This document shows positions 1-64,000 of a stretch of 64,000 nt of DNA, one piece after another. The notes under the pieces were generated by a model. It worked only from the letters and a program-made list of their open reading frames with translations, had not been told where the DNA came from and searched no databases. How positions within the stretch are numbered: position 1 is the first letter of the stretch; the number at the start of each line of letters is the position of its first letter. Origin of the DNA: a bacterium (GTDB taxonomy: Bacteria; Auribacterota; UBA6266); the NCBI GenBank assembly GCA_023228325.1, contig JALOBK010000001.1, positions 1,596,111 to 1,660,110 on the forward strand, written 5' to 3'. The position numbers were made by a program, and so were the translations under genes.

Positions 1-1
1 A

Positions 2-1036
2 ATCTGCGTCCCTACCCCGCTCAGGAAAACCAGAGACCCCGACCTGTCGTATATAATTGAATCTACGGAGAGAATTGCCGAGCATCTGCATAAAGGCCAG
101 TTAGTCGTACTGGAGAGCACGACTTATCCCGGCACTTGCGAAGAAGTCATAATGCCGATACTCGAAAATAAAGGGTTTAAAACGGGAAAAGATTTTTATA
201 TGGCGTTTTCCCCTGAGAGAGTTGATCCGGGAAATAAGCATTTCAGAACGAGAGATATACCGAAGGTTATCGGGGGATATACTGAAAAATGCACCGAAGT
301 CGCAACACTGCTGTACAAACATGTGATAATTGAGATTATACCTGTTTCATCTATAAAAGTCGCGGAGATGGTAAAGCTTTTGGAAAATACTTACAGGGCG
401 GTTAATATAGGGCTGGTGAACGAAATCGCGATGATGTGCGACCGCATGGGTATAAACGTGTGGGAAGTAATTGACGGCGCCGCCTCCAAACCGTTTGGTT
501 TCACTCCGTTTTTCCCGGGACCCGGTTTAGGCGGGCACTGTCTGCCTATAGACCCTTTATATCTTTCCTGGAAGGCGAAGAGTTATAATTTCGAAGCGAG
601 GTTTATTGAACTTGCGTCCCAGATTAATTCATTTATGCCCCATCATGTCATAAATAAGTTGCTTGAGATATTGAATATGAAGGGGAAATGCCTGAAAAAT
701 TCCAGAATACTGGTGCTTGGTGTCGCGTATAAGAAGAATGTAGGGGATACCAGGGAGTCCCCGGCGCTGGATATTCTGGAAAAGCTTGTTAGTGCGGGGG
801 GCAAAGTGAATTATTGCGACCCGTATGTTCCTATAATTGCGAATGAGAAAATTAAGCTTTCAAACAGCAAACTTTCAAAAAAGCTGGTTTCATCTTCCGA
901 TTGCATCCTTATATTAACCGACCATGACTATTTTGACCTTAATTTAATCCTGAAACATTCAAAGCTGATATTCGATACGAGAAATGCATTAAAGGTTGTT
1001 CCGCGGAGATACAGGAAAAAAGTTGTTAAATTATGA
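2..1036 (+). CDS. Nucleotide-sugar dehydrogenase (UDP-glucose/GDP-mannose dehydrogenase family, WbpA/TviB-like), 5'-truncated by window edge
   Basis: Reading frame is open from position 2 with no start codon; translation has 'VVLESTTYPGT' and 'GPGLGGHCLPIDP' motifs typical of the family; central and C-terminal domains present. Confidence 0.85.
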   Translation: MCVPTPLRKTRDPDLSYIIESTERIAEHLHKGQLVVLESTTYPGTCEEVIMPILENKGFKTGKDFYMAFSPERVDPGNKHFRTRDIPKVIGGYTEKCTEVATLLYKHVIIEIIPVSSIKVAEMVKLLENTYRAVNIGLVNEIAMMCDRMGINVWEVIDGAASKPFGFTPFFPGPGLGGHCLPIDPLYLSWKAKSYNFEARFIELASQINSFMPHHVINKLLEILNMKGKCLKNSRILVLGVAYKKNVGDTRESPALDILEKLVSAGGKVNYCDPYVPIIANEKIKLSNSKLSKKLVSSSDCILILTDHDYFDLNLILKHSKLIFDTRNALKVVPRRYRKKVVKL

Positions 1037-1047
1037 TTGGAGAGAAA

Positions 1048-1989
1048 ATGGCGCTGTATTTGGTAACGGGAGGGGCGGGTTTTATCGGTTCAAATATTGC
1101 TGAAAAGCTCGTCGAAACGGGTAATAAGGTAAGGGTGTTCGATAGCCTCCTTACCGGGAAAAAAGAAAATATCTCGCATTTTTCCGATAAAATAGATTTT
1201 ATCGAGGGGGACATAAGAGATAAATCTGCGACAGATCTTGCGACTAAAGGCGTTGATTATATTTTGCATGAAGCGGCCCTTCCTTCCGTCCAGAGGTCTG
1301 TGGAAGATCCTGTAACGACAAACGATATTAATATATCCGGCACGTTGAATCTTCTGATTTCCGCAAGAAACAACGGCGTAAAACGATTTGTTTTTGCGTC
1401 TTCATCATCTGTCTACGGCGATTCCGAACATCTCCCCAAAAGGGAGGATATGGTCCCTAATCCGCTGTCGGCATACGCCCTTTCCAAGTTAACAGGGGAG
1501 TATTATTGCAAAATTTTTTATGACCTGTATGGCCTTGAAACCATTTGTCTCCGTTATTTCAATGTCTTTGGCCCCAGGCAGGATCCGCAAAGTGATTATG
1601 CGGCTGTTATTCCCATGTTTATCAACGCTATTATATCAGCCGGGAAACCTGTAATTTACGGAGACGGGAAGCAGTCCAGGGATTTTACTTTTGTCCATAA
1701 TGTTGTGGAGGCTAACCTTATTGCCTGCAGCGCTCCCAGAAAAGCTGTCGGTAAGGTATATAATGTTGCGTGCGGAGACAGGTATTCCCTGCTGTGTTTG
1801 TTGGATAACTTGAGAAAAATATCCGGTGTTAATGTGGATCCCGTTTTTGAAAAGGCGCGGCTCGGAGATGTGAAACACAGCCAGGCAGACATAGAAAAAG
1901 CAAAAAAGTATCTTGGTTTAAAACCTCATATTGGATTTACCGATGGTTTGAAAAAAACGTTTGAATGGTATAAAGAAAATAATGCTTAG
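1048..1989 (+). CDS. NAD-dependent epimerase/dehydratase (UDP-sugar 4-epimerase, WbpP/TviC-like)
   Basis: N-terminal Rossmann motif 'LVTGGAGFIGS'; catalytic YxxxK ('YALSK'); ~315 aa; GGAGAG RBS 5 nt upstream of ATG 1048 (ORF-track ATG at 1033 overlapping the upstream stop is an alternative). Confidence 0.85.
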   Translation: MALYLVTGGAGFIGSNIAEKLVETGNKVRVFDSLLTGKKENISHFSDKIDFIEGDIRDKSATDLATKGVDYILHEAALPSVQRSVEDPVTTNDINISGTLNLLISARNNGVKRFVFASSSSVYGDSEHLPKREDMVPNPLSAYALSKLTGEYYCKIFYDLYGLETICLRYFNVFGPRQDPQSDYAAVIPMFINAIISAGKPVIYGDGKQSRDFTFVHNVVEANLIACSAPRKAVGKVYNVACGDRYSLLCLLDNLRKISGVNVDPVFEKARLGDVKHSQADIEKAKKYLGLKPHIGFTDGLKKTFEWYKENNA

Positions 1990-1997
1990 GCGGTAAA

Positions 1998-3104
1998 ATG
2001 AATATCCCGATTATTGATTTGGGTAAACTGTATAAAGAGATTAAGCCTGAAATTGATGCAGCGGTATCAAAAGTTATTGCTGATGCGAAATTTATTTTAG
2101 GGCCTGAAGTATCTGAAATAGAAAAGAAGATTGCCGGATACTGCGGATCAAAATACGCTGTCGGTTGCGCGTCGGGAACAGATGCCATACTGTTATCGCT
2201 GATGTCGCTGGGGGTAGAACCCGGAGATGAAATTATTACGACTCCATTTACTTTTTTTGCTACAGCAGGGTCTATTTCTCGGGCCGGCGCGATACCCGTT
2301 TTTGTGGATATAGAACCGGGAACTTTTAATTTGAACCCGGAGCTGGTTGAGACAAAAATAACCAAGAGAACAAAAGGAATTTTGCCTGTGCATCTTTTTG
2401 GGCAGATAGTTGATATGGATCCGCTTATAAATCTGAAAAAGAGATACAACCTTTTTATTGTTGAAGACGCATGCCAAGCCATAGGCGCAAAATATAAAAA
2501 TAAGATCGCGGGTTCAATAGGAGACGCGGGTTGTTTCAGTTTTTTTCCTACGAAAAATCTTGGCGGTTTCGGTGACGGAGGGATGCTGGTAACGGATGAT
2601 TCCGATGTCTATGAAAAAGCAAAATCTCTCAGGGTGCATGGAAGCAGGGACAGGTATTACCATGATTATATCGGTATAAACAGCCGGCTTGATACCATTC
2701 AGGCGGCAATTCTTCTCGCGGAAATAAAATATCTGGATAAATGGACGGAAAAAAGAAGAAAAAACGCTTCTCTGTATAATAGTTTGTTCCGCGGAATAAA
2801 CAGTGTACAGCTTCCTGTGGAGAAAAAGTATCTTTACCATGTGTATAATCAATATACTTTGCGCGTAAAAAACAGGGCCGGTCTTATTAATGCTCTTGAA
2901 AAAGAGGAGATAGGATACGGTATTTACTATCCTCTTCCGTTACACATGCAAGATTGCTATAAGCACCTTGGTTATAAGAAAGGTGATTTTCCCGAGTCGG
3001 AAAAAGCTTCTGAAGAGGTTATTTCCATACCTGTCCATCCGTTTTTGAGCAAAGAGTTAATAAATAAAATCGCGGATACGGTGCGTAATTTTTACGGAGT
3101 ATAA
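1998..3104 (+). CDS. DegT/DnrJ/EryC1/StrS family sugar aminotransferase (PLP-dependent)
   Basis: 368 aa; N-terminus 'IDAAVSKVIADAKFILGPEVSEIEKKIAGYCGSKYAVGCASGTDAI' matches family signature; follows dehydrogenase/epimerase genes. Confidence 0.85.
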   Translation: MNIPIIDLGKLYKEIKPEIDAAVSKVIADAKFILGPEVSEIEKKIAGYCGSKYAVGCASGTDAILLSLMSLGVEPGDEIITTPFTFFATAGSISRAGAIPVFVDIEPGTFNLNPELVETKITKRTKGILPVHLFGQIVDMDPLINLKKRYNLFIVEDACQAIGAKYKNKIAGSIGDAGCFSFFPTKNLGGFGDGGMLVTDDSDVYEKAKSLRVHGSRDRYYHDYIGINSRLDTIQAAILLAEIKYLDKWTEKRRKNASLYNSLFRGINSVQLPVEKKYLYHVYNQYTLRVKNRAGLINALEKEEIGYGIYYPLPLHMQDCYKHLGYKKGDFPESEKASEEVISIPVHPFLSKELINKIADTVRNFYGV

Positions 3105-3106
3105 TT

Positions 3107-3838
3107 TTGGATAATAAAATAAAAAATGATTTGGCGGATCTTGTAGATTCCACAATAGGTTATCTGAAGGGAAAAAAGAAAAAAGGGATAAATTTTGTTG
3201 CTTCTTCCGCCCCGGCCGTTCAAAAAGGTGTTTCCCGAAGGCCGGATTTATTTGAATCGGGTATATCCGATACCGAAATAAGCGCGGTTGGCAGTTTGGA
3301 AACATTAAAGGCGATGGTCGGCAAATGCAGAAAATGCCCCCTGGGAAATTTACGAAAAAATGCGGTATTCGGAGAGGGGAATCCTGCTGCCGGCCTTATG
3401 TTTATTGGTGAAGCGCCGGGTTCCGAAGAAGACCTGCAGGGAAAGCCTTTTGTCGGGAGAGCCGGACAATTACTGACCGATATCATTACAAAAGGCATGA
3501 AACTGCGCAGAGAGGATGTTTTTATAGCGAACATTTTAAAATGCCGCCCTCCCGAAAATAGAAATCCTTTACCCGAAGAAATCAATTGCTGTGAACCCTA
3601 CTTATTAAAACAGATAGAGTTTATAAAACCGAAGGTCATTTGCACGTTAGGGAACTTTGCCGCTCAGACATTGCTCAAGACGCGCGAGGGAATCACTAAA
3701 ATAAGAGGAAGATTTTTTGATTACAGGGGAATTAAATTGATGCCGACCTTTCACCCTGCCTACCTTCTCAGGAATTATTCGCGGAAAAACAGAGAATATG
3801 TATGGGAAGACGTTAAAAAGATACTGGACGAGATCTGA
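3107..3838 (+). CDS. Uracil-DNA glycosylase, family 4
   Basis: 'CRKCPL' 4Fe-4S motif, 'GEAPGSEEDLQGKPFVGRAGQLL', 'ANILKCRPPENRNP', C-terminal 'HPAYLLRN'. ORF-track start is TTG with a ~65 aa N-terminal extension; true start may be further downstream (internal ATG at 3314). Confidence 0.8.
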   Translation: MDNKIKNDLADLVDSTIGYLKGKKKKGINFVASSAPAVQKGVSRRPDLFESGISDTEISAVGSLETLKAMVGKCRKCPLGNLRKNAVFGEGNPAAGLMFIGEAPGSEEDLQGKPFVGRAGQLLTDIITKGMKLRREDVFIANILKCRPPENRNPLPEEINCCEPYLLKQIEFIKPKVICTLGNFAAQTLLKTREGITKIRGRFFDYRGIKLMPTFHPAYLLRNYSRKNREYVWEDVKKILDEI

Positions 3839-3845
3839 TTTTCTC

Positions 3846-5507
3846 TTATCTGTGCTGTTCCACGTAATCTATTATCTTTTCTTTAGATAGTTGTGATATG
3901 TCCGTGAAGTTTATTGCGAATCCTACACTGTCATTTATTCCCGAATAGGATGTGAGAAAGCGCACTACGGGTCCTTTGATATGGACAGGATCCCGGCTGC
4001 CTGGTAAATACAGTTCTACTTCAGTCATTGAGCCGAGTAATACGGGTTCTTTTTTGTGCAATGGAATTTCTATTACAGCTCCGCTTGCGCTGATGTTCGA
4101 AATTTTGGACGATATGCGTTCGGGTATTAAATTTAAATATTTTAATTCATTCCTTATGATTTTTGTGGTTGCATTGAGATTTGTGTTGGCCCGGGGACAT
4201 TTTCTCCTGTGTCTCTTCTTATCCATCGTTTCCAGCGGAGAATGGCTGTCATCAACTGGATCTGCGGATATGGTTCCGATTTCTTTTAATATCATCTGAG
4301 CCTTGAAATTGTTGGCGTTCTGTTCAATCAGATCCTGACAGATAGCTTTTGCCTTATCTTTTTCTCCTTTTTTAACATATGATTCCGCAATGGATTCCGA
4401 ACATTTTATAATTTTCCGGTTTATATCTGGGAAGTCGGGTTTTTCATTTGAGATTGAATTAAAATAACCGAATGCTGTTTCATATTCGCCTTCGGAAAGG
4501 AAAGCCGTTCCCAGCCAATACCTTGCTTTTGTATTTTCATTGTCGACTTCAAGCGCTTTCAGGTAGAAATCTTTTGAGGCCTCAAGGTTCTGCGGTCCTT
4601 CCATTTTTCTGTAAACATCTCCAAGCCTGTTGTATAGGCTTGCGCATTTTTTATTTAATTTCAAAGCTTCCTGATAATAAAAAATCCCGTCCTTTATAAA
4701 CTCTCCTTTTTTTACAAAACAGCAGATATCACCGAGGGCGACATACGCCGGGAAATGGTAGTCCATTTTTGGGGGTTTTAGAAGATACTTGGCTTTTTCC
4801 GCCCTTATGATGGAAAGGAGTATTTTTTCTGCGATATCATACCGGTCCACCCTTATGCATACAATGCCGGCCCTGTAAAGCAGATCGGTAAATGAAGAGC
4901 CCAATTCCCTGCATATTTCGTAAACTTCGATTTTATCTTCTTCGGATACGATATAACATCTTCCTAACTCCTCGAGTATAAAACTGTCTCTCAGCCCAAA
5001 TTTTTTAAACGCTCTTTCACACCATGATTTATACTCTGCCGACCGGTATTTCTGGTAAGGAGACCATTGAGTGTCAATATGCCGTATAAGCAGCGACAAT
5101 ACCTGGGGAGTATCCTTCTCCATCTGGATAAGGCTTTTTATCATCTGGACATGTGTATCATTCAAAGAAGATATTTTTGGAATTAACTTGTCAAGAAAAG
5201 GCATATTCTCCTCTGGATTAAAGTCATAGCCGATGGCTTCCAGCAAAGAAGAAAAGGCTGATTCATAATTACATTTTGAAAGTTCTATTTTTGATCTGAA
5301 GAAAAACAGTTCGGAAATGAATTCACGCGGGATAAAGCTTTTTTCCTTTAGTGTTGAGATTAGCTTGTTGCATTCCGACTCGGCAAGGGAAAACTCGTTA
5401 TCCTGAATTAATTTTTCCAGTCCATGTAATTTTTTCTTTTCAGACCAATTTATCATAACCACTCTGATTATACCATAAATGCTATCAATACGCTTCAAAT
5501 GTGTCAA
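3846..5507 (-). CDS. TPR-repeat protein with C-terminal PilZ-like (c-di-GMP-binding) domain
   Basis: 553 aa; TPR-like repeats in centre; C-terminal ~120 aa has 'KRHRRK' (RxxxR-type) followed by 'NISASG' ((D/N)xSxxG) and a beta-rich tail, the two PilZ signature motifs. Confidence 0.6.
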   Translation of the reverse strand: MTHLKRIDSIYGIIRVVMINWSEKKKLHGLEKLIQDNEFSLAESECNKLISTLKEKSFIPREFISELFFFRSKIELSKCNYESAFSSLLEAIGYDFNPEENMPFLDKLIPKISSLNDTHVQMIKSLIQMEKDTPQVLSLLIRHIDTQWSPYQKYRSAEYKSWCERAFKKFGLRDSFILEELGRCYIVSEEDKIEVYEICRELGSSFTDLLYRAGIVCIRVDRYDIAEKILLSIIRAEKAKYLLKPPKMDYHFPAYVALGDICCFVKKGEFIKDGIFYYQEALKLNKKCASLYNRLGDVYRKMEGPQNLEASKDFYLKALEVDNENTKARYWLGTAFLSEGEYETAFGYFNSISNEKPDFPDINRKIIKCSESIAESYVKKGEKDKAKAICQDLIEQNANNFKAQMILKEIGTISADPVDDSHSPLETMDKKRHRRKCPRANTNLNATTKIIRNELKYLNLIPERISSKISNISASGAVIEIPLHKKEPVLLGSMTEVELYLPGSRDPVHIKGPVVRFLTSYSGINDSVGFAINFTDISQLSKEKIIDYVEQHR

Positions 5508-5511
5508 CTTA

Positions 5512-5886
5512 TTAAAGGGCGGCTATTACCGAAATTTCTACAGAGGCTCCTTTGGGCAGAGAAGATATCACTACTGTTGTCCTTGCGGGATACGGTTCTG
5601 AGAAAAAAGAGCCGTATGCCTCGTTAACTTCTGCAAAACAGTCCATTCTGGTTAGGAAAATTTCCGTTTTGATTATGTTCTTATATGTACAACCGGCTTT
5701 CTTCAGTATCTCACCTACATTCTTTAAAATAGTTTTTGTCTGAAGGGCCGGGCTTCCGGTAACCGGTTTGCCGGTTGACGGGTCTATCGGTATCTGGCCC
5801 GAAACAAACAGCAGATTATTCGATAATATTGCCTGGGAATAGGGACCTATTGCCTTGGGAGCCGAATTTGTGGTAATCTGTTTCAT
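5512..5886 (-). CDS. ridA: RidA/YjgF family reactive-intermediate deaminase
   Basis: 124 aa; 'APKAIGPYSQAI' N-terminal signature and 'RTTVVISSLPKGASVEI' C-terminus; 4 bp upstream of TPR-PilZ gene on the same strand. Confidence 0.85.
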   Translation of the reverse strand: MKQITTNSAPKAIGPYSQAILSNNLLFVSGQIPIDPSTGKPVTGSPALQTKTILKNVGEILKKAGCTYKNIIKTEIFLTRMDCFAEVNEAYGSFFSEPYPARTTVVISSLPKGASVEISVIAAL

Positions 5887-5959
5887 ATATCACTCCTTCT
5901 TGTTTTTATTGCCGCTTAATGTAAATTTAACAATATATTTTAAACAGGGGAACTGAAAA

Positions 5960-6976
5960 ATGAAAACATTTTTTAAAAAATCAATTTTGCTTGTGATTAT
6001 CATGGGGTTGGCCTTTTCCAGTGATGTGTTTTCCGAAAATGCCGAAAATTCTGAAGAAAACATGCAGAATATGCATGCCACCGGTTTGTTTATGCTTTCT
6101 AAAGGGAAAATGGGCTCTGCCGGCCAAAAATTTACCGAGGCGGGGGAGATAGCCGTCTTACTGCAATCATGGCAGGGATGTATGGAGTCAGGTTACGGCC
6201 TTCTGGCGTGTAATAAACCCGATGAAAGCATTAAGTATTTCGGAGAAGCTTTTATAATTGCCCAAAATAATTCCGATTGGAGGGGATGCCTGGCAGCAAG
6301 TGTTGCGCTGTTGAATATGCCTTTGGAGTTTAAAGTGAAAGCTAAAGGGCAAGCTGCCATAGATTCTTCATATAAAATCGCATTGTCTGCAAGGAACCTT
6401 TACGGGCTTGTCGAAATTGCTAAAGTAGCGTTGGAAATGAAGAATATTGACATGTCTATGAAATGCCTTGAGGAAGCAAGGCTTCTTGCTGAGGAGGGGC
6501 AGAGCGCCAATGGAATGAACCGGATAGCCGCAGTTTATAAAATGATGGGCAGAAAAGATGATGCGGGGGAATGTTACCTTATGGCTAAAAAGTTCAGAAA
6601 AGGCGATAAGGAGATAGTCCCTCCGCCTCCGGGTTGGAACCCTGCCGGGGAAACGGTGGCCGGACCGAAAGAAATTCCTGTAGAAACCCAGAAAGCTTTG
6701 AGGGCCTCCGCCGATTCTCAAATAGACAGGAATGCCGCGGAAGAAAAAGAGGCGAAAAGGCTGAAACTTGAGAAAGAGAAGATTGAGTCGGAAAAATATC
6801 AATATGCCGTTGCGTATACACCCTATTATTCTTATCCTTTCGTATCTTATAATACATGGAGGCCTTTCGGCTATAGATATGTAAATTCATGGGCAACCGA
6901 CAGGCTTGGGTTTTATTATAGAAGCGGCGACAGGTATTTCAGATTTGACTACTACGACAGGCACCACCGGCATTAA
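5960..6976 (+). CDS. Secreted hypothetical protein with helical-repeat core and Tyr/Arg-rich C-terminal tail
   Basis: Signal peptide 'MKTFFKKSILLVIIMGLAFSSDVFS'; poly-Pro 'PPPPGWNP'; coiled-coil 'EEKEAKRLKLEKEKIESEK'; tail 'YTPYYSYPFVSYNTWRPFGYRYV...YFRFDYYDRHHRH'. Confidence 0.5.
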   Translation: MKTFFKKSILLVIIMGLAFSSDVFSENAENSEENMQNMHATGLFMLSKGKMGSAGQKFTEAGEIAVLLQSWQGCMESGYGLLACNKPDESIKYFGEAFIIAQNNSDWRGCLAASVALLNMPLEFKVKAKGQAAIDSSYKIALSARNLYGLVEIAKVALEMKNIDMSMKCLEEARLLAEEGQSANGMNRIAAVYKMMGRKDDAGECYLMAKKFRKGDKEIVPPPPGWNPAGETVAGPKEIPVETQKALRASADSQIDRNAAEEKEAKRLKLEKEKIESEKYQYAVAYTPYYSYPFVSYNTWRPFGYRYVNSWATDRLGFYYRSGDRYFRFDYYDRHHRH

Positions 6977-6978
6977 TT

Positions 6979-9222
6979 TTACAATAAAGACAGGGGATCA
7001 ACATCAGCGGATATTTTTATTCCTTTTATCGAAGATGATTTGTTTAACAACTCCTTTGCCGTTTCGTGCAGTTTTCGGATATTCTGGCTTTTTAGCAATA
7101 TCTGCCATCTGAAGTTGGATTTTGTTTTTTGAATCGCTGCCGGAGCGGGGCCTAAGATATCGATGCCGTCAGGTTTATTTTTAAGAACGGTTCCGTGCAG
7201 GAACTCGGCTTTATTTTGGACATGCGCCTCATTTTTTCCGGAGATGGTAAAGTTTATGATATGGGTAAAGGGAGGATATTTGAGTTCCTTGCGGAACTGT
7301 AGCTCTTTATTGATGAAGTCCATATAAGAATGTTTAGCGGAAGAAGTTACAGAGTAATGACCGGGCAAACATGTCTGTATTATAACCTTACCCGGCACAG
7401 CGCCTCTTCCTGATCTTCCCGAGACCTGTGTGAGCAGTTGATAGGTGACTTCGGCGGAACGGAAGTCAGGCAGAGAAAGAGATAAATCGGCAAATATTAT
7501 TCCTACTAAGGTAACATCGGGAAAGTCCAGACCTTTTGCCACCATTTGAGTCCCTATCAGGATATCGTATTTTTTATTTGCGAAATCTGTTAATAGTTTT
7601 CTGTGGGCATTCCTGAAAGAAGTTGTGTCAGAGTCCATCCTGAGCAGTTTTGCGTGAGGGAATAGTTTCTGAATATGATATTCAACTTTTTCTGTGCCAA
7701 GTCCGAGCTGTGTTAGTTTTGGATTTGAACACGTCGGACATACAGATGAAAGCCTTCTGTGATAACCGCACAAATGGCAAAAAAGCGATTTTTTTGATTT
7801 ATGATATGTCATTGATATACTGCAATTTTTGCATTTTATTGTTTCGCCGCAGGACGGACATATTATAGATGATGAGAAGCCCCTCCTGTTAATGAACAGA
7901 ATGGTTTGTTCTTTTCTTGAGATTCTTGACTCTATTTCTCCGGCCAATTCTTCAGAACATGATAGTTTTATATTTTGCCTGTCCGAACGCATGTCAATGA
8001 CTTCCACTGAAGGAAGTGTTTTTCCGTCTACTCTGTTCGGTAGTGAGAGTAATTTGTATTTTCCCGCGGTTGTGTTATAGTATGATTCCAACGACGGTGT
8101 AGCAGAGCCTAGAACCACCACGGCATTTTCCAGCTTGCCCCTCATTACCGCGACATCTCTCGCATTGTACCTGGGGCTGTCTTCCTGTTTATAACTTCTT
8201 TCATGTTCTTCGTCCACGATTATTAGGCCCAAATCCTTAACAGGGGCGAAAATGGCCGATCTGGCGCCGATTACTATCTTTGCGAGTCCTTTGGAAATTT
8301 TTTCCCACTGTTCTGAACGCTGTCCGTCAGACAGGCCGCTGTGAATAATTGCCAGAGGCTCGCTTATTCTCCTCCGGAATCTGTCAATTGTTTGAGGGGT
8401 AAGTGATATTTCCGGAACCAGGACTATAGCTCCTTTTGAATGTTGGAGCGCGTGATTTATTGAATTGATATAAATTTCTGTTTTCCCGCTTCCCGTTACG
8501 CCATGGAGCAGATAGGAGCAGAATTCATTTTTTTGTATCGATCCGGTTATTTTTTTTAAGGAACTTTCCTGTTCCTTCGTTAACTTGATTTCATGTACAA
8601 GAGGATAGGGGAAAGATATTTCGTCTTTTTCGGAAGCGCAAACCGGCCTCAGAGAAAGAACCCCTTTTTCAACCAGGGAAATTATCGCCTGTTTTGAGCA
8701 TTTTGCGGCGGATACAAGTTTTGGCATATCGAATTCTTTTTTTTCCGTATGAGAACAGATAAACCGCAGGACAGAGGACTGCTTTGGCGATTTTTTACGC
8801 ATTTTTTCCGCTATATCCGAAAGACGGTCTAAGGGTAAAGAAGAAATGACCCTGTAATCCTTTCTTCCTTTTATGTTTTTTCTTACACCTGGAGGGAGAA
8901 AAGACCTGTAAACTATGCCGAGAGGACACAAATAATATTCCGATAACCACGACGCAAGTTTTATCAGATTTTGGGAAAGCGCCGGTTTTTCATTTATGAC
9001 ACTGATGATTTCTTTCAATTTAGGCCGGGTTGAAGTATGGGATATATTTATAATATACCCGCGCAGAATTTTATTCCTGAAAGGGACTTTTACCATTGTG
9101 CCGGGGGAAATGGCCGAAAGCAGGTTTTCCGGAATAATGTAATCAAATTCCATGAATACGGGAATTTCCAATACAACTTTTGCGATCATAATGAAGAATG
9201 TTATCACAATGCTTAAGATCAA
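6979..9222 (-). CDS. priA: Primosomal protein N' (replication restart helicase PriA)
   Basis: 747 aa; Walker A 'GVTGSGKTE', DEEH box 'IIVDEEHE', Cys-rich zinc-binding insert 'CPSCGETIKCKNCSISMTYHKSKKSLFCHLCGYHRRLSSVCPTCSN'. Confidence 0.9.
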   Translation of the reverse strand: MILSIVITFFIMIAKVVLEIPVFMEFDYIIPENLLSAISPGTMVKVPFRNKILRGYIINISHTSTRPKLKEIISVINEKPALSQNLIKLASWLSEYYLCPLGIVYRSFLPPGVRKNIKGRKDYRVISSLPLDRLSDIAEKMRKKSPKQSSVLRFICSHTEKKEFDMPKLVSAAKCSKQAIISLVEKGVLSLRPVCASEKDEISFPYPLVHEIKLTKEQESSLKKITGSIQKNEFCSYLLHGVTGSGKTEIYINSINHALQHSKGAIVLVPEISLTPQTIDRFRRRISEPLAIIHSGLSDGQRSEQWEKISKGLAKIVIGARSAIFAPVKDLGLIIVDEEHERSYKQEDSPRYNARDVAVMRGKLENAVVVLGSATPSLESYYNTTAGKYKLLSLPNRVDGKTLPSVEVIDMRSDRQNIKLSCSEELAGEIESRISRKEQTILFINRRGFSSSIICPSCGETIKCKNCSISMTYHKSKKSLFCHLCGYHRRLSSVCPTCSNPKLTQLGLGTEKVEYHIQKLFPHAKLLRMDSDTTSFRNAHRKLLTDFANKKYDILIGTQMVAKGLDFPDVTLVGIIFADLSLSLPDFRSAEVTYQLLTQVSGRSGRGAVPGKVIIQTCLPGHYSVTSSAKHSYMDFINKELQFRKELKYPPFTHIINFTISGKNEAHVQNKAEFLHGTVLKNKPDGIDILGPAPAAIQKTKSNFRWQILLKSQNIRKLHETAKELLNKSSSIKGIKISADVDPLSLL

Positions 9223-9303
9223 GAAATCTAAATTAATTATTGCTTGATAAACGGTATGATATGGTTTAATTTTATGAAAGAATTATGGAGGTATGGTATA
9301 AAT

Positions 9304-10029
9304 ATGGGCAGCATGAAAGTAAAATTGCTGGAATCGACAAAAGATGCGGTGAATTTAATATATTCCGCCTGCCGGCAGTGTTATTCCGCCCGTTTTGCGG
9401 CGGAGATATTCCGCGATAAGAAGATATCGAAAAAGGAAAAAGCCCTTTTTATCAGGAAAATAGTGTCTTCGGGCCATGAGAGCCCGCTTGAACATGCCAA
9501 ATTTACCTTTGCGGTCGAAGGAGTTTCCAGGGCTCTGACACACCAGCTTGTCAGGCACCGCATAGCTTCTTACTCGCAGCAGAGTCAGAGATATGTCAAA
9601 GATGAAAGTTTTAGTTACGTTACTCCTCCCGTTTTTAAGTCAGACACGCTCCTGATGAAAGAATATGAATCGTGCATGAAAATGATAAGCGGCTGTTACG
9701 GCAGATTGATTAGTATACTCGAAAGAAAGGGCATAAAGGGGGAGTCCGCCAACCAGGATGCAAGGTTTATCCTGCCCCAGGGCGCGGAGACTAAAATAGT
9801 TATTACCATGAACTGCAGGGAACTCATTCATTTTTTCAAGCAGCGTTGCTGCGCGAGGGCCCAGTGGGAAATAAGGCAGCTTGCGTGGAATATGTTGAAG
9901 ATATGCGCTAAAAAGATGCCGGAAATTTTTTCCGGGATAGGGCCGAAATGTGAAACACTGAAATATTGTCCTGAAGGCAGGGATTTTTCATGCGGGAGGT
10001 ATCCGGTTAAGCAGAATTTTGATAGATAA
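9304..10029 (+). CDS. thyX: Flavin-dependent thymidylate synthase ThyX
   Basis: ThyX signature 'RHRIASYSQQSQRY' (RHRxxxxxxS); ~240 aa; ORF-track start at 9244 is TTG; ATG at 9304 or 9313 more likely. Confidence 0.85.
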   Translation: MGSMKVKLLESTKDAVNLIYSACRQCYSARFAAEIFRDKKISKKEKALFIRKIVSSGHESPLEHAKFTFAVEGVSRALTHQLVRHRIASYSQQSQRYVKDESFSYVTPPVFKSDTLLMKEYESCMKMISGCYGRLISILERKGIKGESANQDARFILPQGAETKIVITMNCRELIHFFKQRCCARAQWEIRQLAWNMLKICAKKMPEIFSGIGPKCETLKYCPEGRDFSCGRYPVKQNFDR

Positions 10030-10392
10030 TTATTTTCCCGTGCCCTGTTGTCTGAAGATAAGCCACAAGAGGTAAACGAAGGCTGAACTGTAGCAGAATG
10101 TGACGAAAGGCATGATAACCGTTATAAGCCACGAATCTTTTATTTTACTCAATATGCTTATCAGCAGTTTGAATAGTCCGCAATATAAAGCAAACGCAAT
10201 TGAATAAATAGTGACTAAAACGCTGAGCAGGGTAGCGGTAAGAAATCCTGAAATGGAATATTCGTTCAGATGAAGGAATATGAAATAAATAGCATAAATA
10301 TTTATTGCGGTCCCGGCATAAGAGCTGATCAGCGAAAAAGTCAAAGCCTTTTCGAGTTTCGGATTATGTTTTAATGAGGTTGTATTTTCCAT
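10030..10392 (-). CDS. Small integral membrane protein, function unknown
   Basis: 120 aa with 3-4 predicted hydrophobic helices; lies directly downstream of the aldose epimerase gene on the same strand. Confidence 0.4.
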   Translation of the reverse strand: MENTTSLKHNPKLEKALTFSLISSYAGTAINIYAIYFIFLHLNEYSISGFLTATLLSVLVTIYSIAFALYCGLFKLLISILSKIKDSWLITVIMPFVTFCYSSAFVYLLWLIFRQQGTGK

Positions 10393-10414
10393 ATTAAGAA
10401 TAACAAGCCTGCCA

Positions 10415-11287
10415 CTATTCTATAATAATCTTATAGAAACATTCAAATGATTTAGCCGGCTCGAGAGAGAGGATTCCCTCTTTATCCTGCAACCGTCCTG
10501 AGCAGTTATATTTGTCGGCAAGCCCGAACCAGGGTTCAATGCATATGAACAGAGGGAATTCGGGCTTCATCCACAATCCCAGATATGGAAATCTTTCAAG
10601 ACTCACGGTTATTTTATGCGGAGAAGTAATGGATTTTAATGATAAAGATTTTGATTTTAAATCTTTCAGGATGATTGCGTCATCCTGGAAAATAACAGGG
10701 TCTAACTGTAGTATTTTCGTATTATCAAGAAGAAGTTCTTTTTTGCCCGATAGCAGTCCGTTTTCAAGAAAATATCTGTCAGCGTGCTCTTTTTTTTCGA
10801 ATTCGATATAATAATCCGTAAATTTTTCATGATGGGAAAACGGACACCTTAAACCGGGATGGGCGCCTATGGAAAACCACATGGTTTTTGAATCGAGATT
10901 CAACACTTTATAAGTAACGGTCAGTTTGCTTCCTTCAAGAAGGTATGTTATCTCAAGTTTAAATCTGAAAGGGAACACATTTAAGGTATCGTCATTATAT
11001 TGCAGTTCGTATGAGATAAGATTTTTCTCTTTTCCGGAAATTTTAAACCTTGAATCCCTTGCGAAACCGTGTTGATTTAAGTTGTAAGAATTCCCGTTGA
11101 AGTTATAAAGGCCGTCTTTTAATTTGCCCACAACAGGGAAAAGCAGGGGAGAATGCCTTCCCCAGATTTTTTCATCCGCGCCCCATATAAATTCTATATT
11201 ACAGGATAATAATTTGAAACTGATTAGTTCCGCGCCTGAATCATCAACTGTGACTTCGGCATATTTATTGGAAATAGTTGAAAGCAT
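10415..11287 (-). CDS. Aldose 1-epimerase family protein (galactose mutarotase-like)
   Basis: 290 aa; motifs 'GRHSPLLFPVVGKL' and 'NQHGFARD' resemble aldose-1-epimerase fold; immediately downstream of carB. Confidence 0.7.
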   Translation of the reverse strand: MLSTISNKYAEVTVDDSGAELISFKLLSCNIEFIWGADEKIWGRHSPLLFPVVGKLKDGLYNFNGNSYNLNQHGFARDSRFKISGKEKNLISYELQYNDDTLNVFPFRFKLEITYLLEGSKLTVTYKVLNLDSKTMWFSIGAHPGLRCPFSHHEKFTDYYIEFEKKEHADRYFLENGLLSGKKELLLDNTKILQLDPVIFQDDAIILKDLKSKSLSLKSITSPHKITVSLERFPYLGLWMKPEFPLFICIEPWFGLADKYNCSGRLQDKEGILSLEPAKSFECFYKIIIE

Positions 11288-14200
11288 TTATTTAATGTCT
11301 CTGTGATATTCCTGGAGAGATTTAACTTTGAATTTTCCCTTTTCTGATTCTGCTATGCCTTTTACGGCCGCCAGAGCGGCAGGTACGGTTGTTATATACG
11401 GAATTTTATATTTTATTGCCGCTTTCCTGATATAAGAGTCGTCGTGTTTGCTGATATGGCCTATGGGAGTGTTGATTATCAGATGAATTTCCTTGTTTTT
11501 TATGGCGTCAACTATGTTAGGCCTTCCTTCATGCAATTTTTTTATTTGCTCTGTTTCTATTCCGTTATCTTGCAGATACGTGTGTGTTCCTGATGTCGCA
11601 AATATTTTAAATCCAAGTTTCTTAAACTGTCTGGCTATTTCCAATGCGCCTTTGCGCTCTTTGTCGGATAGCGTTATGAGAACAGTTCCTTCTACAGGAA
11701 GCTCGGGTTTTGCGGCTTCCTGGGCTTTAAAATATGCTAAACCGAAAGAATCTGCCATTCCGAGCACTTCACCGGTTGAACGCATTTCCGGACCGAGCAC
11801 AGGATCCACTTCCTGGAACATAGAGAAGGGAAGCACGGCTTCCTTTACGCCGAAATGAGGGATTTTCCTGTTTTTCAGGTTAAGCTCCGAAAGTTTCTTA
11901 CCGAGCATTAACTGAGTCGCGATTCTTGCCATTGAAATATTGCAAACCTTTGAAACAAGCGGGACAGTCCTTGAAGCTCTCGGATTAGCCTCCAGGACAT
12001 ATACTATATCATTTGCGATTGCGTATTGCATGTTCATCAGGCCGACTACCTTCAATTCTTTGGCTATTTTTTTCGTGTATTCACATATCGTTTTCAGGCT
12101 TTTTTCCGATATGCTGACCGGAGGAATGACACATGCCGAGTCTCCGGAATGTATTCCGGCCTGTTCGATATGTTCCATAACGGCGGGAATAAATGTATCG
12201 GCGCCGTCTGAGATCGCGTCCGCTTCGGCCTCTACGGCGTTTTCCAGGAATTTATCAATAAGTATCGGCCTTTCGGGTGTCACATCTACAGCCGCAGTGA
12301 CATATTCTTTCAGCATTTGTTCATCATGGACTATTTCCATTCCGCGTCCGCCCAGTACATATGAGGGCCTGACCATAAGAGGGTATCCGATTCGTTTGGC
12401 GACGGCAAATGCTTCTTCCATTGTGCTTGCCATTCCGGATTCGGGCATAGGAATATTAAGCTTGGCCATCATTTTTCCAAAGCGGTCGCGGTCTTCGGCG
12501 AGGTCTATGGTTTCAGGCGTTGTTCCCAGTATCTTAACACCTGCTTTTTCCAGTTCATCTGCTAAATTCAGGGGAGTTTGCCCTCCGAATTGGACAATTG
12601 CCCCAACCGGGTTTTCCTTCTTGTAAATACTCAGGACATCTTCAACCGTAAGTGGTTCGAAATATAGCTTGTCTGATGTGTCGTAATCGGTGGAAACTGT
12701 TTCCGGATTACAGTTAACCATGATAGTTTCATAGCCTTCGTCTTTTAATGTGAAAGCGGCATGAACACAGCAGTAATCGAATTCTATTCCCTGTCCGATG
12801 CGGTTTGGCCCGCCGCCGAGAACCATAACTTTTTTATTGGATGTTGTTTGAACTTTATCGGTTTTATTGTTATATGTTGAGAAGTAGTAGGCGGCGTTTT
12901 CCACACCGCTTACGGGGACAGGTTCCCATGTTTCGGTAATATTCAATGACAGGCGCTGATTTCTGATTTTTTCCTCCGGAACGGATAATATTTTTGAAAG
13001 GTACCTGTCGGCAAACCCGTCTTTTTTTGCCTTTATTAACAATTCATCGGGCAGTTCGTTGTTCCTGTATTTAAGGATTTCCCCCTCAAGCTCCACAAGT
13101 TCTTTCATCTGTCTTAAAAACCATGGTTTAATATGGGTTTTACTGAATAATTCATTGACATCAGCCCCTTTCCTCAGCGCTTCGTACATGATAAACTGAC
13201 GTTCGCTGGAAGGTTCTTTGAGAAGAGCCATTAAATCATCCAGGCTCTTTTTATTGAAATCTTTCGCGAAACCCAGACCGTACCTGTTAATTTCAAGAGA
13301 GCGTATCGATTTCTGGAAGGCTTCCTTGTAATTTTTGCCTATGCTCATAACTTCTCCGACTGCTTTCATCTGGGTTCCGAGTCTGTCCTGTGCATTTTTG
13401 AATTTTTCAAAAGCCCAGCGCGCAAACTTGACTACAACATATTCGCCGGAAGGCTTATATTTATCGAGGGTTCCTTCTTTCCAGTAGGGTATTTCATCCA
13501 GGGTCATGCCCGCCGCGAGCATTGAAGATATTAATGCGATGGGGAAGCCGGTTGCTTTGGATGCAAGAGCCGATGACCTGGAAGTTCTCGGGTTTATCTC
13601 TATTACAACAATCCGCCCTGTTTGTGGGTCGTGCGCGAATTGGATATTTGTTCCTCCTATAACCTGGATTGCCTCAACAATATCATAAGAGTATTTTTGA
13701 AGTTTCTGCTGAAGTTCCTGTGATATCGTAAGCATCGGGGCTGTGCAGTACGAATCTCCGGTATGAACGCCCATGGCATCTACGTTTTCGATAAAGCAAA
13801 CGGTTATCATCTGGTTTTTTGAATCTCTCACGACTTCAAGTTCCAGTTCTTCCCAGCCTAAGACGGATTCTTCGATGAGAACCTGTCCCACCAAACTGGC
13901 GGAAATCCCTCTGCTGGCTACGGCCTGAAGTTCTTCAAGGTTATATACAAGTCCGCCTCCGGTGCCTCCAAGAGTGTAAGCGGGCCTTACCACCACAGGA
14001 TATCCGAGTTCGGAGGCCGCTTTTTCCGCTTCCTCGACGCTGTAAACAGCCTGGCTTTTCGGCATGTCTATGCCTAATTTGTTCATCGTTTCTTTAAAAG
14101 CCGTCCTGTCTTCGCCTTTCTTTATCGCGTCTACGTTAACACCTATGACTTTTACACCGTATTTTTCTAGTATTCCCATTGACGCAAGTTCAGAGCTCAG

Positions 14201-14491
14201 GTTCAGCCCTGACTGGCCTCCGAGGTTGGGAAGCAGGGCGTCAGGACGTTCTTTCTCTATAATCTTCTCCATAGTTTTCGCGTCAAGTGGTTCTATATAT
14301 GTAGCATCAGCAAGACCGGGATCTGTCATTATCGTAGCGGGGTTGGAATTAACCAGTACAACATCATAACCGAGCTTTTTTAATGCTTTGCATGCCTGTG
14401 TCCCTGAATAATCGAATTCGCAGGCCTGTCCGATAATAATAGGGCCTGAACCGATTATCATAATTTTTTTTATGTCTTTTCGCGCCGGCAT
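11288..14491 (-). CDS. carB: Carbamoyl-phosphate synthase large subunit
   Basis: Two ATP-grasp halves; N-terminus 'IMIIGSGPIIIGQACEFDYSGTQACKALKKLGYDVVLVNSNPATIMTDP'; C-terminal MGS-like domain; start set at ATG 14491 preceded by GGGAG RBS (ORF track starts at upstream TTG 14506). Confidence 0.95.
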   Translation of the reverse strand: MPARKDIKKIMIIGSGPIIIGQACEFDYSGTQACKALKKLGYDVVLVNSNPATIMTDPGLADATYIEPLDAKTMEKIIEKERPDALLPNLGGQSGLNLSSELASMGILEKYGVKVIGVNVDAIKKGEDRTAFKETMNKLGIDMPKSQAVYSVEEAEKAASELGYPVVVRPAYTLGGTGGGLVYNLEELQAVASRGISASLVGQVLIEESVLGWEELELEVVRDSKNQMITVCFIENVDAMGVHTGDSYCTAPMLTISQELQQKLQKYSYDIVEAIQVIGGTNIQFAHDPQTGRIVVIEINPRTSRSSALASKATGFPIALISSMLAAGMTLDEIPYWKEGTLDKYKPSGEYVVVKFARWAFEKFKNAQDRLGTQMKAVGEVMSIGKNYKEAFQKSIRSLEINRYGLGFAKDFNKKSLDDLMALLKEPSSERQFIMYEALRKGADVNELFSKTHIKPWFLRQMKELVELEGEILKYRNNELPDELLIKAKKDGFADRYLSKILSVPEEKIRNQRLSLNITETWEPVPVSGVENAAYYFSTYNNKTDKVQTTSNKKVMVLGGGPNRIGQGIEFDYCCVHAAFTLKDEGYETIMVNCNPETVSTDYDTSDKLYFEPLTVEDVLSIYKKENPVGAIVQFGGQTPLNLADELEKAGVKILGTTPETIDLAEDRDRFGKMMAKLNIPMPESGMASTMEEAFAVAKRIGYPLMVRPSYVLGGRGMEIVHDEQMLKEYVTAAVDVTPERPILIDKFLENAVEAEADAISDGADTFIPAVMEHIEQAGIHSGDSACVIPPVSISEKSLKTICEYTKKIAKELKVVGLMNMQYAIANDIVYVLEANPRASRTVPLVSKVCNISMARIATQLMLGKKLSELNLKNRKIPHFGVKEAVLPFSMFQEVDPVLGPEMRSTGEVLGMADSFGLAYFKAQEAAKPELPVEGTVLITLSDKERKGALEIARQFKKLGFKIFATSGTHTYLQDNGIETEQIKKLHEGRPNIVDAIKNKEIHLIINTPIGHISKHDDSYIRKAAIKYKIPYITTVPAALAAVKGIAESEKGKFKVKSLQEYHRDIK

Positions 14492-14631
14492 AGGAACTCC
14501 CTTCAATTTGAAAATATTTTTAGTTTGAAATGATAAATTGTTTTGGAATTTAAATCAATGAATTAATGTTAAAGAATGAAAAAAGCCGCTATTTTGGTTA
14601 GAAATAGCGGCTTTTGGGGGAAAGAGCGCGG

Positions 14632-15291
14632 TTATCTCTTTCTGCGTGTTATCGAAATTACTCCAACAAGTCCCAACCCTAAAAGGACTATGCTTGTCGG
14701 TTCAGGCACAACATCAAAAGAGGCGTCGTCAACCCATATATCATTTGGATCCCCTGCCCCTGTTTTGCTGAATACGATTTCATATTTTGCGCCTACGGTA
14801 TCTGTCGGAGCTGTGAATACGTCTGAAAGAGAATGCCATAAGCCGGCTGTGTAAGTGTTATTGAAGAGTGAAGCCCCTTCATCTGTTTTTATTACCCCGC
14901 CGCCGGCATTAAGCCATTCAATTTTAAACAAGGCTCCACCCGGGGTAATATCCGACTGCCTGTTGAAAAATGCCGAAGCCGCGTATTGTGTCCCGGGATT
15001 AATCCCGCTTTCTATCGTTTGCGCAATCATTGAATATGCCCAGTTGCTGCCATACAGGAAAAGTGTGGCAGAGTGGGGAGCGCTTTTGGAATTGCTGTCT
15101 GTAACCCATGAGCCGCCGCCTGATGCAGTGCCGCCGCCGCCACCGCCCCACCAGGGGGTTGTATCCCATTTAATTTCCTGTACGGCCATTGAATCAAAGC
15201 CCGAGTCGGCTAACAAATTAGCTGAAGCGGGAGTGTTTGCGGTCAATACCAGAAGTAATACCGCAACCAGGCTTAAATACGTGTGTTTCAT
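14632..15291 (-). CDS. PEP-CTERM sorting-domain protein (exosortase substrate)
   Basis: Signal peptide; mature N-terminus 'ASANLLADSGFDS'; Gly-rich tract 'PWWGGGGGGTASGGGSW'; C-terminus 'VPEPTSIVLLGLGLVGVISITRRKR' = PEP motif + TM helix + basic tail. Confidence 0.8.
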   Translation of the reverse strand: MKHTYLSLVAVLLLVLTANTPASANLLADSGFDSMAVQEIKWDTTPWWGGGGGGTASGGGSWVTDSNSKSAPHSATLFLYGSNWAYSMIAQTIESGINPGTQYAASAFFNRQSDITPGGALFKIEWLNAGGGVIKTDEGASLFNNTYTAGLWHSLSDVFTAPTDTVGAKYEIVFSKTGAGDPNDIWVDDASFDVVPEPTSIVLLGLGLVGVISITRRKR

Positions 15292-15316
15292 CGAAACACC
15301 TCCTTTATTTTGTCTA

Positions 15317-15330
15317 AGGAAAACGTTTTC
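15317..15330. promoter_or_regulatory. Candidate LacI-family operator: 14-bp perfect CG-centred palindrome
   Basis: 'ggaaaacgttttcc' in the divergent region between PEP-CTERM gene 14632..15291 (-) and the EPS operon; ~25 nt upstream of the minus-strand ATG. Confidence 0.4.
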
Positions 15331-15497
15331 CTGAAGATTAAAAAAAAATAATACGCTGTTTTAATGTATTTAGGGCAATCGTTTTCCTTAAGGCTGTGCT
15401 GTAATATACATTACATGTTCAAATTTGTCAAGGGATGGATATATTATAGTAAAAGGGATGATCATAAAAAGTTTTTTTACAAAAAAACTGTTTTCTG

Positions 15498-15506
15498 TGC
15501 TATAAT
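15498..15506 (+). promoter_or_regulatory. Extended -10 promoter element upstream of the EPS export operon
   Basis: 'tgctataat' (TGnTATAAT) about 110 nt upstream of the secretin start. Confidence 0.35.
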
Positions 15507-15616
15507 AATCGACTATAATTAAGTGATATGTATTCCATTATATGAAAATAGATTAGAGTAAATGTAAGCAAAAAATACATAGAGAAAATGTTTTTATGAA
15601 AAATGAAAGGTTTCTG

Positions 15617-17305
15617 ATGAAAAGAACTATATCAGTTTTAATATTGATAACGTTAACTATCGGGTGTCTGCTCTCCACAGATATTTTTTCGGAAGAGAAC
15701 CTGATAAACCTGGATGTCGTCAATCAGGATATTCAGACTGTGCTTAAGATGCTGGCGCAGCAGCAGAATTATAACATAGTCATCAGCAGGAATGTTACGG
15801 GGGTGATTACTGTTAAACTTGAAAACGTTACGATTGAACAGGCGCTTGATTCTATCCTTAAACTTAACAACTATAATTATAGTATTGAAGACGGAATAAT
15901 CAATGTCATGTCATATCAGGACCTGCAGCATGAAGAAAGATTCGCGAAAAAACAGACCAAAGTATTTACCCTTCAAAATGCGGATGTGATGGATTTAAAA
16001 AGAGTTATTCTCTCGATGAAAAGCGCGAGAGGTAAAATCGAATTAAATCCGAAAAACAACCAGATAATTATTAACGACACTCCCGATAAAGTCGCTGAAA
16101 TCGGAGAGGCGATAATCGCGTTAGACCAGCCTGTTGAAGTAAGAAGATATAATATCCTTTATGCTGACGTTGACGATATCCAGACAAAGTTGCTGCAGGT
16201 GATTCCAAAAGAAAAAGGTGAGATCTTTATAGATGAGAAAAACAACGCTATTGTTATCAAAGCCACGCCTGTTGTCTTAAAACATGTGGATGAATTAGTC
16301 AGAGGCTGGGATTTTCAGCCTAAGCAGGTGCTTATCGAATCGCAAATGGTTAAAATCCAGCTGGATGACAATATGGCTTTGGGTATGGATTGGGAGATAA
16401 AAACCGGCGGCAAGGAGGGTAATAAGTTTGTTGACCTTGCCACTAAATTAACAGTTGCGGCTACTACCGGCGGAGCCGGGGGGATATTTACATTGGGTTC
16501 GCTAACCGCCGGGGAATATACCGCTACGATTGAGGCTTTAAAAACAACCAAGTTCGCCGATGTCCTTTCAGCTCCGAGAGTGGTTGTGCTGGATGGGGAA
16601 GAAGCTAAAATTCTTGTAGGAAGCAGTGAGCCTTACAAGGTTGCTGTAACCGATCCTGTGACAAAACTGCTTGTTGAAGAGATAAAATATGTTGATGTGG
16701 GTATAAAACTGGAAGTTACCCCCAGAATAGGGGAAGACGATTATATAACAATGAAAATCCATCCGGAAGTCAGCAAAGGTCAGAGAGTATTAAACGATTC
16801 TGCGGTACAGGTGATTCTTACGGAAGCTGATACGACTATGATGGTTAAAGACGGTGAAACCGCTATACTTGGAGGACTGATCGACTCCGAATCCTCGACA
16901 GAAATCGACAAAGTCCCGTTGTTAGGGGATATACCCCTGTTAGGGCTCCTGTTCAGGAAAAATGTTGAAACTGAAAAGAAAAGCGAACTGATTATCTTTA
17001 TTACCCCCCATATCCTGAATGATAATAAGAGAACTAAGATTTCGAAGCAGAGCTGGGATAATTTTAATGAAAGAGGTGAGGAATTCGATAAAAAGGTTGA
17101 ATTCGAGCGCCTGATGAAAATAAAAATGGGAAAATCTCCTTATGAGGAAGAAGACCTGATTCCTGACGCAAAGAGCAGAATTTTACTCGAGCAGTATAAC
17201 GAAACTGATTTTTCCGAGCCGGGCACAGAGAGCGGCAAAGTGGAAAATAATTCAATAAAAGCAGATGCTGATTTGTCCTTGGAGCCTGAGCCGTCTGGAG
17301 AGTAA
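15617..17305 (+). CDS. Secretin-family outer-membrane channel protein
   Basis: N-terminal signal peptide; secretin N-domains; C-terminal secretin signature 'VPLLGDIPLLGLLFRKNVETEKKSELIIFITPHIL'; first gene of the EPS operon (ORF-track ATG at 15596 is an alternative start). Confidence 0.8.
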   Translation: MKRTISVLILITLTIGCLLSTDIFSEENLINLDVVNQDIQTVLKMLAQQQNYNIVISRNVTGVITVKLENVTIEQALDSILKLNNYNYSIEDGIINVMSYQDLQHEERFAKKQTKVFTLQNADVMDLKRVILSMKSARGKIELNPKNNQIIINDTPDKVAEIGEAIIALDQPVEVRRYNILYADVDDIQTKLLQVIPKEKGEIFIDEKNNAIVIKATPVVLKHVDELVRGWDFQPKQVLIESQMVKIQLDDNMALGMDWEIKTGGKEGNKFVDLATKLTVAATTGGAGGIFTLGSLTAGEYTATIEALKTTKFADVLSAPRVVVLDGEEAKILVGSSEPYKVAVTDPVTKLLVEEIKYVDVGIKLEVTPRIGEDDYITMKIHPEVSKGQRVLNDSAVQVILTEADTTMMVKDGETAILGGLIDSESSTEIDKVPLLGDIPLLGLLFRKNVETEKKSELIIFITPHILNDNKRTKISKQSWDNFNERGEEFDKKVEFERLMKIKMGKSPYEEEDLIPDAKSRILLEQYNETDFSEPGTESGKVENNSIKADADLSLEPEPSGE

Positions 17306-18940
17306 ATGATGTCCGGTCTGAACGAAACGCTAAATAAAGAGAAAAACATTGTTTCTTTACGGGACTATCTTCAGATAATATTCCGGAGAAAGAATTTTTT
17401 TCTGATGCCTTTCCTTATAGTGTTTCTCACTTCGATGATAGGCAGTTTTTTCCTTCCCCGGTATTATGAATCAATCGTTATCATGCTTGCCGAAGAGGAA
17501 AATATTGTAAACCCATTATCAGATGAATCAAAATTGATGCGGGTGCAAAAGGAAGAAGAATCGCTACCAGAGCAAATAAAAACAATAACATTTAAAGTTT
17601 TGAGTTATCAAAATTTATTTAAGCTTATTGGTGAATTAGGATTGGATAAAGAAATCAAAAGCCAAAAACAACTCGAGAAGACAATAAAACAAATTCAAAA
17701 ACATACAGATGTAAAAATTCTTGCCCCGGAGGTATTCCAGATATCTTATGAAGATAAAGATCCCTGGATGTCGCAGAAATTGATAAATACTTTACTGAAA
17801 ATTTTTGTTGAAGAGACAGCGAGGAGAAAAAGGGAACGGGCTGAAGAAGGCGTAGGATTTGCCCAGGCAGAGGCGGAAGAGTATAGAAAGAAATTAGCGC
17901 AGGTAGAGCAGGAATTATATGAATACAAGGAAAAATATCCCCTCCAGCTTCCCGGCGAACAGGAAGATTATAACATTAAAATGCTTATCAATTACCAGAC
18001 CCAGCTTACACAGCTTGAAATGGCTGTGCGTGAAGCGGAAATGGATAGACAGCTCCTTGATGACCAGATAATGGGAAGGGAACCTGTTATTATAACAACC
18101 GAGCTGCTGGGGCTGAACCCCATAGTTAAAAGCCTGAATGAGAGGTTGCAGGAATTACAGTTACAGTTGGATTATCTGAACACGGAAGAACCTGATTCGG
18201 AGGATATACTTAATATACAGATCGAAATAGAAAATGTAAGCGAGAAGCTCAGGATTGAAACAGAGAAAATGGTTGACGGGGAAACAGCTGTAAACGCGCC
18301 GCTCTTCTATCAGGGACTGGAGCAGAAACTCAAAGATGCGAAAAAAGACCTGGATAAACTGGAAAAAAGAGAAAAAGATGTCAGGTCGCTTGTCGGGGAA
18401 TATGAGAATAAAATCAGAAACCTTAATGAGCAGCAGTTGCAATATGTAAAACTCATAAGGGATTTTGAGGTTAATAAGAAAATCTATGAAATGCTGCGTG
18501 TTAAAGCGGAAGAGAATAAGCTTACCTCCCAGGAAGTCCAAAAAAAGGGAACAAGATATGAAATAATCGAAAAGGCGAGACTGCCCCTTGAACCGTCCAA
18601 ACCGCAAAAACTCCTGATTTCCATTGTTGCGTTTATCATAGGTTCTCTGTCGGGGTTCGGGTGTGTTTTTCTTGTAGAATTTGCAGACCATACTTTTCTC
18701 GGTGTTGAAGATTTGAAGAAGTACACCGATCTTCCTGTGCTGGGTTCTATTTCAAATATAAAAAGCAGGAAAGAAACAGATTTGAAAATTGCAAAAAGAA
18801 GGAAATTCATAGTTGTATTTGTCATGCTTATATTTTTGTTGTTAATGACGGGTATTATAAATTCCTGCATACAGGATGAGAAGATGAATGAGATGATAAG
18901 AAAAGCTACTCTTGAGAAAGAAACCGGGCCGGAATTATAA
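17306..18940 (+). CDS. Polysaccharide co-polymerase (Wzz/GumC-like chain-length determinant)
   Basis: 544 aa; N-terminal TM helix, long coiled-coil periplasmic region, C-terminal TM helix; start abuts secretin stop. Confidence 0.75.
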   Translation: MMSGLNETLNKEKNIVSLRDYLQIIFRRKNFFLMPFLIVFLTSMIGSFFLPRYYESIVIMLAEEENIVNPLSDESKLMRVQKEEESLPEQIKTITFKVLSYQNLFKLIGELGLDKEIKSQKQLEKTIKQIQKHTDVKILAPEVFQISYEDKDPWMSQKLINTLLKIFVEETARRKRERAEEGVGFAQAEAEEYRKKLAQVEQELYEYKEKYPLQLPGEQEDYNIKMLINYQTQLTQLEMAVREAEMDRQLLDDQIMGREPVIITTELLGLNPIVKSLNERLQELQLQLDYLNTEEPDSEDILNIQIEIENVSEKLRIETEKMVDGETAVNAPLFYQGLEQKLKDAKKDLDKLEKREKDVRSLVGEYENKIRNLNEQQLQYVKLIRDFEVNKKIYEMLRVKAEENKLTSQEVQKKGTRYEIIEKARLPLEPSKPQKLLISIVAFIIGSLSGFGCVFLVEFADHTFLGVEDLKKYTDLPVLGSISNIKSRKETDLKIAKRRKFIVVFVMLIFLLLMTGIINSCIQDEKMNEMIRKATLEKETGPEL

Positions 18941-18956
18941 AAGTGAGTATAGAATA

Positions 18957-19790
18957 ATGGATAATATTGGGGACGCATTAAAAAAAGCCGCAGAAAAAAA
19001 GAAGGACACCTTTGGGAAAGGAATAATCCCTTTGAAATCCGATTCTCCTGTTCCCGTTGAATATAAGAAATCTATAGAAACTTCTGGCATAGATAAAACC
19101 AACCTAAAAAGAGGAAAGCAGGTTGATCCCAGAATAGTTGCTTATTATGAGGACAACGGCAAGATACTTGAAGACTACAGGGCTTTGTTGATGCAGATAT
19201 TGTCAATTCAGGAAGAGCCCGGCAAGCAACTCAAAACGATTGCTTTAACAAGTTCAAGAGAAGGAGAGGGAAAGTCGATAACAGCCCTTAATATGAGCAT
19301 AATTCTTGCAAAGAACTACAAGAAAAAAACATTGATAATGGATTGCAATATCAGAAACCCGGGCATTAATACTTTATTGGGAATAAATATTAAAAAGGGT
19401 TTAAGCGATATATTAAGAGAGGATGTTCCGTTCAATGTGGAGATTCTTGAGACTGGAGTGGATAATTTAGGCATGATACCTGCCGGAGAAATTTACTCCA
19501 ATCCCGCACAGGTATTCGCGTCGGAGAGAATGAAAAACCTTCTTGAAGAGGTTAAGAAACAATTTGATATTATAATTTTAGATACCCCCGCGGTCATACC
19601 TTACGCAGACCCGAGAATACTGGCGCCCCTTGTTGATGGAATCATACTGTTAGTTCAAAGCGGCAGAGTGAGACGCGAAGTACTTCAGAGGACCGAATCT
19701 ATTCTTCAGGAAGTCGGCGCAAATATCTTAGGATGTCTTTTGACCGGAGTGGAATATTATATCCCCGAATATATACACCAGCATTTGTAA
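18957..19790 (+). CDS. EpsG/CpsD-like tyrosine-kinase-type ATPase (ParA/MinD fold)
   Basis: Deviant Walker A 'SSREGEGKS', Walker B 'ILDTPAV'; ~277 aa; ORF-track TTG start 18912 overlaps upstream gene, ATG 18957 preferred. Confidence 0.7.
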   Translation: MDNIGDALKKAAEKKKDTFGKGIIPLKSDSPVPVEYKKSIETSGIDKTNLKRGKQVDPRIVAYYEDNGKILEDYRALLMQILSIQEEPGKQLKTIALTSSREGEGKSITALNMSIILAKNYKKKTLIMDCNIRNPGINTLLGINIKKGLSDILREDVPFNVEILETGVDNLGMIPAGEIYSNPAQVFASERMKNLLEEVKKQFDIIILDTPAVIPYADPRILAPLVDGIILLVQSGRVRREVLQRTESILQEVGANILGCLLTGVEYYIPEYIHQHL

Positions 19791-19825
19791 ATTGAAAAGA
19801 TGGTTAAAATTTTCGTAAGGAGTAA

Positions 19826-21298
19826 ATGAAGATCATTTCAGGTTTATTCAGTAACGATGGGACCTTATCTCAAAAAACAGTAAGAGGTGGGGTGTGGATT
19901 TTTGGTTCTCTAATTTTGAGCAGGATATTATTTTTTGTTAGGACAATTATATTAGCTAAGCTTCTTATGCCTAACGACTTTGGTTTGATGGGAATAGCTG
20001 TTCTTACAATAACGGGATTACAGCTATTCAGTGAAACTGGAATCACATATGCAATAGTACAGAAAAAAAATATTTCAGAGGATGTTCTCAATACTGCTTG
20101 GGTTATGTCAATATTACGCGGAACAGTTCTCTTTATTGTGCTTTTCTCCTTATCTCATATTATTGCAACCTTTTATAATAATCTAAAATTAGAAGCTATG
20201 CTTAGAGTCCTCTCTTTTTCTTTTTTATTTATAGGTTTTCAAAATGTGGGCATTGTGCTTTTTCAAAAAGATTTGAATTTTAAAAAAAGAGCTTTGTTTA
20301 TTACTGCAACAGATTTTGTAAATATAGTTTTAACTGTTGTTTTTGCTTTTGTTTTTAAAAGTGTTTGGGCTATGGTTATAGGACATCTTGTGGGTAACTT
20401 AACAGGATTAATTGTTTCATATATGATTCATCCTTTTAAGCCCTCATTTAAGTTTAATCCTAATATTGCAAAAGAGCTGTTCAATTTTGGTAAACATGTG
20501 TTCGGATCATCTATCATGATTTTTTTTGTTACACAAGGTGATGATGCATTGGTGGGAAAAATACTGGGCTTAGACGCTCTTGGCTTTTATGTATTAGCTT
20601 ATAGTTTATCTAATTCGCCAGCTACTGCGATTACCCATGTTATTTCACAAGTAAGTTTTCCTGCTTATTCGAAAGTACAGGATGATCTCATGAAACTCAG
20701 TAAAGGATATTTAGAAATATTGAAAATCACTTCATTGTTGGCTTTTTGTTTGGCGGGAGGACTTTTTATCCTTGCTCCGGAGTTTATAAGAATAGTTTAT
20801 GGCGATAAATGGCTGCCTATGTTACCTGCAGTATTGGTACTATGTTTTTTAGGGATTTTTCGTTCAATTGGAGCAACTATGGGACCAATTTTTTTCGCCG
20901 TTGGCAAACCCTACATACAGAATAAAATAAAACTCTTCGAATTAATAGTCATGGTTATCATTATATATCCACTAGTAAAATTTCTAGGGATTGTCGGTGC
21001 TGCATTAGCAGGAACAATTGTTTATTTGTTAAGCCTAATATTTCATTATTATAATCTTGTAAATATTTGTGAGAATCTAAAGGTAAAAATTTTAAAAGTT
21101 GTAATGAAACCATTTTTAGCCACATTGTTGATGATTTGGTTTTTATATTTACTGAAGAATTATATTTTTACATGTATAAACCTGCCCAATCTAATAATTA
21201 TTATTGGCTTAGGGATAAGTTTTTATATGACATTTAATTTTCTGTTTGATAAAAGCTTGTTTAAACTATTGAAAACAGTAATTAGTGCTATAACCTAG
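19826..21298 (+). CDS. Polysaccharide flippase (Wzx, MOP superfamily)
   Basis: 490 aa, ~12-14 predicted TM helices; AAGGAG RBS upstream; position after Wzz/kinase genes. Confidence 0.75.
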   Translation: MKIISGLFSNDGTLSQKTVRGGVWIFGSLILSRILFFVRTIILAKLLMPNDFGLMGIAVLTITGLQLFSETGITYAIVQKKNISEDVLNTAWVMSILRGTVLFIVLFSLSHIIATFYNNLKLEAMLRVLSFSFLFIGFQNVGIVLFQKDLNFKKRALFITATDFVNIVLTVVFAFVFKSVWAMVIGHLVGNLTGLIVSYMIHPFKPSFKFNPNIAKELFNFGKHVFGSSIMIFFVTQGDDALVGKILGLDALGFYVLAYSLSNSPATAITHVISQVSFPAYSKVQDDLMKLSKGYLEILKITSLLAFCLAGGLFILAPEFIRIVYGDKWLPMLPAVLVLCFLGIFRSIGATMGPIFFAVGKPYIQNKIKLFELIVMVIIIYPLVKFLGIVGAALAGTIVYLLSLIFHYYNLVNICENLKVKILKVVMKPFLATLLMIWFLYLLKNYIFTCINLPNLIIIIGLGISFYMTFNFLFDKSLFKLLKTVISAIT

Positions 21299-21310
21299 GC
21301 AAAACATAAA

Positions 21311-22696
21311 ATGAAATATAGTTCGGAAGAACATCCGATAATTGAGTTCCCTGCTTTACTAAAAATCTTTCTAGTATTTATTATGTTTTGTTTTGGAATT
21401 AGCCTTTTATTTTTACCTTGTTACATAGTTTTAGCATTATTTTTTGTTTTTTGTATAACTATTGGGATAGTTTTTAATCCCTTTATTGGGGTTATTCTTT
21501 TTTTAACAACTATTTATCTCCATGTTATGGCCTTTGCACCTGTGGAACTTGTTCTAATACATCCTGCTATAATTGCTGGAGGTATTGTGTTTTTTTCTTG
21601 GCTTTTTCATATTATTATTTTTAAAGATTTTAGTTTTCCAAATTCATCTCAGTTTTATTGTGTTGTGGGATTTAGTTTTATTGCTTTTCTCTCTATAATT
21701 TATCATTATAACGATTATAGTAACTTTTTTTTGGTTTTTAACCTTATTAAAATGTTGATTTTGTATTTTCTCATAGTAAATATGATTAAGACCAAAAGAC
21801 AATTTTATATATCATTAAGTTTAATCTTAGTATTGACTTTTAGCACCGCTTTTTATGGTATTTTGCAATATTTGCAAAGTGGGGGTAGCGGGGATATGAG
21901 TAGGGTTGTTGGTTTTGAGGGTAATCCAAATGCTCTTTCTATGAATTCGGTTTTGATTGTTCCCTGTCTTTTAGGTTTTATTTATTATCAATTTTCTCTT
22001 AAGTTAAAGTTGCTGTTTCTTGTTATATTTCTTGTAATTTTATTAGGTATTATTTTTACATTTTCTCGTGCCGGTTTTGTCACTTTAGCAGCAGTCTTTT
22101 CAATGAGTTTATTTGTGTTTAGTAAGGGGCGTGCTAGATTCATTATGGCAACAATCCTGTTTTTGCTTTTTATGGTTTTATTGCCTTTTTTGCCAGAACA
22201 ATATTGGGAACGTATTCAGTCAATAACTGATTTAAAAGAGGCAAGTATTGTGGCCAGGTTAGATAGCTATCGGGTTGGTTTGCAAATGATAAAGGATAAT
22301 CTGTTGATAGGTATTGGTCCAGGGAGATGGCATGCTGAATATGTTCCACATGCTGTTAAATTATTAGGTATTACAGCATATACAAAGTATCCTCACAACG
22401 TATTTATTGAAGTTGCAGCAGAAATAGGTGTTATTGCATTGATATTATATGGATTTTTGCTTTTTTTTAGCTTTAAAGAATTGAATGAAGCGCGTAAAAT
22501 TTTTAAAGAGAAGAAAGAATTTTTGTTGTCAATAATTTCCCAATCATTCTTAATAAGTTTAATAGGTTTTTTAGTTAACACCACCTTTGAAGCTGGTATT
22601 GGGTTAAAAATATTTTGGTTAATCGCTGGACTTGCTGTTGTATTGAAAAAAATAGCAATAAATATAGAACCTAAACCACAGATAAAAAATTCCTGA
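21311..22696 (+). CDS. O-antigen ligase/Wzy-like polysaccharide polymerase family membrane protein
   Basis: 461 aa polytopic membrane protein with large loop containing 'FTFSRAGF' and 'YPHNVFIEVAAEIG', typical of Wzy_C/O-antigen ligase domain. Confidence 0.7.
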   Translation: MKYSSEEHPIIEFPALLKIFLVFIMFCFGISLLFLPCYIVLALFFVFCITIGIVFNPFIGVILFLTTIYLHVMAFAPVELVLIHPAIIAGGIVFFSWLFHIIIFKDFSFPNSSQFYCVVGFSFIAFLSIIYHYNDYSNFFLVFNLIKMLILYFLIVNMIKTKRQFYISLSLILVLTFSTAFYGILQYLQSGGSGDMSRVVGFEGNPNALSMNSVLIVPCLLGFIYYQFSLKLKLLFLVIFLVILLGIIFTFSRAGFVTLAAVFSMSLFVFSKGRARFIMATILFLLFMVLLPFLPEQYWERIQSITDLKEASIVARLDSYRVGLQMIKDNLLIGIGPGRWHAEYVPHAVKLLGITAYTKYPHNVFIEVAAEIGVIALILYGFLLFFSFKELNEARKIFKEKKEFLLSIISQSFLISLIGFLVNTTFEAGIGLKIFWLIAGLAVVLKKIAINIEPKPQIKNS

Positions 22697-22701
22697 AAGA
22701 A

Positions 22702-23856
22702 GTGAATAAGATAAATATAGCACATTTAACATCTCCTCGTAGGGATCAATTATCCGGTTCAGACAAAATAGTTCTGTCTATAATATCGAGATCAGACAAC
22801 AGAAGATTTAAACACATTGTATTTTGTGTGGGGGATCCTAATTGTAAAGACTGCTTATTAACAACAGAAGTAACTAAATTAGGAGGAAGAGTAGAAGTGA
22901 TAAATTTTCGGTGGTGTCTTGATATAAAATCTGTTCTTCTTTTAAGAAGGTTACTAAAGAAATATTCAATTAATATTTTGCAAACCTATGAATATAAAAG
23001 TAATTTTATGGGGTGGCTTGCCACAGTTTTTACCAATGTAAAAAAAATTGCCCGTATTGGTGGGTGGTTGGGTTTTGGGTTGACATTCAAAAATAGCAAA
23101 TTAGATCGGAAGGCATTTGTTTATGAAAAAATAGATTCTTTTGTAAGGCAGAAATTTGACAAAGTCATTGTTATATCAACTAATATTAGGGATAAACTTA
23201 TTGCTCAAAAATGTCCCCTTGAGAAAATAGCATTAATTTATAATGGTATTGATTCCGCTGAATTTTGCTCAGTTGATTCTGCCAAAACCAGGAGAAGTTT
23301 GAATATTAAACCTGGTATGAAAATTATAGGAACAGTGGGTCGTTTGACTTCTGAAAAAGGACATAAATATTTATTACAAGCTTTTACTAATATAATAAAA
23401 AAGTATCCCAAGACTAAAATTATTATTGTTGGTGAAGGTAATCTTAAACAAAAACTAATTAACTATTCGGAAAAATTAGGTATTAAAGATAGAGTGCTTT
23501 TTACTGGATTTGTGCTAGAAGTTGCCAAATACTTATCGATTATGGATGTTTTTGTTTTTCCCTCATTATGGGAGGGTTTTGGAATAGCTTTGATTGAAGC
23601 AATGGCAATGGGTATTCCTATAGTGGCCACTAGAACCGGGGGTATCCCTGATATAATAGAGAATAATATAACTGGTATTCTAGTAGAACCAGGAAATATA
23701 TTAGAGATGCAGGAAGGAATTGGCAAGCTCTTAACCGAAAGAGATGCATCGAGATTAATGGCGGAAAATGCCAAAATAGTGTTTCATAAGAAATTTTTAG
23801 TTGATGAAATGGTGAAGAAATATGAGGAAGTTTATTTGGAACTAATGAATCTATGA
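22702..23856 (+). CDS. Glycosyltransferase family 1 (GT-B, GT4-like)
   Basis: C-terminal 'FPSLWEGFGIALIEAMAMGIPIVATRTGGIPDII' (EX7E-type motif); GTG start. Confidence 0.85.
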   Translation: MNKINIAHLTSPRRDQLSGSDKIVLSIISRSDNRRFKHIVFCVGDPNCKDCLLTTEVTKLGGRVEVINFRWCLDIKSVLLLRRLLKKYSINILQTYEYKSNFMGWLATVFTNVKKIARIGGWLGFGLTFKNSKLDRKAFVYEKIDSFVRQKFDKVIVISTNIRDKLIAQKCPLEKIALIYNGIDSAEFCSVDSAKTRRSLNIKPGMKIIGTVGRLTSEKGHKYLLQAFTNIIKKYPKTKIIIVGEGNLKQKLINYSEKLGIKDRVLFTGFVLEVAKYLSIMDVFVFPSLWEGFGIALIEAMAMGIPIVATRTGGIPDIIENNITGILVEPGNILEMQEGIGKLLTERDASRLMAENAKIVFHKKFLVDEMVKKYEEVYLELMNL

Positions 23857-24965
23857 GTCGAATAAATAAAATACTAGTGATCTGCTTGCAAGGCATCGGG
23901 GATTTGTTGTTGCTTACCCCAGCATTATCTTTGTTGCGGAAAGGATATCCTAAAGCAGAAATTTCTATTTTAATTTCTAATAAAGCAAAAGATGTAGTTC
24001 TGGGTAATCCCAATATTGATGAACTAATAGTTTTTAAGCATGAAAATAAAAATATTTTTAGAATATTTAAATTATTGAGATATTTATCGAGGAAACATTA
24101 CGATTTATCTATTTGTTCTTATCCAACAGGGTTGCGTTCTGCACTTGCAGGGTATATATCTGGAGCAAAAATAAGAATTGGACAGGATGTATGGCCTTTA
24201 AGAAAATTTCCTTTTCTGTTTACAAATAAAATTAAGGTATCTGAAGTTAAACATGCAGTTGAAATGAATTTGGATCTTCTAAAACCGTTGAAATTGAACC
24301 CCGATATAAGTAACAGAAAATTGTTTTTCCCATTAGAAGGTAAACATAAAGAGTTTGTAAAAGAATTAAGGAAAATAAATCATATAGCAGATAGAGATTT
24401 TACCGTGTGTATTCATCCTACAGCATGCGCAGAATCGAGAAGATGGCCTATAGATAGATTTATAGAACTTGCTAATAATTTAGTTGAGATGTTTAATGCA
24501 ACAATAATACTTCTTGTCGCAGCGAATGAAAAAAATATTGCAAATGAAATTGAAAAGGGAGTAAAAAAACCTTTATTGGCAATGGTTGGTGCTCCGTTAA
24601 AAACAGTAGCTGCTATGATAGAAAGTGCTTCTTTATTTATTGGTAATAATTCTGGTCTTATGCATATCGCAACTTCAGTAGAAACTCCTACAATAGGGCT
24701 TTTTGGAGATACCGACCCTCGGATACATTCTCCATATGGTAGAAAATATATAATTGTAAGATCAAATTTGGATTGCAGCCCTTGTTACTATCCGCATCTT
24801 CATGGAACTCTAGAATGTGCGAAATTAGGGCGTGGTGTAGTAAGGCGCAAATTTAAGTGTATGCGAAATAATTACGAATGCATGAAATTAATTTCTGTTG
24901 GAGATGTACTAAAGGCTGTGGAATATCTTATTTCTGGAGAAAATGAGGAATTAAAGAATGAATAA
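23853..24965 (+). CDS. Glycosyltransferase family 9 (heptosyltransferase-like)
   Basis: N-terminus 'ILVICLQGIGDLLLLTPALSLL' and C-terminal 'GNNSGLMHIA' are characteristic of GT9; 4-bp overlap with upstream gene. Confidence 0.8.
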   Translation: MSRINKILVICLQGIGDLLLLTPALSLLRKGYPKAEISILISNKAKDVVLGNPNIDELIVFKHENKNIFRIFKLLRYLSRKHYDLSICSYPTGLRSALAGYISGAKIRIGQDVWPLRKFPFLFTNKIKVSEVKHAVEMNLDLLKPLKLNPDISNRKLFFPLEGKHKEFVKELRKINHIADRDFTVCIHPTACAESRRWPIDRFIELANNLVEMFNATIILLVAANEKNIANEIEKGVKKPLLAMVGAPLKTVAAMIESASLFIGNNSGLMHIATSVETPTIGLFGDTDPRIHSPYGRKYIIVRSNLDCSPCYYPHLHGTLECAKLGRGVVRRKFKCMRNNYECMKLISVGDVLKAVEYLISGENEELKNE

Positions 24966-26664
24966 AAAAATAAAAGTAGCATCTATAATCTTTCAATTTT
25001 TTACTATTCTTATAAGTACATTCTTTTATTGCGATATGATTGAGGCGAAAGAAAAAATTCTTATTGTGCCTACGCCTTTTTCTGTAGAATTAAAAGATTT
25101 TGATGTAGTTTTAGATGAGAATTGGAGCATAGTTGTAGACACTTCTAATGAAAATAATTTATTTTGCGCTAAATATTTAAGCGAAAAATTATCCCCCAAA
25201 AATCTCCACGCTATATCCATTGAAGGTAGCTTAAACCCGCTTTTTGGAAAAAATATTTTTCTCGGATTAACAAATGAGGATTTTATTAAGCAGCTTGTTA
25301 AAGAAAGAAATATAATAATTCCTCCTGAAATCGGGGATGAAGGTTACCTATTAGATATTTCTTCTGATTCTGTTGTTGTTATTGCTAATAAATCCAGAGG
25401 GCTTTTTTATGGAGTTACAAGTTTTCTTCAGTTGATTGCTTTTGAGAATGAACATTTGAAAGTTCCCGGTCTTAAGATTATAGATTATCCCAAACTCAAG
25501 TTAAGAGGAGTTCATATCCTGAACATAGATTATAATAAGATAGAAGATCAAATTGATATGATGGCATCCATGAAAATTAATACTGTAATATTTAGTGATA
25601 AAAATTATTTTAATTTAGAACAGGTAAGTTTTAGAAAACAAATTAAAGAAATTTTTAATTATGCCCGGGAGAGATTTATTGAGCCTGTTCCGGAAGTGGC
25701 CGCTCTTGGATCTGCATATCCTATGTTAGCTCTAAATCCCCATCTTGCTGAAGGAGTGTGGATTACTGATGAACATTATAAATTTGTAAATGATAAAGCC
25801 ATCCCAATAAAAGCAACAGGGCATAATCTCGTTAATGTTATAAGGACAAAGGAAACAGATATAGAAATTACGAATTTAGAAAAGAGTAAAATATATAAAA
25901 AAGATATAGACTATAGAATAATTGATGGTGTTATATCATATCCATACGATATGACCAATCAGCCGACTGAAATAGCAAAAATTTCAAATGGAGATATTAA
26001 AAACGGTGATGAAGTCTTGATAAGTTATGATTACGTTGAAAATAAATGTGCTTCGTATGCACCTTGGAATATTCCATATTGTCTGTCTTCTGAAGAAGCT
26101 CGGCAAGTTATGTTTTCTGCCATTAAAAATACGATTGAATTATTAAATCCTAAATATATTGACTTGGGATATAGCGAAATTGGAGGAATGAATAAGGATA
26201 GTCGTTGCAAAAGGAGAAATTTAACAAACGCAGAATTATTAGCTGATGATATAAATAATATGTATGGATTTATTAAGGGGATAAATCCAGAGATAAAATT
26301 GATGATATGGGATGATATGATTAATCCATGGCATAATGGTGGAGATGAGAATTATCAGGTGAAATATGGTGGTATTCCAGGGAAAACAGCTCCGACTATA
26401 AATATGATTCCCAAAGACATAATTATTATAGTATGGTGGTATAAATCCAATGATGGTTTAGGAAAAATGAAGCAAAGCCCTGCTTATTTTGAGAAAAAAG
26501 GGTTTCAATATTTGGTTTCATCTTGGAAAGACAAAGAAAACATTGAAAGCTGGGTCGAAATTGCAAATAAGAAAAAAGGATGCTTGGGGATGATTGCAAC
26601 ATCTTGGAATGGACTGGATAAAAATTTCAGCAATATAAAATATGCCGCAAGCTTAATGTGGTAA
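24958..26664 (+). CDS. Secreted hypothetical protein, glycoside-hydrolase-family-20-like
   Basis: 568 aa with N-terminal hydrophobic signal; 'KVPGLKIIDYPKLKLRGVHILNIDYNKIEDQIDMMASMKINTVIFSD' resembles the GH20 N-terminal/TIM-barrel junction, but the expected 'HIGGDE' catalytic pair appears as 'EIGGMNKD'. Confidence 0.4.
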   Translation: MNKKIKVASIIFQFFTILISTFFYCDMIEAKEKILIVPTPFSVELKDFDVVLDENWSIVVDTSNENNLFCAKYLSEKLSPKNLHAISIEGSLNPLFGKNIFLGLTNEDFIKQLVKERNIIIPPEIGDEGYLLDISSDSVVVIANKSRGLFYGVTSFLQLIAFENEHLKVPGLKIIDYPKLKLRGVHILNIDYNKIEDQIDMMASMKINTVIFSDKNYFNLEQVSFRKQIKEIFNYARERFIEPVPEVAALGSAYPMLALNPHLAEGVWITDEHYKFVNDKAIPIKATGHNLVNVIRTKETDIEITNLEKSKIYKKDIDYRIIDGVISYPYDMTNQPTEIAKISNGDIKNGDEVLISYDYVENKCASYAPWNIPYCLSSEEARQVMFSAIKNTIELLNPKYIDLGYSEIGGMNKDSRCKRRNLTNAELLADDINNMYGFIKGINPEIKLMIWDDMINPWHNGGDENYQVKYGGIPGKTAPTINMIPKDIIIIVWWYKSNDGLGKMKQSPAYFEKKGFQYLVSSWKDKENIESWVEIANKKKGCLGMIATSWNGLDKNFSNIKYAASLMW

Positions 26665-26704
26665 GCAGAGATTATAAATAGATAGTTTTATGGAGGTGTG
26701 CAAG

Positions 26705-27748
26705 GTGAAAAAAGCGTTAATTACGGGTGTAACCGGTCAAGATGGCTCGTATCTGGCTGAATTCCTTTTGAGTAAAGGTTATGAAGTTCATGGGATTATT
26801 CGTAGGGCAAGCACCTTTAATACAGGGAGGATAGATCATATATATAAAGATGCTCATAATCCTAAAGTAAAAATGTTTCTTTATTATGGAGACCTGTCAA
26901 ATGGAGAGCAAATTTCAAATATTATTTATAATATAGAACCTGACGAAGTATATCATCTGGCAGCTCAAAGCCACGTCCGTGTTAGTTTCGATTTGGCGGA
27001 ATATACTGGAGATGTAACTGCGTTGGGCACAACGAGAATCCTGGAAGCAATAAGAAGAAGTAAAAAAAACATTAAATTTTATCAAGCTTCTAGTAGTGAA
27101 ATGTTTGGGGCAGCTAAATCACCACAAAGTGAAACAACTCCATTTAAACCTCAAAGTCCTTATGCCTGCGCAAAACTTTACGCATATTGGACAGCGAAAA
27201 ATTATTGTGATGGATATAATGTTTTTGCTTCTAATGGGATCTTATTTAATCATGAATCTCCTCGTCGGGGTGAAACCTTTGTTACCCGCAAGATATCAAG
27301 AGCCGTTGCGGCAATTCTAGCAAAGAAGCAGGACTATCTATATTTGGGAAATCTTGATGCCAAACGGGATTGGGGATATGCTCCTGAATATGTGGAAGCA
27401 ATGTATAATATACTTCAGCTTGAAAACCCGGACGATTTTGTTATAGGGTGTGGGGAAGCTCATTCAGTGAAAGAATTTGTGCAAGAAGCATTTTCCTATG
27501 TTGGTTTAGATTGGGAAAAATATGTAAGAATTGATTCAAGGTATTTTCGTCCAACAGAAGTTATAGAGCTTATTGCTGACGCAAGTAAAGCTAAGGAAAA
27601 GATAAAGTGGAATCCTAAAATTACATTTAAAGATTTGGTCAAAATAATGCTTGATTCAGATATGCGGAGAAAGAGACTTAGGCCAATTGGAGAAGGAGAG
27701 CAAATATTAAAAGTTAAATTACCTGATAGGTGGTGGAAGGCAGATTAA
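26705..27748 (+). CDS. gmd: GDP-mannose 4,6-dehydratase
   Basis: '[38 protein letters not shown]' is near-identical to canonical Gmd N-terminus; GTG start 8 nt after GGAGG RBS (ORF-track ATG 26690 lacks RBS). Confidence 0.95.
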
Positions 27749-27749
27749 A

Positions 27750-28691
27750 ATGAATTTTTGGATAAATAAAAAAGTTTTGGTAACAGGTGGTTCTGGTTTT
27801 CTTGGTGGTTACGTTGTAGATAAATTGATAGAAAGAGGCGTAAATCGGGAAAATATAGAGATTCCGAAAATGAAAGATTGTGATTTAAGAGAAAAAGAAA
27901 ATTGTGCAAAGGTTGTAATAGGGAAAGACATTGTAATACATTTAGCTGCTGTTGTTGGAGGAATTGGGGCTAATAGTAAAAATCCGGCAAAATTCTTTTA
28001 TGATAACGCGATTATGGGTATTCAATTAATTCATGAAAGCTGGAGAGCTGGTGTCAAAAAATTTGTTGCGCTTGGAACAATATGTTCTTATCCTAAATAC
28101 ACCCCCGTGCCGTTTAGAGAAGAGAATTTATGGGATGGTTATCCTGAAGAAACCAATGCCCCTTATGGATTGGCAAAGAAAATACAATTAGTACAAACGC
28201 AAGCTTATTGTCGGCAATATGGTTTCAACGCAATCTATTTATTGCCGGTTAATTTGTATGGTCCTAGGGACAATTTTAGTCCTGAAATATCTCATGTAAT
28301 TCCCGCCTTAATAAAAAAGTGTTTTGATGCGATTAGACAGGAGAAGAAAGAAATAATTGTTTGGGGAACAGGAAAGGCGAGCAGAGAGTTTTTATATGTT
28401 GAAGACTGCGCAGAAGCAATTCTTATGGCAGCTGAAAAATATAACAAGCCCGATCCCGTTAATATTGGCGCAGGTTTTGAGATTTCGATCAAAGAACTAG
28501 TCAATTTAATTGCAGAGCTTACTGGGTTTAGAGGCAAGATTATATGGGATGTTAAAAAGCCTGATGGACAACCAAGAAGAATGCTTGACACTTCGAGTGC
28601 TTTTCGTGAGTTTGGATTTAAATCTAATACAAATTTAAGAGAAGGTTTAAAAAAAACAATAGATTGGTATTTTTCTAATCGAAATAATTAG
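27750..28691 (+). CDS. fcl: GDP-L-fucose synthase (GDP-4-keto-6-deoxymannose 3,5-epimerase/4-reductase)
   Basis: 313 aa; '[11 protein letters not shown]', 'NAPYGLAKK' (YxxxK), '[12 protein letters not shown]', 'SHVIPALI', '[12 protein letters not shown]' match Fcl/WcaG pattern; directly follows gmd. Confidence 0.9.
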
Positions 28692-28701
28692 AAGATAAAA
28701 C

Positions 28702-29334
28702 ATGAAAAATGAAATAAAAAAATATCTTATAGAAATACCGTTTTTTTATTTTATCAGGAGAAGTTGTGAAATAATCTCTCTTGTTGGATGGGTATTGAAA
28801 GGCAAGCCTATTCCACCTCCACATTTAGTAAAACAAAGAACACTTAGAAAATATGCGAATAAATTTACGGTAGATACATTAGTTGAGACTGGCACATATC
28901 TGGGCGATATGATATTTGCTATGAGACGCTTATTTAAAACTATTTATTCTATAGAAATGGATGAGCATTTATACAAAAAGGCAAAGAGCAGATTTTTGAA
29001 ATACTCAAACATTTCTATTTTTCATGGTGATACTTCTGATATTCTTCCCCAAATACTAAAAACATTGTATAAGCCGATATTATTTTGGCTTGATGCTCAT
29101 TATTCTGGGGGAATTACAACAAAAGGTTCTTTGGAATATCCTATAATAAAAGAGCTGCAATATATTTTCGGTCATTCAATACGGAATCATGTGATATTGA
29201 TAGATGATGCTCGAATGTTTGATGGGTGTGATGGACGACCCCAAATTAAACACATTATGGAACTTGCTTACAAAAATTATCCAAATTGTATTTTTGAAGT
29301 TGAAAACGATATTATCAGTATTTGCCCCAAATAA
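28702..29334 (+). CDS. Putative class I SAM-dependent methyltransferase (sugar O-methyltransferase-like)
   Basis: Motif-I-like 'TLVETGTYLGDM' and downstream acidic 'FWLDAHYSGG', 'ILIDDARMF'; 210 aa; located after gmd-fcl. Confidence 0.4.
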   Translation: MKNEIKKYLIEIPFFYFIRRSCEIISLVGWVLKGKPIPPPHLVKQRTLRKYANKFTVDTLVETGTYLGDMIFAMRRLFKTIYSIEMDEHLYKKAKSRFLKYSNISIFHGDTSDILPQILKTLYKPILFWLDAHYSGGITTKGSLEYPIIKELQYIFGHSIRNHVILIDDARMFDGCDGRPQIKHIMELAYKNYPNCIFEVENDIISICPK

Positions 29335-29343
29335 GGCACTTAA

Positions 29344-30141
29344 ATGAATGATATTGAAAGAACATTTGCTGTACTTGTTGTGTCTTGTGATAAGTATGCT
29401 GATTTATGGAAACCCTTTTTTCAGTTATTCTGGCAATTCTGGCCCGATTGCCCTACCAATGTTTATCTGCTTACTAATGAGATTTGTACAAGCTTCCCTC
29501 GAGTTAAAAATTTGCTGATTGGGAAAGATATATCCTGGTCAGATAATCTGCGCAAAGCCATACTTGAATTAGATGAAAAATATATATTTTTGTTTATAGA
29601 TGATCTTTTTTTATATGATTTTGTCAATGCAAGTAAGGTATTGGAAATTTTCAAGTGGATTTTAAAATCGAATCCCAATTATATAAGAATGAATCCCACA
29701 CAAAAGCCCGATAGCCCTTATAATGAATTAGTAGGCAGTGTTTCTAAAGGTACAATTTATAGGACCTCTACAGTTTTGTCTGTTTGGAAGAAAAACGTTT
29801 TATTGGATTTGTTGAAACAAGGTGAGAGCGCATGGGATTTCGAAGTTTATGGGTCTGTCAGATCTGATGTATATGAGGGGTTTTACTCTACATGGAGTCA
29901 TTATTTCCCTGTTATCAATTGTGTGGTTAAGGCTAAATGGCAGAGATCTGCAATTAGGAAATTTAAAAGATTAGGAATTAACATTGATTTAACCAAAAGA
30001 GAAAAAATGAATTGCCCCGAAACAATATTGTCTTACTTTAAATATTTACGATCAGGTTTATTGAATATGTTTCCTGCCAGATATAGAAGAAGAATAAAAG
30101 ACATCGTATTAAATGGAAAGTATGACTATAAAATAAAGTGA
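29344..30141 (+). CDS. Hypothetical protein (possible GT-A-like transferase)
   Basis: 265 aa; no recognisable family from sequence alone; contains 'YIFLFIDDLFL' (DD, DxD-like); embedded among glycosyltransferases on the same strand. Confidence 0.5.
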   Translation: MNDIERTFAVLVVSCDKYADLWKPFFQLFWQFWPDCPTNVYLLTNEICTSFPRVKNLLIGKDISWSDNLRKAILELDEKYIFLFIDDLFLYDFVNASKVLEIFKWILKSNPNYIRMNPTQKPDSPYNELVGSVSKGTIYRTSTVLSVWKKNVLLDLLKQGESAWDFEVYGSVRSDVYEGFYSTWSHYFPVINCVVKAKWQRSAIRKFKRLGINIDLTKREKMNCPETILSYFKYLRSGLLNMFPARYRRRIKDIVLNGKYDYKIK

Positions 30142-30172
30142 ATAATATCAAGCTCACATTAAAAGGGAAAAA

Positions 30173-31315
30173 ATGCAAATAGCTTTTTTGATTCTTCTTG
30201 CTTTAATTATTTTTATTTACTTTGGGTATCCTGTTGTTTTAAGTGTTTTAGTTTTTTTGAAAAAGGAGATAATAAAAACAGGAAATATTAGCCCTTCTGT
30301 AACTCTTATAATACCAGCTTATAATGAACAGGCGGTAATACGTCAGAAGATTGAAAATAGTTTTTTTCTTGAATATCCAAAAGAAAAACTTGAAATCATT
30401 CTAGCGTTAGATGGATGTACTGATAAAAGCAAGGATATTGCTTTAAACTATATAAATAAAGGGTTGAAGATTATCGAACGGGAAGAGAGAGGAGGTAAAA
30501 TAGCAGCTTTAAACAAGGCTGTTTCGCAATCAAAGAATGAAATATTGATTTTTAGCGATGCCAATTCTATATATGAAGAGAATGCGATCATAAATTTAGT
30601 AAGAAATTTTGCAGATAAAAAAGTAGGATGTGTGTGCGGTGAACTTAAATATACACTTAAAGATCTTACTTCTGTTGAGGCGGGAGAAAATTTATATTGG
30701 AAATATGAAAAGTTTTTAAAAGAAAAAGAGAGTAAACTTGGTTCGCTGCTGGTTACCAACGGCTCAATCTATGCGATAAAGAGAGAGCTTTATTCGCAGA
30801 TTGATGAAGATTTAGCCGATGATTTTGTTAATCCTATGAGGGTGTATAAACAGGGATTCAAAGTAGTTTACGAGCCGGATGCAATTGCTTATGAAAAGGT
30901 AAGTTCCAGATTTAAAGACCAGTTTGATCAAAAAGTGCGTATTATTTCACAGGGATGGAAGGCAACTTTTAGATTGTGGGACATTATTTTGTCATCGGGC
31001 CCCTTGCGTATATTTGAGTTTTTATTCCATAAATTTCTACGGTGGATAATTCCTTTTTTCCTTATAGCTATGTTTATATCTAACTTATTTCTTGCTAACA
31101 TTAAGTTTTATCAGATATTGCTACTTTCCCAGGTGATATTTTATGTATTTGCCTTTATTGGCTATTTCTCTCAAAAATGGGGAAGTAGGATAAAACTATT
31201 CTATATCCCATTTTACTTCTGCATGGTTAATGCAACAGCTCTGTTGGCGTTATTCAGATATTTAAAGGGAGGGGAAACAAAAGTCTGGGAAAAAGCCCAA
31301 ACATCAAGGAGTTAA
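30173..31315 (+). CDS. Glycosyltransferase family 2 with C-terminal membrane domain
   Basis: 'VTLIIPAYNEQAVI', 'LDGCTDKS', 'IFSDANS', followed by ~4 TM helices; 380 aa. Confidence 0.85.
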   Translation: MQIAFLILLALIIFIYFGYPVVLSVLVFLKKEIIKTGNISPSVTLIIPAYNEQAVIRQKIENSFFLEYPKEKLEIILALDGCTDKSKDIALNYINKGLKIIEREERGGKIAALNKAVSQSKNEILIFSDANSIYEENAIINLVRNFADKKVGCVCGELKYTLKDLTSVEAGENLYWKYEKFLKEKESKLGSLLVTNGSIYAIKRELYSQIDEDLADDFVNPMRVYKQGFKVVYEPDAIAYEKVSSRFKDQFDQKVRIISQGWKATFRLWDIILSSGPLRIFEFLFHKFLRWIIPFFLIAMFISNLFLANIKFYQILLLSQVIFYVFAFIGYFSQKWGSRIKLFYIPFYFCMVNATALLALFRYLKGGETKVWEKAQTSRS

Positions 31316-31317
31316 AA

Positions 31318-32364
31318 TTGCTTAGCGAGTTACCTATATTTGTATACGTATTTCTGTCCTCAATTTTGGTCTCATTATTGCTGTGTCCATTAGTGATAAA
31401 GTTTGCAGTGAAATATCATTTATTTGATAAGCCCGGACACAGAAAGGTGCACCAGAAAAATATGCCCACAATGGGCGGCATAGCCATGGTGTTTGGTTTT
31501 TTTGCCGCCTTGGCGGTCTGTGAGGTATATTTTCCAAACGCCATCGAAAATTTCTATAGTAAGTTTTGGGGAATGATAATCGCGTCTTTTGTGTTGGTTG
31601 CCCTTGGCATTATCGACGACTTTAAAGGATTAAAGGCAAAGTTTAAAATTTATGTCCAGATACTTGTTGCGATAATACTTATCATTTCGGGTTTCTGCAT
31701 AGAGGAAATAACAAATCCGTTCGGAGATAAAATATCCCTTGGTATTTTCGGTTACATTATTACTGTTTTATGGATAGTGGGAATGATTAATGCCATAAAT
31801 TTTCTTGACGGTTTGGACGGCCTGGCGTGCGGTGTCAGCGGAATTATAGCTTTTTTTCTTTTTTTGTCTTCTTTAAAACAGGGGAATATAACAGCTGCAG
31901 TGATATCCCTTGCGCTTTGCGGCGCTTGTATCGGTTTTTTGCCGTTTAATTTTAACCCGGCGAAAATATTTATGGGCAATACGGGTAGTATGTTTCTAGG
32001 CCTTATCCTTGCGGTAATTGCTATTGCCGGATACAGCAAAACCCAAACCCTGATAACGCTTATAATTCCCGTGATAGCGCTGGGGCTTCCTATTATAGAT
32101 ACAGGTCTTGCTATACTCAGGAGAATAGCCCGTGGCAGGCATATTTTTCACGCCGATAAAGAACATATCCATCACCATATGCTTACCGAAAGGAAATCAC
32201 AGAGAAAAGTCGTCTTATCCATGTATTTCCTGTCATGCTGTTTCGGGATGATTTCCCTCAGCTTTACCGGCTTTAAAGGGATATTTGCCGTTATTGCCTT
32301 GATACTTGTTGTTGCTGTTACTGTTGACTGGATAAGAAAATCAGGATTCCTGAATTTTAGATAA
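31318..32364 (+). CDS. Polyprenyl-phosphate sugar-1-phosphate transferase (WecA/MraY family)
   Basis: 348 aa polytopic membrane protein; 'KPGHRKVHQKNMPTMGGIAMVFG' and 'NAINFLDGLDGLA' motifs of the family; TTG start. Confidence 0.8.
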   Translation: MLSELPIFVYVFLSSILVSLLLCPLVIKFAVKYHLFDKPGHRKVHQKNMPTMGGIAMVFGFFAALAVCEVYFPNAIENFYSKFWGMIIASFVLVALGIIDDFKGLKAKFKIYVQILVAIILIISGFCIEEITNPFGDKISLGIFGYIITVLWIVGMINAINFLDGLDGLACGVSGIIAFFLFLSSLKQGNITAAVISLALCGACIGFLPFNFNPAKIFMGNTGSMFLGLILAVIAIAGYSKTQTLITLIIPVIALGLPIIDTGLAILRRIARGRHIFHADKEHIHHHMLTERKSQRKVVLSMYFLSCCFGMISLSFTGFKGIFAVIALILVVAVTVDWIRKSGFLNFR

Positions 32365-32669
32365 TTTGTAAAAGTGTAAAATCCGAAAAACGAATAGTGA
32401 GGTAAAAAGAAAAAAAATAAAGGAAAGTTGTAACCACAGATAACACAAATTGACACAGATGGCGAGAAGGAAAAAGTATACTTGAAAACAAAGTCTAAGA
32501 AGTCTTTTCCTTGCCTACCTCAAGCAAGCGAGTTATCTATTTTCTAAAATTGATTATATTATGGTATTATATAAAGCTATAAAAGTATGAGATTATTGAT
32601 TTGCTTAATAACTTAGTAATCTTGCCCGCCTATGGCGGGTTAATAACTAACCCCCAGGGGAGATAAATT

Positions 32670-33530
32670 ATGTCAATTAAAGAAGCTTTTAATATCTCAA
32701 AATCTGTTTGGTCTATGTCCGTAAAAATGGCCCGTAAATACCCGGTAATATTACTGCCTTTCTTTATCACGGCGATTTGTAATGCGTTGGCCCTTGCGGT
32801 GTTATACTATTTTCCCAGGAAACCGTGGTCATTGTTTTTCGCTTCGCCCATAAGAAATTTTAAGGGTGAGAAGTTCCTTCATTATCCTTCGAATTTTCTT
32901 GTCCTGCCCGAACTTTTTTATTATTTCCAGATTCTTATTATGGCTACGGTAGGCATAATTATGTTCGGAATGGCTGTCAATCTTATTTACCAGGCGAATT
33001 CCGGTAATGTTCTGCCGAGGCCTGCCGGAAGTTTCAATAAATCCGTCAGGCGTTACCTGACGCTTATAGGCATATGGGCTACGCTTTTTGTGTTGAGTTT
33101 TATAATCTTGAAGGTTCCCGCTATTATGCTTGTTAAGTTCCTTGGAGCCAAACCGATAACATTGATATTGCTCAGGATATTCTTTTATTCCGGATTTATT
33201 TTGGTAATAATAATTGAAGCCCTGCTTGTTTATGCTTATCCTGCGGCAATAATAGATAAAAAGAAATATTTTGCGTCTCTGAAAAACAGTTTTGGTTTAT
33301 CTAAACGGGTTTTTATCGCGTCGCTTATTTTAGTCGCGGCGCCGCGCTTACTGGAGGTAGGCTATATTCTTGCAAGGGGTTATATGATTCCTTTTTTTGT
33401 TAAACATGTTCCTGAGTTAAGTGTAGGGGTAATAGCATTTGGGATTGTTTTGGTGATGTTTACCGATTTTTTTGTAATATGCGCTATCACGAATCTTTAT
33501 ATACTTGCAAAAGAAACAAATGGAGAATAA
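32670..33530 (+). CDS. Integral membrane protein, function unknown
   Basis: 286 aa, ~6 predicted TM helices, no recognisable catalytic motif; preceded by ~300 bp noncoding leader. Confidence 0.5.
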   Translation: MSIKEAFNISKSVWSMSVKMARKYPVILLPFFITAICNALALAVLYYFPRKPWSLFFASPIRNFKGEKFLHYPSNFLVLPELFYYFQILIMATVGIIMFGMAVNLIYQANSGNVLPRPAGSFNKSVRRYLTLIGIWATLFVLSFIILKVPAIMLVKFLGAKPITLILLRIFFYSGFILVIIIEALLVYAYPAAIIDKKKYFASLKNSFGLSKRVFIASLILVAAPRLLEVGYILARGYMIPFFVKHVPELSVGVIAFGIVLVMFTDFFVICAITNLYILAKETNGE

Positions 33531-33577
33531 TACAGATAAATTCTAAATTCTAAGCACGAAATACTAAACAAACTAAA

Positions 33578-33940
33578 ATGATTAAAACTCAAAATTCAAA
33601 ACAATATGACTTGGAAGAAAGAACATTGGAATTTGCAAGAGAAGTTAGAAATTTTGTTAGGGAATTGCCGCAGACTTTAGCTAATATGGAAGATGGAAAG
33701 CAGTTGATAAGATCTTCAGGTTCTGTAGGGGCAAACTACATTGAATCTAATGAATCTTTAAGTAAAAAAGATTTTGCAATGAGAATAAAAATATCCCGTA
33801 AAGAAGCAAAGGAAAGTTGTTATTGGTTAAAGCTTATTAGAGCTAATACTGACAATTTAGAAAAGGAGAGAAAAAGATTAGTTCAGGAAGCACTGGAACT
33901 TACCAAAATATTTGGTTCAATAGTAGAGAAAACAAAATAA
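33578..33940 (+). CDS. Four-helix-bundle protein (family historically annotated as '23S rRNA intervening-sequence protein')
   Basis: 120 aa; 'LEFAREVRNFVRELPQTLANMEDGKQLIRSSGSVGANYIESNESLSKKDFAMRIKISRKEAKESCYWLKL' matches the family pattern. Confidence 0.8.
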   Translation: MIKTQNSKQYDLEERTLEFAREVRNFVRELPQTLANMEDGKQLIRSSGSVGANYIESNESLSKKDFAMRIKISRKEAKESCYWLKLIRANTDNLEKERKRLVQEALELTKIFGSIVEKTK

Positions 33941-34017
33941 TGTTTAGGATATTTGAGTTTAGAATTTATTTAGAATTTTGATATTAGGATTTTGAATTTA
34001 TAATAGGATGGGGGTTT

Positions 34018-34890
34018 ATGAAAACAGATAATAAGAAAAGGTATTACGGGAAAATATTATACGGGTTGTTTATAGTGTCCGTGTTGTTTGTGATTGGCTG
34101 CGGCGGCGGAGATTACGAGGCGGAAAAACTTTATTGGAAAGCCAATAAAATGTATGTCCAGCTGCTTAAAGACCCGCAAAACACAAAGCCGCAGGACTAT
34201 GAAAATATTATAGTCGCTTATCAGAAAATTGTTTTTAAATTTCCCCGCTGGGCCTTTGCGCCGAGAGCGCAGTTGACGATAGGGCAGCTTTACGCTATGC
34301 AGAATGATTCCGTGAAGGCAAAGACGGAATACGAAAAAGTTTTGAAACATTTCCCCAATGACCAGAATTCGTGCGCCGGCGCGTTATTCGCTATCGGAAA
34401 AATATATGAGTTTGATAACAAGTGGGATAAGGCCCTTGAAAATTACAACAAAATAGTTTCCGATTATCCCAATACGTATGCGGCATTCCAGGTTCCTCTT
34501 TATATAGCGCAGTATTATAAAACCAAGGGATTGGAACAGAAAGCTCAAAATGCTTATAAAGATGCCATAAGCCGTTATTCAAAGATAATAGAAGAACATC
34601 CCAACACTTTTGCGGCTCTTACGGCGCAGAATTTCACAGTTGCCGCCCTGATTGAACAGCAGAAATGGAATGAGGTTCTCGAAAATCTGAGAAAGCTTGC
34701 CTCTTCATATCCCGGCACTCCTGTTGCCGCCGAGTCATTGAACACAATGGCCGGCATTTATGTTAATCAGTTGAATGAACCTGAAAAAGGCGCTGAAATC
34801 CTGAAAGAACTGCTTGAAAAATTTCCTCAGATAGGAGCCAGGGAATTAATAGAAGAAAAAATTACAACTCTTACATCGGGTAAGAATTGA
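34018..34890 (+). CDS. TPR-repeat lipoprotein (BamD/YbgF-like)
   Basis: Lipobox 'VLFVIGCGGG'; several TPR-like repeats ('AIGKIYEFDNKWDKALENYNKIVSDYPNT'); 290 aa; immediately upstream of exosortase. Confidence 0.65.
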   Translation: MKTDNKKRYYGKILYGLFIVSVLFVIGCGGGDYEAEKLYWKANKMYVQLLKDPQNTKPQDYENIIVAYQKIVFKFPRWAFAPRAQLTIGQLYAMQNDSVKAKTEYEKVLKHFPNDQNSCAGALFAIGKIYEFDNKWDKALENYNKIVSDYPNTYAAFQVPLYIAQYYKTKGLEQKAQNAYKDAISRYSKIIEEHPNTFAALTAQNFTVAALIEQQKWNEVLENLRKLASSYPGTPVAAESLNTMAGIYVNQLNEPEKGAEILKELLEKFPQIGARELIEEKITTLTSGKN

Positions 34891-34900
34891 GGGTGTTTTA

Positions 34901-35716
34901 GTGAAAAAATTTCCAATATTTTTATGTGTAATAGGTCTTTTATTTTGTATAATTTATTGGCCCACATTTGTCTGGATGAAAGCAAGGTTTGTTGCTACAG
35001 GCACGTATTATTCTCACGGATTCCTTGTTCCATTTGTTGTAATTTTTCTCGTGTGGAGGAAAAAAAATATATTCAAGGAATCATATGAGTCTAATAAAGT
35101 GGGAATTGTAATAATTTTGGGAAGCCTTCTTATTCATCTTCTTTCATATACATGGAAGATTTTTTTTATATCAGGATTTTCAATGATTTTTACTTTGATA
35201 GGTCTCATACTTTACGTATTTGGAAATAGAATTTTAAAAGAACTTTGGTTTCCCTTATGTTTTTTGGTTTTTATGATACCTTTACCTATATTGGTTATTG
35301 ATAACATAAGTTTTAAGTTAAAGATATTCGTTGCGCAGATAGCTACTTGTATAATAAATATATTAGGAATTCATGCGGAAAGAGAAGGCAGTGAGGTAAT
35401 ACTACAGAATACATCGCTTATGATAGGAAGTCCGTGCAGCGGCTTAAGAAGCCTGATTTCTCTCACAGCGCTTGGTTCTTTGTATGCTTATATTGTTGAC
35501 CTGTCTAATACGAGAAAAATAATCTTATTTGTTTCTTCTATTCCTCTTGCACTTTTATCGAATATAATACGTGTGGTTTTATTGCTTTGGGTTGCCAGGG
35601 GATGGGGTTCCGAAACGGCGACCGGCTGGTTTCATGATTTTTCCGGGTTTCTTGTTTTTATTTTTGCGTTTTTAGGATTAAAGATTGTGGAAAATATGCT
35701 TTCATGGAAAAGTTAG
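34901..35716 (+). CDS. Exosortase (EpsH/Xrt family transpeptidase)
   Basis: 271 aa polytopic membrane protein; conserved Cys 'GSPCSGLRS', Arg 'NIIRVV', N-terminal 'YWPTFVWM'; co-localised with EpsI and PEP-CTERM genes; GTG start. Confidence 0.85.
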   Translation: MKKFPIFLCVIGLLFCIIYWPTFVWMKARFVATGTYYSHGFLVPFVVIFLVWRKKNIFKESYESNKVGIVIILGSLLIHLLSYTWKIFFISGFSMIFTLIGLILYVFGNRILKELWFPLCFLVFMIPLPILVIDNISFKLKIFVAQIATCIINILGIHAEREGSEVILQNTSLMIGSPCSGLRSLISLTALGSLYAYIVDLSNTRKIILFVSSIPLALLSNIIRVVLLLWVARGWGSETATGWFHDFSGFLVFIFAFLGLKIVENMLSWKS

Positions 35717-36336
35717 GAAAGAAACAAATAATTCTTATAGTAATTTTATCGTTGTTTGCAGTCGCGATAATGATTCTTTATTTACGAAAAACTCTGCCTC
35801 CTACAGAGGGAAAAATAATGGATTTTCCTCTGAAAGTCAAGGACTGGCAAGGCGCTAAAGAAGATGTCGATCAAATGGTTGTAGATATACTTGAAACCGA
35901 TAAAGTGCTTTTGACCGTTTTTACAAGCCAACAAAATAAAAAAGTTTGGTTTTCGATTGTATATGGAGAGGACAACAGGTTAAGCTTTCATCCCCCCGAA
36001 AATTGTTATCTTGGCAGTGGACAAACGGAATTGTTATCAAAAGATGAAATTACTTTGGATTTAAACGGAAGAAAACTCGAGGTTAATAAGAGGATTTTTA
36101 ACACTAAAAACACTAAACAATTAGTTTTATATTGGTATATGGCAGGGGATAGGGAAATGGCGAGTTACTACAAACAACAATTCTATCTTGTATTAGATCA
36201 GATAAAGTATAGAAAAAGCAAAGGAGCTCTTATAAGGGTTTCTTCGGTCATTGTAAATGATAATGAAGAGGAAACGTATAAAATCCTCTACGATTTTCTT
36301 ATAGATATCTTACCGGTTTTAAGAGATTACTATTAA
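35704..36336 (+). CDS. EpsI-family exosortase-associated protein
   Basis: 210 aa, N-terminal TM anchor then periplasmic domain; 13-bp overlap with exosortase gene (these two are fused in some genomes). Confidence 0.7.
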   Translation: MEKLGKKQIILIVILSLFAVAIMILYLRKTLPPTEGKIMDFPLKVKDWQGAKEDVDQMVVDILETDKVLLTVFTSQQNKKVWFSIVYGEDNRLSFHPPENCYLGSGQTELLSKDEITLDLNGRKLEVNKRIFNTKNTKQLVLYWYMAGDREMASYYKQQFYLVLDQIKYRKSKGALIRVSSVIVNDNEEETYKILYDFLIDILPVLRDYY

Positions 36337-36437
36337 GCTACTTGACAAATCACAAAAAATAAGGTAAGTATTGACAAATCTTTTTTTTATTCAATAAGTT
36401 GATAGTCAACCATACAAGTATAGAAAAGGAGGAATTC

Positions 36438-37064
36438 ATGTTAAAGAAGCTCTTGTTAGTAGTAACAAGCTTGTTGATTGCCACAAGCGTCAGCGCTTTC
36501 AGCTTTGATTCCGGAACAGAAGGTTGGACGCATGACAGCGGATGGGGAACAGGTATTACGGCTGATCCCGCCTGGTCCGGCTCTATGGATCACACAGGTA
36601 ATGGCGGTGGAGTTATTACAAGCGCGGTAGCATTGCAGGCAGATGGCAGCGGCGGCGCGTTGAATTTAATGTATGCAACGCCTCAGGATTTAAGCTCTTA
36701 TTCATTAATTAAGGGTTATGTCCAGGTTGATACAAACCCTATTCATAATGTGGGCGGTCCGGGTTATGGTATCGGCGCCAGATTGCATATCAAGACAGGT
36801 GCCGGGTGGACAACCTCTATGGGTGACTGGATTAATCTTGAAACAGCGAATACATGGCATGAACTAACGTTGAATTTAGCCGGTATTCCCAACCTAAGTG
36901 ATGTCAGGGCAATCGGAGTTCATATCGGTGATGGCGGAGCATCAACATGGTCGGGCAATTTATTTGTTGATGATATAAATGTTGTTCCTGAACCCGGCAG
37001 TTTGATTATGCTTGGGGCAGGGCTTCTCGGTTTAATCGGTTTTGCGGCAAGAAAAAGAAAATAA
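36438..37064 (+). CDS. PEP-CTERM sorting-domain protein
   Basis: Signal peptide; C-terminus 'VPEPGSLIMLGAGLLGLIGFAARKRK'; AGGAGG RBS; paralogous to 50188..50799 ('FDSGTEGW', 'NLSDVRAIGVHI'). Confidence 0.85.
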   Translation: MLKKLLLVVTSLLIATSVSAFSFDSGTEGWTHDSGWGTGITADPAWSGSMDHTGNGGGVITSAVALQADGSGGALNLMYATPQDLSSYSLIKGYVQVDTNPIHNVGGPGYGIGARLHIKTGAGWTTSMGDWINLETANTWHELTLNLAGIPNLSDVRAIGVHIGDGGASTWSGNLFVDDINVVPEPGSLIMLGAGLLGLIGFAARKRK

Positions 37065-37306
37065 TGTAATATAGTTCACCTCCTATGAAATTGGGCTGAA
37101 GCGCATAACGTGCTTTGGCCCAATTTGTTATGAGATAAAAATCATTCCGGTGTCGCAAATTCATACATCAAAGCATACCAGATACATACGAGATACAACG
37201 ACACGTGACGATATATACAATATATTATTTCAAAATAATTTGTCGTCTACAAAACAACAATTACACTTGACATAATAGTTATAATATGGTAAAAAGATAC
37301 TTAAAT

Positions 37307-37326
37307 AAATCGAAACGTTTCGATTT
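37307..37326 (+). promoter_or_regulatory. Candidate LacI-family operator: 20-bp perfect CG-centred palindrome
   Basis: 'aaatcgaaacgtttcgattt' in the leader of PEP-CTERM gene 37350, ~23 nt upstream of ATG, just before the RBS. Confidence 0.4.
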
Positions 37327-37349
37327 AGTAGAATAAAGGGGGTGAACGG

Positions 37350-37961
37350 ATGAAACAAATAGCAATTATAATTGCTGTGCTTGCTTTTTCATTGAGTTCT
37401 TATGCAAGCGCGAACCTGCTTGTTAACGGTGATTTTGAGCTTACCGGTGAAGATGGTCATCTGACGGGCTGGACAATTGACTACAATCAGAATATCGCAG
37501 AAGCTCAGGATAATCCTGAATCAGGCGCCTGGCACGCAAGAAACTATAACGATGGGGGTATGTATCAGGATGTTTCAATTACCGGTGGAATGACTTATGA
37601 TATTACTGGATATGCTTATATTCCTTCCGGGACAGGCGGCAGCCCTTGGGGAACATATATAGGGGTCAAGTTTTTGAGAGCTAATGGAACCACAGCAACG
37701 GGTGGTAGTTTTCAAGTTGATATGCAGGGTTTACCAAGGGATGTATACAATTTAGCTGATACTGGTTGGGTTGTAGCTCCTTCTGATGCAGTAACCGCGA
37801 GAGTAAGGTTTGGAACATGGTCGAATGCTCCGTATGAACCTGTTGCTCCGACAGATTTTGATAATTTCTCTTTAGTGGCGGTTCCTGAACCGACTAGTTT
37901 AATGTTGTTAGGATTAGGCTTATTCGGAATCATAGGTTTCGCGGCAAAGAAGAAGAAATAA
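37350..37961 (+). CDS. PEP-CTERM sorting-domain protein with CBM-like N-terminal module
   Basis: Signal peptide then 'ASANLLVNGDFELTGEDGHLTGW'; C-terminus 'VPEPTSLMLLGLGLFGIIGFAAKKKK'. Confidence 0.85.
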   Translation: MKQIAIIIAVLAFSLSSYASANLLVNGDFELTGEDGHLTGWTIDYNQNIAEAQDNPESGAWHARNYNDGGMYQDVSITGGMTYDITGYAYIPSGTGGSPWGTYIGVKFLRANGTTATGGSFQVDMQGLPRDVYNLADTGWVVAPSDAVTARVRFGTWSNAPYEPVAPTDFDNFSLVAVPEPTSLMLLGLGLFGIIGFAAKKKK

Positions 37962-37975
37962 GGTTGTTTTAACAT

Positions 37976-38013
37976 AAGAAGGGCTGACTGGTATCAGGCA
38001 GCCCTTCTTTTTT
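37976..38013 (+). terminator. Rho-independent terminator after PEP-CTERM gene 37350..37961
   Basis: 11-bp perfect stem 'aagaagggctg'/'cagcccttctt' followed by T6 run. Confidence 0.7.
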
Positions 38014-38174
38014 CTAAAGTATATAAACACTTTTCTCTGCTTCCCACTCTTAAAAAATAATTTTTCCTGTTAAATTACCTGTTGGATTGATATGGTTTAT
38101 TCCCGTTTATTTTTATTTAACATATTCGTGAATAGTGATATATTATTGCAAAACATTTTTAGCAGGGCTCTGTT

Positions 38175-39212
38175 ATGGATATAAAAAAGAAAAACATTAC
38201 GATAAAAGATATAGCCGCAGAAGCTGGAGTCGCTCATTCTACGGTATCCCTGGTAATGAATAATAAGGGGTATGTGAGCGAGGAGCTTCGGACGCGCATC
38301 CTTAAATCCGCAAAGAAACTGGGCTATGAGCCCAATCTTATCGCCCGCGGTCTGATAAGCAGGAAATTTCCTGTTCTTGCCGCTGTTTTCCCTGAAGATC
38401 CGCATTTTTTCGCGGTAGCGTACTTTCTTGGTATTTTGGCCGGTATCCAGGATATATGCCGTAAGAATGAAAAAGCCCTGATGTTGTTCAATACTGATCA
38501 GGCGCAGAAGGATTCTTACTATCAGATTACCCGCAAATGGCTTAGCAGCCTTATGATTATTGTTAATATCGATTACACGAAGAATATTGAGAATAATCTC
38601 CGCACACTGGCAAAAAACGACATTCCGTTTGTTCTTATAAATAAGTATCTGGGGGAAGAAGATGTGAATTATGTCTGCGTGGACAATTATGACGGAGTCT
38701 ACCAGGCCATCGAACATCTTGTGGATCTGGGGCATAAGGAAATCGGCATGATAAAGGGGAATATGAATACCCCGGACGGCCTTGAGAGGTTTGAAGTTTT
38801 TAAGGAAGTTTTGGAAAGGTTTCATTTGAAATATAACCCCGAATGGGTTTTTGACGGGGATTTTACCGTAGAAAGCGGTGAAAAAGCGGGAGATGAGTTT
38901 TTAAAGCTTAAGCAGCGCCCTTCAGCGGTTTTTGCGTCCAACGATGATATGGCAATCGGCATAATGAAAAAATTGCAGTCCCGGGGCTTATCTGTTCCCA
39001 GAGATGTTTCGCTTATTGGGTTTGATGACAATTTGCAGGCCGGTTTTCTGATTCCGGGATTGACTACGATTAAGCAACCGTTATTTGAAATGGGGCAGGA
39101 AGCGGCAAAATTAGTAGTGAACTATAATGAAGAAGAAAATCACAAGACTCATCATATTATCTTGAAGCCTAAACTGGTTATACGCGAATCCACAGCTTCT
39201 TATTCTAAGTAG
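38175..39212 (+). CDS. LacI-family transcriptional regulator
   Basis: N-terminal HTH 'ITIKDIAAEAGVAHSTVSLVMNNKGYVSEELRTRILKSAKKLGYEPNLIARGL'; periplasmic-binding-protein-like effector domain; 345 aa. Confidence 0.9.
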   Translation: MDIKKKNITIKDIAAEAGVAHSTVSLVMNNKGYVSEELRTRILKSAKKLGYEPNLIARGLISRKFPVLAAVFPEDPHFFAVAYFLGILAGIQDICRKNEKALMLFNTDQAQKDSYYQITRKWLSSLMIIVNIDYTKNIENNLRTLAKNDIPFVLINKYLGEEDVNYVCVDNYDGVYQAIEHLVDLGHKEIGMIKGNMNTPDGLERFEVFKEVLERFHLKYNPEWVFDGDFTVESGEKAGDEFLKLKQRPSAVFASNDDMAIGIMKKLQSRGLSVPRDVSLIGFDDNLQAGFLIPGLTTIKQPLFEMGQEAAKLVVNYNEEENHKTHHIILKPKLVIRESTASYSK

Positions 39213-39368
39213 GTCTTTTTCCCATCTCTCATTTAAAATTGTCTACATCGGTATGCCTTTTTAATATTATTATGTACCTATACATCGTAACGTATATATA
39301 TCAACACGTATTGATTAATTATTAAAAACGTTATACTAAATCTTACCGTCGGTAATAAAAAAATATTC

Positions 39369-39397
39369 TTGACAACATAAACCCTATATGCTAATAA
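39369..39397 (+). promoter_or_regulatory. Sigma70-like promoter for PEP-CTERM gene 39457
   Basis: TTGACA - 17 nt - TAATAA, about 60 nt upstream of ATG. Confidence 0.45.
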
Positions 39398-39411
39398 TTT
39401 GAATTAATAAC

Positions 39412-39425
39412 TCGAAACGTGACGA
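39412..39425 (+). promoter_or_regulatory. Candidate operator half-conserved with 37307 site
   Basis: 'tcgaaacgtgacga' shares the 9-mer 'tcgaaacgt' with the 37307 palindrome; same position relative to promoter and ATG of gene 39457. Confidence 0.3.
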
Positions 39426-39456
39426 GCAAACAATAACCAAACAAGGGGGTGAATGG

Positions 39457-40071
39457 ATGAAGAAGTTAGTAGGATTAGTGGTGCTGGCCCTGTTTTTACC
39501 TACGTTTGCGAGCGCGAATCTGCTTAGCAATGGAGGGTTTGAAACCGGTGATTTAAGCGGTTGGGACACATGGAACGAGGGAAATACACAGAGTTATGAC
39601 TGGGGACATAACGGCAGCAGCCACGCTGTAGGCGGCTGGTGGGCATTTTCCGGGTGGCAGCATATTGACGGTATTAATCCGGATGCTACATATACAGTCG
39701 GAGGTTATCTCTATGATGATGTAGCGGGCGGGGAAAGTATGCGCAATGGGGTTTATGCGAATCTGGAAGCCCAGTTTAAGAAGGCTGATGATTCGATAGT
39801 GGGAACATGGTCATCGGGAAATATCACGGGCGCCGATATGGTGGATGACGCGTGGAATGAATTTATTGCGCAGATTAAACCTTCCGATTACGGAACCGGT
39901 ATTACAAGGGTTACATTTAAATGGGAAATGAATAACAACGGTTCGGGAGACGGAAGAGGCGTATTTGATGACCTTACGGTTGAAGCTGTTCCTGAACCCG
40001 GCAGTATTGTCCTTTTAGGTATTGGGCTTGCTGGAATAATCAGTTTTTACGCTGGGAAAAGGGAAAAATAG
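39457..40071 (+). CDS. PEP-CTERM sorting-domain protein with CBM-like N-terminal module
   Basis: Signal peptide then 'ASANLLSNGGFETGDLSGWDTW'; C-terminus 'VPEPGSIVLLGIGLAGIISFYAGKREK'. Confidence 0.85.
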   Translation: MKKLVGLVVLALFLPTFASANLLSNGGFETGDLSGWDTWNEGNTQSYDWGHNGSSHAVGGWWAFSGWQHIDGINPDATYTVGGYLYDDVAGGESMRNGVYANLEAQFKKADDSIVGTWSSGNITGADMVDDAWNEFIAQIKPSDYGTGITRVTFKWEMNNNGSGDGRGVFDDLTVEAVPEPGSIVLLGIGLAGIISFYAGKREK

Positions 40072-40083
40072 GTTTAGTAACAG

Positions 40084-40115
40084 AAAAAAGCCGCTGAAAA
40101 CCAGCGGCTTTTTTC
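40084..40115. terminator. Bidirectional rho-independent terminator between convergent PEP-CTERM genes
   Basis: 'aaaaaagccgctg-aaaac-cagcggcttttttc': GC stem with A-run upstream and T-run downstream. Confidence 0.8.
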
Positions 40116-40137
40116 ATTTTTAGGGGGAAGGTAAATA

Positions 40138-40809
40138 CTACCTTCTTCTTTTGGAAATCAGTAAAAGTCCGGCAATACCCGCTCCGAAAAGAGCTATTGT
40201 GCCTGGTTCGGGAACGACACTTGTGGCGCCTATATTGTCTAATCCCCAGCTCACGCTTCCGCCTGCGGGAGCGGAAATAATAAAGTTAGCTGACGCGAAA
40301 TCGCCTGTCCAGATATTATTTCCGATGCCGGAATTGTCATCCACGAAGGCTGAAAATGGGATTATGACTTCCTGCCATCCTGTCCAGTTTATCGGCAGCC
40401 AAATACTTTCATCTTCAGTCCATTCCCCGTATTTGAACATATCTCCATCTTTTTCCTTTAACTCTATCTTCAGGCTTCCCCAGGATGAATCACCTTTCAC
40501 CAGCAGTCGCAGGGAATCATAAGCGCCGAGATCCATCTCTTTGTAATGTCCGGCTCCGCCGGTATAGTAGTTATAGTTATTGTCAGCGGCTTGAATATCA
40601 AGATAGTTGCTGCCCTGAGGGGCTCCGCTTGAAGATAGGGTTGGTGTAAATATGTCTCCGGTATCCGAATATTTCCACCAGTAGTTGGGAGCGCTGCTAT
40701 TTACCCAGTCGATTCCGCTTTCAAAGTCATCAAAGATGACATCGGCAGTTGCCGCTTGTGCTGCAACAGCGAATATCACAGCAAAGCATGTGAAAAACAG
40801 TTTCTGCAT
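40138..40809 (-). CDS. PEP-CTERM sorting-domain protein
   Basis: Signal peptide 'MQKLFFTCFAVIFAVAAQAATA'; C-terminus 'VPEPGTIALFGAGIAGLLLISKRRR'. Confidence 0.85.
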   Translation of the reverse strand: MQKLFFTCFAVIFAVAAQAATADVIFDDFESGIDWVNSSAPNYWWKYSDTGDIFTPTLSSSGAPQGSNYLDIQAADNNYNYYTGGAGHYKEMDLGAYDSLRLLVKGDSSWGSLKIELKEKDGDMFKYGEWTEDESIWLPINWTGWQEVIIPFSAFVDDNSGIGNNIWTGDFASANFIISAPAGGSVSWGLDNIGATSVVPEPGTIALFGAGIAGLLLISKRRR

Positions 40810-40852
40810 AAAACACCTCCTTTATATATAACAGGTTTACAACCGGTATACT

Positions 40853-40881
40853 ATACTAACACCGCATATTGATTTTGTCAA
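40853..40881 (-). promoter_or_regulatory. Sigma70-like promoter for PEP-CTERM gene 40138..40809
   Basis: On minus strand TTGACA - 17 nt - TAGTAT, about 45 nt upstream of ATG. Confidence 0.45.
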
Positions 40882-40962
40882 TAGGGTAATGTAAAATTTT
40901 TTGTCGTCGATAAAGATAAATTCATCTTGACAGATGGTAAAATTTCATTAGAATTTAAGTAT

Positions 40963-41033
40963 GAATGTAACCGATTACATTAAGTGTTTTGCCAGCTTTG
41001 TTTTTTATGTCTTAAATATGTAACCGTTTACAT
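40963..41033. promoter_or_regulatory. Two cre-like CG-centred palindromes (TGTAACCG[A/T]TTACA)
   Basis: 'aatgtaaccgattacatt' and 'atgtaaccgtttacat' ~54 bp apart, upstream of PEP-CTERM gene 41060; both fit the TGWAANCGNTNWCA pattern. Confidence 0.35.
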
Positions 41034-41059
41034 TTTTAAATGTGGGGAAAGGGGGAAAC

Positions 41060-41692
41060 ATGAGGAAAGTTTTATTTTCGGTTCTCGTAGGTGTTCTGTT
41101 TGTCCTTCCTGCATCAGCCCAGGCTAATATGCTTGATAACCCCGGGTTTGAATCGTGGGTCGATTATCAGGGAACAAATGTACCTGATAATTGGTGGCAT
41201 ATGTTTGGGGATGCTGATGTGGCAGGAACACAGAGCAGCAATGCAAAGTCGGGTTCTTCATCCGGGCAAATAACTATTACAGGTTCAGGATGGGGAGGCT
41301 GGGGCCAGTGGGTAAGCGAGACTGTGACAGCTGGACAAACTTTTTATGCTTACCAGCCTATTAATATTCCCACGGCGCTGGTAAATGCCGAAGCTGTTCT
41401 GGAGTTAAAATTCCAGGATAACGGCGGCGGAACAGTGGGAAGCGCGCTTCTTACTAACAGAACTACGGCAACAAACGGATGGGAAGCGCTTTCTTTAAGC
41501 GGAATAGCTCCTACAGGGGCAACAAAGCTTTCTTACACGGTTTTGGTGAGGGATACTGCGTCGAGTCCGAACGGGACGGTTTATTTTGACGATGCCTATG
41601 CAGATACACAGCCAGTTCCTGAGCCGGCAAGCTTATTGCTTCTCGGGTTGGGCCTTGCGGGTATTTTGGTATTTAAGAGAAACAGGGCGTAA
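41060..41692 (+). CDS. PEP-CTERM sorting-domain protein with CBM-like N-terminal module
   Basis: Signal peptide then 'AQANMLDNPGFESW'; C-terminus 'VPEPASLLLLGLGLAGILVFKRNRA'; GGGGGA RBS. Confidence 0.85.
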   Translation: MRKVLFSVLVGVLFVLPASAQANMLDNPGFESWVDYQGTNVPDNWWHMFGDADVAGTQSSNAKSGSSSGQITITGSGWGGWGQWVSETVTAGQTFYAYQPINIPTALVNAEAVLELKFQDNGGGTVGSALLTNRTTATNGWEALSLSGIAPTGATKLSYTVLVRDTASSPNGTVYFDDAYADTQPVPEPASLLLLGLGLAGILVFKRNRA

Positions 41693-41715
41693 TTCAGAGA
41701 TTCTTTACATTAGTA

Positions 41716-41748
41716 TGGGGAAGGGGAAATGCCCTTCCCCATTTTTTA
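41716..41748 (+). terminator. Rho-independent terminator after PEP-CTERM gene 41060..41692
   Basis: 'ggggaagggg-aaatg-cccttcccc' followed by 'attttttat'. Confidence 0.7.
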
Positions 41749-41797
41749 TGTCTTGATGCAGATATAACATCATAGTATAATATTAATTACAAATGAG

Positions 41798-42256
41798 ATG
41801 AAACTATTTCTGAAAACGTTAGCCGTTATTTTTTTTGTATTATATGTTTCTACCTGTATGGCTGCTTTCGAATATTTATATACAAGTGATATATCAGGGA
41901 ACCCAAAATCGGAATTTGGAATTGAAGAAACTCCTTATATTCATCTTAGTCTTCCCAGAGATGGTTCAGCCTTTCTTGCCTCCTGGTGGTTAAGCCCCGG
42001 TATCGTGTCACACTTTGACGGAGGAAGGGTATCCGCTCAAAGAGAATTAATAATTAGTGTCAGCGGCTGGAGTGATATAGTGGAAACAGGAAGGTGGAAT
42101 ATCAATGCCCTTTATTTTTTCCCGAATAACGGCGACACAGGTTCAGGTACCGTTTTTTTTGATGTAGTCCCCGAAATCAGCACAATCATTTCATTTCTTG
42201 CTTGTCTTTTTCTTCCGGTTCTTAAAAATTTTCCCCGCAGTAATATTTTGCTGTAA
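41798..42256 (+). CDS. Secreted hypothetical protein with degenerate PEP-CTERM-like C-terminus
   Basis: Signal peptide; C-terminus 'VVPEISTIISFLACLFLPVLKNFPRSNILL' has VPE + hydrophobic helix but lacks the Arg/Lys-rich tail. Confidence 0.45.
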   Translation: MKLFLKTLAVIFFVLYVSTCMAAFEYLYTSDISGNPKSEFGIEETPYIHLSLPRDGSAFLASWWLSPGIVSHFDGGRVSAQRELIISVSGWSDIVETGRWNINALYFFPNNGDTGSGTVFFDVVPEISTIISFLACLFLPVLKNFPRSNILL

Positions 42257-42342
42257 TATTACTTGCCTGATAAAACCATTCTGGTAAAATGAGCTGGTTA
42301 TGGCCTTGTCCGATGTAAATAAGATAAGGATTGAGTTCAAAG

Positions 42343-43131
42343 ATGAAAAGAACCGGAATAATTACGCTTTTAACTGATTTCGGCAGTAAAGATTTTTATG
42401 TTGCTGCCATGAAAGGTTCGATATTAAGCATAAGCGATGAAGTGCGTATTGTGGACATCACTCACAATATGGAACCGGGGAATATAGAAGAAGGCGCGTA
42501 TACCTTGTTTAATGTATATTCGGATTTTCCCGCCGGTACTATCCATGTAGCGGTAGTAGATCCATCGGTAGGCGGAAAAAGAAGACAGTTAATTATCCAA
42601 ACGAACAACTATTTTTTTATCGGGCCGGATAACGGTTTATTATACCCTTCGGCCGCCAAAGACACTGTTAAAAGAGCGGTTGAAATCAGTAATACTGAAT
42701 ATATGCGCTTGCCTGTTTCAGATACTTTTCACGGGAGAGATATCTTTGCGCCCGCGTCTGCGTGGCTCAGCAACGGGGTTGATATATCCGAGTTCGGTCC
42801 GGAAATTATGGATATACGTATATTAGAATTCAAAAAACCGGAATACAGGGATGACAAACTGTATTTAAAGGCAGTGAATATAGATGTTTTTGGCAATATA
42901 ACTACCAATCTCGGTAAAGATTTCATTATGTCTTTGAATAAAAATTTGCCCGCGAAAGTTAAAATACAATCCATGGATATTTTTTGCGGAAAAATATACT
43001 CCGATGTCAAAAAAGGGGAATTGGTTTGCTATTGGAACAGCAACGCGATGCTTGAAATAGCCGCTAATTGCGGAAACGCCGCGGAAATGTTATCTTTGAA
43101 AAAAAATGATAATATAATAATTCAATTATAG
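42343..43131 (+). CDS. SAM hydroxide adenosyltransferase family protein (DUF62; fluorinase/chlorinase superfamily)
   Basis: 'IITLLTDFGSKDFYVAAMKGSILSI', 'DITHN', 'VAVVDPSVGGKRR' are hallmark motifs; ORF-track TTG start 42331, ATG 42343 preferred. Confidence 0.8.
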   Translation: MKRTGIITLLTDFGSKDFYVAAMKGSILSISDEVRIVDITHNMEPGNIEEGAYTLFNVYSDFPAGTIHVAVVDPSVGGKRRQLIIQTNNYFFIGPDNGLLYPSAAKDTVKRAVEISNTEYMRLPVSDTFHGRDIFAPASAWLSNGVDISEFGPEIMDIRILEFKKPEYRDDKLYLKAVNIDVFGNITTNLGKDFIMSLNKNLPAKVKIQSMDIFCGKIYSDVKKGELVCYWNSNAMLEIAANCGNAAEMLSLKKNDNIIIQL

Positions 43132-43152
43132 TTGATATATACGGGAGGAAGC

Positions 43153-44541
43153 ATGGTAAAAGACATATTGTTTGATTTTAACAATTCGCTTGCGGATATT
43201 GTCGGTCGGGATGATGGATTCGGCAGAGAAGATATTGAATCAATGGATGGAAAAATATCAGGAGCGATTTCAAGGATAGAGACTATCCGGAAAGAGGGGA
43301 ATCCCGGTTTTGTAAGACTTCCTTTCAGCCGCGATGTCGCTTCTGAAATAAGCGCGTTTGCCGAATCCATAAGGGATAACTATGAAAACTTTGTTGTTTT
43401 GGGTATAGGAGGGTCGGCGCTTGGAAACATAGCTTTAAACACGGCGTTAACGGATCCCTATAAACGCAAAAAAGGGTTTCCGAAACTTTTTGTGATGGAT
43501 AATATTGATCCTGAGATATTCAGTTCTTTGCTTGAAGGGATCGATTTAAAGAAAACGGTATTTAATGTAATAACAAAATCCGGAGGCACATCCGAGACAA
43601 TGTCCCAGTTTCTTATTGTTAAGTCGATGCTGGAAAAAATGTACGGGTCAAAATACAAAGAACACATTATAGCGACAACAGATCCTGAAAAAGGGGATTT
43701 AAAGACTATTGCAGAAGAAGAAGGATATAAAACTTTTTATATTCCGCAAAATGTCGGAGGAAGGTTTTCAGTGCTTTCTCCTGTGGGGCTTTTGTCAGCT
43801 GCGATAACCGGTATTGATATTCATGAGCTTCTTGCCGGAGCAGAGAAAATGGAAACACGCTGCGGGGAACGGGATTATTTTCTGAACCCGGCCTATATGT
43901 ATGCCATACTGCACTATATTCTCGATGTTAAAAAGAATAAAAAGATTTCGGTTATGATGCCTTATTCAACAAAATTGAGAGATATTGCCGATTGGTACAG
44001 GCAGCTTTGGGCCGAGAGCCTGGGCAAAACAAGGATTGTGGAAGGGAATTCGCTTTTTGTCGGGCAAACTCCCGTCAAAGCGCTTGGGGCGACTGACCAG
44101 CATTCGCAGGTCCAACTGTATGTGGAAGGCCCTAACGATAAATATTTCGTATTTGTCGGAGTAAAAAAATTCGCCAAAGACATTAAAATCCCCGCCGGTT
44201 TTGAAAGCAAAAAAAGTATAAATTACTTATCCGGGCATACTATGGGCGAACTTTTCCATGCTGAACAGAAAGCGACAACGCTTGCTTTAACAAAAGCAAA
44301 ACGCCCTAATTCGACAATATGGCTTCCTGAAATATCTGAAAATTCAATCGGGCAGTTGTTATATATGCTTGAGCTTGCCACCGCCTTTGCGGGCTATCTT
44401 CTTGAAATAGATCCTTTTAATCAGCCCGGTGTTGAGGAAGGGAAGAAATTGACATATGCGTTGATGGGGCGCCCAGGTTTTGAGGAAAAGAAAGCGGAAA
44501 TAGAGAAAATAGGGAAACCGGATCCAAGGTATATTATATAA
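43153..44541 (+). CDS. pgi: Glucose-6-phosphate isomerase (short bacterial/archaeal type)
   Basis: 'GIGGSALG' and 'GGRFSVLSPVGLLSAAITGIDI' SIS-domain motifs; ~460 aa; GGGAGG RBS before ATG 43153. Confidence 0.85.
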   Translation: MVKDILFDFNNSLADIVGRDDGFGREDIESMDGKISGAISRIETIRKEGNPGFVRLPFSRDVASEISAFAESIRDNYENFVVLGIGGSALGNIALNTALTDPYKRKKGFPKLFVMDNIDPEIFSSLLEGIDLKKTVFNVITKSGGTSETMSQFLIVKSMLEKMYGSKYKEHIIATTDPEKGDLKTIAEEEGYKTFYIPQNVGGRFSVLSPVGLLSAAITGIDIHELLAGAEKMETRCGERDYFLNPAYMYAILHYILDVKKNKKISVMMPYSTKLRDIADWYRQLWAESLGKTRIVEGNSLFVGQTPVKALGATDQHSQVQLYVEGPNDKYFVFVGVKKFAKDIKIPAGFESKKSINYLSGHTMGELFHAEQKATTLALTKAKRPNSTIWLPEISENSIGQLLYMLELATAFAGYLLEIDPFNQPGVEEGKKLTYALMGRPGFEEKKAEIEKIGKPDPRYII

Positions 44542-44679
44542 AAAGGGGGGAGTTGCTGAGTTACTAAGTATATTATTGTAGAAATCAAAACTTAATAACT
44601 TAATAACAAATAACTCAATAACTAAATAATAACCTGTTTTTCAAGTCTTGACTGTCAGAAAACAGGATTATAGTATTAG

Positions 44680-45084
44680 ATGAAAATCATGGAGGTGAAT
44701 AAGGTGACAAAAGGCCAAAAGATAGAATTTAAATGTGTCAGCAAAGATTGCGAGGGTTCAATTGCTTTTCTTGTCCCCCAGATAAAGAAAAACAGCGTCC
44801 TGAAATGTGATAAGTGCGGAAATGAATATAAATTCGACCGGGACCTTATTTCCAAACTGGAGATGTTTGACCATCTGGTTAGGGCTGTAAGCGATGCAAA
44901 ATCGATTCTCGGAGATACTAATGTTGCGATAGATTTTGAAGGCCATAATCTTAAGGTTCCCTACAGGCTTCTGCTGACCAGATTAAGCACTTCTTTGAAA
45001 TTGGATATTGGCGGGCAGACGGTGGATTTTTCTTTCAGGGTGGAACCGTTGAAAGATGAAGACCTGAAAAAATGGAGCAGCTGA
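44680..45084 (+). CDS. Hypothetical small protein with N-terminal zinc-ribbon-like Cys pairs
   Basis: 'CVSKDC...CDKCGNEY' (C-x4-C ... C-x2-C); flanked by AT-rich repeat-bearing spacers; alternative GTG start at 44704 after GGAGG. Confidence 0.45.
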   Translation: MKIMEVNKVTKGQKIEFKCVSKDCEGSIAFLVPQIKKNSVLKCDKCGNEYKFDRDLISKLEMFDHLVRAVSDAKSILGDTNVAIDFEGHNLKVPYRLLLTRLSTSLKLDIGGQTVDFSFRVEPLKDEDLKKWSS

Positions 45085-45200
45085 TAGAAAGTTAAACGGT
45101 TAAGATAGTTGAACAGTTCAGTAGTTAAAAGAATAAAAATAAAAATAAAATTAAAAACTATTCAACTGCTAAACCATTAAACTAGTGAACTATATTAATT

Positions 45201-45743
45201 ATGAAAAACGGTATTAAAATCACATTAACTCTTTCAATTATATGCCTTATTGCGGGTTTATGCCTTGGCGTTGTTTATAAACAGTCAAGGCCATCCATTG
45301 AAGCCCGGCAGAAAGCAGATGAAGAGAAAAGGCTAAGGGAAATATTTCCTGAAGCGGACGATTTTGAGGAAAAAACCGGCAATTTGCCCAAAATAGTTGA
45401 AAAATATTTTCTTGTTAGAGAAAAAGGGAAACTTCTGGGATATGTTTTTATCTGCTCTGATTACGGTTACTCCAGCGATATTGAACTTATGATAGGTGTG
45501 GATGGCAAAGGCGATGTTGCCGGAGTTAAAGTTTTATCTCAATCTGAAACCCCGGGGTTGGGAACAAGGATAGGAAACCCGGATTTTATCAACCAGTTTG
45601 AAGGCTGGAATTATGACTCATATCAATCAGGTAAAGCGAAGTTCGATTCCATTACCGGCTGTACTATTTCTTCAAAAGCCGTTCTGAACGAGATTATTGC
45701 AGCTATGGAGTTATGGAGAAAACTTGGGGAAAAGCAAAAATAA
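45201..45743 (+). CDS. FMN-binding domain protein (RnfG/NqrC-like), membrane-anchored
   Basis: N-terminal TM helix; 'SQSETPGLGTRI' and 'DSITGCTISSKAV' resemble the FMN_bind domain including the flavinylation-site region; stop overlaps downstream start (TAAATG). Confidence 0.7.
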   Translation: MKNGIKITLTLSIICLIAGLCLGVVYKQSRPSIEARQKADEEKRLREIFPEADDFEEKTGNLPKIVEKYFLVREKGKLLGYVFICSDYGYSSDIELMIGVDGKGDVAGVKVLSQSETPGLGTRIGNPDFINQFEGWNYDSYQSGKAKFDSITGCTISSKAVLNEIIAAMELWRKLGEKQK

Positions 45744-47507
45744 ATGCCATTTTCAGATTTTTATTTAGTCGAAAAGGAAATCCTTCCTTTTGTAGAGAAA
45801 CCCGCCAGATATATCGGCGGTGAGATTAATTCCTCCGAAAAACCGTTTGATACCGAAAACATAAACCTGTGCCTCGCGTTTCCGGATATTTACGAAATAG
45901 GCATGAGTAATTTAGGCAACAGGATTTTATACAGTATCGTCAATAACAGGGAAGGTTTTTCCGCCGAACGAGTTTATTGCCCGTGGAAAGATATGCAGTC
46001 TGAAATGGAAAAAAGAGATATTAGACTTTTTTCCCTGGAAAATAAGGTTCCGGTTAAGGATTTTGATATTGTCGGGTTTTCATTGCAGTATGAGCTTTGT
46101 ATTACGAATGTGCTTTGTATGCTGAATCATGCGGGAATCCCCCTGTTTTCTAAAGACAGGGTTGAGGGCGCGCCTATAATAATTGCCGGGGGATCTTGTG
46201 TGTCTCAACCGGAGCCTTACGCGGATATATTTGATGTTATGATTCCCGGAGACGGGGAAACGGCCATATTGGGGTTTCTGGAGTGGTTTAAAAAGAACAG
46301 GGATCTAATATTATCCGATAGGAAAAGAGCTTTAAAAAGATTATCGGAAGAGAATAGTTATGCTTATGTTCCTCAGTTTAAGATTGAAGGCAGGAAGATC
46401 AGGAAGAATGTAGAGAACAAAGTTTTTACGGATAATTTGTCCGGAATTATTATACCGAATATACGGACTGTCCATGACAGGGTGGTTGTTGAAATAATGA
46501 GAGGATGCGCCAGAGGGTGCAGGTTTTGCCAGCCCGGAATGATTAACAGGCCGTTAAGGGAAAAGAATATTGCTGAAATAGCTGAAGAGGCGGAAAAAAA
46601 AATTAATGACAGCGGCTATGAAGAAATATCCCTTCTTTCGCTGTCTTCGGGGGATTACAGAAACATTAAAGAACTTTGTGAGAGCCTTAACCGGATATTT
46701 TCCCGAAAGAATGTGTCTGTAAGCCTTCCTTCGCTGAGATGTGATTCATTTTGCGTAGATCTTGCCGACCAGGTCAGCAGGACAAGAAAAAGCGGTTTGA
46801 CTTTTGCCCCCGAAGCGGGAACGGAGCGCCTGAGAAAAATATTAAATAAAGATTTATCGGATGAAGAAATAGTCAATTCCTGCCTGTATGCTTTTGAAAA
46901 AGGATGGAAACTGGTTAAGCTTTATTTTATGGTGGGGCTTCCTTTTGAAACAGATGACGATATTGATGCGATAGGTTTACTTGCGGAGAGGATACTTTCC
47001 TGCGCCGGGAAGGCCGGGCACAGGGGAATAAAACTTAATATCGCCGTCTCAAACTTTGTTCCCAAAGCCCACACTCCGTTCCAGTGGGAGGAAATGAACA
47101 GCGTTGAAGTTCTCAGGATTAAGCACCGCAGGGTTAGAAATGCGGTGAAAAGCAAAAAAATAAAGCTCAGTTTTCATAATCCCGAAATGAGTTTTCTGGA
47201 ATCTTTATTTGCGCGCGGCGACAGAAAGCTGCTGCGGGTTGCTGTCAGAGCGGTGGAAATGGGCGCGGGTTTTGACCAATGGACTGACCGTTTTGATTAT
47301 AGTATATGGAAAAAGGCTTTTTCTGAATGTAAAATTGAAATGAAGACAGCTGTGATGCCCGGGGATATTCTTCCATGGAGCCACATGGATTATGGCGTAA
47401 ATGAGCAATATCTGTTATCCGAGAGGGTAAAAGCCGGCACGGGACAGTTGACGCCTGATTGCAGAGCGACCGGTATTTGCGGCAATTGCGGGGTGGCCTG
47501 TCCATAA
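45744..47507 (+). CDS. Radical SAM protein with N-terminal B12-binding-like domain (TIGR03960-type)
   Basis: 587 aa; radical SAM cluster motif 'CARGCRFC'; N-terminal domain consistent with cobalamin-binding fold; C-terminal Cys cluster 'CRATGICGNCGVAC'. Confidence 0.85.
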   Translation: MPFSDFYLVEKEILPFVEKPARYIGGEINSSEKPFDTENINLCLAFPDIYEIGMSNLGNRILYSIVNNREGFSAERVYCPWKDMQSEMEKRDIRLFSLENKVPVKDFDIVGFSLQYELCITNVLCMLNHAGIPLFSKDRVEGAPIIIAGGSCVSQPEPYADIFDVMIPGDGETAILGFLEWFKKNRDLILSDRKRALKRLSEENSYAYVPQFKIEGRKIRKNVENKVFTDNLSGIIIPNIRTVHDRVVVEIMRGCARGCRFCQPGMINRPLREKNIAEIAEEAEKKINDSGYEEISLLSLSSGDYRNIKELCESLNRIFSRKNVSVSLPSLRCDSFCVDLADQVSRTRKSGLTFAPEAGTERLRKILNKDLSDEEIVNSCLYAFEKGWKLVKLYFMVGLPFETDDDIDAIGLLAERILSCAGKAGHRGIKLNIAVSNFVPKAHTPFQWEEMNSVEVLRIKHRRVRNAVKSKKIKLSFHNPEMSFLESLFARGDRKLLRVAVRAVEMGAGFDQWTDRFDYSIWKKAFSECKIEMKTAVMPGDILPWSHMDYGVNEQYLLSERVKAGTGQLTPDCRATGICGNCGVACP

Positions 47508-47834
47508 TTAATTGACAATAAGGCGGTTTTGTAGTTTAATAAAATATCATTTTAAATGGAAAGGTATCTGTTGGGTGCCTTAAAGGATAAAGGTTTATAT
47601 ATTATGATAGAGCACAATAAATTAATATTAAATGAAAATTGTGCCGGAAAATTTTTTCTAAATGACTTTATTTATGTTGATTTTAATTTTGTTTTGTCTG
47701 GAAAATACCGTTGCCGGTTGGAAAAACGGGTTGCGTCTGATTCAAAATTTGCTTGAACAGCAATAATACGTCATTTCTGAAAATTATCCTTCATAAAGCC
47801 TTTATTCCCGCACAAACAGATCGTATATCGTAAG

Positions 47835-48509
47835 ATGAATAATACTTGCTATGCCTACAGGGCGTTATATGAAAAAAAGGGTTTAATCCGTTTTGTTTCT
47901 CATCTTGATGTCGCCAGGATGGTTATGAGAGCGCTCAGACTGGGAGTGGATGAATTGAACTTCAGCAGGGGGTTTAATCCGCATCCGAAAGTATCATTCT
48001 GCCAGGCCTTGTCCCTTGGGTTTGAAAGCGATTCTGAATATTTTGATTTTGAAGCTCTTAGCCGGCTGGATATGGGATTATTACCCGGCAAAATCAATAA
48101 GAACCTGCCCGGAGGATTGAAGATAGTCCGGGTTAACGGATTGGAGCGTGAAAACAGCGTTGGCGAACCTGTTTCGTGCAGTTATGCGGTGGAACTTGAA
48201 AGGGATCCTGAATATATTGCCGAATGCCTGGATAAATTCAATTCCGGTGAAACATGGGTTTTCCGGAAGGAAAACGGGCGGGAGATAAACCTCAGGGAAA
48301 CGGTGGAAGAAATTAAGTTGTTTGACAAAGAGGATAACAGGGCCGGATTGTTTTTAAAGATAAGCCTTGAAAACAAGAAGTATGTTAATCCCAGGGCTAT
48401 TATTTGTGAATTGTTCAATTATACTGAAAAAGATGTATTAAAATTTGTGTTTTGCAGAAAACATTTTGATTGGAGACGGAAAGATGCAGAAAATACTAAT
48501 AAATGTTGA
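47835..48509 (+). CDS. Radical-SAM-linked protein (TIGR03936/DUF2344-type)
   Basis: 224 aa; 'LIRFVSHLDVARMVMRALRLGVDELNFSRGFNPHPKVSF' matches the family that is usually adjacent or fused to TIGR03960 proteins. Confidence 0.7.
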   Translation: MNNTCYAYRALYEKKGLIRFVSHLDVARMVMRALRLGVDELNFSRGFNPHPKVSFCQALSLGFESDSEYFDFEALSRLDMGLLPGKINKNLPGGLKIVRVNGLERENSVGEPVSCSYAVELERDPEYIAECLDKFNSGETWVFRKENGREINLRETVEEIKLFDKEDNRAGLFLKISLENKKYVNPRAIICELFNYTEKDVLKFVFCRKHFDWRRKDAENTNKC

Positions 48510-50004
48510 AGGCGGAGAAAAAAGGATTGCTGTTTTGAAAAACAACACGCTTGAGGATTTTTCCCTGGAGCGGTTGGATAACAGAAAAATTGTAGGGAAC
48601 GTATATAAGGGAAAAGTTGATAATGTTATGCCCGGTATGCAGGCGGCATTTGTGAATATCGGATTGGAAAAAAACGCATTTCTGCATAGTTCGGATGTGC
48701 TGGATTCCGAGGTATCATGTCAGGAACTTCTGGATGAGGAAATCGAACATTTTCCCCAGGACGGGAATAAGATGTCCGGGAAAATAGAGAATCTTATTAA
48801 GAAAGACAGGGATATATTGGTTCAGGTTGTAAAGGATCAAATCGGATCAAAAGGCGCCAGAATTACCACAAATATAAGCCTTCCCGGACGCTATCTTGTT
48901 CTTATGCCGAATTCGGCAAAATCCGGAATATCCAGAAAAATCAGCAACAGGGAGGAAAGAACAAGGCTGCGGAAAGTCCTTTCCGAACTTAAAATTCCAA
49001 AGGGAATGGGAATTATCATAAGGACGGTGGGCGGCGGCGAGGAGACAAAAAAGTTCAAAAGAGACCTTAACTACCTGCTGGGGGAATGGAAAAGAATAAG
49101 GAGAAGAAATATAATCAGCCGGACCCCTTCCTGCCTGCATAAGGAACTGGATATAGTCCTTAAGACATTAAGAGATGTAATGGCGGATGATATAGATGAA
49201 ATCCTTGTTGATGACAAGAGGGAGTTCAGGGTCGTTAAAAGATTTGTAAGTATTATTTATCCGGAAGCCAGGTCCAAGGTTAAGTTCTATGATGGACGGG
49301 AGCCGATGTTTGACAGGTTTGGAATTGAATCTGAAATTAATAAAGCCTTAAGCAGAAAGGTATGGCTGAAGTGCGGAGGTTCGATTGTAATAGACCGTAC
49401 GGAGGCATTGACGACAATAGATGTTAATACTTCGAAACACATCGGAAGCAAAAGCCTTGAAGATACTGTTCACAGGACTAATATGGAAGCCGCCGAGGAA
49501 GTTGCTTTACAGCTTAAACTGAGAAATATCGGCGGAATCATTATAATTGATTTCATTGATATGAAGAGCAGGAGGAACCAGAAAGCTGTTTTAAGGAAGC
49601 TTGAAGAGTTTCTGAAAAAGGACAGAGCCAAAACATCTATATCGGCGATTTCACCTCTCGGCCTTGTGGAGATGACAAGGCAGAGGGTGAAAGAAAGCTG
49701 GATAGAGGATATGTATGAAACATGCAAATGCTGCTCCGGCAAGGGTGTTATAAAAAATTCCATAACCATAAGCCTTGAAATACTGAGGAATACGCGCAGG
49801 ATATTGGGGAAATCCAAAAACCAGAAATTAAAGATTTTATGCAACCCTGAAATTGCAAAAAAACTTGAGCATTATCGCGACCTGAAGGTGCTTGAGAGAA
49901 AGTTCAGTGTCAAAATCGAGATAACAGGGGATTATAATAAAAATTTTGAGGAAGTAATTTACTATGATCCCAACGGCAAAGAAATAGATTTAAAGCGCCT
50001 GTAA
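48484..50004 (+). CDS. rng: Ribonuclease G/E family endoribonuclease
   Basis: S1 domain 'IVGNVYKGKVDNVMPGMQAAFVNIG'; catalytic domain; ~506 aa from ATG 48484. Confidence 0.85.
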   Translation: MQKILINVEGGEKRIAVLKNNTLEDFSLERLDNRKIVGNVYKGKVDNVMPGMQAAFVNIGLEKNAFLHSSDVLDSEVSCQELLDEEIEHFPQDGNKMSGKIENLIKKDRDILVQVVKDQIGSKGARITTNISLPGRYLVLMPNSAKSGISRKISNREERTRLRKVLSELKIPKGMGIIIRTVGGGEETKKFKRDLNYLLGEWKRIRRRNIISRTPSCLHKELDIVLKTLRDVMADDIDEILVDDKREFRVVKRFVSIIYPEARSKVKFYDGREPMFDRFGIESEINKALSRKVWLKCGGSIVIDRTEALTTIDVNTSKHIGSKSLEDTVHRTNMEAAEEVALQLKLRNIGGIIIIDFIDMKSRRNQKAVLRKLEEFLKKDRAKTSISAISPLGLVEMTRQRVKESWIEDMYETCKCCSGKGVIKNSITISLEILRNTRRILGKSKNQKLKILCNPEIAKKLEHYRDLKVLERKFSVKIEITGDYNKNFEEVIYYDPNGKEIDLKRL

Positions 50005-50025
50005 AAATTTTTTAAAGATAGCCCC

Positions 50026-50054
50026 TTGACAAATTTTGATTAAGGGGCTATAGT
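50026..50054 (+). promoter_or_regulatory. Sigma70-like promoter for PEP-CTERM gene 50188
   Basis: TTGACA - 17 nt - TATAGT; overlaps a hairpin 'agcccctt...aaggggct' downstream of rng. Confidence 0.5.
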
Positions 50055-50187
50055 TTAGACCATAAATAGTATACACAGATATATTCAATATCGTTCTTAA
50101 ATAATCGATTGTTTTAAACTTGTATAGTAAATTTACAATAACAGAGTATACTCGGGTATATTTACATACAAATTAAGGGAGGTAAAA

Positions 50188-50799
50188 ATGAAGAGAGTTG
50201 TTTTGCTTTCAATAAGCATCTTTTGTTTATTGCTTTCTTCCCAAACCGTAGTTGAAGCGGCAACAGGTGTATATTACGGTTTTGAAAGCGATACGGAGGG
50301 TTGGGCAGCAGAACCATGGGGTTACGGAGTACCTGCTTTGGTATGGAATGCAGATCAGAATCTTCGGCTGGACACCGGTACTGTGGATGTGGATGCAAGT
50401 GACTGGGCTAAAATTCATATCAGGAGAGACCAGGATGAAGCATTGGATCTGGCCGGCAATGCGGCATATTCGATGAATATATTCATTCCTTCCAACGCGT
50501 ATTATGTAAAAGCGAAATTAACTGTAAGGTCCGGTAATAACTGGGATTTCTGGGCAGGACAGGAGTTTGAACTTGAAAATAATAATACATGGCAGACAAT
50601 AAACTGGGACCTGAGCGGAGCGTCAAACCTGAGCGATATCAGGCAGATAGGTCTTGAAGTTCAGGGGTTTTTAGGCGAAGACCCTTCTTTCTATATAGAT
50701 GATGTAACAGCGGGAACAGTTCCTGAACCGTCCAGCATAGCGTTGCTTGCGGGAGGAATCCTGGGGCTGTTTTTTGTTGCGAGAAAAAATAAAGTTTAA
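50188..50799 (+). CDS. PEP-CTERM sorting-domain protein
   Basis: Signal peptide; C-terminus 'VPEPSSIALLAGGILGLFFVARKNKV'; GGGAGG RBS; paralog of 36438..37064. Confidence 0.85.
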   Translation: MKRVVLLSISIFCLLLSSQTVVEAATGVYYGFESDTEGWAAEPWGYGVPALVWNADQNLRLDTGTVDVDASDWAKIHIRRDQDEALDLAGNAAYSMNIFIPSNAYYVKAKLTVRSGNNWDFWAGQEFELENNNTWQTINWDLSGASNLSDIRQIGLEVQGFLGEDPSFYIDDVTAGTVPEPSSIALLAGGILGLFFVARKNKV

Positions 50800-50803
50800 T
50801 GTA

Positions 50804-50860
50804 AACCCGGCTGGCTTTTTTAGTTATTACCCCCCCATTTAAAGTCAGCCGGGTTTTTTA
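50804..50860 (+). terminator. Putative terminator after PEP-CTERM gene 50188..50799
   Basis: 'aacccggctg ... cagccgggtt' stem with long loop, followed by T6. Confidence 0.5.
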
Positions 50861-51058
50861 TGTGAAGATGCCGCGGATTATATGTAGCTGTATAATTAAA
50901 CATGATCCCCTGTTGGAGAGCGGTTAATGCGCCCTTTGTTTTTACGGTGTAAAATTCGCCGGAATAAGTAAATTTTTGGCTTGACACAAGTTATGTTAAG
51001 AATATATACTTTCCAACCTGTATTCTATTATATAAAGAGTTATTCGGAGGTTCATAAA

Positions 51059-51373
51059 ATGTACGCGGTAATTGAGACTGGAAGCAAGCAGTATAAAGTT
51101 GAAGAAGGCGACATCATTGATATCGAGCTTATCGGGAAGAAAGCAGGGGAAAAAGTTGATTTTGAAAAGATTCTTCTTGTTGCTGATAAAAATGATGTGA
51201 AAGTCGGGACGCCTCTGGTAAAGGATGCTAAAGTTACCGGTGAAATTTTAGCTGAGAAAAAAGGCCGAAAACTGATTGCTTTTTTCTACCGGAGAAGGAA
51301 AGATTCAAAAAGAAAAGTGGGACACAGGCAAAAGTGCCTTAGTGTTAAAATTTCTGAGATTTCCGCGAAATAG
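51059..51373 (+). CDS. rplU: 50S ribosomal protein L21
   Basis: 'MYAVIETGSKQYKVEEGD' canonical L21 N-terminus; GGAGG RBS; ~104 aa. Confidence 0.95.
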   Translation: MYAVIETGSKQYKVEEGDIIDIELIGKKAGEKVDFEKILLVADKNDVKVGTPLVKDAKVTGEILAEKKGRKLIAFFYRRRKDSKRKVGHRQKCLSVKISEISAK

Positions 51374-51391
51374 TAACGGAGGATTTTTCAT

Positions 51392-51640
51392 ATGGCGCAT
51401 AAAAAGGGAATGGGAAGCACCAGGAACGGGCGCGACAGCATATCTAAGCGTCTGGGCGTAAAAATGTATGGCGGGCAACAGATAAAGTGCGGGAATATTA
51501 TCCTGCGCCAAAGAGGGACAAAATTCAAGCCCGGAGTCAATGTTGGACGCGGAAGCGACGATACATTATTTGCCAGGGTTGACGGTGTAGTGCATTTTAA
51601 CAAAAGAATTGTGAGTGTATTACCTTCGAGCAGTAAATAA
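51392..51640 (+). CDS. rpmA: 50S ribosomal protein L27
   Basis: '[24 protein letters not shown]' canonical L27 N-terminus; 82 aa. Confidence 0.95.
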
Positions 51641-51663
51641 TTTTTAAAATGAAAAACTTTGAA

Positions 51664-51710
51664 TAACACGGGTGACCGGCAATATAGTTCATCCGTGTTA
51701 TTTTTATTTT
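51664..51710 (+). terminator. Putative intrinsic terminator/attenuator between rpmA and obg
   Basis: 'aacacgg ... ccgtgtt' stem followed by 'atttttatttt'. Confidence 0.5.
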
Positions 51711-51723
51711 CAGGGATGTATTT

Positions 51724-52743
51724 ATGGTAAAACCAAAATCATTTATTGACAGGATTGAAATAGTTGCCTGCGGGGGTGACGGCGGAAACGGGTGTATGAG
51801 TTTTCGCAGGGAAAAATATGTCCCCAGGGGCGGTCCTAACGGCGGTGACGGCGGAAACGGCGGCAATGTTGTTTTAATTGCGGATAAGAATCCTTACACG
51901 CTTCTGGATTTTTATTATAACCCCCAATTGAAAGCTAAGGGGGGAGAAAACGGCAAAGGCAAAATGATGACGGGTGAAGACGGAAAAAATATTATAAGCA
52001 GGGTTCCAATAGGGACAGTTGTCAAAGATCCTGAAACAGGGATCATACTTTGCGATTTGGTTAATGACGGCCAGGCTTATATTGCCGCTAAGGGCGGCCG
52101 GGGCGGCCGGGGAAATGCCTGTTTTAAGACAGCCACAGAGCAGGCGCCGAGATATGCCGAAAAGGGCAAACCCGGTGAGAATATCAAATTATTACTTGAG
52201 CTTAAGATAGTTGCTGATATAGGGCTTGTGGGTTTTCCTAATGCGGGGAAATCGACGCTGATAGCGGCAATTTCGTCGGCAAGGCCTAAAATTGCGGATT
52301 ATCCTTTTACTACACTTGTGCCGAATTTAGGTGTTGTTTATGTGAATAATGATAAAAGTTTTACGGTAGCGGATATTCCGGGTCTTATTCAGGGAGCTCA
52401 CAAAAATGCCGGACTCGGACATGATTTTTTAAGACATATTGAAAGAACCAGAGCAATACTGTATGTTATTAATCTGAAGCCGTTTGAAGACAGAAAACCG
52501 TCGGATGAATATACGATTTTATATGAAGAGTTGAAATACCATAAAAAAGAACTGATTCAAAAACCGTTTTTGATAGTTCTAAACAAAGTGGATCTGATCG
52601 AAAATGAAAAGGAAATCGATGAATTTATAAAAGCGGCGGGAGTTAAGAAAGAATCGGTTATCTCCGTTTCCGCGAAACAAAGGATTAACCTGGAAAAACT
52701 TGTTGAACAAGTCGGTGATTTAATAGAAAATAAAAACATATGA
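51724..52743 (+). CDS. obg: GTPase Obg
   Basis: Gly-rich Obg fold 'GGDGGNGCMSFRREKYVPRGGPNGGDGGNGG'; G1 'GFPNAGKST'; 339 aa. Confidence 0.95.
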   Translation: MVKPKSFIDRIEIVACGGDGGNGCMSFRREKYVPRGGPNGGDGGNGGNVVLIADKNPYTLLDFYYNPQLKAKGGENGKGKMMTGEDGKNIISRVPIGTVVKDPETGIILCDLVNDGQAYIAAKGGRGGRGNACFKTATEQAPRYAEKGKPGENIKLLLELKIVADIGLVGFPNAGKSTLIAAISSARPKIADYPFTTLVPNLGVVYVNNDKSFTVADIPGLIQGAHKNAGLGHDFLRHIERTRAILYVINLKPFEDRKPSDEYTILYEELKYHKKELIQKPFLIVLNKVDLIENEKEIDEFIKAAGVKKESVISVSAKQRINLEKLVEQVGDLIENKNI

Positions 52744-53876
52744 GAAAGTATCTGGAAAACGTTAAAAATGTGACGCTTAAAATCGGGACCAATGTCCTGA
52801 CGGATTCATGCGGCAGGATACAGAAGAACATTATATCTTCGATTGCGCGCCAGGTTTGCGCAATAAGAGAAAAAGGCGTCAATGTCATGATTATAAGCTC
52901 GGGCGCCATAGCGGCGGGAAGATGGAAATTAGAATTTGGCAGTAAGGAGTTGACACTCAGACAGAAACAGGCGGCGGCCGCGGTGGGCCAGACACAGTTA
53001 ATGAGATATTATGAAGATGCTTTTGCCGAAAAAGGGATTGTTGCGGCGCAGGTATTATTGACCGATGACGGTTTATCCGACAGAAAACGCCAGTTGAACG
53101 CAAAAAACACTTTATTAACGCTTATCGAAAAAAAAGCGGTGCCTATCATCAACGAGAATGATACGGTTTCCGTTGAGGAAATCAAGTTCGGCGATAATGA
53201 CAGGCTTTCTGCGCTGGTTGCCCAGATGACGGGAAGTGAATTGCTTATATTATTGACAGATACCGACGGCTTGATGGATAAAGACCCCAAAGTGGAAAAG
53301 AACGCAAAGTGTATCAGTATTGTAAACAGCATAGACGCGGGGATAGAGAGGATTTGCGGCAAAAAAGGGTCATCCCTTTCAACCGGGGGGATGTATTCAA
53401 AGATTCAGGCCGCCAGGATGGTTGTGACTGCGGGAGAGTTTGCGGTTATAGCTAATGGAAAAAGAGAAAATATTATTTCAGATATCCTTTCCGGTAAAGA
53501 TGCAGGAACTCTATTTCTGCCGTTGCGGCACAAAATGAAGGGGAAGAAACGCTGGATAGCTCATTTTAAACGTTCGTCCGGGTTCCTGGTTATAGATGCC
53601 GGCGCGGTTCTCGCATTAAGGGAGAAGGGAAAGAGCCTTCTTGCCTCCGGTATTATATCAGCGAAGGGTGATTTTTCGGCCGGGGATATTATAATTTTAA
53701 GGGATGAGAAGGGAAATGATATAGGAAAAGGGCAGATAAATTATTCTTCCGGCAATATAAAAAAGATAACCGGGTTAAAAACATCCCAAATCAAAGCTGT
53801 TTTAAGCGGAAAAGTGCTTGATGAGGTAGTCCACCGGAATAATATGGTTATATACGGCGAAACACGGGGAAAATAA
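52740..53876 (+). CDS. proB: Glutamate 5-kinase
   Basis: Amino-acid kinase domain plus C-terminal PUA domain; 378 aa; operon position before proA. Confidence 0.9.
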   Translation: MRKYLENVKNVTLKIGTNVLTDSCGRIQKNIISSIARQVCAIREKGVNVMIISSGAIAAGRWKLEFGSKELTLRQKQAAAAVGQTQLMRYYEDAFAEKGIVAAQVLLTDDGLSDRKRQLNAKNTLLTLIEKKAVPIINENDTVSVEEIKFGDNDRLSALVAQMTGSELLILLTDTDGLMDKDPKVEKNAKCISIVNSIDAGIERICGKKGSSLSTGGMYSKIQAARMVVTAGEFAVIANGKRENIISDILSGKDAGTLFLPLRHKMKGKKRWIAHFKRSSGFLVIDAGAVLALREKGKSLLASGIISAKGDFSAGDIIILRDEKGNDIGKGQINYSSGNIKKITGLKTSQIKAVLSGKVLDEVVHRNNMVIYGETRGK

Positions 53877-53877
53877 A

Positions 53878-55146
53878 ATGCAGGGTTCCGGAAAAATAAA
53901 GGAATATGTGAAACAGCTGGCTGAACAGGCAAAAGATTCTTCAAGAAAACTTGCCTTAATGAGCGCGGACCATAAAAATAACCTGTTGAAGAACATTGCT
54001 GTTTCCATAAGAAAAAACAAAGAGATTATATCGGAAGCCAATAAAAAAGACATTAAAGAAGCGGAAAAAGAAGGTTTATCGGGAGCATTGATCGACAGGC
54101 TCCTGCTGGATGGGAAAAGAATAGAGCAGATGGCGGGCGGATTAGAGGAAGTCGCGGCGTTGGATGATCCGGTGGGAAGAGTATTAAATAAAAAAACGAG
54201 GCCGAACGGGATGCAGATTTTTAAAATCAGTGTTCCAATAGGTGTTATCGCTATTATATATGAATCCCGTCCCAATGTTACCTCTGATTCGGCCGGCCTG
54301 TGCATTAAAGCCGGGAATGCGGTAATATTAAAAGGCGGCAGGGAAGCTTTTCAGTCCAATAAATCCATCGCTGCCTGCATGAGAAAGGCTATAGCCGGTT
54401 GCGGAGGCCCTGAGAATATTATTCAATTTGTGGAAACAACGGAAAGAAGCGCTGTCGCTGAAATGCTGAAATTAAATTCACTGATCGATCTGGTTATTCC
54501 GAGAGGCGGGGAAAGCCTGATAAAAGCGGTAACTGAAATGTCAACAATACCGATTATCAAACATTATAAAGGCGTTTGCCATGTGTTTGTCGATAAAGAC
54601 GCGGATTTAGATAAAGCCCTGAAGATTATCAGGAACGCGAAATGCCAGAGACCCGGTGTTTGCAATGCCATGGAAACACTGCTTGTTGATAATGCCATAT
54701 CGGAGAAATTCCTTCCTTTGGCGGCGGATATGCTGAAGAAAGAAAAAGTAGAACTCAGGGGTTGTCCCCGGACAGTGAAAATATTGAAAGGGATTAAACA
54801 GGCCGCTGAAGATGACTGGTATGAGGAATACCTGGATTTGATTTTGTCAGTTAAAATCGTGGACGGAGTTGATGAAGCCGTAGAACATATCAACAAATAC
54901 GGCTCCATGCATTCAGATGCCATTATTACCGAGAATCAGGCGTCCGCTTTGAAATTCTTGAACATGGTGGATTCTGCCGCTGTATATTTGAATGCGTCTA
55001 CAAGGTTTACGGACGGAGGACAGTTTGGGATGGGCGCTGAAATAGGTATCAGCACCGACAAGATTCACGCCAGGGGTCCCATGGGTCTTGAAGAACTCAA
55101 TACTTACAAATATGTGATTAAAGGTGATGGCCAGATTCGAGATTAG
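53878..55146 (+). CDS. proA: Glutamate-5-semialdehyde dehydrogenase (gamma-glutamyl phosphate reductase)
   Basis: 422 aa aldehyde dehydrogenase-fold; 'IPIGVIAIIYESRPNVT' typical of ProA; follows proB. Confidence 0.9.
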   Translation: MQGSGKIKEYVKQLAEQAKDSSRKLALMSADHKNNLLKNIAVSIRKNKEIISEANKKDIKEAEKEGLSGALIDRLLLDGKRIEQMAGGLEEVAALDDPVGRVLNKKTRPNGMQIFKISVPIGVIAIIYESRPNVTSDSAGLCIKAGNAVILKGGREAFQSNKSIAACMRKAIAGCGGPENIIQFVETTERSAVAEMLKLNSLIDLVIPRGGESLIKAVTEMSTIPIIKHYKGVCHVFVDKDADLDKALKIIRNAKCQRPGVCNAMETLLVDNAISEKFLPLAADMLKKEKVELRGCPRTVKILKGIKQAAEDDWYEEYLDLILSVKIVDGVDEAVEHINKYGSMHSDAIITENQASALKFLNMVDSAAVYLNASTRFTDGGQFGMGAEIGISTDKIHARGPMGLEELNTYKYVIKGDGQIRD

Positions 55147-55151
55147 TGTTT

Positions 55152-55772
55152 ATGAAAACAGGTATTTTCGGCGGTTCTTTCGACCCCGTTCATAACGGAC
55201 ATATTGAAATTGCAAGGAAAGCTAAGAGCCTGTTTTCGCTTGACAGGATTTATTTTGTTCCGTGTTATATCCAGCCTATAAAAGGCCAGCCGGCTTCCGA
55301 TGCGGAAGATAGGGTTGCCATGCTTGATATCGCCGTCAAAAATATAAAAGGTTTCAGTGTGTGTATGCGCGAAATAGAAAAAAAAGATGTGTCTTACACG
55401 ATTGATACATTAAGATATATTAAAGCCGAAAACACAAATGAAAAACTGTTTTTTATTTTAGGCGCTGATTCATTGAGCGGTATTATGTCGTGGAGAGAAC
55501 CCGGGAGCTTTTCGGACCTGTGTGAATTTATCGTATATCCCAGGAAGGGGTCGGATTCAGGGAAGATCGGGGATGCGCTGGTTAAAATTCCGGGACTCAG
55601 AGTCAATTTTATGGATGGAGGCGAAATAAACATATCGTCGTCTGTTATCCGCAGGCGGATTTCCGAAGGGAAAATCGATGAGATATCATGCCTGGATGAA
55701 GATGTAAAAAAGTATATTAAGGAAAGGAGACTTTACAGCATTGAAAAAAACGGCTTTAAAGGGAACTGTTAG
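55152..55772 (+). CDS. nadD: Nicotinate-nucleotide adenylyltransferase
   Basis: 'GIFGGSFDPVHNGH' (HxGH nucleotidyltransferase motif); ~206 aa. Confidence 0.9.
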   Translation: MKTGIFGGSFDPVHNGHIEIARKAKSLFSLDRIYFVPCYIQPIKGQPASDAEDRVAMLDIAVKNIKGFSVCMREIEKKDVSYTIDTLRYIKAENTNEKLFFILGADSLSGIMSWREPGSFSDLCEFIVYPRKGSDSGKIGDALVKIPGLRVNFMDGGEINISSSVIRRRISEGKIDEISCLDEDVKKYIKERRLYSIEKNGFKGNC

Positions 55773-56115
55773 AAAGAGAAAGGCCAGTTCGCGTGAACTG
55801 GCTAATCTATGCGTGAAAATGGCGGAAGAAAGGAAAGCTTTTGATATAACGGTGATGAAAGTAAAGAATATCTCATCAATTGCGGATTATTTTGTTATCT
55901 GCTCCGGCAGGTCCGAGAAACACGTTGACGCAATAGGAGATTTCATAGAAAAAGAGCTTAAAGACAGGAATATCATCTGCCTAAGAAGCGAAGGCATAGG
56001 CAGTTCAAGATGGGTCGTAAAAGATTATGGTGATGTTATAGTCCATATTTTCTACCATGAAATAAGACAGCGCTACAGCCTGGAGCGTTTGTGGGGAGAT
56101 GCTGAGTTTTTATGA
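55741..56115 (+). CDS. rsfS: Ribosomal silencing factor RsfS (Iojap family)
   Basis: 'ADYFVICSGRSEKHVDAIGDFI...DYGDVIVHIF' aligns with RsfS; start uncertain (TTG 55741 overlapping nadD, or ATG 55819). Confidence 0.8.
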   Translation: MKKTALKGTVRKRKASSRELANLCVKMAEERKAFDITVMKVKNISSIADYFVICSGRSEKHVDAIGDFIEKELKDRNIICLRSEGIGSSRWVVKDYGDVIVHIFYHEIRQRYSLERLWGDAEFL

Positions 56116-57809
56116 AAATTGAATTGAAAGAAATAATAGCCGGGGCTATCCTCTCCTGTTACAGGGATCTTATCGGGAATGAGGAATGCCGGATACCGGA
56201 GAATATATCGGTTGATTTCGATGTCCCCAAAAACAGGGACCATGGCGATTTGACCACCAACTTTGCGATGAAATACGCGTCTTCCGCGAAAAAGCGTCCG
56301 ATTGAACTGTCCAGGATGATTTGTGATCGTGTTTCTTCCTCGGGCATTGAAGGGTTGAAAAAGATTGAACCGGCCGGGCCCGGTTTTATTAATGTTTTTT
56401 TGGAACATGAAGTTTTTTACAATGTCGTCCTGGAAGTGCTGGATAAGCGCGAGAAATATGCCGTTTCTGACACGGGCAGGGGAAGGAAAGTAATAATCGA
56501 GTTTGTCAGCGCTAATCCTACGGGCCCCCTTACGGTTGCCCACGGCAGACAGGCTGCGGTAGGCGACGCTCTGGCAAGATTGCTTGCTAATTCGGGCTGC
56601 GAGGTTTTCAGGGAATACTATCTCAATGACAGAGGCAGGCAGATAGAGATTCTCGGGAAATCATTGTATTCGAAGTATATGAAACTTTGCGGACGGGAAT
56701 ATCCTTTCCCCGATGACGGGTATAAAGGCTCTTATATAGATGATCTGGCAAAAAAACTTTATTCCGAAAAAGGGCCGGAGTTTTCCGGGATATCCGAAAA
56801 AACGATTGAATTCATGTGCGATTACGCTAAAAATAACATCCTGGAATGGATTAAAAAAGATCTTGCGGATTTCAGTGTTGAATTTAATTCTTATTTCAGT
56901 GAAAAGAAGTTTTCAGAAACAGGAAAAGTCGAAAAAGCGATAAAATTACTTGAAAAAAAAGGACTCGTTTATGAAAAAGACGAGGCTATCTGGTTTAATT
57001 CGCGGAAATACGGTGATGACAAAGACAGGGTTATGGTTAAGAGCAGCGGCGAATGGACATATATAACACCCGATATCGCGTATCATAAGGATAAACTGGA
57101 TAGAGGCTTCAACCTTTTGATAGATTTATGGGGTCCTGATCACCACGGTTATATTCCGCGTATGAAAGCGGCGGTCCAGGCAATGGGATTTGATGCCGAC
57201 TGCCTTAAAGTGGTAATAATCCAGCTGGCCACACTTTACCAGGGAAAAAATAAACTTTCAATGTCTACGAGGCAGGGTGAGTTTATTTCTCTCAGAGAAG
57301 TAATGGATGAGGTTGGAATTGATGCCGCAAGATATTTCTTCCTGATGCTGAACACGGACAGCCATCTCGATTTTGACCTTGAACTGGCGAAAAAGAAATC
57401 GGCGGAAAATCCTGTGTATTATATCCAATACACGCATGCCAGAATTTGCAGTATGCTGGAAAAATATAATGAGAAATTCGGCCACGACTATATTCCTGTT
57501 GTACGGCCCGAAATTCTTGAAGAGCTTACCAACCGGGAAGAAAAAGACCTGATTAAAAAGATTTCCGTATTCCCTTCTGCCGCCGAGTTAGCGGCTTCTT
57601 TGCTTGAACCCCATAGGATTCATGTGTATCTGACAGAGTTGGCATCCCTGTTCCACAGCTATTATCATAAAGATTCAAAAAAATTCAGAGTTATCGGAGA
57701 AAAGGAAGATAATATTACTCTGGCCAGGATGGCATTGGTCTCGGCCGTAAAAATTATTATAGCTTCGGGACTTGGTCTTCTCGGTATTACTGCTCCGGAG
57801 AAAATGTAG
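56112..57809 (+). CDS. argS: Arginine--tRNA ligase
   Basis: 565 aa; 'FVSANPTGPLTVAHGR' (HIGH-region variant) and anticodon-binding C-terminus. Confidence 0.9.
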   Translation: MKIELKEIIAGAILSCYRDLIGNEECRIPENISVDFDVPKNRDHGDLTTNFAMKYASSAKKRPIELSRMICDRVSSSGIEGLKKIEPAGPGFINVFLEHEVFYNVVLEVLDKREKYAVSDTGRGRKVIIEFVSANPTGPLTVAHGRQAAVGDALARLLANSGCEVFREYYLNDRGRQIEILGKSLYSKYMKLCGREYPFPDDGYKGSYIDDLAKKLYSEKGPEFSGISEKTIEFMCDYAKNNILEWIKKDLADFSVEFNSYFSEKKFSETGKVEKAIKLLEKKGLVYEKDEAIWFNSRKYGDDKDRVMVKSSGEWTYITPDIAYHKDKLDRGFNLLIDLWGPDHHGYIPRMKAAVQAMGFDADCLKVVIIQLATLYQGKNKLSMSTRQGEFISLREVMDEVGIDAARYFFLMLNTDSHLDFDLELAKKKSAENPVYYIQYTHARICSMLEKYNEKFGHDYIPVVRPEILEELTNREEKDLIKKISVFPSAAELAASLLEPHRIHVYLTELASLFHSYYHKDSKKFRVIGEKEDNITLARMALVSAVKIIIASGLGLLGITAPEKM

Positions 57810-57818
57810 GATATTTTT

Positions 57819-58460
57819 ATGAAGGTTAAGGATTTTTATGATATTGATTATGAGGAGATGCGCGATATACAGAGAAAGGAAGTCTCTGAAGTTATAAGCG
57901 GAGGCGAAAACAGAGTCCTTTTCCCTGGCTTTCATCATATAATGACAACGGGAAGGGATTTTAAAAAATCCGACCTTCTTGTGACGGATAATATTTTAAA
58001 TTCGTTGGGGATTAAGGTTTTTGCGGCTGACAGAGGGGGGAATATAACCTATCACGGACCGGGTCAGATTGTCTGTTATCCTGTCATCAATCTGAAATAC
58101 TGGAAAAAAGATGTAAACTTGTTTATCCGCGTTATAGAAAATGTAATTATAGCGGTGTTGGCTAAGACAGGAATTGCCGCAGTTAAAAAAAAACAGTTGA
58201 CAGGCGTCTGGGTTAAAGATAAAAAAATAGCATCGATTGGGATAGGTTTTTCGAAGTGGGTGTCGTATCATGGTTTTTCATTGAACGTTGAACCCGGGCT
58301 GTATTATTTCTCAATTATAAATCCGTGCGGAATCAGGGATGCGGAATATACGTCAATAAATAAGGAAACGGGGAAGAACTTCAGCATTGAATTATTAAAG
58401 GGTTATATTATCGATGAGCTCGAATGCTGTTTCAACAAGGCTGCCGCCCTGGCTTATTAA
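57819..58460 (+). CDS. lipB: Octanoyltransferase (lipoyl(octanoyl) transferase)
   Basis: 'RGGNITYHGPGQIVCYPVI' and 'KIASIGI' LipB motifs; 213 aa. Confidence 0.85.
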   Translation: MKVKDFYDIDYEEMRDIQRKEVSEVISGGENRVLFPGFHHIMTTGRDFKKSDLLVTDNILNSLGIKVFAADRGGNITYHGPGQIVCYPVINLKYWKKDVNLFIRVIENVIIAVLAKTGIAAVKKKQLTGVWVKDKKIASIGIGFSKWVSYHGFSLNVEPGLYYFSIINPCGIRDAEYTSINKETGKNFSIELLKGYIIDELECCFNKAAALAY

Positions 58461-59301
58461 GAAAATATACCGGAATGAAATATCTCTTGAGACCAAAGAG
58501 ATATTAAGGTCGCTTAAATTAAACACTGTCTGTGAAAGCGCGCGCTGTCCGAACATGTGGGAATGTTTTTCAAAGCGCCGCGCTACCTTTATGATCCTTG
58601 GGGATATTTGCACCAGAAACTGCGCTTTCTGTTCAGTAAAAAAAGGATTGCCCGACCTCCCCGAAAAATCAGAACCCGCGAATATAGCCGAAGCGGTGGG
58701 CAGGTTGGATTTAAAACATGTGGTCATAACATCTGTTACCAGAGATGATCTGGAAGATGGCGGGGCAGATCACTTTGCCCGGACGGTTTCTATGATTAAA
58801 AAGATGCATTCCGATGTTGTGGTCGAAGTTTTGACGCCGGATTTTCAAGGTGACGTAGACTGCATAAGGCAGGTTGCCGAATCCGGGCCGGACATATTCA
58901 ACCATAATATTGAAACAATAAGCAGGTTATATAAACAGGTAAGGCCTCAGGCTGATTACTCCAGGTCATTAAATCTCCTGAAGTTCATCAAGGATAATTA
59001 TCCCGGTATATACACAAAATCGGGTTTGATGGCAGGCCTTGGAGAAAACAGGTATGAACTTGAGGCAACTTTCGATGACCTTATAGCGCATAGTTGCGAT
59101 ATCCTTACGATAGGGCAATATCTTTCTCCTTCCAGGAACAATATTCCCGTTGCCGAATATATCCATCCTGACGAATTTAAGTATCTGGAAAAGGTTGCTT
59201 TTGAAAAAGGTTTTTTGTATGTTATGTCCGGTCCGTTTGTGCGCAGTTCTTACAACGCGGATCAGGTATTCAGTAAAAATAACGGTAAAAAGGAGGTATA
59301 A
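58414..59301 (+). CDS. lipA: Lipoyl synthase
   Basis: Two Fe-S motifs 'CESARCPNMWEC' and radical SAM 'CTRNCAFC'; 295 aa; overlaps lipB end. Confidence 0.9.
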   Translation: MSSNAVSTRLPPWLIKKIYRNEISLETKEILRSLKLNTVCESARCPNMWECFSKRRATFMILGDICTRNCAFCSVKKGLPDLPEKSEPANIAEAVGRLDLKHVVITSVTRDDLEDGGADHFARTVSMIKKMHSDVVVEVLTPDFQGDVDCIRQVAESGPDIFNHNIETISRLYKQVRPQADYSRSLNLLKFIKDNYPGIYTKSGLMAGLGENRYELEATFDDLIAHSCDILTIGQYLSPSRNNIPVAEYIHPDEFKYLEKVAFEKGFLYVMSGPFVRSSYNADQVFSKNNGKKEV

Positions 59302-59305
59302 TCTT

Positions 59306-59593
59306 ATGTTTGAAGTCGTTGTCCCGGATCTGGGCGCTGATGTTGAGAAAGCAAAGATATCGTTCTGGCATTATGATGAGGGTGATAAGGTGGAAAAGAA
59401 CGATGACGTTGTGGAATTAGCCACAGATAAAGCCACATTTAACGTTCCGGCCCCCGAATCGGGTATAATAGCAGAGTTATGTGTTAAAGAAGGAGATGAA
59501 GTGGAGGTGGGGGAAGTTATAGCTTTTATAGATGAAGAAGCCGAGGAACTTGAACTTGTTGAAGAGGATGAAGAAGAAGATACAAAATTCTGA
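59306..59593 (+). CDS. Stand-alone lipoyl/biotinyl-attachment domain protein with acidic C-terminal tail
   Basis: 95 aa; 'VVELATDKATFNVPAPESGIIAEL' contains the conserved acceptor Lys in a DKA context; tail 'EEAEELELVEEDEEEDTKF'; AGGAGG RBS 9 nt upstream. Confidence 0.7.
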   Translation: MFEVVVPDLGADVEKAKISFWHYDEGDKVEKNDDVVELATDKATFNVPAPESGIIAELCVKEGDEVEVGEVIAFIDEEAEELELVEEDEEEDTKF

Positions 59594-59595
59594 TT

Positions 59596-60360
59596 ATGAA
59601 AATTCATTCAACTGCAATAATCGGTAAAAATGTTAAATTGGCGGATGATGTGGAAATCGGCCCCTACTCGGTTATCGATGGAGATATTAATATCGGCCGT
59701 AAAAACAGGATACATCCATTTGTCCATATTAAAGGAAAAGGAACGATAGGAGAAGGTAATGAAATCCACACCGGCGCTGTCATAGGCGATATTCCTCAAG
59801 ACCCTAATTACGAAGGGAAAAAATCTTCATTTAAGATAGGCAACAACAATAAGATCCGCGAAATGGTTACCATCCATATAGGTTCTTCAGAAAAGTCGCC
59901 GACCGTCATCGGAAACAATAATTTCATTATGGCGTGCGCCCACGTCGCGCATGACTGTGTGCTCGGTAATAATATCATAATGGCCAATGCCGCGCTGCTG
60001 GCGGGACATGTCGTTATTTTTGACCAGGTTTTCATATCGGGAGGGGTCGCAATACATCAATTTTGCAGGATAGGCAAATGCAGTATGATGAGCGGCAACA
60101 GCAGGATTTCAAAGGATGTCCCGCCTTTTATAATGGTTGCGGAAAGAAATGAGGTTTACGGAATCAATGCTATCGGCATGAAAAGGAACTCATATCCCAG
60201 AGAAACAATAAATGAAATAAAGGAGATCTATAAAATATATTATAAAAAGGGAATAAATAAACATAATGCCATGGATAAGATAAAATCAATCGGTTTTAAA
60301 ACACCTGAAGCAGGTGAATTTATAGAATTTATTATCAGCTCAAAAAGAGGGGTCTGCTGA
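59596..60360 (+). CDS. lpxA: Acyl-ACP--UDP-N-acetylglucosamine O-acyltransferase
   Basis: Left-handed beta-helix hexapeptide repeats throughout; ~254 aa, 'IHSTAIIGKNVKLADDVEIGPYSVI' N-terminus typical of LpxA. Confidence 0.8.
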   Translation: MKIHSTAIIGKNVKLADDVEIGPYSVIDGDINIGRKNRIHPFVHIKGKGTIGEGNEIHTGAVIGDIPQDPNYEGKKSSFKIGNNNKIREMVTIHIGSSEKSPTVIGNNNFIMACAHVAHDCVLGNNIIMANAALLAGHVVIFDQVFISGGVAIHQFCRIGKCSMMSGNSRISKDVPPFIMVAERNEVYGINAIGMKRNSYPRETINEIKEIYKIYYKKGINKHNAMDKIKSIGFKTPEAGEFIEFIISSKRGVC

Positions 60361-60456
60361 TTATATTCAAAATATTCAAAAAAGGGCTGGAAATACCCAG
60401 CTCTTTTTTTTATGCTGTTTATGGTATTTAATGTTATTAAAATAGAGTAAAAATAT

Positions 60457-61572
60457 ATGAACAGACTTCTTTTGTGTTATATCTCCCGGAGGTCAGGGCA
60501 TCATAAAGCGGCTCTTGTCCTGGAAAATGCGCTGAAAACGGCAAACCGGGACCTTAAATTGAAAGTTATTAATCCTTTTCATTACACCAATCCGCTGCTT
60601 TCCAAGATGACTTTAAAAACATATATGGGTTTGATACGGAGAACACCCGAAATATGGGATTATTTGTATGATAACAGAAATGTAAAAGCCAGGACAGTTA
60701 AGATCAGGAATTTTTTCCAGAAAATAAGCATGGCCAGGATAGATAAACTGCTGAATGAATTTTACCCCGATATTGTGGTTTGCACACAGGCTTTGCCGTG
60801 CTGTCTGTTCTCTCAATACAAGAAAGTAAAAGATAAAAACATAAAGGTCGCCGCTGTAATCACGGATTATGTAGTGCATTCTTATTGGATAAATGATGAG
60901 GTTGATATGTATTTTGTGCCGTCCCGGGAAGCCGCAGACCGCCTTATTGAGGAAGGTATCGCTGCTGACCGCGTATATGTATCCGGCATACCGATAGATT
61001 TAAGGTTCAGCGATAATACAGATAAGCCAAGGGCAAAGATAAAACTTGGATTGCCGGCGTCAAAATCACTGGTTACCATTATGGGAGGAGGGTACGGCTT
61101 AGGGTCTCTTGAAGATGTAATAACTGAACTATTGAATATTTCCGGTGAAACATTTTTGCTTGTTATAGCCGGAGGTAATAATAAGCTGTATGAAGCGCTT
61201 AACAGGGATTATGGCAGCAGAGAGAATATCAGAATAACAGGATATACCGATGAAATAAATATTATAATGGATGCTACTGATATATTGATATCCAAACCCG
61301 GGGGCATAACTTCGGCGGAAACCATGGCAAAAGGAGTCCCGATGATTATAAATTCTCCGTTACCGGGACAGGAGAAGTCAAATGCCAGATACTTAAGCGA
61401 TAAAAACGCCGCGTTGTTATCAAGGAACGCGAAGGATGCCGGTGATTTGACAAAAAAACTGCTTACAGGCGAGATCGACAAGAAAAATTTAGTTGAAAAT
61501 GCTTTAAAAATCGGGAATTTAAAAAGCGCCGGGATAATATCACAAAAAATAAATGAATTATGGTTAAGATAA
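60457..61572 (+). CDS. GT28-family glycosyltransferase (MGDG synthase/UgtP-like diacylglycerol glycosyltransferase)
   Basis: 'ISRRSGHHKAALVLENAL' N-terminal motif, 'VITDYVVHSYWINDEVDMYFVPS', C-terminal 'KPGGITSAETMAKGVPMI' match UgtP/MGDG synthase pattern rather than LpxB. Confidence 0.75.
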   Translation: MNRLLLCYISRRSGHHKAALVLENALKTANRDLKLKVINPFHYTNPLLSKMTLKTYMGLIRRTPEIWDYLYDNRNVKARTVKIRNFFQKISMARIDKLLNEFYPDIVVCTQALPCCLFSQYKKVKDKNIKVAAVITDYVVHSYWINDEVDMYFVPSREAADRLIEEGIAADRVYVSGIPIDLRFSDNTDKPRAKIKLGLPASKSLVTIMGGGYGLGSLEDVITELLNISGETFLLVIAGGNNKLYEALNRDYGSRENIRITGYTDEINIIMDATDILISKPGGITSAETMAKGVPMIINSPLPGQEKSNARYLSDKNAALLSRNAKDAGDLTKKLLTGEIDKKNLVENALKIGNLKSAGIISQKINELWLR

Positions 61573-62429
61573 TATATTTTTCTTTACTGCATTTTCTGGC
61601 TTTGCATCTGCCCAGGAGGATAAGCTATGCGATAGCATGGTTTATTGCGAATTTGAATTTTTTTCTTAACAGAGCGAGCAGGAGAGGCGTTATCGCAAAT
61701 TTATCCGTAATAATGGAGTTTAAAGGCAGAGACATCAGGGATAATTCAACAAAGAGGGAAATAAAAGGAATAGCCAGAAGGACTTTTATTAATTTCGGGA
61801 AATATCTTGTTGATTTTTTCGGGGCCGGGAATTTAACCAGGGATTTTATCAACAGAAAAATTGAGATAAACGGTTTAGAAGCGCTGGACAAAACGATTAA
61901 AAATAACAAAGGCGGTATTTTTGTTTCAGTTCATCTGGGTAATTGGGAGTTGGGCGCCATAGTTCTTGCGCTGCTGGAATATCCTATAAATGTTGTGGTA
62001 TTGCCGCATAAAAATAAAAAAGTGGATGGATTATTTGTTGAAAAAAGGACAAGTAAACATGTAAAAGTTATCCCCATAGGGTATGCTCTCAGAAGATGTT
62101 TTGAAGCGTTAAGAAAAAATGAGATTGTGGCCGTATTAGGCGACAGGGATACTACTTTAAACGGGGAAGTGCATAAATTTTTCGGAAAAAGATGTATTTT
62201 GCCCAAAGGCTCTGTAGACATCGCGTTGCGGACAGGTTGTAATATAGTATTTGGGTTTTTTGTCAGGAAATCATATGATAAATACCTATTTGAGATTAAC
62301 GGCCCGATAGAGGCTGATAAGAATAATATATCGAGAGATGAATTGTGGGACAAGATAATCGTGAAAATGGAAGAAATGATTTTAAAATATCCTGACCAGT
62401 GGTTTGTTTTTTATCCTTTATGGAGTTGA
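61560..62429 (+). CDS. Lysophospholipid/lipid A late acyltransferase family protein (LpxL/HtrB-like)
   Basis: 'VHLGNWELGA' (HX4E/D acyltransferase motif); 289 aa; N-terminal hydrophobic anchor. Confidence 0.75.
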   Translation: MVKIIYFSLLHFLALHLPRRISYAIAWFIANLNFFLNRASRRGVIANLSVIMEFKGRDIRDNSTKREIKGIARRTFINFGKYLVDFFGAGNLTRDFINRKIEINGLEALDKTIKNNKGGIFVSVHLGNWELGAIVLALLEYPINVVVLPHKNKKVDGLFVEKRTSKHVKVIPIGYALRRCFEALRKNEIVAVLGDRDTTLNGEVHKFFGKRCILPKGSVDIALRTGCNIVFGFFVRKSYDKYLFEINGPIEADKNNISRDELWDKIIVKMEEMILKYPDQWFVFYPLWS

Positions 62430-62435
62430 TGGCAG

Positions 62436-63122
62436 ATGGAAATAATCGCTTTAATCAGCGCGTTTAATGAAGGAAGATATGTTGCGGGCGTAGTCGGGAA
62501 AGCGAAAAAGTACTGTAAAGAGATAATTGTTGTGGACGACTGCTCAGAGGATAATACATCCGATGAAGCAAAATCGGCGGGGGCGGCTGTTTTAAGGCAT
62601 GATATCAATAAAGGCAAAGGCGCGGCGATAGGAACGGGGCTTAGTTACCTGGCGGGGAGAAATTTTGATGCGGTCGTGCTGATGGATGGTGACGCCCAGC
62701 ATGACCCGGATGACATTCCGGTGTTAGCCGAATGTATGGAAAGGACCGCTGCCGATATTGTAATAGGTTCCAGGATGCATAATCCGGAAGATATGCCGTT
62801 GATAAGATTGCTTACCAATAAGTTTATGAGCTGGATTCTCAGAAAGTATACGAAAATCAGTTTAAGCGATACGCAATGCGGGTTCCGTCTCATCAAGAAA
62901 CATGTAATAGATAATTTAAGCTTAAATTCCGATAAGTTTGAAATTGAATCAGAACTTATCATTAAAGCGGCGGCAAAGAAGTTTAAAGTGTCTGAAGCTC
63001 CTGTAAAGACAATTTACGGTTCTGAAAAGAGCAAGATAAGACCTTTCAGAGATACTTTGAGATTTATAAAATTTATGCTGTCTGTTAAAAAAGGGCAAAA
63101 TGCGGAATTTACAGGAAAATGA
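62436..63122 (+). CDS. Glycosyltransferase family 2 (polyprenol-phosphate sugar transferase-like)
   Basis: 'ALISAFNEGRYV', 'VDDCSEDNT', 'LMDGDAQHDPDDIP'; 228 aa soluble GT-A. Confidence 0.8.
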   Translation: MEIIALISAFNEGRYVAGVVGKAKKYCKEIIVVDDCSEDNTSDEAKSAGAAVLRHDINKGKGAAIGTGLSYLAGRNFDAVVLMDGDAQHDPDDIPVLAECMERTAADIVIGSRMHNPEDMPLIRLLTNKFMSWILRKYTKISLSDTQCGFRLIKKHVIDNLSLNSDKFEIESELIIKAAAKKFKVSEAPVKTIYGSEKSKIRPFRDTLRFIKFMLSVKKGQNAEFTGK

Positions 63123-63759
63123 TTTTTCCGAACAAAGAAGGGAAATGGTACATGGCCAGCTCATGGCCAGGGATATATATTCTGAAAAGGTAATAAAAGC
63201 TTTTTTGTCCGTCAGGAGAGAATTATTTGTGCCTGAAGAATCCCGTGAGCACGCGTACAGGGATTTTCCTCTGGGAATAGGATTCGGACAGACTATTTCT
63301 CAGCCGTATATAGTAGCTTTAATGACACAGGCGGCAGATGTTTTTGAAGGGTCAAAAATATTGGAAATCGGGTCAGGCTCCGGGTATCAGGCCGCAATAC
63401 TGGCTTATATGGGAGCGGAAGTTTACTCTGTTGAGAGAATACAGGGCTTGAAAGAACTGGCTGAGCGAAACTGCGGGAAAGCCGGTTTCCCTGCAGTCAA
63501 ATTTAAAATCGGAGATGGGAGTCTCGGTTGGCCCGAATACGCTCCTTACGATATAGTCATCGTTACCGCGGCTTCTCCCCATATTCCGGGAGAACTTGTT
63601 AATCAGCTTAAGGAGAATGGCAGGATGGTTATTCCTGTGGGCGGGTCGGCGGTTCAGGATTTATTATTGGCCCGAAAAAAAGATAATAATATTATTAAGC
63701 AAAAATTATGCGGCTGCAGGTTTGTTCCTCTTATAGGAGAAGATGCTTGGAAAGATTGA
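63100..63759 (+). CDS. pcm: Protein-L-isoaspartate O-methyltransferase
   Basis: 'ISQPYIVALM', SAM motif 'ILEIGSGSGYQAAILA', 'VTAAS'; 219 aa. Confidence 0.9.
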   Translation: MRNLQENDFSEQRREMVHGQLMARDIYSEKVIKAFLSVRRELFVPEESREHAYRDFPLGIGFGQTISQPYIVALMTQAADVFEGSKILEIGSGSGYQAAILAYMGAEVYSVERIQGLKELAERNCGKAGFPAVKFKIGDGSLGWPEYAPYDIVIVTAASPHIPGELVNQLKENGRMVIPVGGSAVQDLLLARKKDNNIIKQKLCGCRFVPLIGEDAWKD

Positions 63760-64000
63760 ATTTTTACGTTACTCTTGTTTTATTAGTTGTTTTTTGCGGG
63801 TTATCCTATGCTCAGGAAGACAGTATAGGATACAGGATAGCGGATGACCTTCAAAAAAGGGGAATTTCGCAGGAATCCGCCGTATTGATAATCGCCGCCC
63901 TGCCGATTGTCGAACTCAGAGGTTCCATCCCGGTGGCTCACCTTATGGGAATGGAACCGTTTAAAGCGTATCTCATTTCCATAGCGGGTAATATGATACC
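63760..64000 (+). CDS. Hypothetical protein, 3'-truncated by window edge
   Basis: Open frame from TTG 63760 to window end, hydrophobic N-terminus; no family assignable. Confidence 0.3.

Follow-up and report, generated by a model that had tools for sequence, protein, structure and literature searches.

Whether a gene for a small four-helix-bundle protein, set between AT-rich flanks (26-29% GC) in the middle of an exosortase/EPS locus, is a resident of its operon or part of an element that arrived from elsewhere is the question raised by this locus. The sequence-only reading had proposed a small insertion cassette with inverted repeats on either side, and this proposal is supported by empty sites in relatives, by the local confinement of the repeats and by low synonymous divergence (dS), as set out below for the window, by which we mean the whole 64-kb stretch of DNA that was analysed. 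'Four helix bundle protein' is among the commonest unexplained annotations in uncultured bacterial genomes, and S23p-encoding intervening sequences (IVSs) were already recognised in 23S rRNA in the early 1990s, their nature, their spread and the role of their protein never having been settled.

Comparison of the junctions at empty (L086, L085, L092) and filled (L002, L083) sites delimits an inserted block of ~488 nt at 33526..34013 of the forward strand, its edges marked by ...ACGGAG/ATGGAG of the upstream gene on the left and by GTTTATG of the TPR gene on the right. The empty junction in L092 reads GAAACGGAG-GCTTGAT-GTTTATG, and that of the window ACAAATGGAG[AATAATACAG...GGATGGGG]GTTTATG. In the closest relatives (L086-L091), where the upstream membrane protein is 98% identical, the cassette is missing: 5 nt separate the upstream stop from the TPR start in L086 and L088-L090, the called flanking genes overlap in L087 and L091, and a four-helix-bundle gene is present in neither group. 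The sites of L085 and L092, whose upstream proteins are 87% and 51% identical, are also empty. Because the closest relatives have the flanking genes without the cassette, the cassette is an insertion, in which ~488 nt entered the 5-11-nt spacing of two genes that are coupled in translation within an exosortase/EPS operon. With it came a stop codon for the upstream gene and a Shine-Dalgarno sequence for the downstream gene. The TAA that ends the upstream membrane-protein gene (32670-33530) lies at 33528..33530 on the forward strand according to the ORF list and belongs to the left end of the insert; at the empty sites of L086 and L092 the stop is TGA, a different codon in different sequence, and in L002 the upstream ORF extends to a TAA within the first heptamers. 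At the right insert edge, direct reading places the Shine-Dalgarno-like AGGATGGGGG (34005..34014, forward strand), which serves the TPR lipoprotein gene (34018-34890); the edge sequence ATGGAGGTTTATG is found in the filled sites L002 and L083 and is missing in the empty L086. Pfam families encoded between -6.5 and +10 kb comprise glycosyltransferases, TPR, exosortase, EpsI, PEP-CTERM, LacI, SAM_HAT and PGI.

A decayed form of the site is found in L083/L084, where an ORF-less derivative of 213 nt keeps both arms and has a predicted hairpin fold with z = -3.1, and the locus as a whole gives a clean before-and-after set of empty, filled and decayed sites. In the distant Auribacterota lineage L002, the cassette stands at the same site with 92-100% DNA identity to that of the window and a dS of 0.23, set against a pS of 0.75-0.85 for the neighbouring tpr, xrt and epsI, host genes that are saturated at synonymous sites. 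The cassette shared by L002 and the window is far younger than the surrounding host genes. Unit number in the arms differs between the two copies, the right arm having diverged by gain and loss of units. That the cassette occupies one site in two distant lineages of Auribacterota could be owed to allelic exchange through recombination and not to targeting driven by the element.

The insertion is framed by two arrays of 7-nt units in mutually inverted orientation. The left arm (33536..33607, forward strand), which forms the left strand of a predicted 53-bp stem, is A-rich, G-poor and closed by stops in all three frames; its units read AAATTCT, AAATTCT, AAGCACG, AAATACT, AAACAAA ... AAAACTC, AAAATTC, AAAACAA, and it runs over the start codon and the first 10 codons of the four-helix-bundle gene (33578..33940, forward strand). 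The right arm (33937..34001, forward strand) is T-rich and C-poor, starts at the stop codon of that gene and consists of TTTAGGA, TTTGAGT, TTTAGAA, TTTTGAT, TTAGGAT, TTTTGAA and further units. All four motifs that had been quoted around the gene are in place: aaattctaaattctaa at 33538-33553, ttagaatttatttagaatttt at 33959-33979, caaaattcaaaa at 33590-33601, within the first codons of the gene, and ttttgaattt at 33990-33999. A repeat search returned 37-nt arms (33536-33572 and 33965-34001) that are 78% complementary, and when the 70 upstream nt were locally aligned with the reverse-complemented 110 downstream nt the score was 36, against 16.4 +/- 2.6 for shuffles, of which 0/1000 reached that value. 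The inverted-repeat observation is thus confirmed and is stronger than had been stated. The repeats are also local and not widespread low-complexity sequence: the two occurrences of AAATTCTAA in the 64 kb both lie in the left arm, and of 15 matches to TTTAGNNTTTAGNNTTT in the window (<=2 mismatches) the two arms contain 8. What the sequence-only reading overlooked is the 7-nt period, as evidenced by a lag-7 autocorrelation of 0.51 in the left arm and 0.49 in the right (~0.3 at other lags) and by Tandem Repeats Finder calls of period 7 at 33537-33553, 33584-33602 and 33968-34004.

Both the minimum-free-energy and the centroid prediction of the RNA fold pair 33536-33607 with 33937-34001 in the 53-bp stem, as is likewise predicted for L027, and the fold of the whole window cassette is marginally better than that of shuffles (z = -1.96). 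No known RNA family was matched on the arms, the weak match to snoRNA U54 (E = 0.025) lying inside the upstream gene and being due to chance. Promoter and terminator prediction returned no promoter-like or terminator-like site belonging to the cassette itself, and the four-helix-bundle gene lacks a Shine-Dalgarno sequence, its -18..-4 region reading AATACTAAACAAACT.

The single gene of the cassette, present in one copy within the window, encodes a protein of 120 aa that profile searches assign to the S23p/IVP/Avd-like family (PF05635, 50.1 bits against a cut-off of 33.8; TIGR02436, 69.7 bits against a cut-off of 24). The AlphaFold monomer model (pLDDT 90.4) has helices at residues 12-29, 34-58, 63-86 and 92-119. 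Foldseek ranked 2RLD (BT_0352, deposited with five chains, a homopentameric toroid being a mark of the family) first with TM 0.73-0.81, followed by 2GSC (Xcc0516) and then by the Avd proteins of diversity-generating retroelements (DGRs), 4DWL and 8UB7, at TM 0.68-0.75 and 10-12% sequence identity; phmmer matched 2RLD at 1e-12. The conserved family motif G..R...S...N..E (PMC3936711) appears in the window protein as G40-x4-R45-x3-S49-x3-N53-x2-E56, its G-x4-R spacing being two residues longer than the published G-x2-R, and among 28 homologues S49, N53 and E56 are invariant while position 45 is R or K. With dN/dS at 0.05-0.22, and at 0.22 against L002, the protein is under purifying selection. 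Searches for a defence or phage role gave no PADLOC or PHROG matches, none in IMG/VR by peptide patterns and one weak phage hit.

Homologues 58-76% identical to this protein occur in CPR, Omnitrophota, Planctomycetota, Chloroflexota, Desulfobacterota, Nitrospirota and DPANN, and the architecture recurs with them. Over 77 homologous loci, the z of the inverted-repeat score is 6.9 at the median and above 3 in 54 (~70%), with periods of 7, 14 and 21 in the arms on both sides; 20-30% of the family, for example the Planctomycetota loci L024, L039, L056 and L061, is without clear arms. Distant members in Nostoc, Planktothrix and Anabaena carry the units AATTCAA, GTCGGAG, ACGATTT and AAGTAAA, which are unrelated yet still inverted; the Nostoc arms are perfect (AATTCAA)n / (TTTTGAA)n, and those of Nostoc flagelliforme are complementary at 31/31 positions. 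The upstream neighbour is co-directional with the cassette in 66/71 loci (p = 1e-14), and never, among the loci tested for orientation, is the cassette antisense to both neighbours. Upstream stop and ATG stand a median of 53 nt apart across family loci, and an SD-like motif precedes the gene in only 4/80. Spacing after the stop codon varies strongly among family loci. The expectation that this family usually resides inside rRNA intervening sequences fails for the present subfamily, since 0/80 related loci lie in an rRNA gene, and the stretch 33300-34200 of the window has no rRNA match. CRISPR-cas, DISARM/BREX and EPS operons are split by such cassettes, which are not to be annotated as members of the pathways concerned.

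Movement is suggested by L027 and L029, which lie 39 kb apart on one contig and are 95-100% identical over ~545 nt between unrelated flanks; L013/L052 are likewise copies with identical ends in unrelated flanks. The family is multi-copy in some genomes, has sharp ends and is spread over many phyla. The triplicate of Nostoc flagelliforme was considered as three independent insertions and rejected as such, the copies lying inside a larger duplicated plasmid segment. A search for target-site duplications, which had been suggested as a check on insertion, found none: over 64 loci, with +/-3-nt boundary slack and k = 3-8, own flanks behaved as control flanks, and L027/L029 showed no duplication either. 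Both junctions of the window cassette carry (C/T)GGAG, which cannot be read as a duplication because it doubles as a ribosome-binding site. Among cultured carriers are Nostoc punctiforme PCC 73102 with NPUN_RS34315, N. flagelliforme CCNUN1 with COO91_RS40980 and Anabaena cylindrica PCC 7122 with ANACY_RS28330, and through them the nature and spread of intervening sequences and the role of their protein become testable.

The explanation that we favour, and consider probable, is an IVS-type selfish cassette of the kind lodged in 23S rRNA, residing here in the spacer of a protein-coding operon. Transcription of the cassette would come solely from read-through of the upstream host gene, and in the transcript the two arrays would zip into a stem of ~53 bp, rich in A-U pairs, with the ORF looped out; the 7-nt periodicity would allow this stem to pair in several registers. 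By analogy with the 23S IVSs of Coxiella, Leptospira and Salmonella, the stem may be a substrate of RNase III, and its modelled length and shape are compatible with excision by that enzyme. Alternatively or additionally, the stem might simply re-join the two host cistrons, and either the cut or the rejoining would enable an operon to tolerate the insertion. Avd, a pentamer that binds nucleic acids, is a homologue of the four-helix-bundle protein, which itself probably attaches to the heptamer arrays, in DNA or RNA form, and serves the element's spread or retention. Since target duplications are lacking, a DDE transposase is disfavoured. RNA processing and the mode of movement are inferences at this point.

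How the arms pair bears on this proposal in more than one way. Duplex energies lean slightly towards the sense strand, which gives the more stable pairing in 51/77 loci (p = 8e-5), and the wobble signature of a sense RNA (89 U:G against 78 C:A mismatches) is not significant. Only in 5/79 loci is the left arm matched best by the right arm of the same element (median rank 31), and the unit variants AGCAC/GTGCT and ATATC/GATAT show no co-occurrence between arms, although numbers are small. Since the arms show no fine covariation, complementarity within the subfamily stems from a common unit core, and such a core fits a protein-binding array as well as an RNA stem. A MITE-like or foldback DNA transposon moved in trans would make use of just such arrays as sites for a transposase encoded elsewhere, with the gene as passenger or accessory and the RNA stem as a by-product. 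The missing locus-specific covariation, together with a unit core conserved within the subfamily, is as expected for protein-binding sites, and the missing wobble signature, the sharp ends, the terminal inverted arrays, the multiple copies and the existence of ORF-less derivatives all agree with this account. We nevertheless regard it as unlikely, because target-site duplications are lacking at k = 3-8, no transposase is among the called neighbour genes at the window locus, and the orientation bias (66/71) requires the added assumption of selection for expression. The linkage of ORF and arms across phyla and domains under purifying selection also speaks against a passenger, which would need a matching transposase in each host.

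A somewhat fainter prospect is autonomous movement by a pentamer of the four-helix-bundle protein, alone or with a host reverse transcriptase, through an excised stem-loop RNA intermediate that is proposed by analogy with Avd and DGRs. The protein is encoded by the sole gene of the element, retains 58-76% identity across phyla at a dN/dS of 0.05-0.22 and shares its fold (TM ~0.7) with the Avd of the DGR ribonucleoprotein; target duplications are absent as this route would have it, and the homogenised Nostoc arms (31/31) suggest that one arm was copied from the other. Set against these points, we know of no catalytic motif in the four-helix-bundle fold, the genes from -6.5 to +10 kb around the window copy include no reverse transcriptase, and neither viral contigs nor PHROG and PADLOC searches yielded matches. 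Many of the carriers, moreover, have small CPR or DPANN genomes, in which reverse transcriptases are not expected. A broader scheme, speculative and about as improbable as transposition in trans, would unite four-helix-bundle (TIGR02436/PF05635) genes and inverted heptamer arrays in a very large, cross-domain class of minimal, autonomous mobile element, of which 23S IVSs would be copies landed in rRNA and the short tandemly repeated repetitive (STRR) hairpins of cyanobacteria ORF-less remnants; the 120-aa pentamer and the arrays would then suffice for a non-DDE movement that makes no target duplication, is perhaps RNA-mediated or hairpin-primed and keeps the arms identical. The last alternative, a plain resident gene of the host with AT-rich spacers that look inverted by chance, could appeal to the one copy in the window, the 26-29% GC of the flanks and a fold z of only -1.96, and it is refuted, with next to no probability left to it, by the empty sites of the closest relatives, by 0/1000 shuffles matching the inverted-repeat score, by a cassette dS far under that of the neighbours and by the same architecture in dozens of unrelated contexts across the family.

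The IVS-type cassette that we favour can be placed beside several known systems, the closest being left to the end; a literature search that covered few subscription journals found no extra-ribosomal four-helix-bundle cassette with heptamer arms and no link between STRRs and the four-helix-bundle family. Eukaryotic Foldback transposons have long terminal inverted repeats built of short tandem units and varying in length between copies, but they are much larger, confined to eukaryotes and unrelated in sequence and proteins. The Correia/NEMIS elements of Neisseria and the enterobacterial ERIC elements are small operon MITEs with terminal inverted repeats, co-transcribed with their hosts and forming long hairpins that are RNase substrates; they are devoid of genes, duplicate their target (TA for Correia) and keep to narrow taxa. 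The window cassette resembles them as a small operon insertion with terminal inverted repeats and, as far as the modelled transcript goes, in host co-transcription and a long hairpin, whereas it differs in having a conserved gene, in lacking a duplication and in crossing phyla. A survey of DGR neighbourhoods found PF05635 to be the most common Pfam family there and noted its resemblance to Avd (PMC10053308). The window protein has the homologous four-helix-bundle fold (4DWL, 8UB7), but its gene has no reverse transcriptase or template/variable repeat pair nearby, and inverted heptamer arrays are not among the described flanks of Avd genes. A DGR remnant was considered as a candidate and rejected, as no reverse transcriptase lies near the window gene.

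Cyanobacterial STRRs offer a further parallel. Such repeats are reportedly situated inside the RNase P RNA gene (Vioque 1997). STRRs are tandem 7-bp repeats that form hairpins and occur in operon spacers such as hupS-hupL (PMC2670836). The tandem 7-bp hairpin arrays are held in common, and the ORF-less L083 derivative and the perfect Nostoc arms look like STRRs; on the other side, STRRs are described without a gene, their unit sequences differ and the host of the window is not a cyanobacterium. We take the connection as a lead, a resemblance in working and not a membership.

The nearest relatives are the rRNA intervening sequences themselves, and IVSs encoding S23p occur in the 23S rRNA of Leptospira, Xanthomonas and Brucella as well as in that of Coxiella. 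The Coxiella burnetii IVS combines an S23p ORF, reported as decaying and untranslated, with a 28-bp terminal stem, variable-number tandem heptamers and a poor Shine-Dalgarno sequence, and its cleavage by RNase III has been demonstrated in vitro, with RACE used for the mapping (PMC4990558). The cassette of the window agrees with rRNA IVSs in length (~430-490 nt), in its single PF05635 ORF, enclosed through terminal inverted repeats in a stem-loop that is predicted for the window, in the variable-number tandem heptamers just upstream of that ORF and in a Shine-Dalgarno sequence that is poor or absent. It differs in lying in a 5-11-nt spacer between protein-coding genes instead of in rRNA, and in encoding a protein under purifying selection where the Coxiella ORF is decaying. 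These comparisons suggest a common origin of rRNA IVSs, cyanobacterial STRR hairpins and Avd-like proteins, hitherto handled as distinct subjects, and they make of the rRNA IVS architecture, with its ORF, terminal stem, heptamers and missing Shine-Dalgarno sequence, a general portable cassette that resides mostly in operon spacers.

The open reading frame at 33578-33940 encodes a 120-aa protein that scores above the curated cut-offs of PF05635 (23S rRNA IVS protein, where IVS denotes an intervening sequence) and TIGR02436 (four helix bundle protein). AlphaFold (pLDDT 90.4) models it as four helices, with residues 1-8 at the N-terminus disordered, and the best structural matches are, in rank order, BT_0352 (2RLD), Xcc0516 (2GSC) and the DGR protein Avd. 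The gene sits in a ~488-nt cassette (33526-34013) between two arrays of 7-nt units, the left at 33536-33607 and the inverted right at 33937-34001, and the four motifs quoted in the sequence-only reading were confirmed at 33538-33553, 33959-33979, 33590-33601 and 33990-33999. An inverted-repeat search returned 37-nt arms (33536-33572 and 33965-34001) with 78% complementarity, and when the 70 nt upstream of the gene were aligned locally with the 110 nt downstream in reverse complement, the score was 36, a value reached in 0 of 1000 shuffles (16.4 ± 2.6). Both arms repeat every 7 nt (autocorrelation of 0.51 and 0.49 at that lag). The repeats are local rather than window-wide, as AAATTCTAA occurs only twice in 64 kb, both times within the left arm, and a two-unit heptamer pattern matches the window at 15 places, 8 of them inside the two arms. 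When 33525-34012 is folded as RNA, the MFE and centroid structures agree in pairing 33536-33607 with 33937-34001, a predicted stem of 53 pairs (41 A-U, 8 G-C and 4 G-U) that has the AUG at the margin of an 11-nt internal loop and the stop codon at its top; the whole-molecule z-score is just -1.96. No SD-like motif was found upstream of the ATG in the window copy, and no promoter-like or terminator-like site was predicted within the cassette. Elsewhere in the window, an intergenic tandem array of ~5 copies of ~8-nt units (AACTTAAT / AACTAAAT) at 44585-44629, 3' of a gene ending near 44541, has neither an inverted partner nor a four-helix-bundle gene nearby.

The first 10 codons of the gene continue the left array, whose in-gene part encodes residues 1-8. 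Because the third positions of these codons are conserved above the rest of the gene (0.68 versus 0.51 ± 0.14), the alignment suggests nucleotide-level constraint on codons 1-8; AAA is used for K8 in 91% of sequences, whereas the figure for comparable codons elsewhere is 65%. At L027:2950-3354 and L029:2950-3354, two related loci, and in the homologous protein P0010, ATA stands in place of the usual ATG and an in-frame ATG lies further upstream, such that the reading frame runs through the heptamer array (MLNPKLEILNSKQAQ...) and the array is translated as an N-terminal extension.

Comparison with related loci established the cassette as an insertion and upheld the earlier suggestion of a small inserted cassette, with orthologous loci L085-L092 empty, L002 filled and L083/L084 carrying a remnant. 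The nearest named relatives of the window genome are Candidatus Auribacterota/Aureabacteria. In L086-L091, loci from several sequencing runs whose upstream protein is 98% identical to that of the window, the site is empty, with 5 nt between the stop and the TPR lipoprotein start in L086 and L088-L090 and overlapping called genes in L087 and L091. It is likewise empty in L085 (upstream protein 87%; flanking genes overlap) and L092 (51%; 5-nt gap), and L002, a close relative of L092 with a partial upstream gene, has a full cassette at the same position. L083 and L084 (88%) retain a 213-nt remnant with both arms around a ~110-nt core, which folds as a hairpin (z = -3.1). This remnant (L083:3874-4086) lacks an ORF, and its core is GC-richer, bears no relation to the four-helix-bundle gene, and has a small palindrome of its own, CAATGCATTG. 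The empty junction in L092 reads GAAACGGAG-GCTTGAT-GTTTATG; in filled L002, GAAACGGAG is followed by the insert AATAATACAGAT...ACATATGGAG and then GTTTATG, and in the window ACAAATGGAG is followed by AATAATACAG...GGATGGGG and then GTTTATG. The insert therefore supplies the stop codon of the upstream gene and the SD of the downstream gene. (C/T)GGAG is present at both window junctions and could be a 5-nt duplication or merely a re-created SD. Target-site duplications, which the sequence-only reading had named as something to look for, showed no excess across the family loci; a classical DDE transposon is disfavored because such duplications are absent and the two arms are mutually homogenized.

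The window and L002 share an identical left spacer (100%), and their cassette genes are 92% identical (28 differences; dS 0.23, dN/dS 0.22); the right arm diverges chiefly by unit gain and loss. In the neighboring tpr, xrt and epsI genes, synonymous sites are saturated (pS 0.75-0.85). We conclude that the cassette has spread horizontally. Its distribution (present in the window, L083 and L002; absent from L086, L085 and L092) is incongruent with flanking-gene similarities, and the TPR lipoprotein signal peptide in empty L086 and L085 differs from that of the window; for these two reasons the junction is a recombination hot spot, and the region has been replaced at least once. Same-site cassettes could represent two separate hits or allele exchange by recombination. 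The signal peptide occurs in two unrelated forms (window 34018-34095 versus L086:3864-3940 and L085), with homology resuming at the lipobox: MKTDNKKRYYGKILYGLF... in cassette-bearing loci and, diverged and shorter, in the distant empty L092, and MKKIINNLSLVAVAV... in empty L086 and L085. Synonymous divergence from L086, the closest relative, varies strongly along window 32670-35716 (dS 0.16 for the membrane-protein gene, 0.29 for TPR and 1.1 for the exosortase), which suggests that the EPS/exosortase cluster is a recombination mosaic. Beyond the exosortase/EpsI pair lie genes for several small PEP-CTERM proteins and for a regulator of LacI type (window 36399-37961 and the downstream genes of L001), confirming the exosortase-sorting context of the host operon.

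Homologues of the window protein number in the thousands, and the best 120 (62-100% identical) carry CPR, Omnitrophota, Phycisphaerae and even Methanophagales labels. Scanning a single genome of each species with 8-residue peptides of the window protein, which biases toward close relatives, yielded 80 loci (58-76% identity), none of them in an rRNA gene. They span many phyla, and one is from a Pacearchaeota MAG; taxonomy follows the record labels, and nearly all sources are MAGs. Most have (A)AAYYCTAAA... upstream of the gene and ...TTTAGRRTTT downstream, with autocorrelation peaks at lags 7, 14 and 21 in both arms, a median inverted-repeat z of 6.9 (z > 3 in 54/77) and a median element length of 488 nt. 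L027 and L029 lie 39 kb apart on one contig and are 95-100% identical over ~545 nt, with termini AAATCCGAA...TTCGGATTTAAA and unrelated flanks; L013 and L052, from one MAG, behave in the same way. The cassette is co-directional with its upstream neighbor in 66/71 loci (p = 1.2e-14) and with its downstream neighbor in 62/75, and is antisense to both in none of the subfamily loci scored. The upstream stop precedes the cassette ATG by a median of 53 nt and falls inside the arm itself in 24/66 loci; the CTAAA and TTTAG units supply a TAA or TAG stop in each of the three frames, and the left arm closes every frame in 42/80 loci (19 expected). An SD-like motif precedes the ATG in just 4/80. The architecture, the orientation bias and the missing SD and promoter are established features of the cassette, and the protein, with dN/dS of 0.05-0.2 in orthologous pairs, is under purifying selection. 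Downstream-type arrays (TTTAG...) also occur 5' of the gene in L009, L030, L043, L045 and L058, and in other loci a CTAAA array is directly followed by a TTTAG array 3' of the gene; these extra arrays resemble neighboring hairpins that lack an ORF, or elements in tandem. Four Planctomycetota loci (L024, L039, L056 and L061; proteins 65-71% identical) have a downstream TTTGTAA/TTTGTTA array and, within 70 nt upstream, no recognizable inverted array, sharing GTGGCTAAAAATAAAA...ATTGAGAA upstream instead; they may represent a variant that carries expression signals of its own.

The architecture persists in distant PF05635 members, with units other than those of the window. Read by eye, the second gene in L010 (37% identity to the window protein) has an inverted repeat of TAAAATTAGCAA type that is not clearly 7-nt, and that in L057 (32%) has GTAAAAC / GTTTTAC. 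An inverted-repeat search gave (AATTCAA)4.4 / (TTTTGAA)4.4 in Nostoc flagelliforme CCNUN1 (40%; 31/31 complementary), GTCGGAG / CTCCGAC in Nostoc punctiforme PCC 73102 (36%), ACGATTT / AAATCGT in 76-nt arms between DISARM drmD and BREX pglX in Planktothrix agardhii (42%), and AAGTAAA arrays between cas2 and cas1 in Anabaena cylindrica PCC 7122 (39%). Since period and inversion are fixed while unit sequence varies freely, there is covariation at unit level. No finer arm covariation emerged within the subfamily (own arm the best partner in just 5/79 loci), nor wobble asymmetry (89 versus 78), nor co-occurrence of variant units in the two arms. The sense duplex is slightly more stable than the antisense in 51/77 loci (p = 8e-5), a hint that is the sole RNA-specific sign. 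The cas2/cas1 copy (L097, plasmid pANACY.01) is antisense to both genes, and both it and the Planktothrix copy (L099, p1), each in a defense locus, contain several inverted arrays of heptamers in nested arrangement, which looks as though one element had gone in beside or into another. On Nostoc punctiforme pNPUN01 (L096:913-1142) the cassette lies directly 5' of the gene for xisH, an element excision factor, possibly by coincidence.

The cassette would be transcribed by read-through from the host operon, and in the transcript the arrays would form a long, register-tolerant A-U stem. RNase III might cleave this stem, as it does in rRNA IVS, or the stem might keep the two host cistrons together, and either would explain how translationally coupled genes can accommodate the cassette between them. 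The Avd-like protein may bind the arrays.

The finding is real, and the sequence-only interpretation is supported. The IVS of Coxiella 23S rRNA has been described as a selfish element of 428 nt in which an ORF for S23p, with a poor SD, is preceded by a variable number of tandem GACAGAT heptamers; its terminal stem has 28 bp, RNase III cuts at the first repeat, and an older idea cited in the same work holds the IVS to be a mobile element whose ORF serves that mobility (PMC4990558). PF05635 genes have been noted within cas loci (PMC3936711), in CPR rRNA insertions, and beside DGRs as Avd-like proteins (PMC10053308). Cyanobacterial STRRs (short tandemly repeated repetitive heptanucleotides) are hairpin-forming 7-bp tandem repeats in operon spacers, with proposed roles in transcript stability or translational coupling (PMC2670836). 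The literature searched contained no description of extra-ribosomal four-helix-bundle cassettes with heptamer arms and no link between STRRs and this family. The cassette generalizes an old, unexplained element, the rRNA IVS, and offers tractable model organisms for its study; it differs from that element in one defining feature, location, and works alike in every respect tested here.

Follow-up and report, generated by a model that had tools for sequence, protein, structure and literature searches.

The leader of a PEP-CTERM gene in an Auribacterota-like bacterium carries two CG-centred palindromes, which raises the question of what binds them and what this would mean for the gene behind them. 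All coordinates given here refer to the window, that is, the whole 64,000-nucleotide stretch of DNA that was analysed. Proteins identical to those of the window are encoded on a 1.99-Mb contig, JGI 3300037067 Ga0378408_0000001. The nearest relatives are MAGs labelled Candidatus Aureabacteria/Auribacterota, followed by Omnitrophota, and the neighbourhood includes genes for the outer membrane (LptD, an LpxA-like protein) and for an exosortase (EpsH); the host is Auribacterota-like and is not a Firmicute. The initial annotation had described the palindromes as two copies of a motif lying about 54 bp apart upstream of a PEP-CTERM gene at 41060. Both copies are present, at a measured distance of 53 bp from start to start (37 bp between the two 16-mers), and the gene does start at 41060 and has a PEP-CTERM signal according to Pfam. 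The leader and the transcription unit are laid out as follows:

40927-40932, plus strand: -35 hexamer TTGACA, found by promoter scan and invariant in three genomes
40949-40954, plus strand: -10 hexamer TAGAAT, found by promoter scan, with five of six columns invariant in three genomes (TAAAAT in L009, see below)
40965-40980, no strand assigned: operator O1, ATGTAACCGATTACAT, with the core TGTAACCGATTACA at 40966-40979
41018-41033, no strand assigned: operator O2, ATGTAACCGTTTACAT, with the core TGTAACCGTTTACA at 41019-41032
41044-41055, plus strand: purine-rich ribosome-binding site GGGGAAAGGGGG, read from the sequence and conserved in three genomes
41060-41692, plus strand: g41060, whose 210-aa secreted product combines a CBM-like beta-sandwich with a PEP-CTERM sorting signal at the C-terminus
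41715-41750, plus strand: intrinsic terminator, an 11-bp GC-rich stem (41715-41742) plus a T-run

The product of g41060 has a signal peptide and a PEP-CTERM signal (PF07589, E-value = 2.8e-8). Its AlphaFold model (pLDDT 67) is an all-beta structure with a beta-sandwich, and the top Foldseek matches are CBM16, CBM22, CBM4, CBM11 and CBM61 (E-values from 1e-7 to 1e-5). Since the fold resembles several CBM families about equally, it points to no particular effector sugar. Paralogues of g41060 bear CBM_4_9, CBM_11 and Mann_GBD domains, and altogether the window has seven small PEP-CTERM lectin-like genes. The gene closes a classical exosortase/EPS locus, which encodes a secretin, a GNVR chain-length protein, a flippase, Wzy, glycosyltransferases, EpsH and EpsI. 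The part of this locus with the flippase, Wzy and glycosyltransferase genes (about 20000-34000) has a G+C content of 30-35%, compared with 40-43% elsewhere; low G+C is typical of exchangeable polysaccharide gene cassettes. The gene at 41798-42256 encodes a 152-aa secreted protein with no Pfam match and with a C-terminal VVPEISTIISFLACLFLPVL, which looks like a degenerate PEP-CTERM-type anchor devoid of the basic tail.

The promoter of g41060, TTGACA-16-TAGAAT (40927-40954), is close to consensus, with 11 of 12 positions matching sigma-70 and a 16-bp spacer. O1 starts about 11 bp past the -10 hexamer, corresponding to about +4 to +20 of the predicted transcript, and its centre lies 87 bp before the ATG. 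The centre of O2 is 34 bp before the ATG, and its end is 10 bp 5' of the ribosome-binding site. Because of the terminator and of a separate promoter-like site (41753-41781) belonging to the next gene, g41060 forms a single-gene unit. We also considered O1 and O2 as control sites of the divergent gene 40138-40809 on the minus strand and rejected this assignment, since that gene is served by a separate promoter arranged back to back (TTGACA at 40881-40876, -10 ending at 40853) and the operators lie upstream of it, behind the gene.

Two other conserved elements were seen in the same intergenic region. A box TTTTGTCGTCG at 40899-40909, some 18 bp upstream of the g41060 -35 hexamer, is invariant at 11 of 11 positions in the three genomes, and a similar box, TTTGTCGTC, occupies the equivalent place upstream of gene 37350 (37238-37247); a possible role of these boxes is that of an UP-like element or of an activator site common to PEP-CTERM promoters. 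A block ACAGGTTTACAACCGGTATA (40832-40851), located in the leader of the divergent gene 40138-40809 (also PEP-CTERM), has 19 of 20 positions invariant in the three genomes. It includes the odd palindrome GGTT-TAC-AACC as well as ACCGGT, and may be the operator of another, different factor.

Both O1 and O2 are palindromes in which seven of the eight positions per half are complementary, the sole mismatch being at +/-2. The initial annotation had claimed a full fit to the cre consensus and a CG centre for both sites, and this holds: O1 and O2 match TGWAANCGNTNWCA with no mismatches on both strands, and each is centred on CG. It had also named a check, the background frequency of the motif. A scan of about 73 kb (the window and the stretch upstream of it) for the core pattern TGTAANCGNTTACA returned O1 and O2 as the only matches with zero or one mismatch, far above chance, and no such site was found in the roughly 9-10 kb upstream of the window. 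With two mismatches allowed, the window has two matches against 4.1 expected from shuffles, which is at or below background. For the 16-mer with up to three mismatches there are five strand matches in the window versus 1.16 expected, a count reached in none of 100 shuffles. By hand arithmetic, two perfect sites of 12 specified bases within 53 bp are expected about 0.01 times or fewer per 64 kb. A perfect pair at this distance vastly exceeds what chance would produce.

To follow the sites in relatives, we aligned the window with GCA_016933315.1 (L009), whose product is 90% identical, and GCA_028717725.1 (L010), whose product is 79% identical. In these three genomes all 16 columns of O1 and all 16 of O2 are invariant (32/32 jointly), against only 13 of the 38 columns of the spacer between them, and the promoter hexamers are kept at six of six (-35) and five of six (-10) columns. 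To some extent this conservation reflects short divergence time, as indicated by the protein identities, although the diverged spacer argues otherwise. In addition, a separate and more distant scaffold, L097, has a 53%-identical homologue of g41060 behind its own promoter, TTGACA-16-TATATT, with a TGTAAnCGnTTACA pair upstream in a different sequence context. The first site of this pair, TGTAAACGCTTACA, overlaps the -10 hexamer, while the second, TGTAACCGATTACA, follows 37 bp later at the place equivalent to O2. Because the operators are invariant, the spacer has diverged and the pair recurs in L097, it is the motif pair, rather than the surrounding sequence, that is under selection. The comparison covers three close genomes and one distant one, which leaves some room for the idea that the pair is a coincidence or a relic duplication without function; nevertheless, in view of the contrast between operators and spacer, the recurrence in L097 and the low chance expectation, we consider this idea hardly credible. 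The distance between the sites is 53 bp in the window and L009, 50 bp in L010 and 37 bp in L097. Since it differs among them, helical phase is not conserved, and we do not claim cooperative looping or phasing of O1 and O2.

Palindromes in a leader might also act as RNA, here as two 5'-leader hairpins affecting stability, translation or attenuation. Both would be transcribed if the predicted promoter is used, and in the predicted fold each can form a hairpin of 6-7 bp. However, the leader does not fold more stably than shuffled sequences (z = -1.41; 16 of 200 shuffles fold as well), and Rfam returned no family match (the best hit, E-value = 0.82, is to an irrelevant family). The stems, rich in AU, are short. 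In sequence the palindromes follow the consensus of LacI operators down to the central CG, which is unpaired, and the first site of L097 is largely untranscribed because of its overlap with the -10 hexamer. An RNA element is therefore very improbable, if somewhat less so than coincidence.

As to the kind of site, O1 and O2 have the features of standard LacI/GalR-family operators, and such predicted operators are mechanistically ordinary. In a large collection of LacI-family regulators, 1173 of 1303 motifs are even palindromes with central CG and the core AANCGNTT, more than 75% of the sites are located 140 to 30 bp before the start codon, and about 90% of the regulators are local sugar regulators, with CcpA as a global member in Firmicutes (Ravcheev et al. 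2014, PMC4052901). Each of our two sites is an even palindrome in the 14-20 bp range with a central CG pair, is built of the AAnCGnTT core plus flanking specificity positions NT-6 to NT-4, is centred within the typical interval (-87 and -34), and forms a conserved island in orthologous leaders. A conserved, helically phased distance, as expected of a looping pair of the GalR or LacI style, is not displayed by O1 and O2.

The closest known counterparts are the E. coli gal operators OE and OI, bound by GalR/GalS, with a consensus of about GTGTAAnCGnTTACAC; the recognition helix of GalR has V15, A16 and R20. Like GalR/GalS operators, O1 and O2 have the half-site TGTAA(n)C and a central CG, and come as two operators per promoter. 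Their predicted binder would likewise have Ala16 and Arg20, and the presumed logic is again that of a repressor released by sugar. Unlike in gal, where the sites flank the promoter about 113 bp apart, O1 and O2 are both downstream of the -35 and -10 hexamers at 53 bp (37-53 bp in relatives), and without conserved phasing HU-dependent looping is not implied. Further differences from gal are that the target is a PEP-CTERM lectin-like protein instead of a sugar catabolic operon and that the regulator gene is not adjacent. With RbsR/PurR-type operators (gCGAAACGTTTCGc) and with a second class of sites in the window, represented by TCGAAACGTTTCGA, O1 and O2 share the 14-bp even palindrome with CG centre; like sites of the TCGAAACGTTTCGA class, they are positioned between the -10 hexamer and the ribosome-binding site of a PEP-CTERM gene. 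NT-6/NT-5 are C/G or A/A in the RbsR/PurR-type and TCGAAACGTTTCGA classes, whereas O1 and O2 have G/T.

Given the perfect fit to TGWAANCGNTNWCA, the sites could be genuine catabolite-responsive elements (cre), at which a global, CcpA-like member of the LacI family signals carbon status. The lack of a cognate regulator beside the target, in the window as well as in L097, is what would be expected of such a trans-acting factor. However, CcpA regulons have been described for Firmicutes (PMC4052901), whereas this host is Auribacterota-like, with outer-membrane and exosortase genes; its relatives are non-Firmicutes and the window has no CcpA-like gene, so that nothing indicates a host with CcpA and HPr(Ser46)/HPr kinase. 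Instead of many sites before diverse catabolic operons, the motif occurs at a single locus in about 73 kb (about 3.7% of the genome), and near matches are not in excess. Cre is degenerate, while O1 and O2 are near-perfect extended palindromes of 16-18 bp, the type of a dedicated local operator. The earlier cre label loses its force for another reason: the paired motif, usually with a local LacI gene as its neighbour, is also found in Proteobacteria, Bacteroidota, Chloroflexota, Deinococcota and others. Because most of these pairs go with local, GalR-like regulators of phyla lacking CcpA, the fit to the cre consensus does not discriminate and is not diagnostic of CcpA. With a non-discriminating fit, a non-Firmicute host and occurrence at a single locus, CcpA-type catabolite control is unsupported, and we regard it as unlikely. 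A global LacI-type regulator acting in trans is nevertheless conceivable, about 3.7% of the genome having been sampled.

These observations leave a LacI/GalR-family repressor as the best candidate for the binder of O1 and O2, and the question becomes which one. The only LacI-family gene in the window, 38175-39212 (LacI-38175), has recognition residues His15, Ser16 and Leu20 (GalR numbering; TVSL helix), which are kept in its orthologues P0001-P0012; the whole clade has an unusual recognition helix, (H/Y)-S-T-V-S-Leu20. The leaders of the PEP-CTERM genes flanking LacI-38175 contain TCGAAACGTTTCGA (37310-37323) and TCGAAACGTGACGA (39412-39425), and a locus with a 93% identical orthologue (L002) keeps both flanking sites. 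Orthologues with 57-60% identity (L003, L006) are found at the end of GH2_C/GH5-like operons, adjoining AAAGAACGTTTTGA, TAAAAACGTTTCGA, TAAAAACGTTTTTA and AAAAAACGTGATGA, and distant orthologues at the ends of hydrolase operons are followed by a PEP-CTERM CBM gene with AAACGTTT-type sites. LacI-38175 and its orthologues thus go with xxRAAACGTxxxxx sites, and none of the sites flanking them has G at NT-6 or T at NT-5. The half-sites of O1 and O2 are TGTAA(C/T/A)C versus T(C/A)(G/A)AAAC in the TCGAAACGTTTCGA class, which goes with the local (H/Y)-S-T-V-S-L clade; the two classes have in common T at -7, AA at -4/-3 and the central CG. The claim of the initial annotation that O1 and O2 constitute an operator class distinct from TCGAAACGTTTCGA is thus borne out, the classes being sharply distinct and invariant in all three genomes.

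To relate paired sites to recognition residues more broadly, we scanned one genome per species for TGTAANCGNTTACA-N18-48-TGTAANCGNTTACA, which gave at least 120 loci; those listed are phylogenetically non-independent and include no Auribacterota genome. They come from Gammaproteobacteria, Alphaproteobacteria, Bacillota, Bacteroidota, Chloroflexota, Deinococcota, Planctomycetota and others, and 64 of the 120 listed have a LacI-family gene within 300 bp. Among the matches listed, residue 16 of these neighbouring regulators (about 62) is Ala in 56 and Gly in four, residue 20 is Arg in 61 of 62, and Ser16 or Leu20 was found in none. The counts agree with a published code in which Arg20 goes together with G at NT-6, and residues 15 and 16 co-vary with NT-5 and NT-4; the code loses reliability beyond the TVSR group (Camas et al. 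2010, PMC2978694). The distance of 53 bp between O1 and O2 falls on the main peak (52-53 bp) of the listed paired-site spacings.

Centre-to-centre distances of the paired TGTAANCGNTTACA sites among the matches listed (L101-L220) cluster at 32, 40-41, 52-53, 59 and 62 bp, of which the clusters at 32, 40-41 and 52-53 are roughly one helical turn apart; this suggests that placement on the same face of the helix is favoured in general. A scan of viral contigs for single sites gave 79 matches, mostly isolated. Two related viral contigs, L059 (IMGVR_UViG_3300028377_000042, 3372-4037) and L082 (IMGVR_UViG_3300011185_000269, 848-1168), have non-coding arrays of 22 and 8 units, respectively, arranged head to tail in units of 27-35 bp, TATAATGTAA(C/A)CGCTTACA, in which a -10-like box is fused to a LacI-type operator. 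The retrieved stretches of both contigs contain no LacI gene, and the neighbouring ORFs have no family matches. The arrays could be repressor-titrating decoys or iteron-like.

Residues H15, S16 and L20 of LacI-38175 do not fit G at NT-6 and T/A at NT-5/-4 of O1 and O2. Because its flanking sites are of a different class and its recognition helix mismatches O1 and O2, LacI-38175 is a poor candidate and most likely does not bind them, as judged from sequence comparison. This argument is correlative, LacI-38175 being a TVSL protein outside the TVSR group, where the code is weaker. The alternative that it binds both operator classes, serving as one local regulator of all four adjacent PEP-CTERM genes, draws on this weakness and on the T, AA and CG positions common to the two classes, as well as on genomic position: neither the window nor the 10 kb preceding it has another LacI gene, LacI-38175 lies 1.7 kb upstream of g41060, and the cluster order is conserved in three genomes. 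Against a single regulator stand the sharp and invariant distinction of the classes and the absence from LacI-38175 of the Ala16 and Arg20 that prevail beside TGTAA-type pairs. Moreover, its orthologues with 47-60% identity have the same helix and adjoin xxRAAACGT sites, never TGTAAC, and L097 retains the TGTAA pair but has no LacI gene at less than 10 kb from the homologue. We therefore find this alternative improbable, on a par with CcpA or marginally ahead of it. Autoregulation of LacI-38175 was rejected as well, no CG-centred palindrome having been seen upstream of 38175 on reading the sequence.

A tblastn search of the window with the LacI protein returned only LacI-38175 itself, and the 10 kb upstream of the window have no LacI gene. 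Because LacI-38175 is mismatched and no other LacI gene is found there, a second repressor is probably encoded elsewhere; most likely, the binder of O1 and O2 is a predicted GalR-like paralogue (Ala16, Arg20) located elsewhere on the 1.99-Mb chromosome. The earlier suggestion of a second LacI-type regulator outside the window is thus the best explanation at hand. The accompanying hint at combinatorial control fared worse, as the two operator classes never occur together in a leader of the window; because each gene has its own class, control would be parallel rather than combinatorial.

Taken together, we favour the reading that O1 and O2 are operators of a LacI/GalR-family repressor encoded elsewhere, which would place g41060 under sugar-gated control, and we consider this reading probable, though by no means certain. 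We infer protein binding, repression and sugar induction along the following lines. A dimeric repressor, a GalR-like paralogue with an Ala16/Arg20 helix and not LacI-38175, would bind both palindromes in the leader of about 100 nt of this single-gene unit, O1 at about the transcription start and O2 abutting the ribosome-binding site. Without the sugar effector, the repressor on both sites would block promoter escape and elongation, whereas in its presence the PEP-CTERM-sorted, CBM-like carbohydrate-binding surface protein would be made.

Other PEP-CTERM leaders in the window have sites of the same general type. The 64 kb contain 16 AA-N-CG-N-TT palindromes with at least five of seven pairs, six of them in the 910 bp that make up the PEP-CTERM gene leaders; of the best palindromes (at least six of seven pairs), five out of six are in such leaders. 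At least three operator classes can be distinguished in PEP-CTERM leaders, namely, TGTAAC (O1/O2), TCGAAAC and GGAAAAC. The sites in addition to those already described are:

15318-15331: GGAAAACGTTTTCC, a perfect palindrome of the GGAAAAC class in the leader of PEP-CTERM gene 14632-15291 (minus strand)
15374-15387: GGCAATCGTTTTCC, the second GGAAAAC-class site in the same leader
50100-50113: AATAATCGATTGTT, a CG-centred palindrome with six of seven pairs in the leader of PEP-CTERM/Mann_GBD gene 50188-50799

The two GGAAAAC-class sites are 56 bp apart and downstream of a TTGACA promoter, the same two-site layout as at 41060. AATAATCGATTGTT may represent a fourth class. It is mildly notable that the leaders of PEP-CTERM lectin-like genes show such a concentration of LacI-type operators, which belong to at least three classes.

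A profile search of metagenome contigs for g41060 homologues returned eight loci, mostly of Omnitrophota and with a different operator, and no TGTAA site. The Omnitrophota homologues have TGCCCnCGnGGGCA-type palindromes in place of TGTAAC. CG-centred palindromes of the TGCCCACGTGGGCA type are present upstream of these homologues and of neighbouring CBM_11 genes at L012 (about 9080, 9165 and 9940), L098, L222-L224 and L227, and the Omnitrophota cluster includes a different LacI gene (helix ISRRTISRV; Arg15, Arg16, Arg20) and an F5/8 type C protein.

Placing single PEP-CTERM lectin-like genes under sugar-type repressors looks like a habit of the lineage. More tentatively, Auribacterota and Omnitrophota might possess a substrate-inducible 'lectin repertoire' of small PEP-CTERM CBM-fold proteins, each with a strong promoter, a long leader and a terminator of its own and each under a different LacI-type repressor, the TGTAAC class being controlled in trans by a regulator unlinked in all genomes examined. 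It is a conjecture with rather less than even prospects, which counts at least three to four operator classes in the window and another (TGCCCnCGnGGGCA) in Omnitrophota. If it is true, the TGTAAC regulator could be a broader sugar regulator of the catabolite type, of which the phylum has no known example.

O1 and O2 alone are a routine repressor-operator arrangement of a known kind. Among titles and abstracts, we found no literature linking PEP-CTERM to LacI regulators. Within an uncultured candidate phylum, the two sites provide a testable regulatory handle, and they tie PEP-CTERM/exosortase cargo, whose function and regulation are poorly understood, to sugar-responsive control of the LacI type. 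Their presence suggests that small CBM-like proteins may be made only when particular glycans are present. Finally, the clean split of operator classes, with matching and non-matching recognition helices, offers a modest, naturally occurring test of how the LacI recognition code performs in phyla other than the model ones.

Follow-up and report, generated by a model that had tools for sequence, protein, structure and literature searches.

The stretch of DNA analysed here, 64,000 nt from an Auribacterota bacterium (UBA6266) and called the window below, has a small gene for a lipoyl-domain protein, the carrier, between lipA and lpxA (Table 1). The lipA stop codon occupies 59299-59301, and the gap from lipA to the carrier is 4 nt. 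Because lpxA begins only 2 nt past the carrier stop, no remainder of an E2 subunit is present at the locus, and the polypeptide itself, which stops after 95 aa, has neither a PSBD nor a 2-oxoacid_dh catalytic domain. An earlier note on this DNA had described a 95-aa ORF with a strong ribosome-binding site, directly between the two genes and not part of an E2 subunit. The analysis bears out both for this locus.

Table 1. Features of the lipB-lpxA region, in window coordinates
Feature	Position	Strand	Details
Stand-alone lipoyl carrier gene	59306..59593	+	95 aa plus stop; ATG 59306, TGA 59591-59593
Shine-Dalgarno AGGAGG	59291..59296	+	9 nt 5' of the carrier ATG; within the last lipA codons
lipB, octanoyl transferase, 213 aa	57819..58460	+	Pfam LplA-B_cat E=1e-33; NCBIfam TIGR00214 141.5 bits (cut-off 83.55)
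lipA, lipoyl synthase, 295 aa, radical SAM	58414..59301	+	TIGR00510 366.2 bits (cut-off 310.25); PRK05481 395 (cut-off 203)
lpxA	59596..60360	+	NCBIfam TIGR01852 295.4 bits (cut-off 231.05); next gene after the carrier
Lipoyl domain proper, residues 1-77, flattened beta-barrel	59306..59536	+	AlphaFold2, Foldseek, phmmer
Lys42 codon AAA, predicted lipoyl-lysine in TDKAT	59429..59431	+	Invariant alignment column; hairpin turn of the model
Acidic C-terminal tail, residues 78-95, predicted disordered	59537..59590	+	Low pLDDT; Asp/Glu-rich

Is this ORF a real gene? Two competing ORFs were rejected. One has 147 aa and a TTG start (59150-59593); the family profile described below aligns to it from residue 53, the position at which the 95-aa form has its Met1, and therefore the 95-aa form is the gene. 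The other, a Ser-rich antisense ORF of 78 aa (59371-59607, minus strand), is a reverse-complement reading of the GAA/GAG-rich acidic tail. Comparison of the window carrier gene with its relatives gives dN/dS of about 0.07 (range 0.04-0.08), which indicates purifying selection, and such selection was found also in operons without lpd. The carrier ORF is confirmed as real, far beyond chance.

The Pfam profile Biotin_lipoyl (PF00364) matches residues 3-75 with 74.1 bits (cut-off 22.1, E=7.8e-21) and is covered over positions 2-73 of 73. In the AlphaFold2 model, calculated on the family alignment, pLDDT is above 90 for residues 1-70 and 50-57 in the tail, and Lys42 occupies the tip of the hairpin, in the turn that joins strands 34-39 and 44-48. 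This match and the confident model bear out the lipoyl/biotinyl attachment fold, with a lysine in TDKAT, proposed in the earlier note. In NCBIfam the best matches are partial and fall on the N-terminal lipoyl domains of SucB, AcoC and AceF, all far below the whole-protein cut-offs (72 bits against 449, with only profile positions 2-92 of 408 covered). The top sequence matches in a phmmer search of the PDB are E2p lipoyl domains, E. coli AceF (7b9k, E=1e-25) together with Thermoplasma 2l5t, and Foldseek ranks E2 lipoyl domains first (2l5t, 1qjo, 1ghj, 1gjx) and biotinyl domains after them. The GCV_H profile (PF01597) gives no match at E<=0.01, in keeping with the claim that the protein is not GcvH-like. 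Judged from its sequence, the assignment of the carrier as a stand-alone E2-type lipoyl domain is supported. The tail was also rightly called strongly acidic, with Asp or Glu at 12 of the 19 residues from 77 to 95, along with one Lys and a terminal Phe. Several clades of the family have comparable tails, 10-20 residues long and acidic; since most members have none, the tail is lineage-specific and not family-defining.

How widespread is this protein? Among 5.8 billion proteins searched there were 46 homologues, none shorter than 76 or longer than 111 aa. In an alignment of 43 members K42 is invariant within the motif TDKATFNVPAP, at a mean column identity of about 51%. When one genome per GTDB species was scanned, 183 relatives came up, and the best 80 of the 183 are each a separate ORF of 75-96 aa with its own stop codon. 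The family was then defined by a length of 75-96 aa, the motif TDKATFN[VI]PAP, at least 100 bits on the family profile, and lipB and/or lipA directly upstream. With 128.4 bits and both genes directly upstream, the window protein belongs to it. Members score 100.7-135.7 bits per domain, on a profile that was itself built from members and with only the extremes of the distribution sampled, while among the 150 highest-scoring E2-like proteins of a library none of the 338 domains exceeds 84.8 bits. That comparison set came from a profile search of a representative library of 1.84 billion proteins, in which the top 150 were all E2 proteins with 2-4 lipoyl domains; the search is uninformative on fusions because summed multi-domain E2 scores outrank single-domain members. 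A genuine E2 fragment (locus L010) scores 82.4 bits. Its protein, P0044, which had come up as a weak homologue, was rejected as a family member beside E1 and E2: the locus is a fragmented pyruvate dehydrogenase operon on a poor contig, and the 82 bits are E2-like. This operon (E1, E2, E3; L010 7336-13009) is spread over 9 short ORFs on a 234-kb JGI contig, and the breakage looks like assembly frameshift errors.

At least 80 species-level genomes, from several phyla, have a conserved carrier. The window DNA is about 95% identical to contig DJVC01000055.1 ('bacterium UBP3_UBA6266', locus L012) and to Logan contigs, and the nearest named relatives belong to Candidatus Auribacterota, with 70-89% protein identity. 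Most other members are from Candidatus Omnitrophota, and some are labelled Planctomycetota/Planctomycetia, Poribacteria or NPL-UPA2. Some variation in cysteine was seen within the family. At alignment position 51, nine residues after the lipoyl-lysine, many lpd-linked members have Cys (NVPAPCSG; for example L005, L058 and L067) and the window protein has Glu; another clade has Cys at position 20 (ACWH). Note also the database names. NCBI labels family members 'lipoyl domain-containing protein', and at JGI four of them of 76-92 aa (P0014, P0020, P0026, P0027) are named 'pyruvate/2-oxoglutarate dehydrogenase complex dihydrolipoamide acyltransferase (E2) component'. Such E2 naming of carriers of 76-95 aa could yield false dehydrogenase-complex calls in metabolic reconstructions.

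Which genes accompany the carrier? ORFs were called in all loci, clustered by all-against-all BLASTP and labelled with Pfam and NCBIfam, which left 82 non-redundant loci; four of these end without an upstream gene, so that 78 are informative. In 67 of the 78, lipB and/or lipA, or a LipB-LipA fusion, lies within three same-strand upstream genes, and the carrier gene often overlaps lipB or lipA by 4 or 13 nt. This linkage, conserved across phyla, makes the carrier very likely a substrate of LipB and LipA, and its lipoylation is what we infer from the conserved adjacency to the two genes. The earlier note had suggested a dedicated acceptor for the two enzymes. The acceptor part is strengthened by the linkage kept in 67 of 78 loci, but a 'dedicated' or sole acceptor is not supported: by the published KO tables, several family genomes encode GcvH as well, with the rest of the glycine cleavage system.

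A second recurrent partner, missed by the earlier note and absent from the window operon, is the dihydrolipoyl dehydrogenase gene, lpd, which lies directly 5' of lipB in 30 of the 82 loci. The Lpd proteins score 452-512 bits on TIGR01350 (cut-off 408.8), with the exception of the Velamenicoccaceae form, and the CLNxGC redox disulfide and the HPxxSE dyad are present in every one of the 32 complete copies. The Velamenicoccaceae Lpd is short, 416-417 aa, and falls just below the cut-off with 396-398 bits (L058 8078-9325, L068 8079-9329). In five loci (L009, L030, L038, L050, L060) LipB and LipA are fused into one protein of 505-595 aa ending near locus position 10007-10020, and the carrier overlaps the 3' end of the fusion gene by 13-20 nt, which is tighter than the arrangement in the window. 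In the public UBA6266 assembly, lipB appears split into two ORFs (L012 8495-9155, equivalent to window 57819-58460). A lipB pseudogene in UBA6266 was rejected, as the 19-nt insertion containing NN is a scaffold join; lipB is intact, with 213 aa, in the window and in three Logan assemblies.

The argS gene of the window ends at 57809, lipB follows after 9 nt, and the operon has no lpd. The two closest relatives (L015 and L016) likewise have lipB 9 nt after argS and no lpd, and the order in another Auribacterota relative (L013) is argS-lpd-lipB-lipA-carrier-lpxA. With the Lpd of that relative as query, the only database match above 48% identity came from the relative's own species (94%). Of the unnamed NCBI matches, the two best were rejected as the Lpd of the window lineage, one belonging to an unrelated organism with a gcvT-H-PA-PB cluster and the other to an unrelated MAG. 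Since the window operon is without lpd and no close Lpd orthologue came out of the database search, any reading of the operon as a redox module rests on the relatives.

The order usual in the family upstream is LeuCD-type aconitase, isocitrate-dehydrogenase-like gene, malate dehydrogenase, Lpd, LipB, (LipA) and carrier, and downstream it is LL-DAP aminotransferase, MGDG-synthase-like gene, LpxL-like gene, GT2 and PCMT. The isocitrate-dehydrogenase-like and malate dehydrogenase genes were observed directly 5' of lpd-lipB-carrier in about 30 loci (among L005-L091). Because the downstream genes are housekeeping genes and match those downstream in the window, part of the arrangement is inherited gene order. 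As housekeeping genes, the five downstream genes, together with aroQ, efp and accBC, were rejected as functional partners. The window block is likewise co-directional and of housekeeping character, from rpoA-rplQ to dapL and the lipid A genes. From obg to the PCMT methyltransferase (51724-63759, plus strand) 15 genes follow one another with gaps of at most about 100 nt, usually below 10 nt, or with overlaps, and the lipB-lpxA stretch shows no convincing terminator. For these reasons the lipoate genes are taken as embedded in a long housekeeping array and not as a discrete operon.

Two other gene clusters were noticed. One clade of Omnitrophota has a fatty-acid synthesis cluster 1-4 kb 3' of the carrier, with a ketoacyl synthase, FabG, a FabZ/FabA-like gene and a second ketoacyl synthase (L033, L047, L048, L058, L064, L067, L068, L074, L080, L083), and in seven of these loci an opposite-strand ORF of 91 aa without a Pfam match lies inside it. 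The cluster may be a source of octanoyl-ACP for LipB, or a general FAS II locus. The window itself also holds a PEP-CTERM/exosortase exopolysaccharide locus unrelated to the carrier (14632-15291 on the minus strand, 15596-18940, 34901-36336, 37350-37961, 39457-40071), comprising an exosortase (EpsH), a DUF3485 partner, at least three PEP-CTERM proteins, a secretin and a GNVR chain-length-determinant protein.

Do these organisms have the classical users of lipoate? Seeds for GcvH, GcvPA, GcvPB, GcvT, AceE-type E1, PSBD and the E2 core gave no tblastn match in the 1.33 Mb of neighbourhood around the 90-odd family loci, and no E1, PSBD or 2-oxoacid_dh catalytic domain occurs among the conserved annotated neighbours. 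In the literature, Ace Lake Auribacterota are described as fermenters with a horseshoe TCA ending at 2-oxoglutarate, and their description does not mention pyruvate dehydrogenase or glycine cleavage (PMC9324843). Gorgyraia and Velamenicoccia, of the Omnitrophota, are likewise described with pyruvate:ferredoxin oxidoreductase and a horseshoe TCA (PMC10066038). One Omnitrophota genome has PFOR, KorAB, glycine cleavage genes, lipA and lipB in its KO list, which does not contain K00161-K00164 or K00627 (PMC10066038 source data). A 2026 preprint reports 2-oxoglutarate dehydrogenase (K00164, K00658) as absent from 176 of 176 complete Omnitrophota genomes, in which isocitrate and malate dehydrogenases are nearly universal and almost the sole TCA enzymes retained. 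These are the genes that adjoin lpd in the family loci.

Glycine cleavage is more variable. Table S5 of PMC10066038 gives per-genome counts of glycine cleavage KOs, and the excerpt of it used here lists the full system in many species. All five components are listed for UBA10174, 2-02-FULL-48-11, 2-02-FULL-52-10, JABMQS01 and JABMRG01, which correspond to loci L069, L040, L076, L073 and L077. UBA6210 and UBA9636 (L058, L068) are listed with GcvP, T and H and with K00382 = 0; the short Velamenicoccaceae Lpd may miss the annotation threshold, and this may be why K00382 was scored absent there. By our own count, about 54 species rows of the excerpt have Lpd and no GcvP, T or H, including most Gygaellales and Gorgyraeales. 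B70-G16 is in this group, and its single Lpd is that of the Mdh-Lpd-LipB-carrier cluster (L034). In some lineages the carrier coexists with GcvH; elsewhere it is the sole visible partner of Lpd, LipB and LipA. Where a family genome has a complete glycine cleavage system with GcvH, the Lpd next to the carrier may be no more than the L-protein of that system.

What, then, does the carrier do? The explanation we prefer, and hold to be somewhat probable, is a free-standing lipoyl carrier that would be built by LipB and LipA and that, in many relatives, would diffuse as a dithiol carrier with Lpd cycling it. Lys42 would be octanoylated by the co-transcribed LipB with octanoyl-ACP as donor, and LipA would convert the octanoyl group on the carrier to lipoyl. 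The holo-carrier would then be a diffusible 'swinging arm', and in many relatives the Lpd encoded just 5' of lipB would interconvert its disulfide and dithiol forms with NAD(H). LipB, LipA, Lpd and the carrier could in this way form a minimal lipoyl-protein/NADH redox module with no need of an E2 core. Such a free carrier seems the most economical explanation, with apparent parallels in GcvH and its L-protein, in the lipoyl-fused E3 and in the carrier proposed for Pelobacter (PMC3543383). The conserved neighbours indicate no partner with which it would exchange electrons or acyl groups.

Could the protein be something other than a working lipoyl carrier? A biotinyl carrier of the BCCP type shares the fold, and there are Foldseek matches to BCCPs and weak NCBIfam matches to biotin carrier families (32 bits against cut-offs of 75-95). 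Against this, the carrier has no biotinylation motif (A/V)MKM but the DKA of TDKAT in its place, and it lies beside lipB and lipA and not beside birA or carboxylase genes. Moreover, in eight loci a canonical BCCP/AccB with the motif EAMKLMN lies with AccC a few kb 3' of the carrier. With a separate AccB beside AccC the carrier is not the biotin carrier, and we regard biotinylation as extremely improbable. Nor is it much easier to see here a mis-called ORF, or an E2 gene that has decayed to a non-functional remnant, although the protein is short and no partner is visible in the window. A remnant is hard to reconcile with the low dN/dS (0.04-0.08), with a lysine and motif invariant across 43 sequences at about 50% mean identity, with the strong ribosome-binding site and tight coupling to lipA, and with conservation in at least 80 species-level genomes of several phyla; it is very improbable.

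Two other alternatives keep the protein lipoylated, and both are unlikely, though not to the degree of the preceding ones. In a split 2-oxoacid dehydrogenase the carrier would be a detached lipoyl arm, and an E1 and a lipoyl-less acyltransferase core encoded elsewhere would be served in trans; in corynebacteria, the lipoyl domains of AceF serve OdhA in this way. The carrier is indeed closest in sequence to E2o/E2p lipoyl domains, its acidic tail resembles the start of an E2 linker, and Lpd, Mdh and an isocitrate-dehydrogenase-like gene are its neighbours. But E1, PSBD and the 2-oxoacid_dh domain were not found in the 1.33 Mb around the 90-odd loci, searched with AceE-type E1 and E2 seeds; K00164 and K00658 are absent from the 176 complete Omnitrophota genomes of the 2026 preprint; and the one genome with a KO list has PFOR and KorAB and is without K00161-K00164 and K00627. 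That a separate gene of 75-96 aa is kept family-wide also argues against a recent E2 split. The other alternative, to which we give a similarly low chance, is an assembly scaffold or relay, on which lipoate would be built before an amidotransferase moves it to GcvH or to other acceptors. There is a precedent in Bacillus subtilis, where GcvH relays lipoate to E2 proteins. The most constant neighbours of the carrier are the assembly enzymes LipB and LipA (67 loci), above Lpd (30 loci), some clades link it to LipA alone, and GcvH is present alongside it in several family genomes, all of which would fit a relay. However, no second LplA/LipB-family gene of the LipL type is conserved in the family loci, and in the characterised systems LipB acts directly on GcvH and on E2 domains. 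What is more, the carrier persists in lineages which, in the Table S5 excerpt, have Lpd and no GcvH, P or T, in a phylum without OGDH, and there a relay would have no target. That strong selection has kept the carrier in the lineages where it is the sole visible partner of Lpd, LipB and LipA speaks against a role purely as relay, and also against an E2 remnant in decay.

If the preferred explanation, a free lipoyl carrier, is correct, how far might its role extend? We tentatively suggest, as a possibility rather less likely than the carrier function itself, that in anaerobic PVC-related phyla LipB, LipA, Lpd and the carrier make up a self-sufficient electron-carrier system of NAD(H)-linked dithiols. 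The phyla meant here depend on PFOR, retain only fragments of the TCA cycle and are often without glycine cleavage. If true, lipoate would be used outside the 2-oxoacid dehydrogenase and glycine cleavage complexes in a thioredoxin-like role; the carrier could feed, for example, peroxidases or other disulfide reductions, and lineages without lpd, like that of the window, would pair it with some other reductase.

Lipoate is normally viewed as the cofactor of five classical complexes. In this group of uncultured anaerobes, the costly LipB and LipA, and often Lpd, are kept together with a tiny E2-type carrier, while OGDH is reported absent in 176 complete Omnitrophota genomes and glycine cleavage, going by the Table S5 excerpt, in dozens of species. 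With the carrier family there is a specific argument, open to test, that protein-bound lipoate is used in a non-classical way. Free-standing lipoyl proteins as such are already known, namely GcvH, LbpA (PMC6067878) and GcvH-like paralogues. In the literature searched, on lipoate in Omnitrophota and Auribacterota and on stand-alone or orphan lipoyl proteins, no description of the carrier family was found. What is apparently undescribed there is a stand-alone carrier of the E2 type that is conserved, among PVC-related anaerobes, in lipB/lipA(/lpd) operons.

Several known systems resemble the carrier in part. The E2 lipoyl domains (E. coli AceF/SucB; Thermoplasma acidophilum 2L5T) have the same fold and the same DKA lipoyl-lysine hairpin, with 36-42% identity in structural alignments, and their LipB/LipA chemistry is presumably the same. 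In E2, however, they are followed by a linker and by peripheral-subunit-binding and catalytic domains, none of which accompanies the carrier in its separate gene, and on the family profile they reach at most 85 bits against at least 100 for the carrier family, which is marked by TDKATFNVPAP. Bacillus subtilis BLAP (YngHB, 1Z6H) is also a stand-alone protein, of about 73 aa and the same fold, but it is a weak match (E=3e-5), was deposited as biotinylated and has a different gene context. Neisseria P64K (1GJX, 5U25), an E3 with a fused N-terminal lipoyl domain, is an example of a lipoyl domain tied to E3 and not to an E2 core, and both of its structures were recovered as matches to the carrier. 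P64K is a fusion, whereas the carrier and lpd are separate genes with lipB between them, and the window operon is without lpd.

Two further single-domain lipoyl proteins come from the literature. LbpA of the sHdr sulfur-oxidation system (PMC6067878) is a single-domain lipoyl protein encoded, like the carrier, beside its own maturation enzymes, and LarG of Pelobacter carbinolicus (PMC3543383) is a lipoyl protein beside Lpd that has been proposed as a disulfide electron carrier. Both are GcvH-like, while the carrier is E2-type. LbpA is matured by LplA and radical SAM enzymes of the LipS1/S2 type and is linked to hdr, whereas the carrier goes with LipB and LipA, and no hdr genes were found among its neighbours. 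A functional analogy is offered by Mycobacterium tuberculosis, where the Lpd-DlaT-AhpD-AhpC relay acts as an NADH peroxidase: Lpd keeps the protein-bound lipoyl group reduced and electrons pass to thiol peroxidases. This relay uses the lipoyl domains of a full E2, unlike the carrier, among whose conserved neighbours there are no AhpC or AhpD genes. GcvH, finally, is of the PF01597 family, to which the carrier has no match; it is encoded in addition to the carrier in several genomes, and the P or T proteins are not linked to the carrier. Yet it too is a small free lipoyl protein, a lipoyl relay in Bacillus and mitochondria, and one that shuttles between enzymes and is reoxidised by dihydrolipoyl dehydrogenase.
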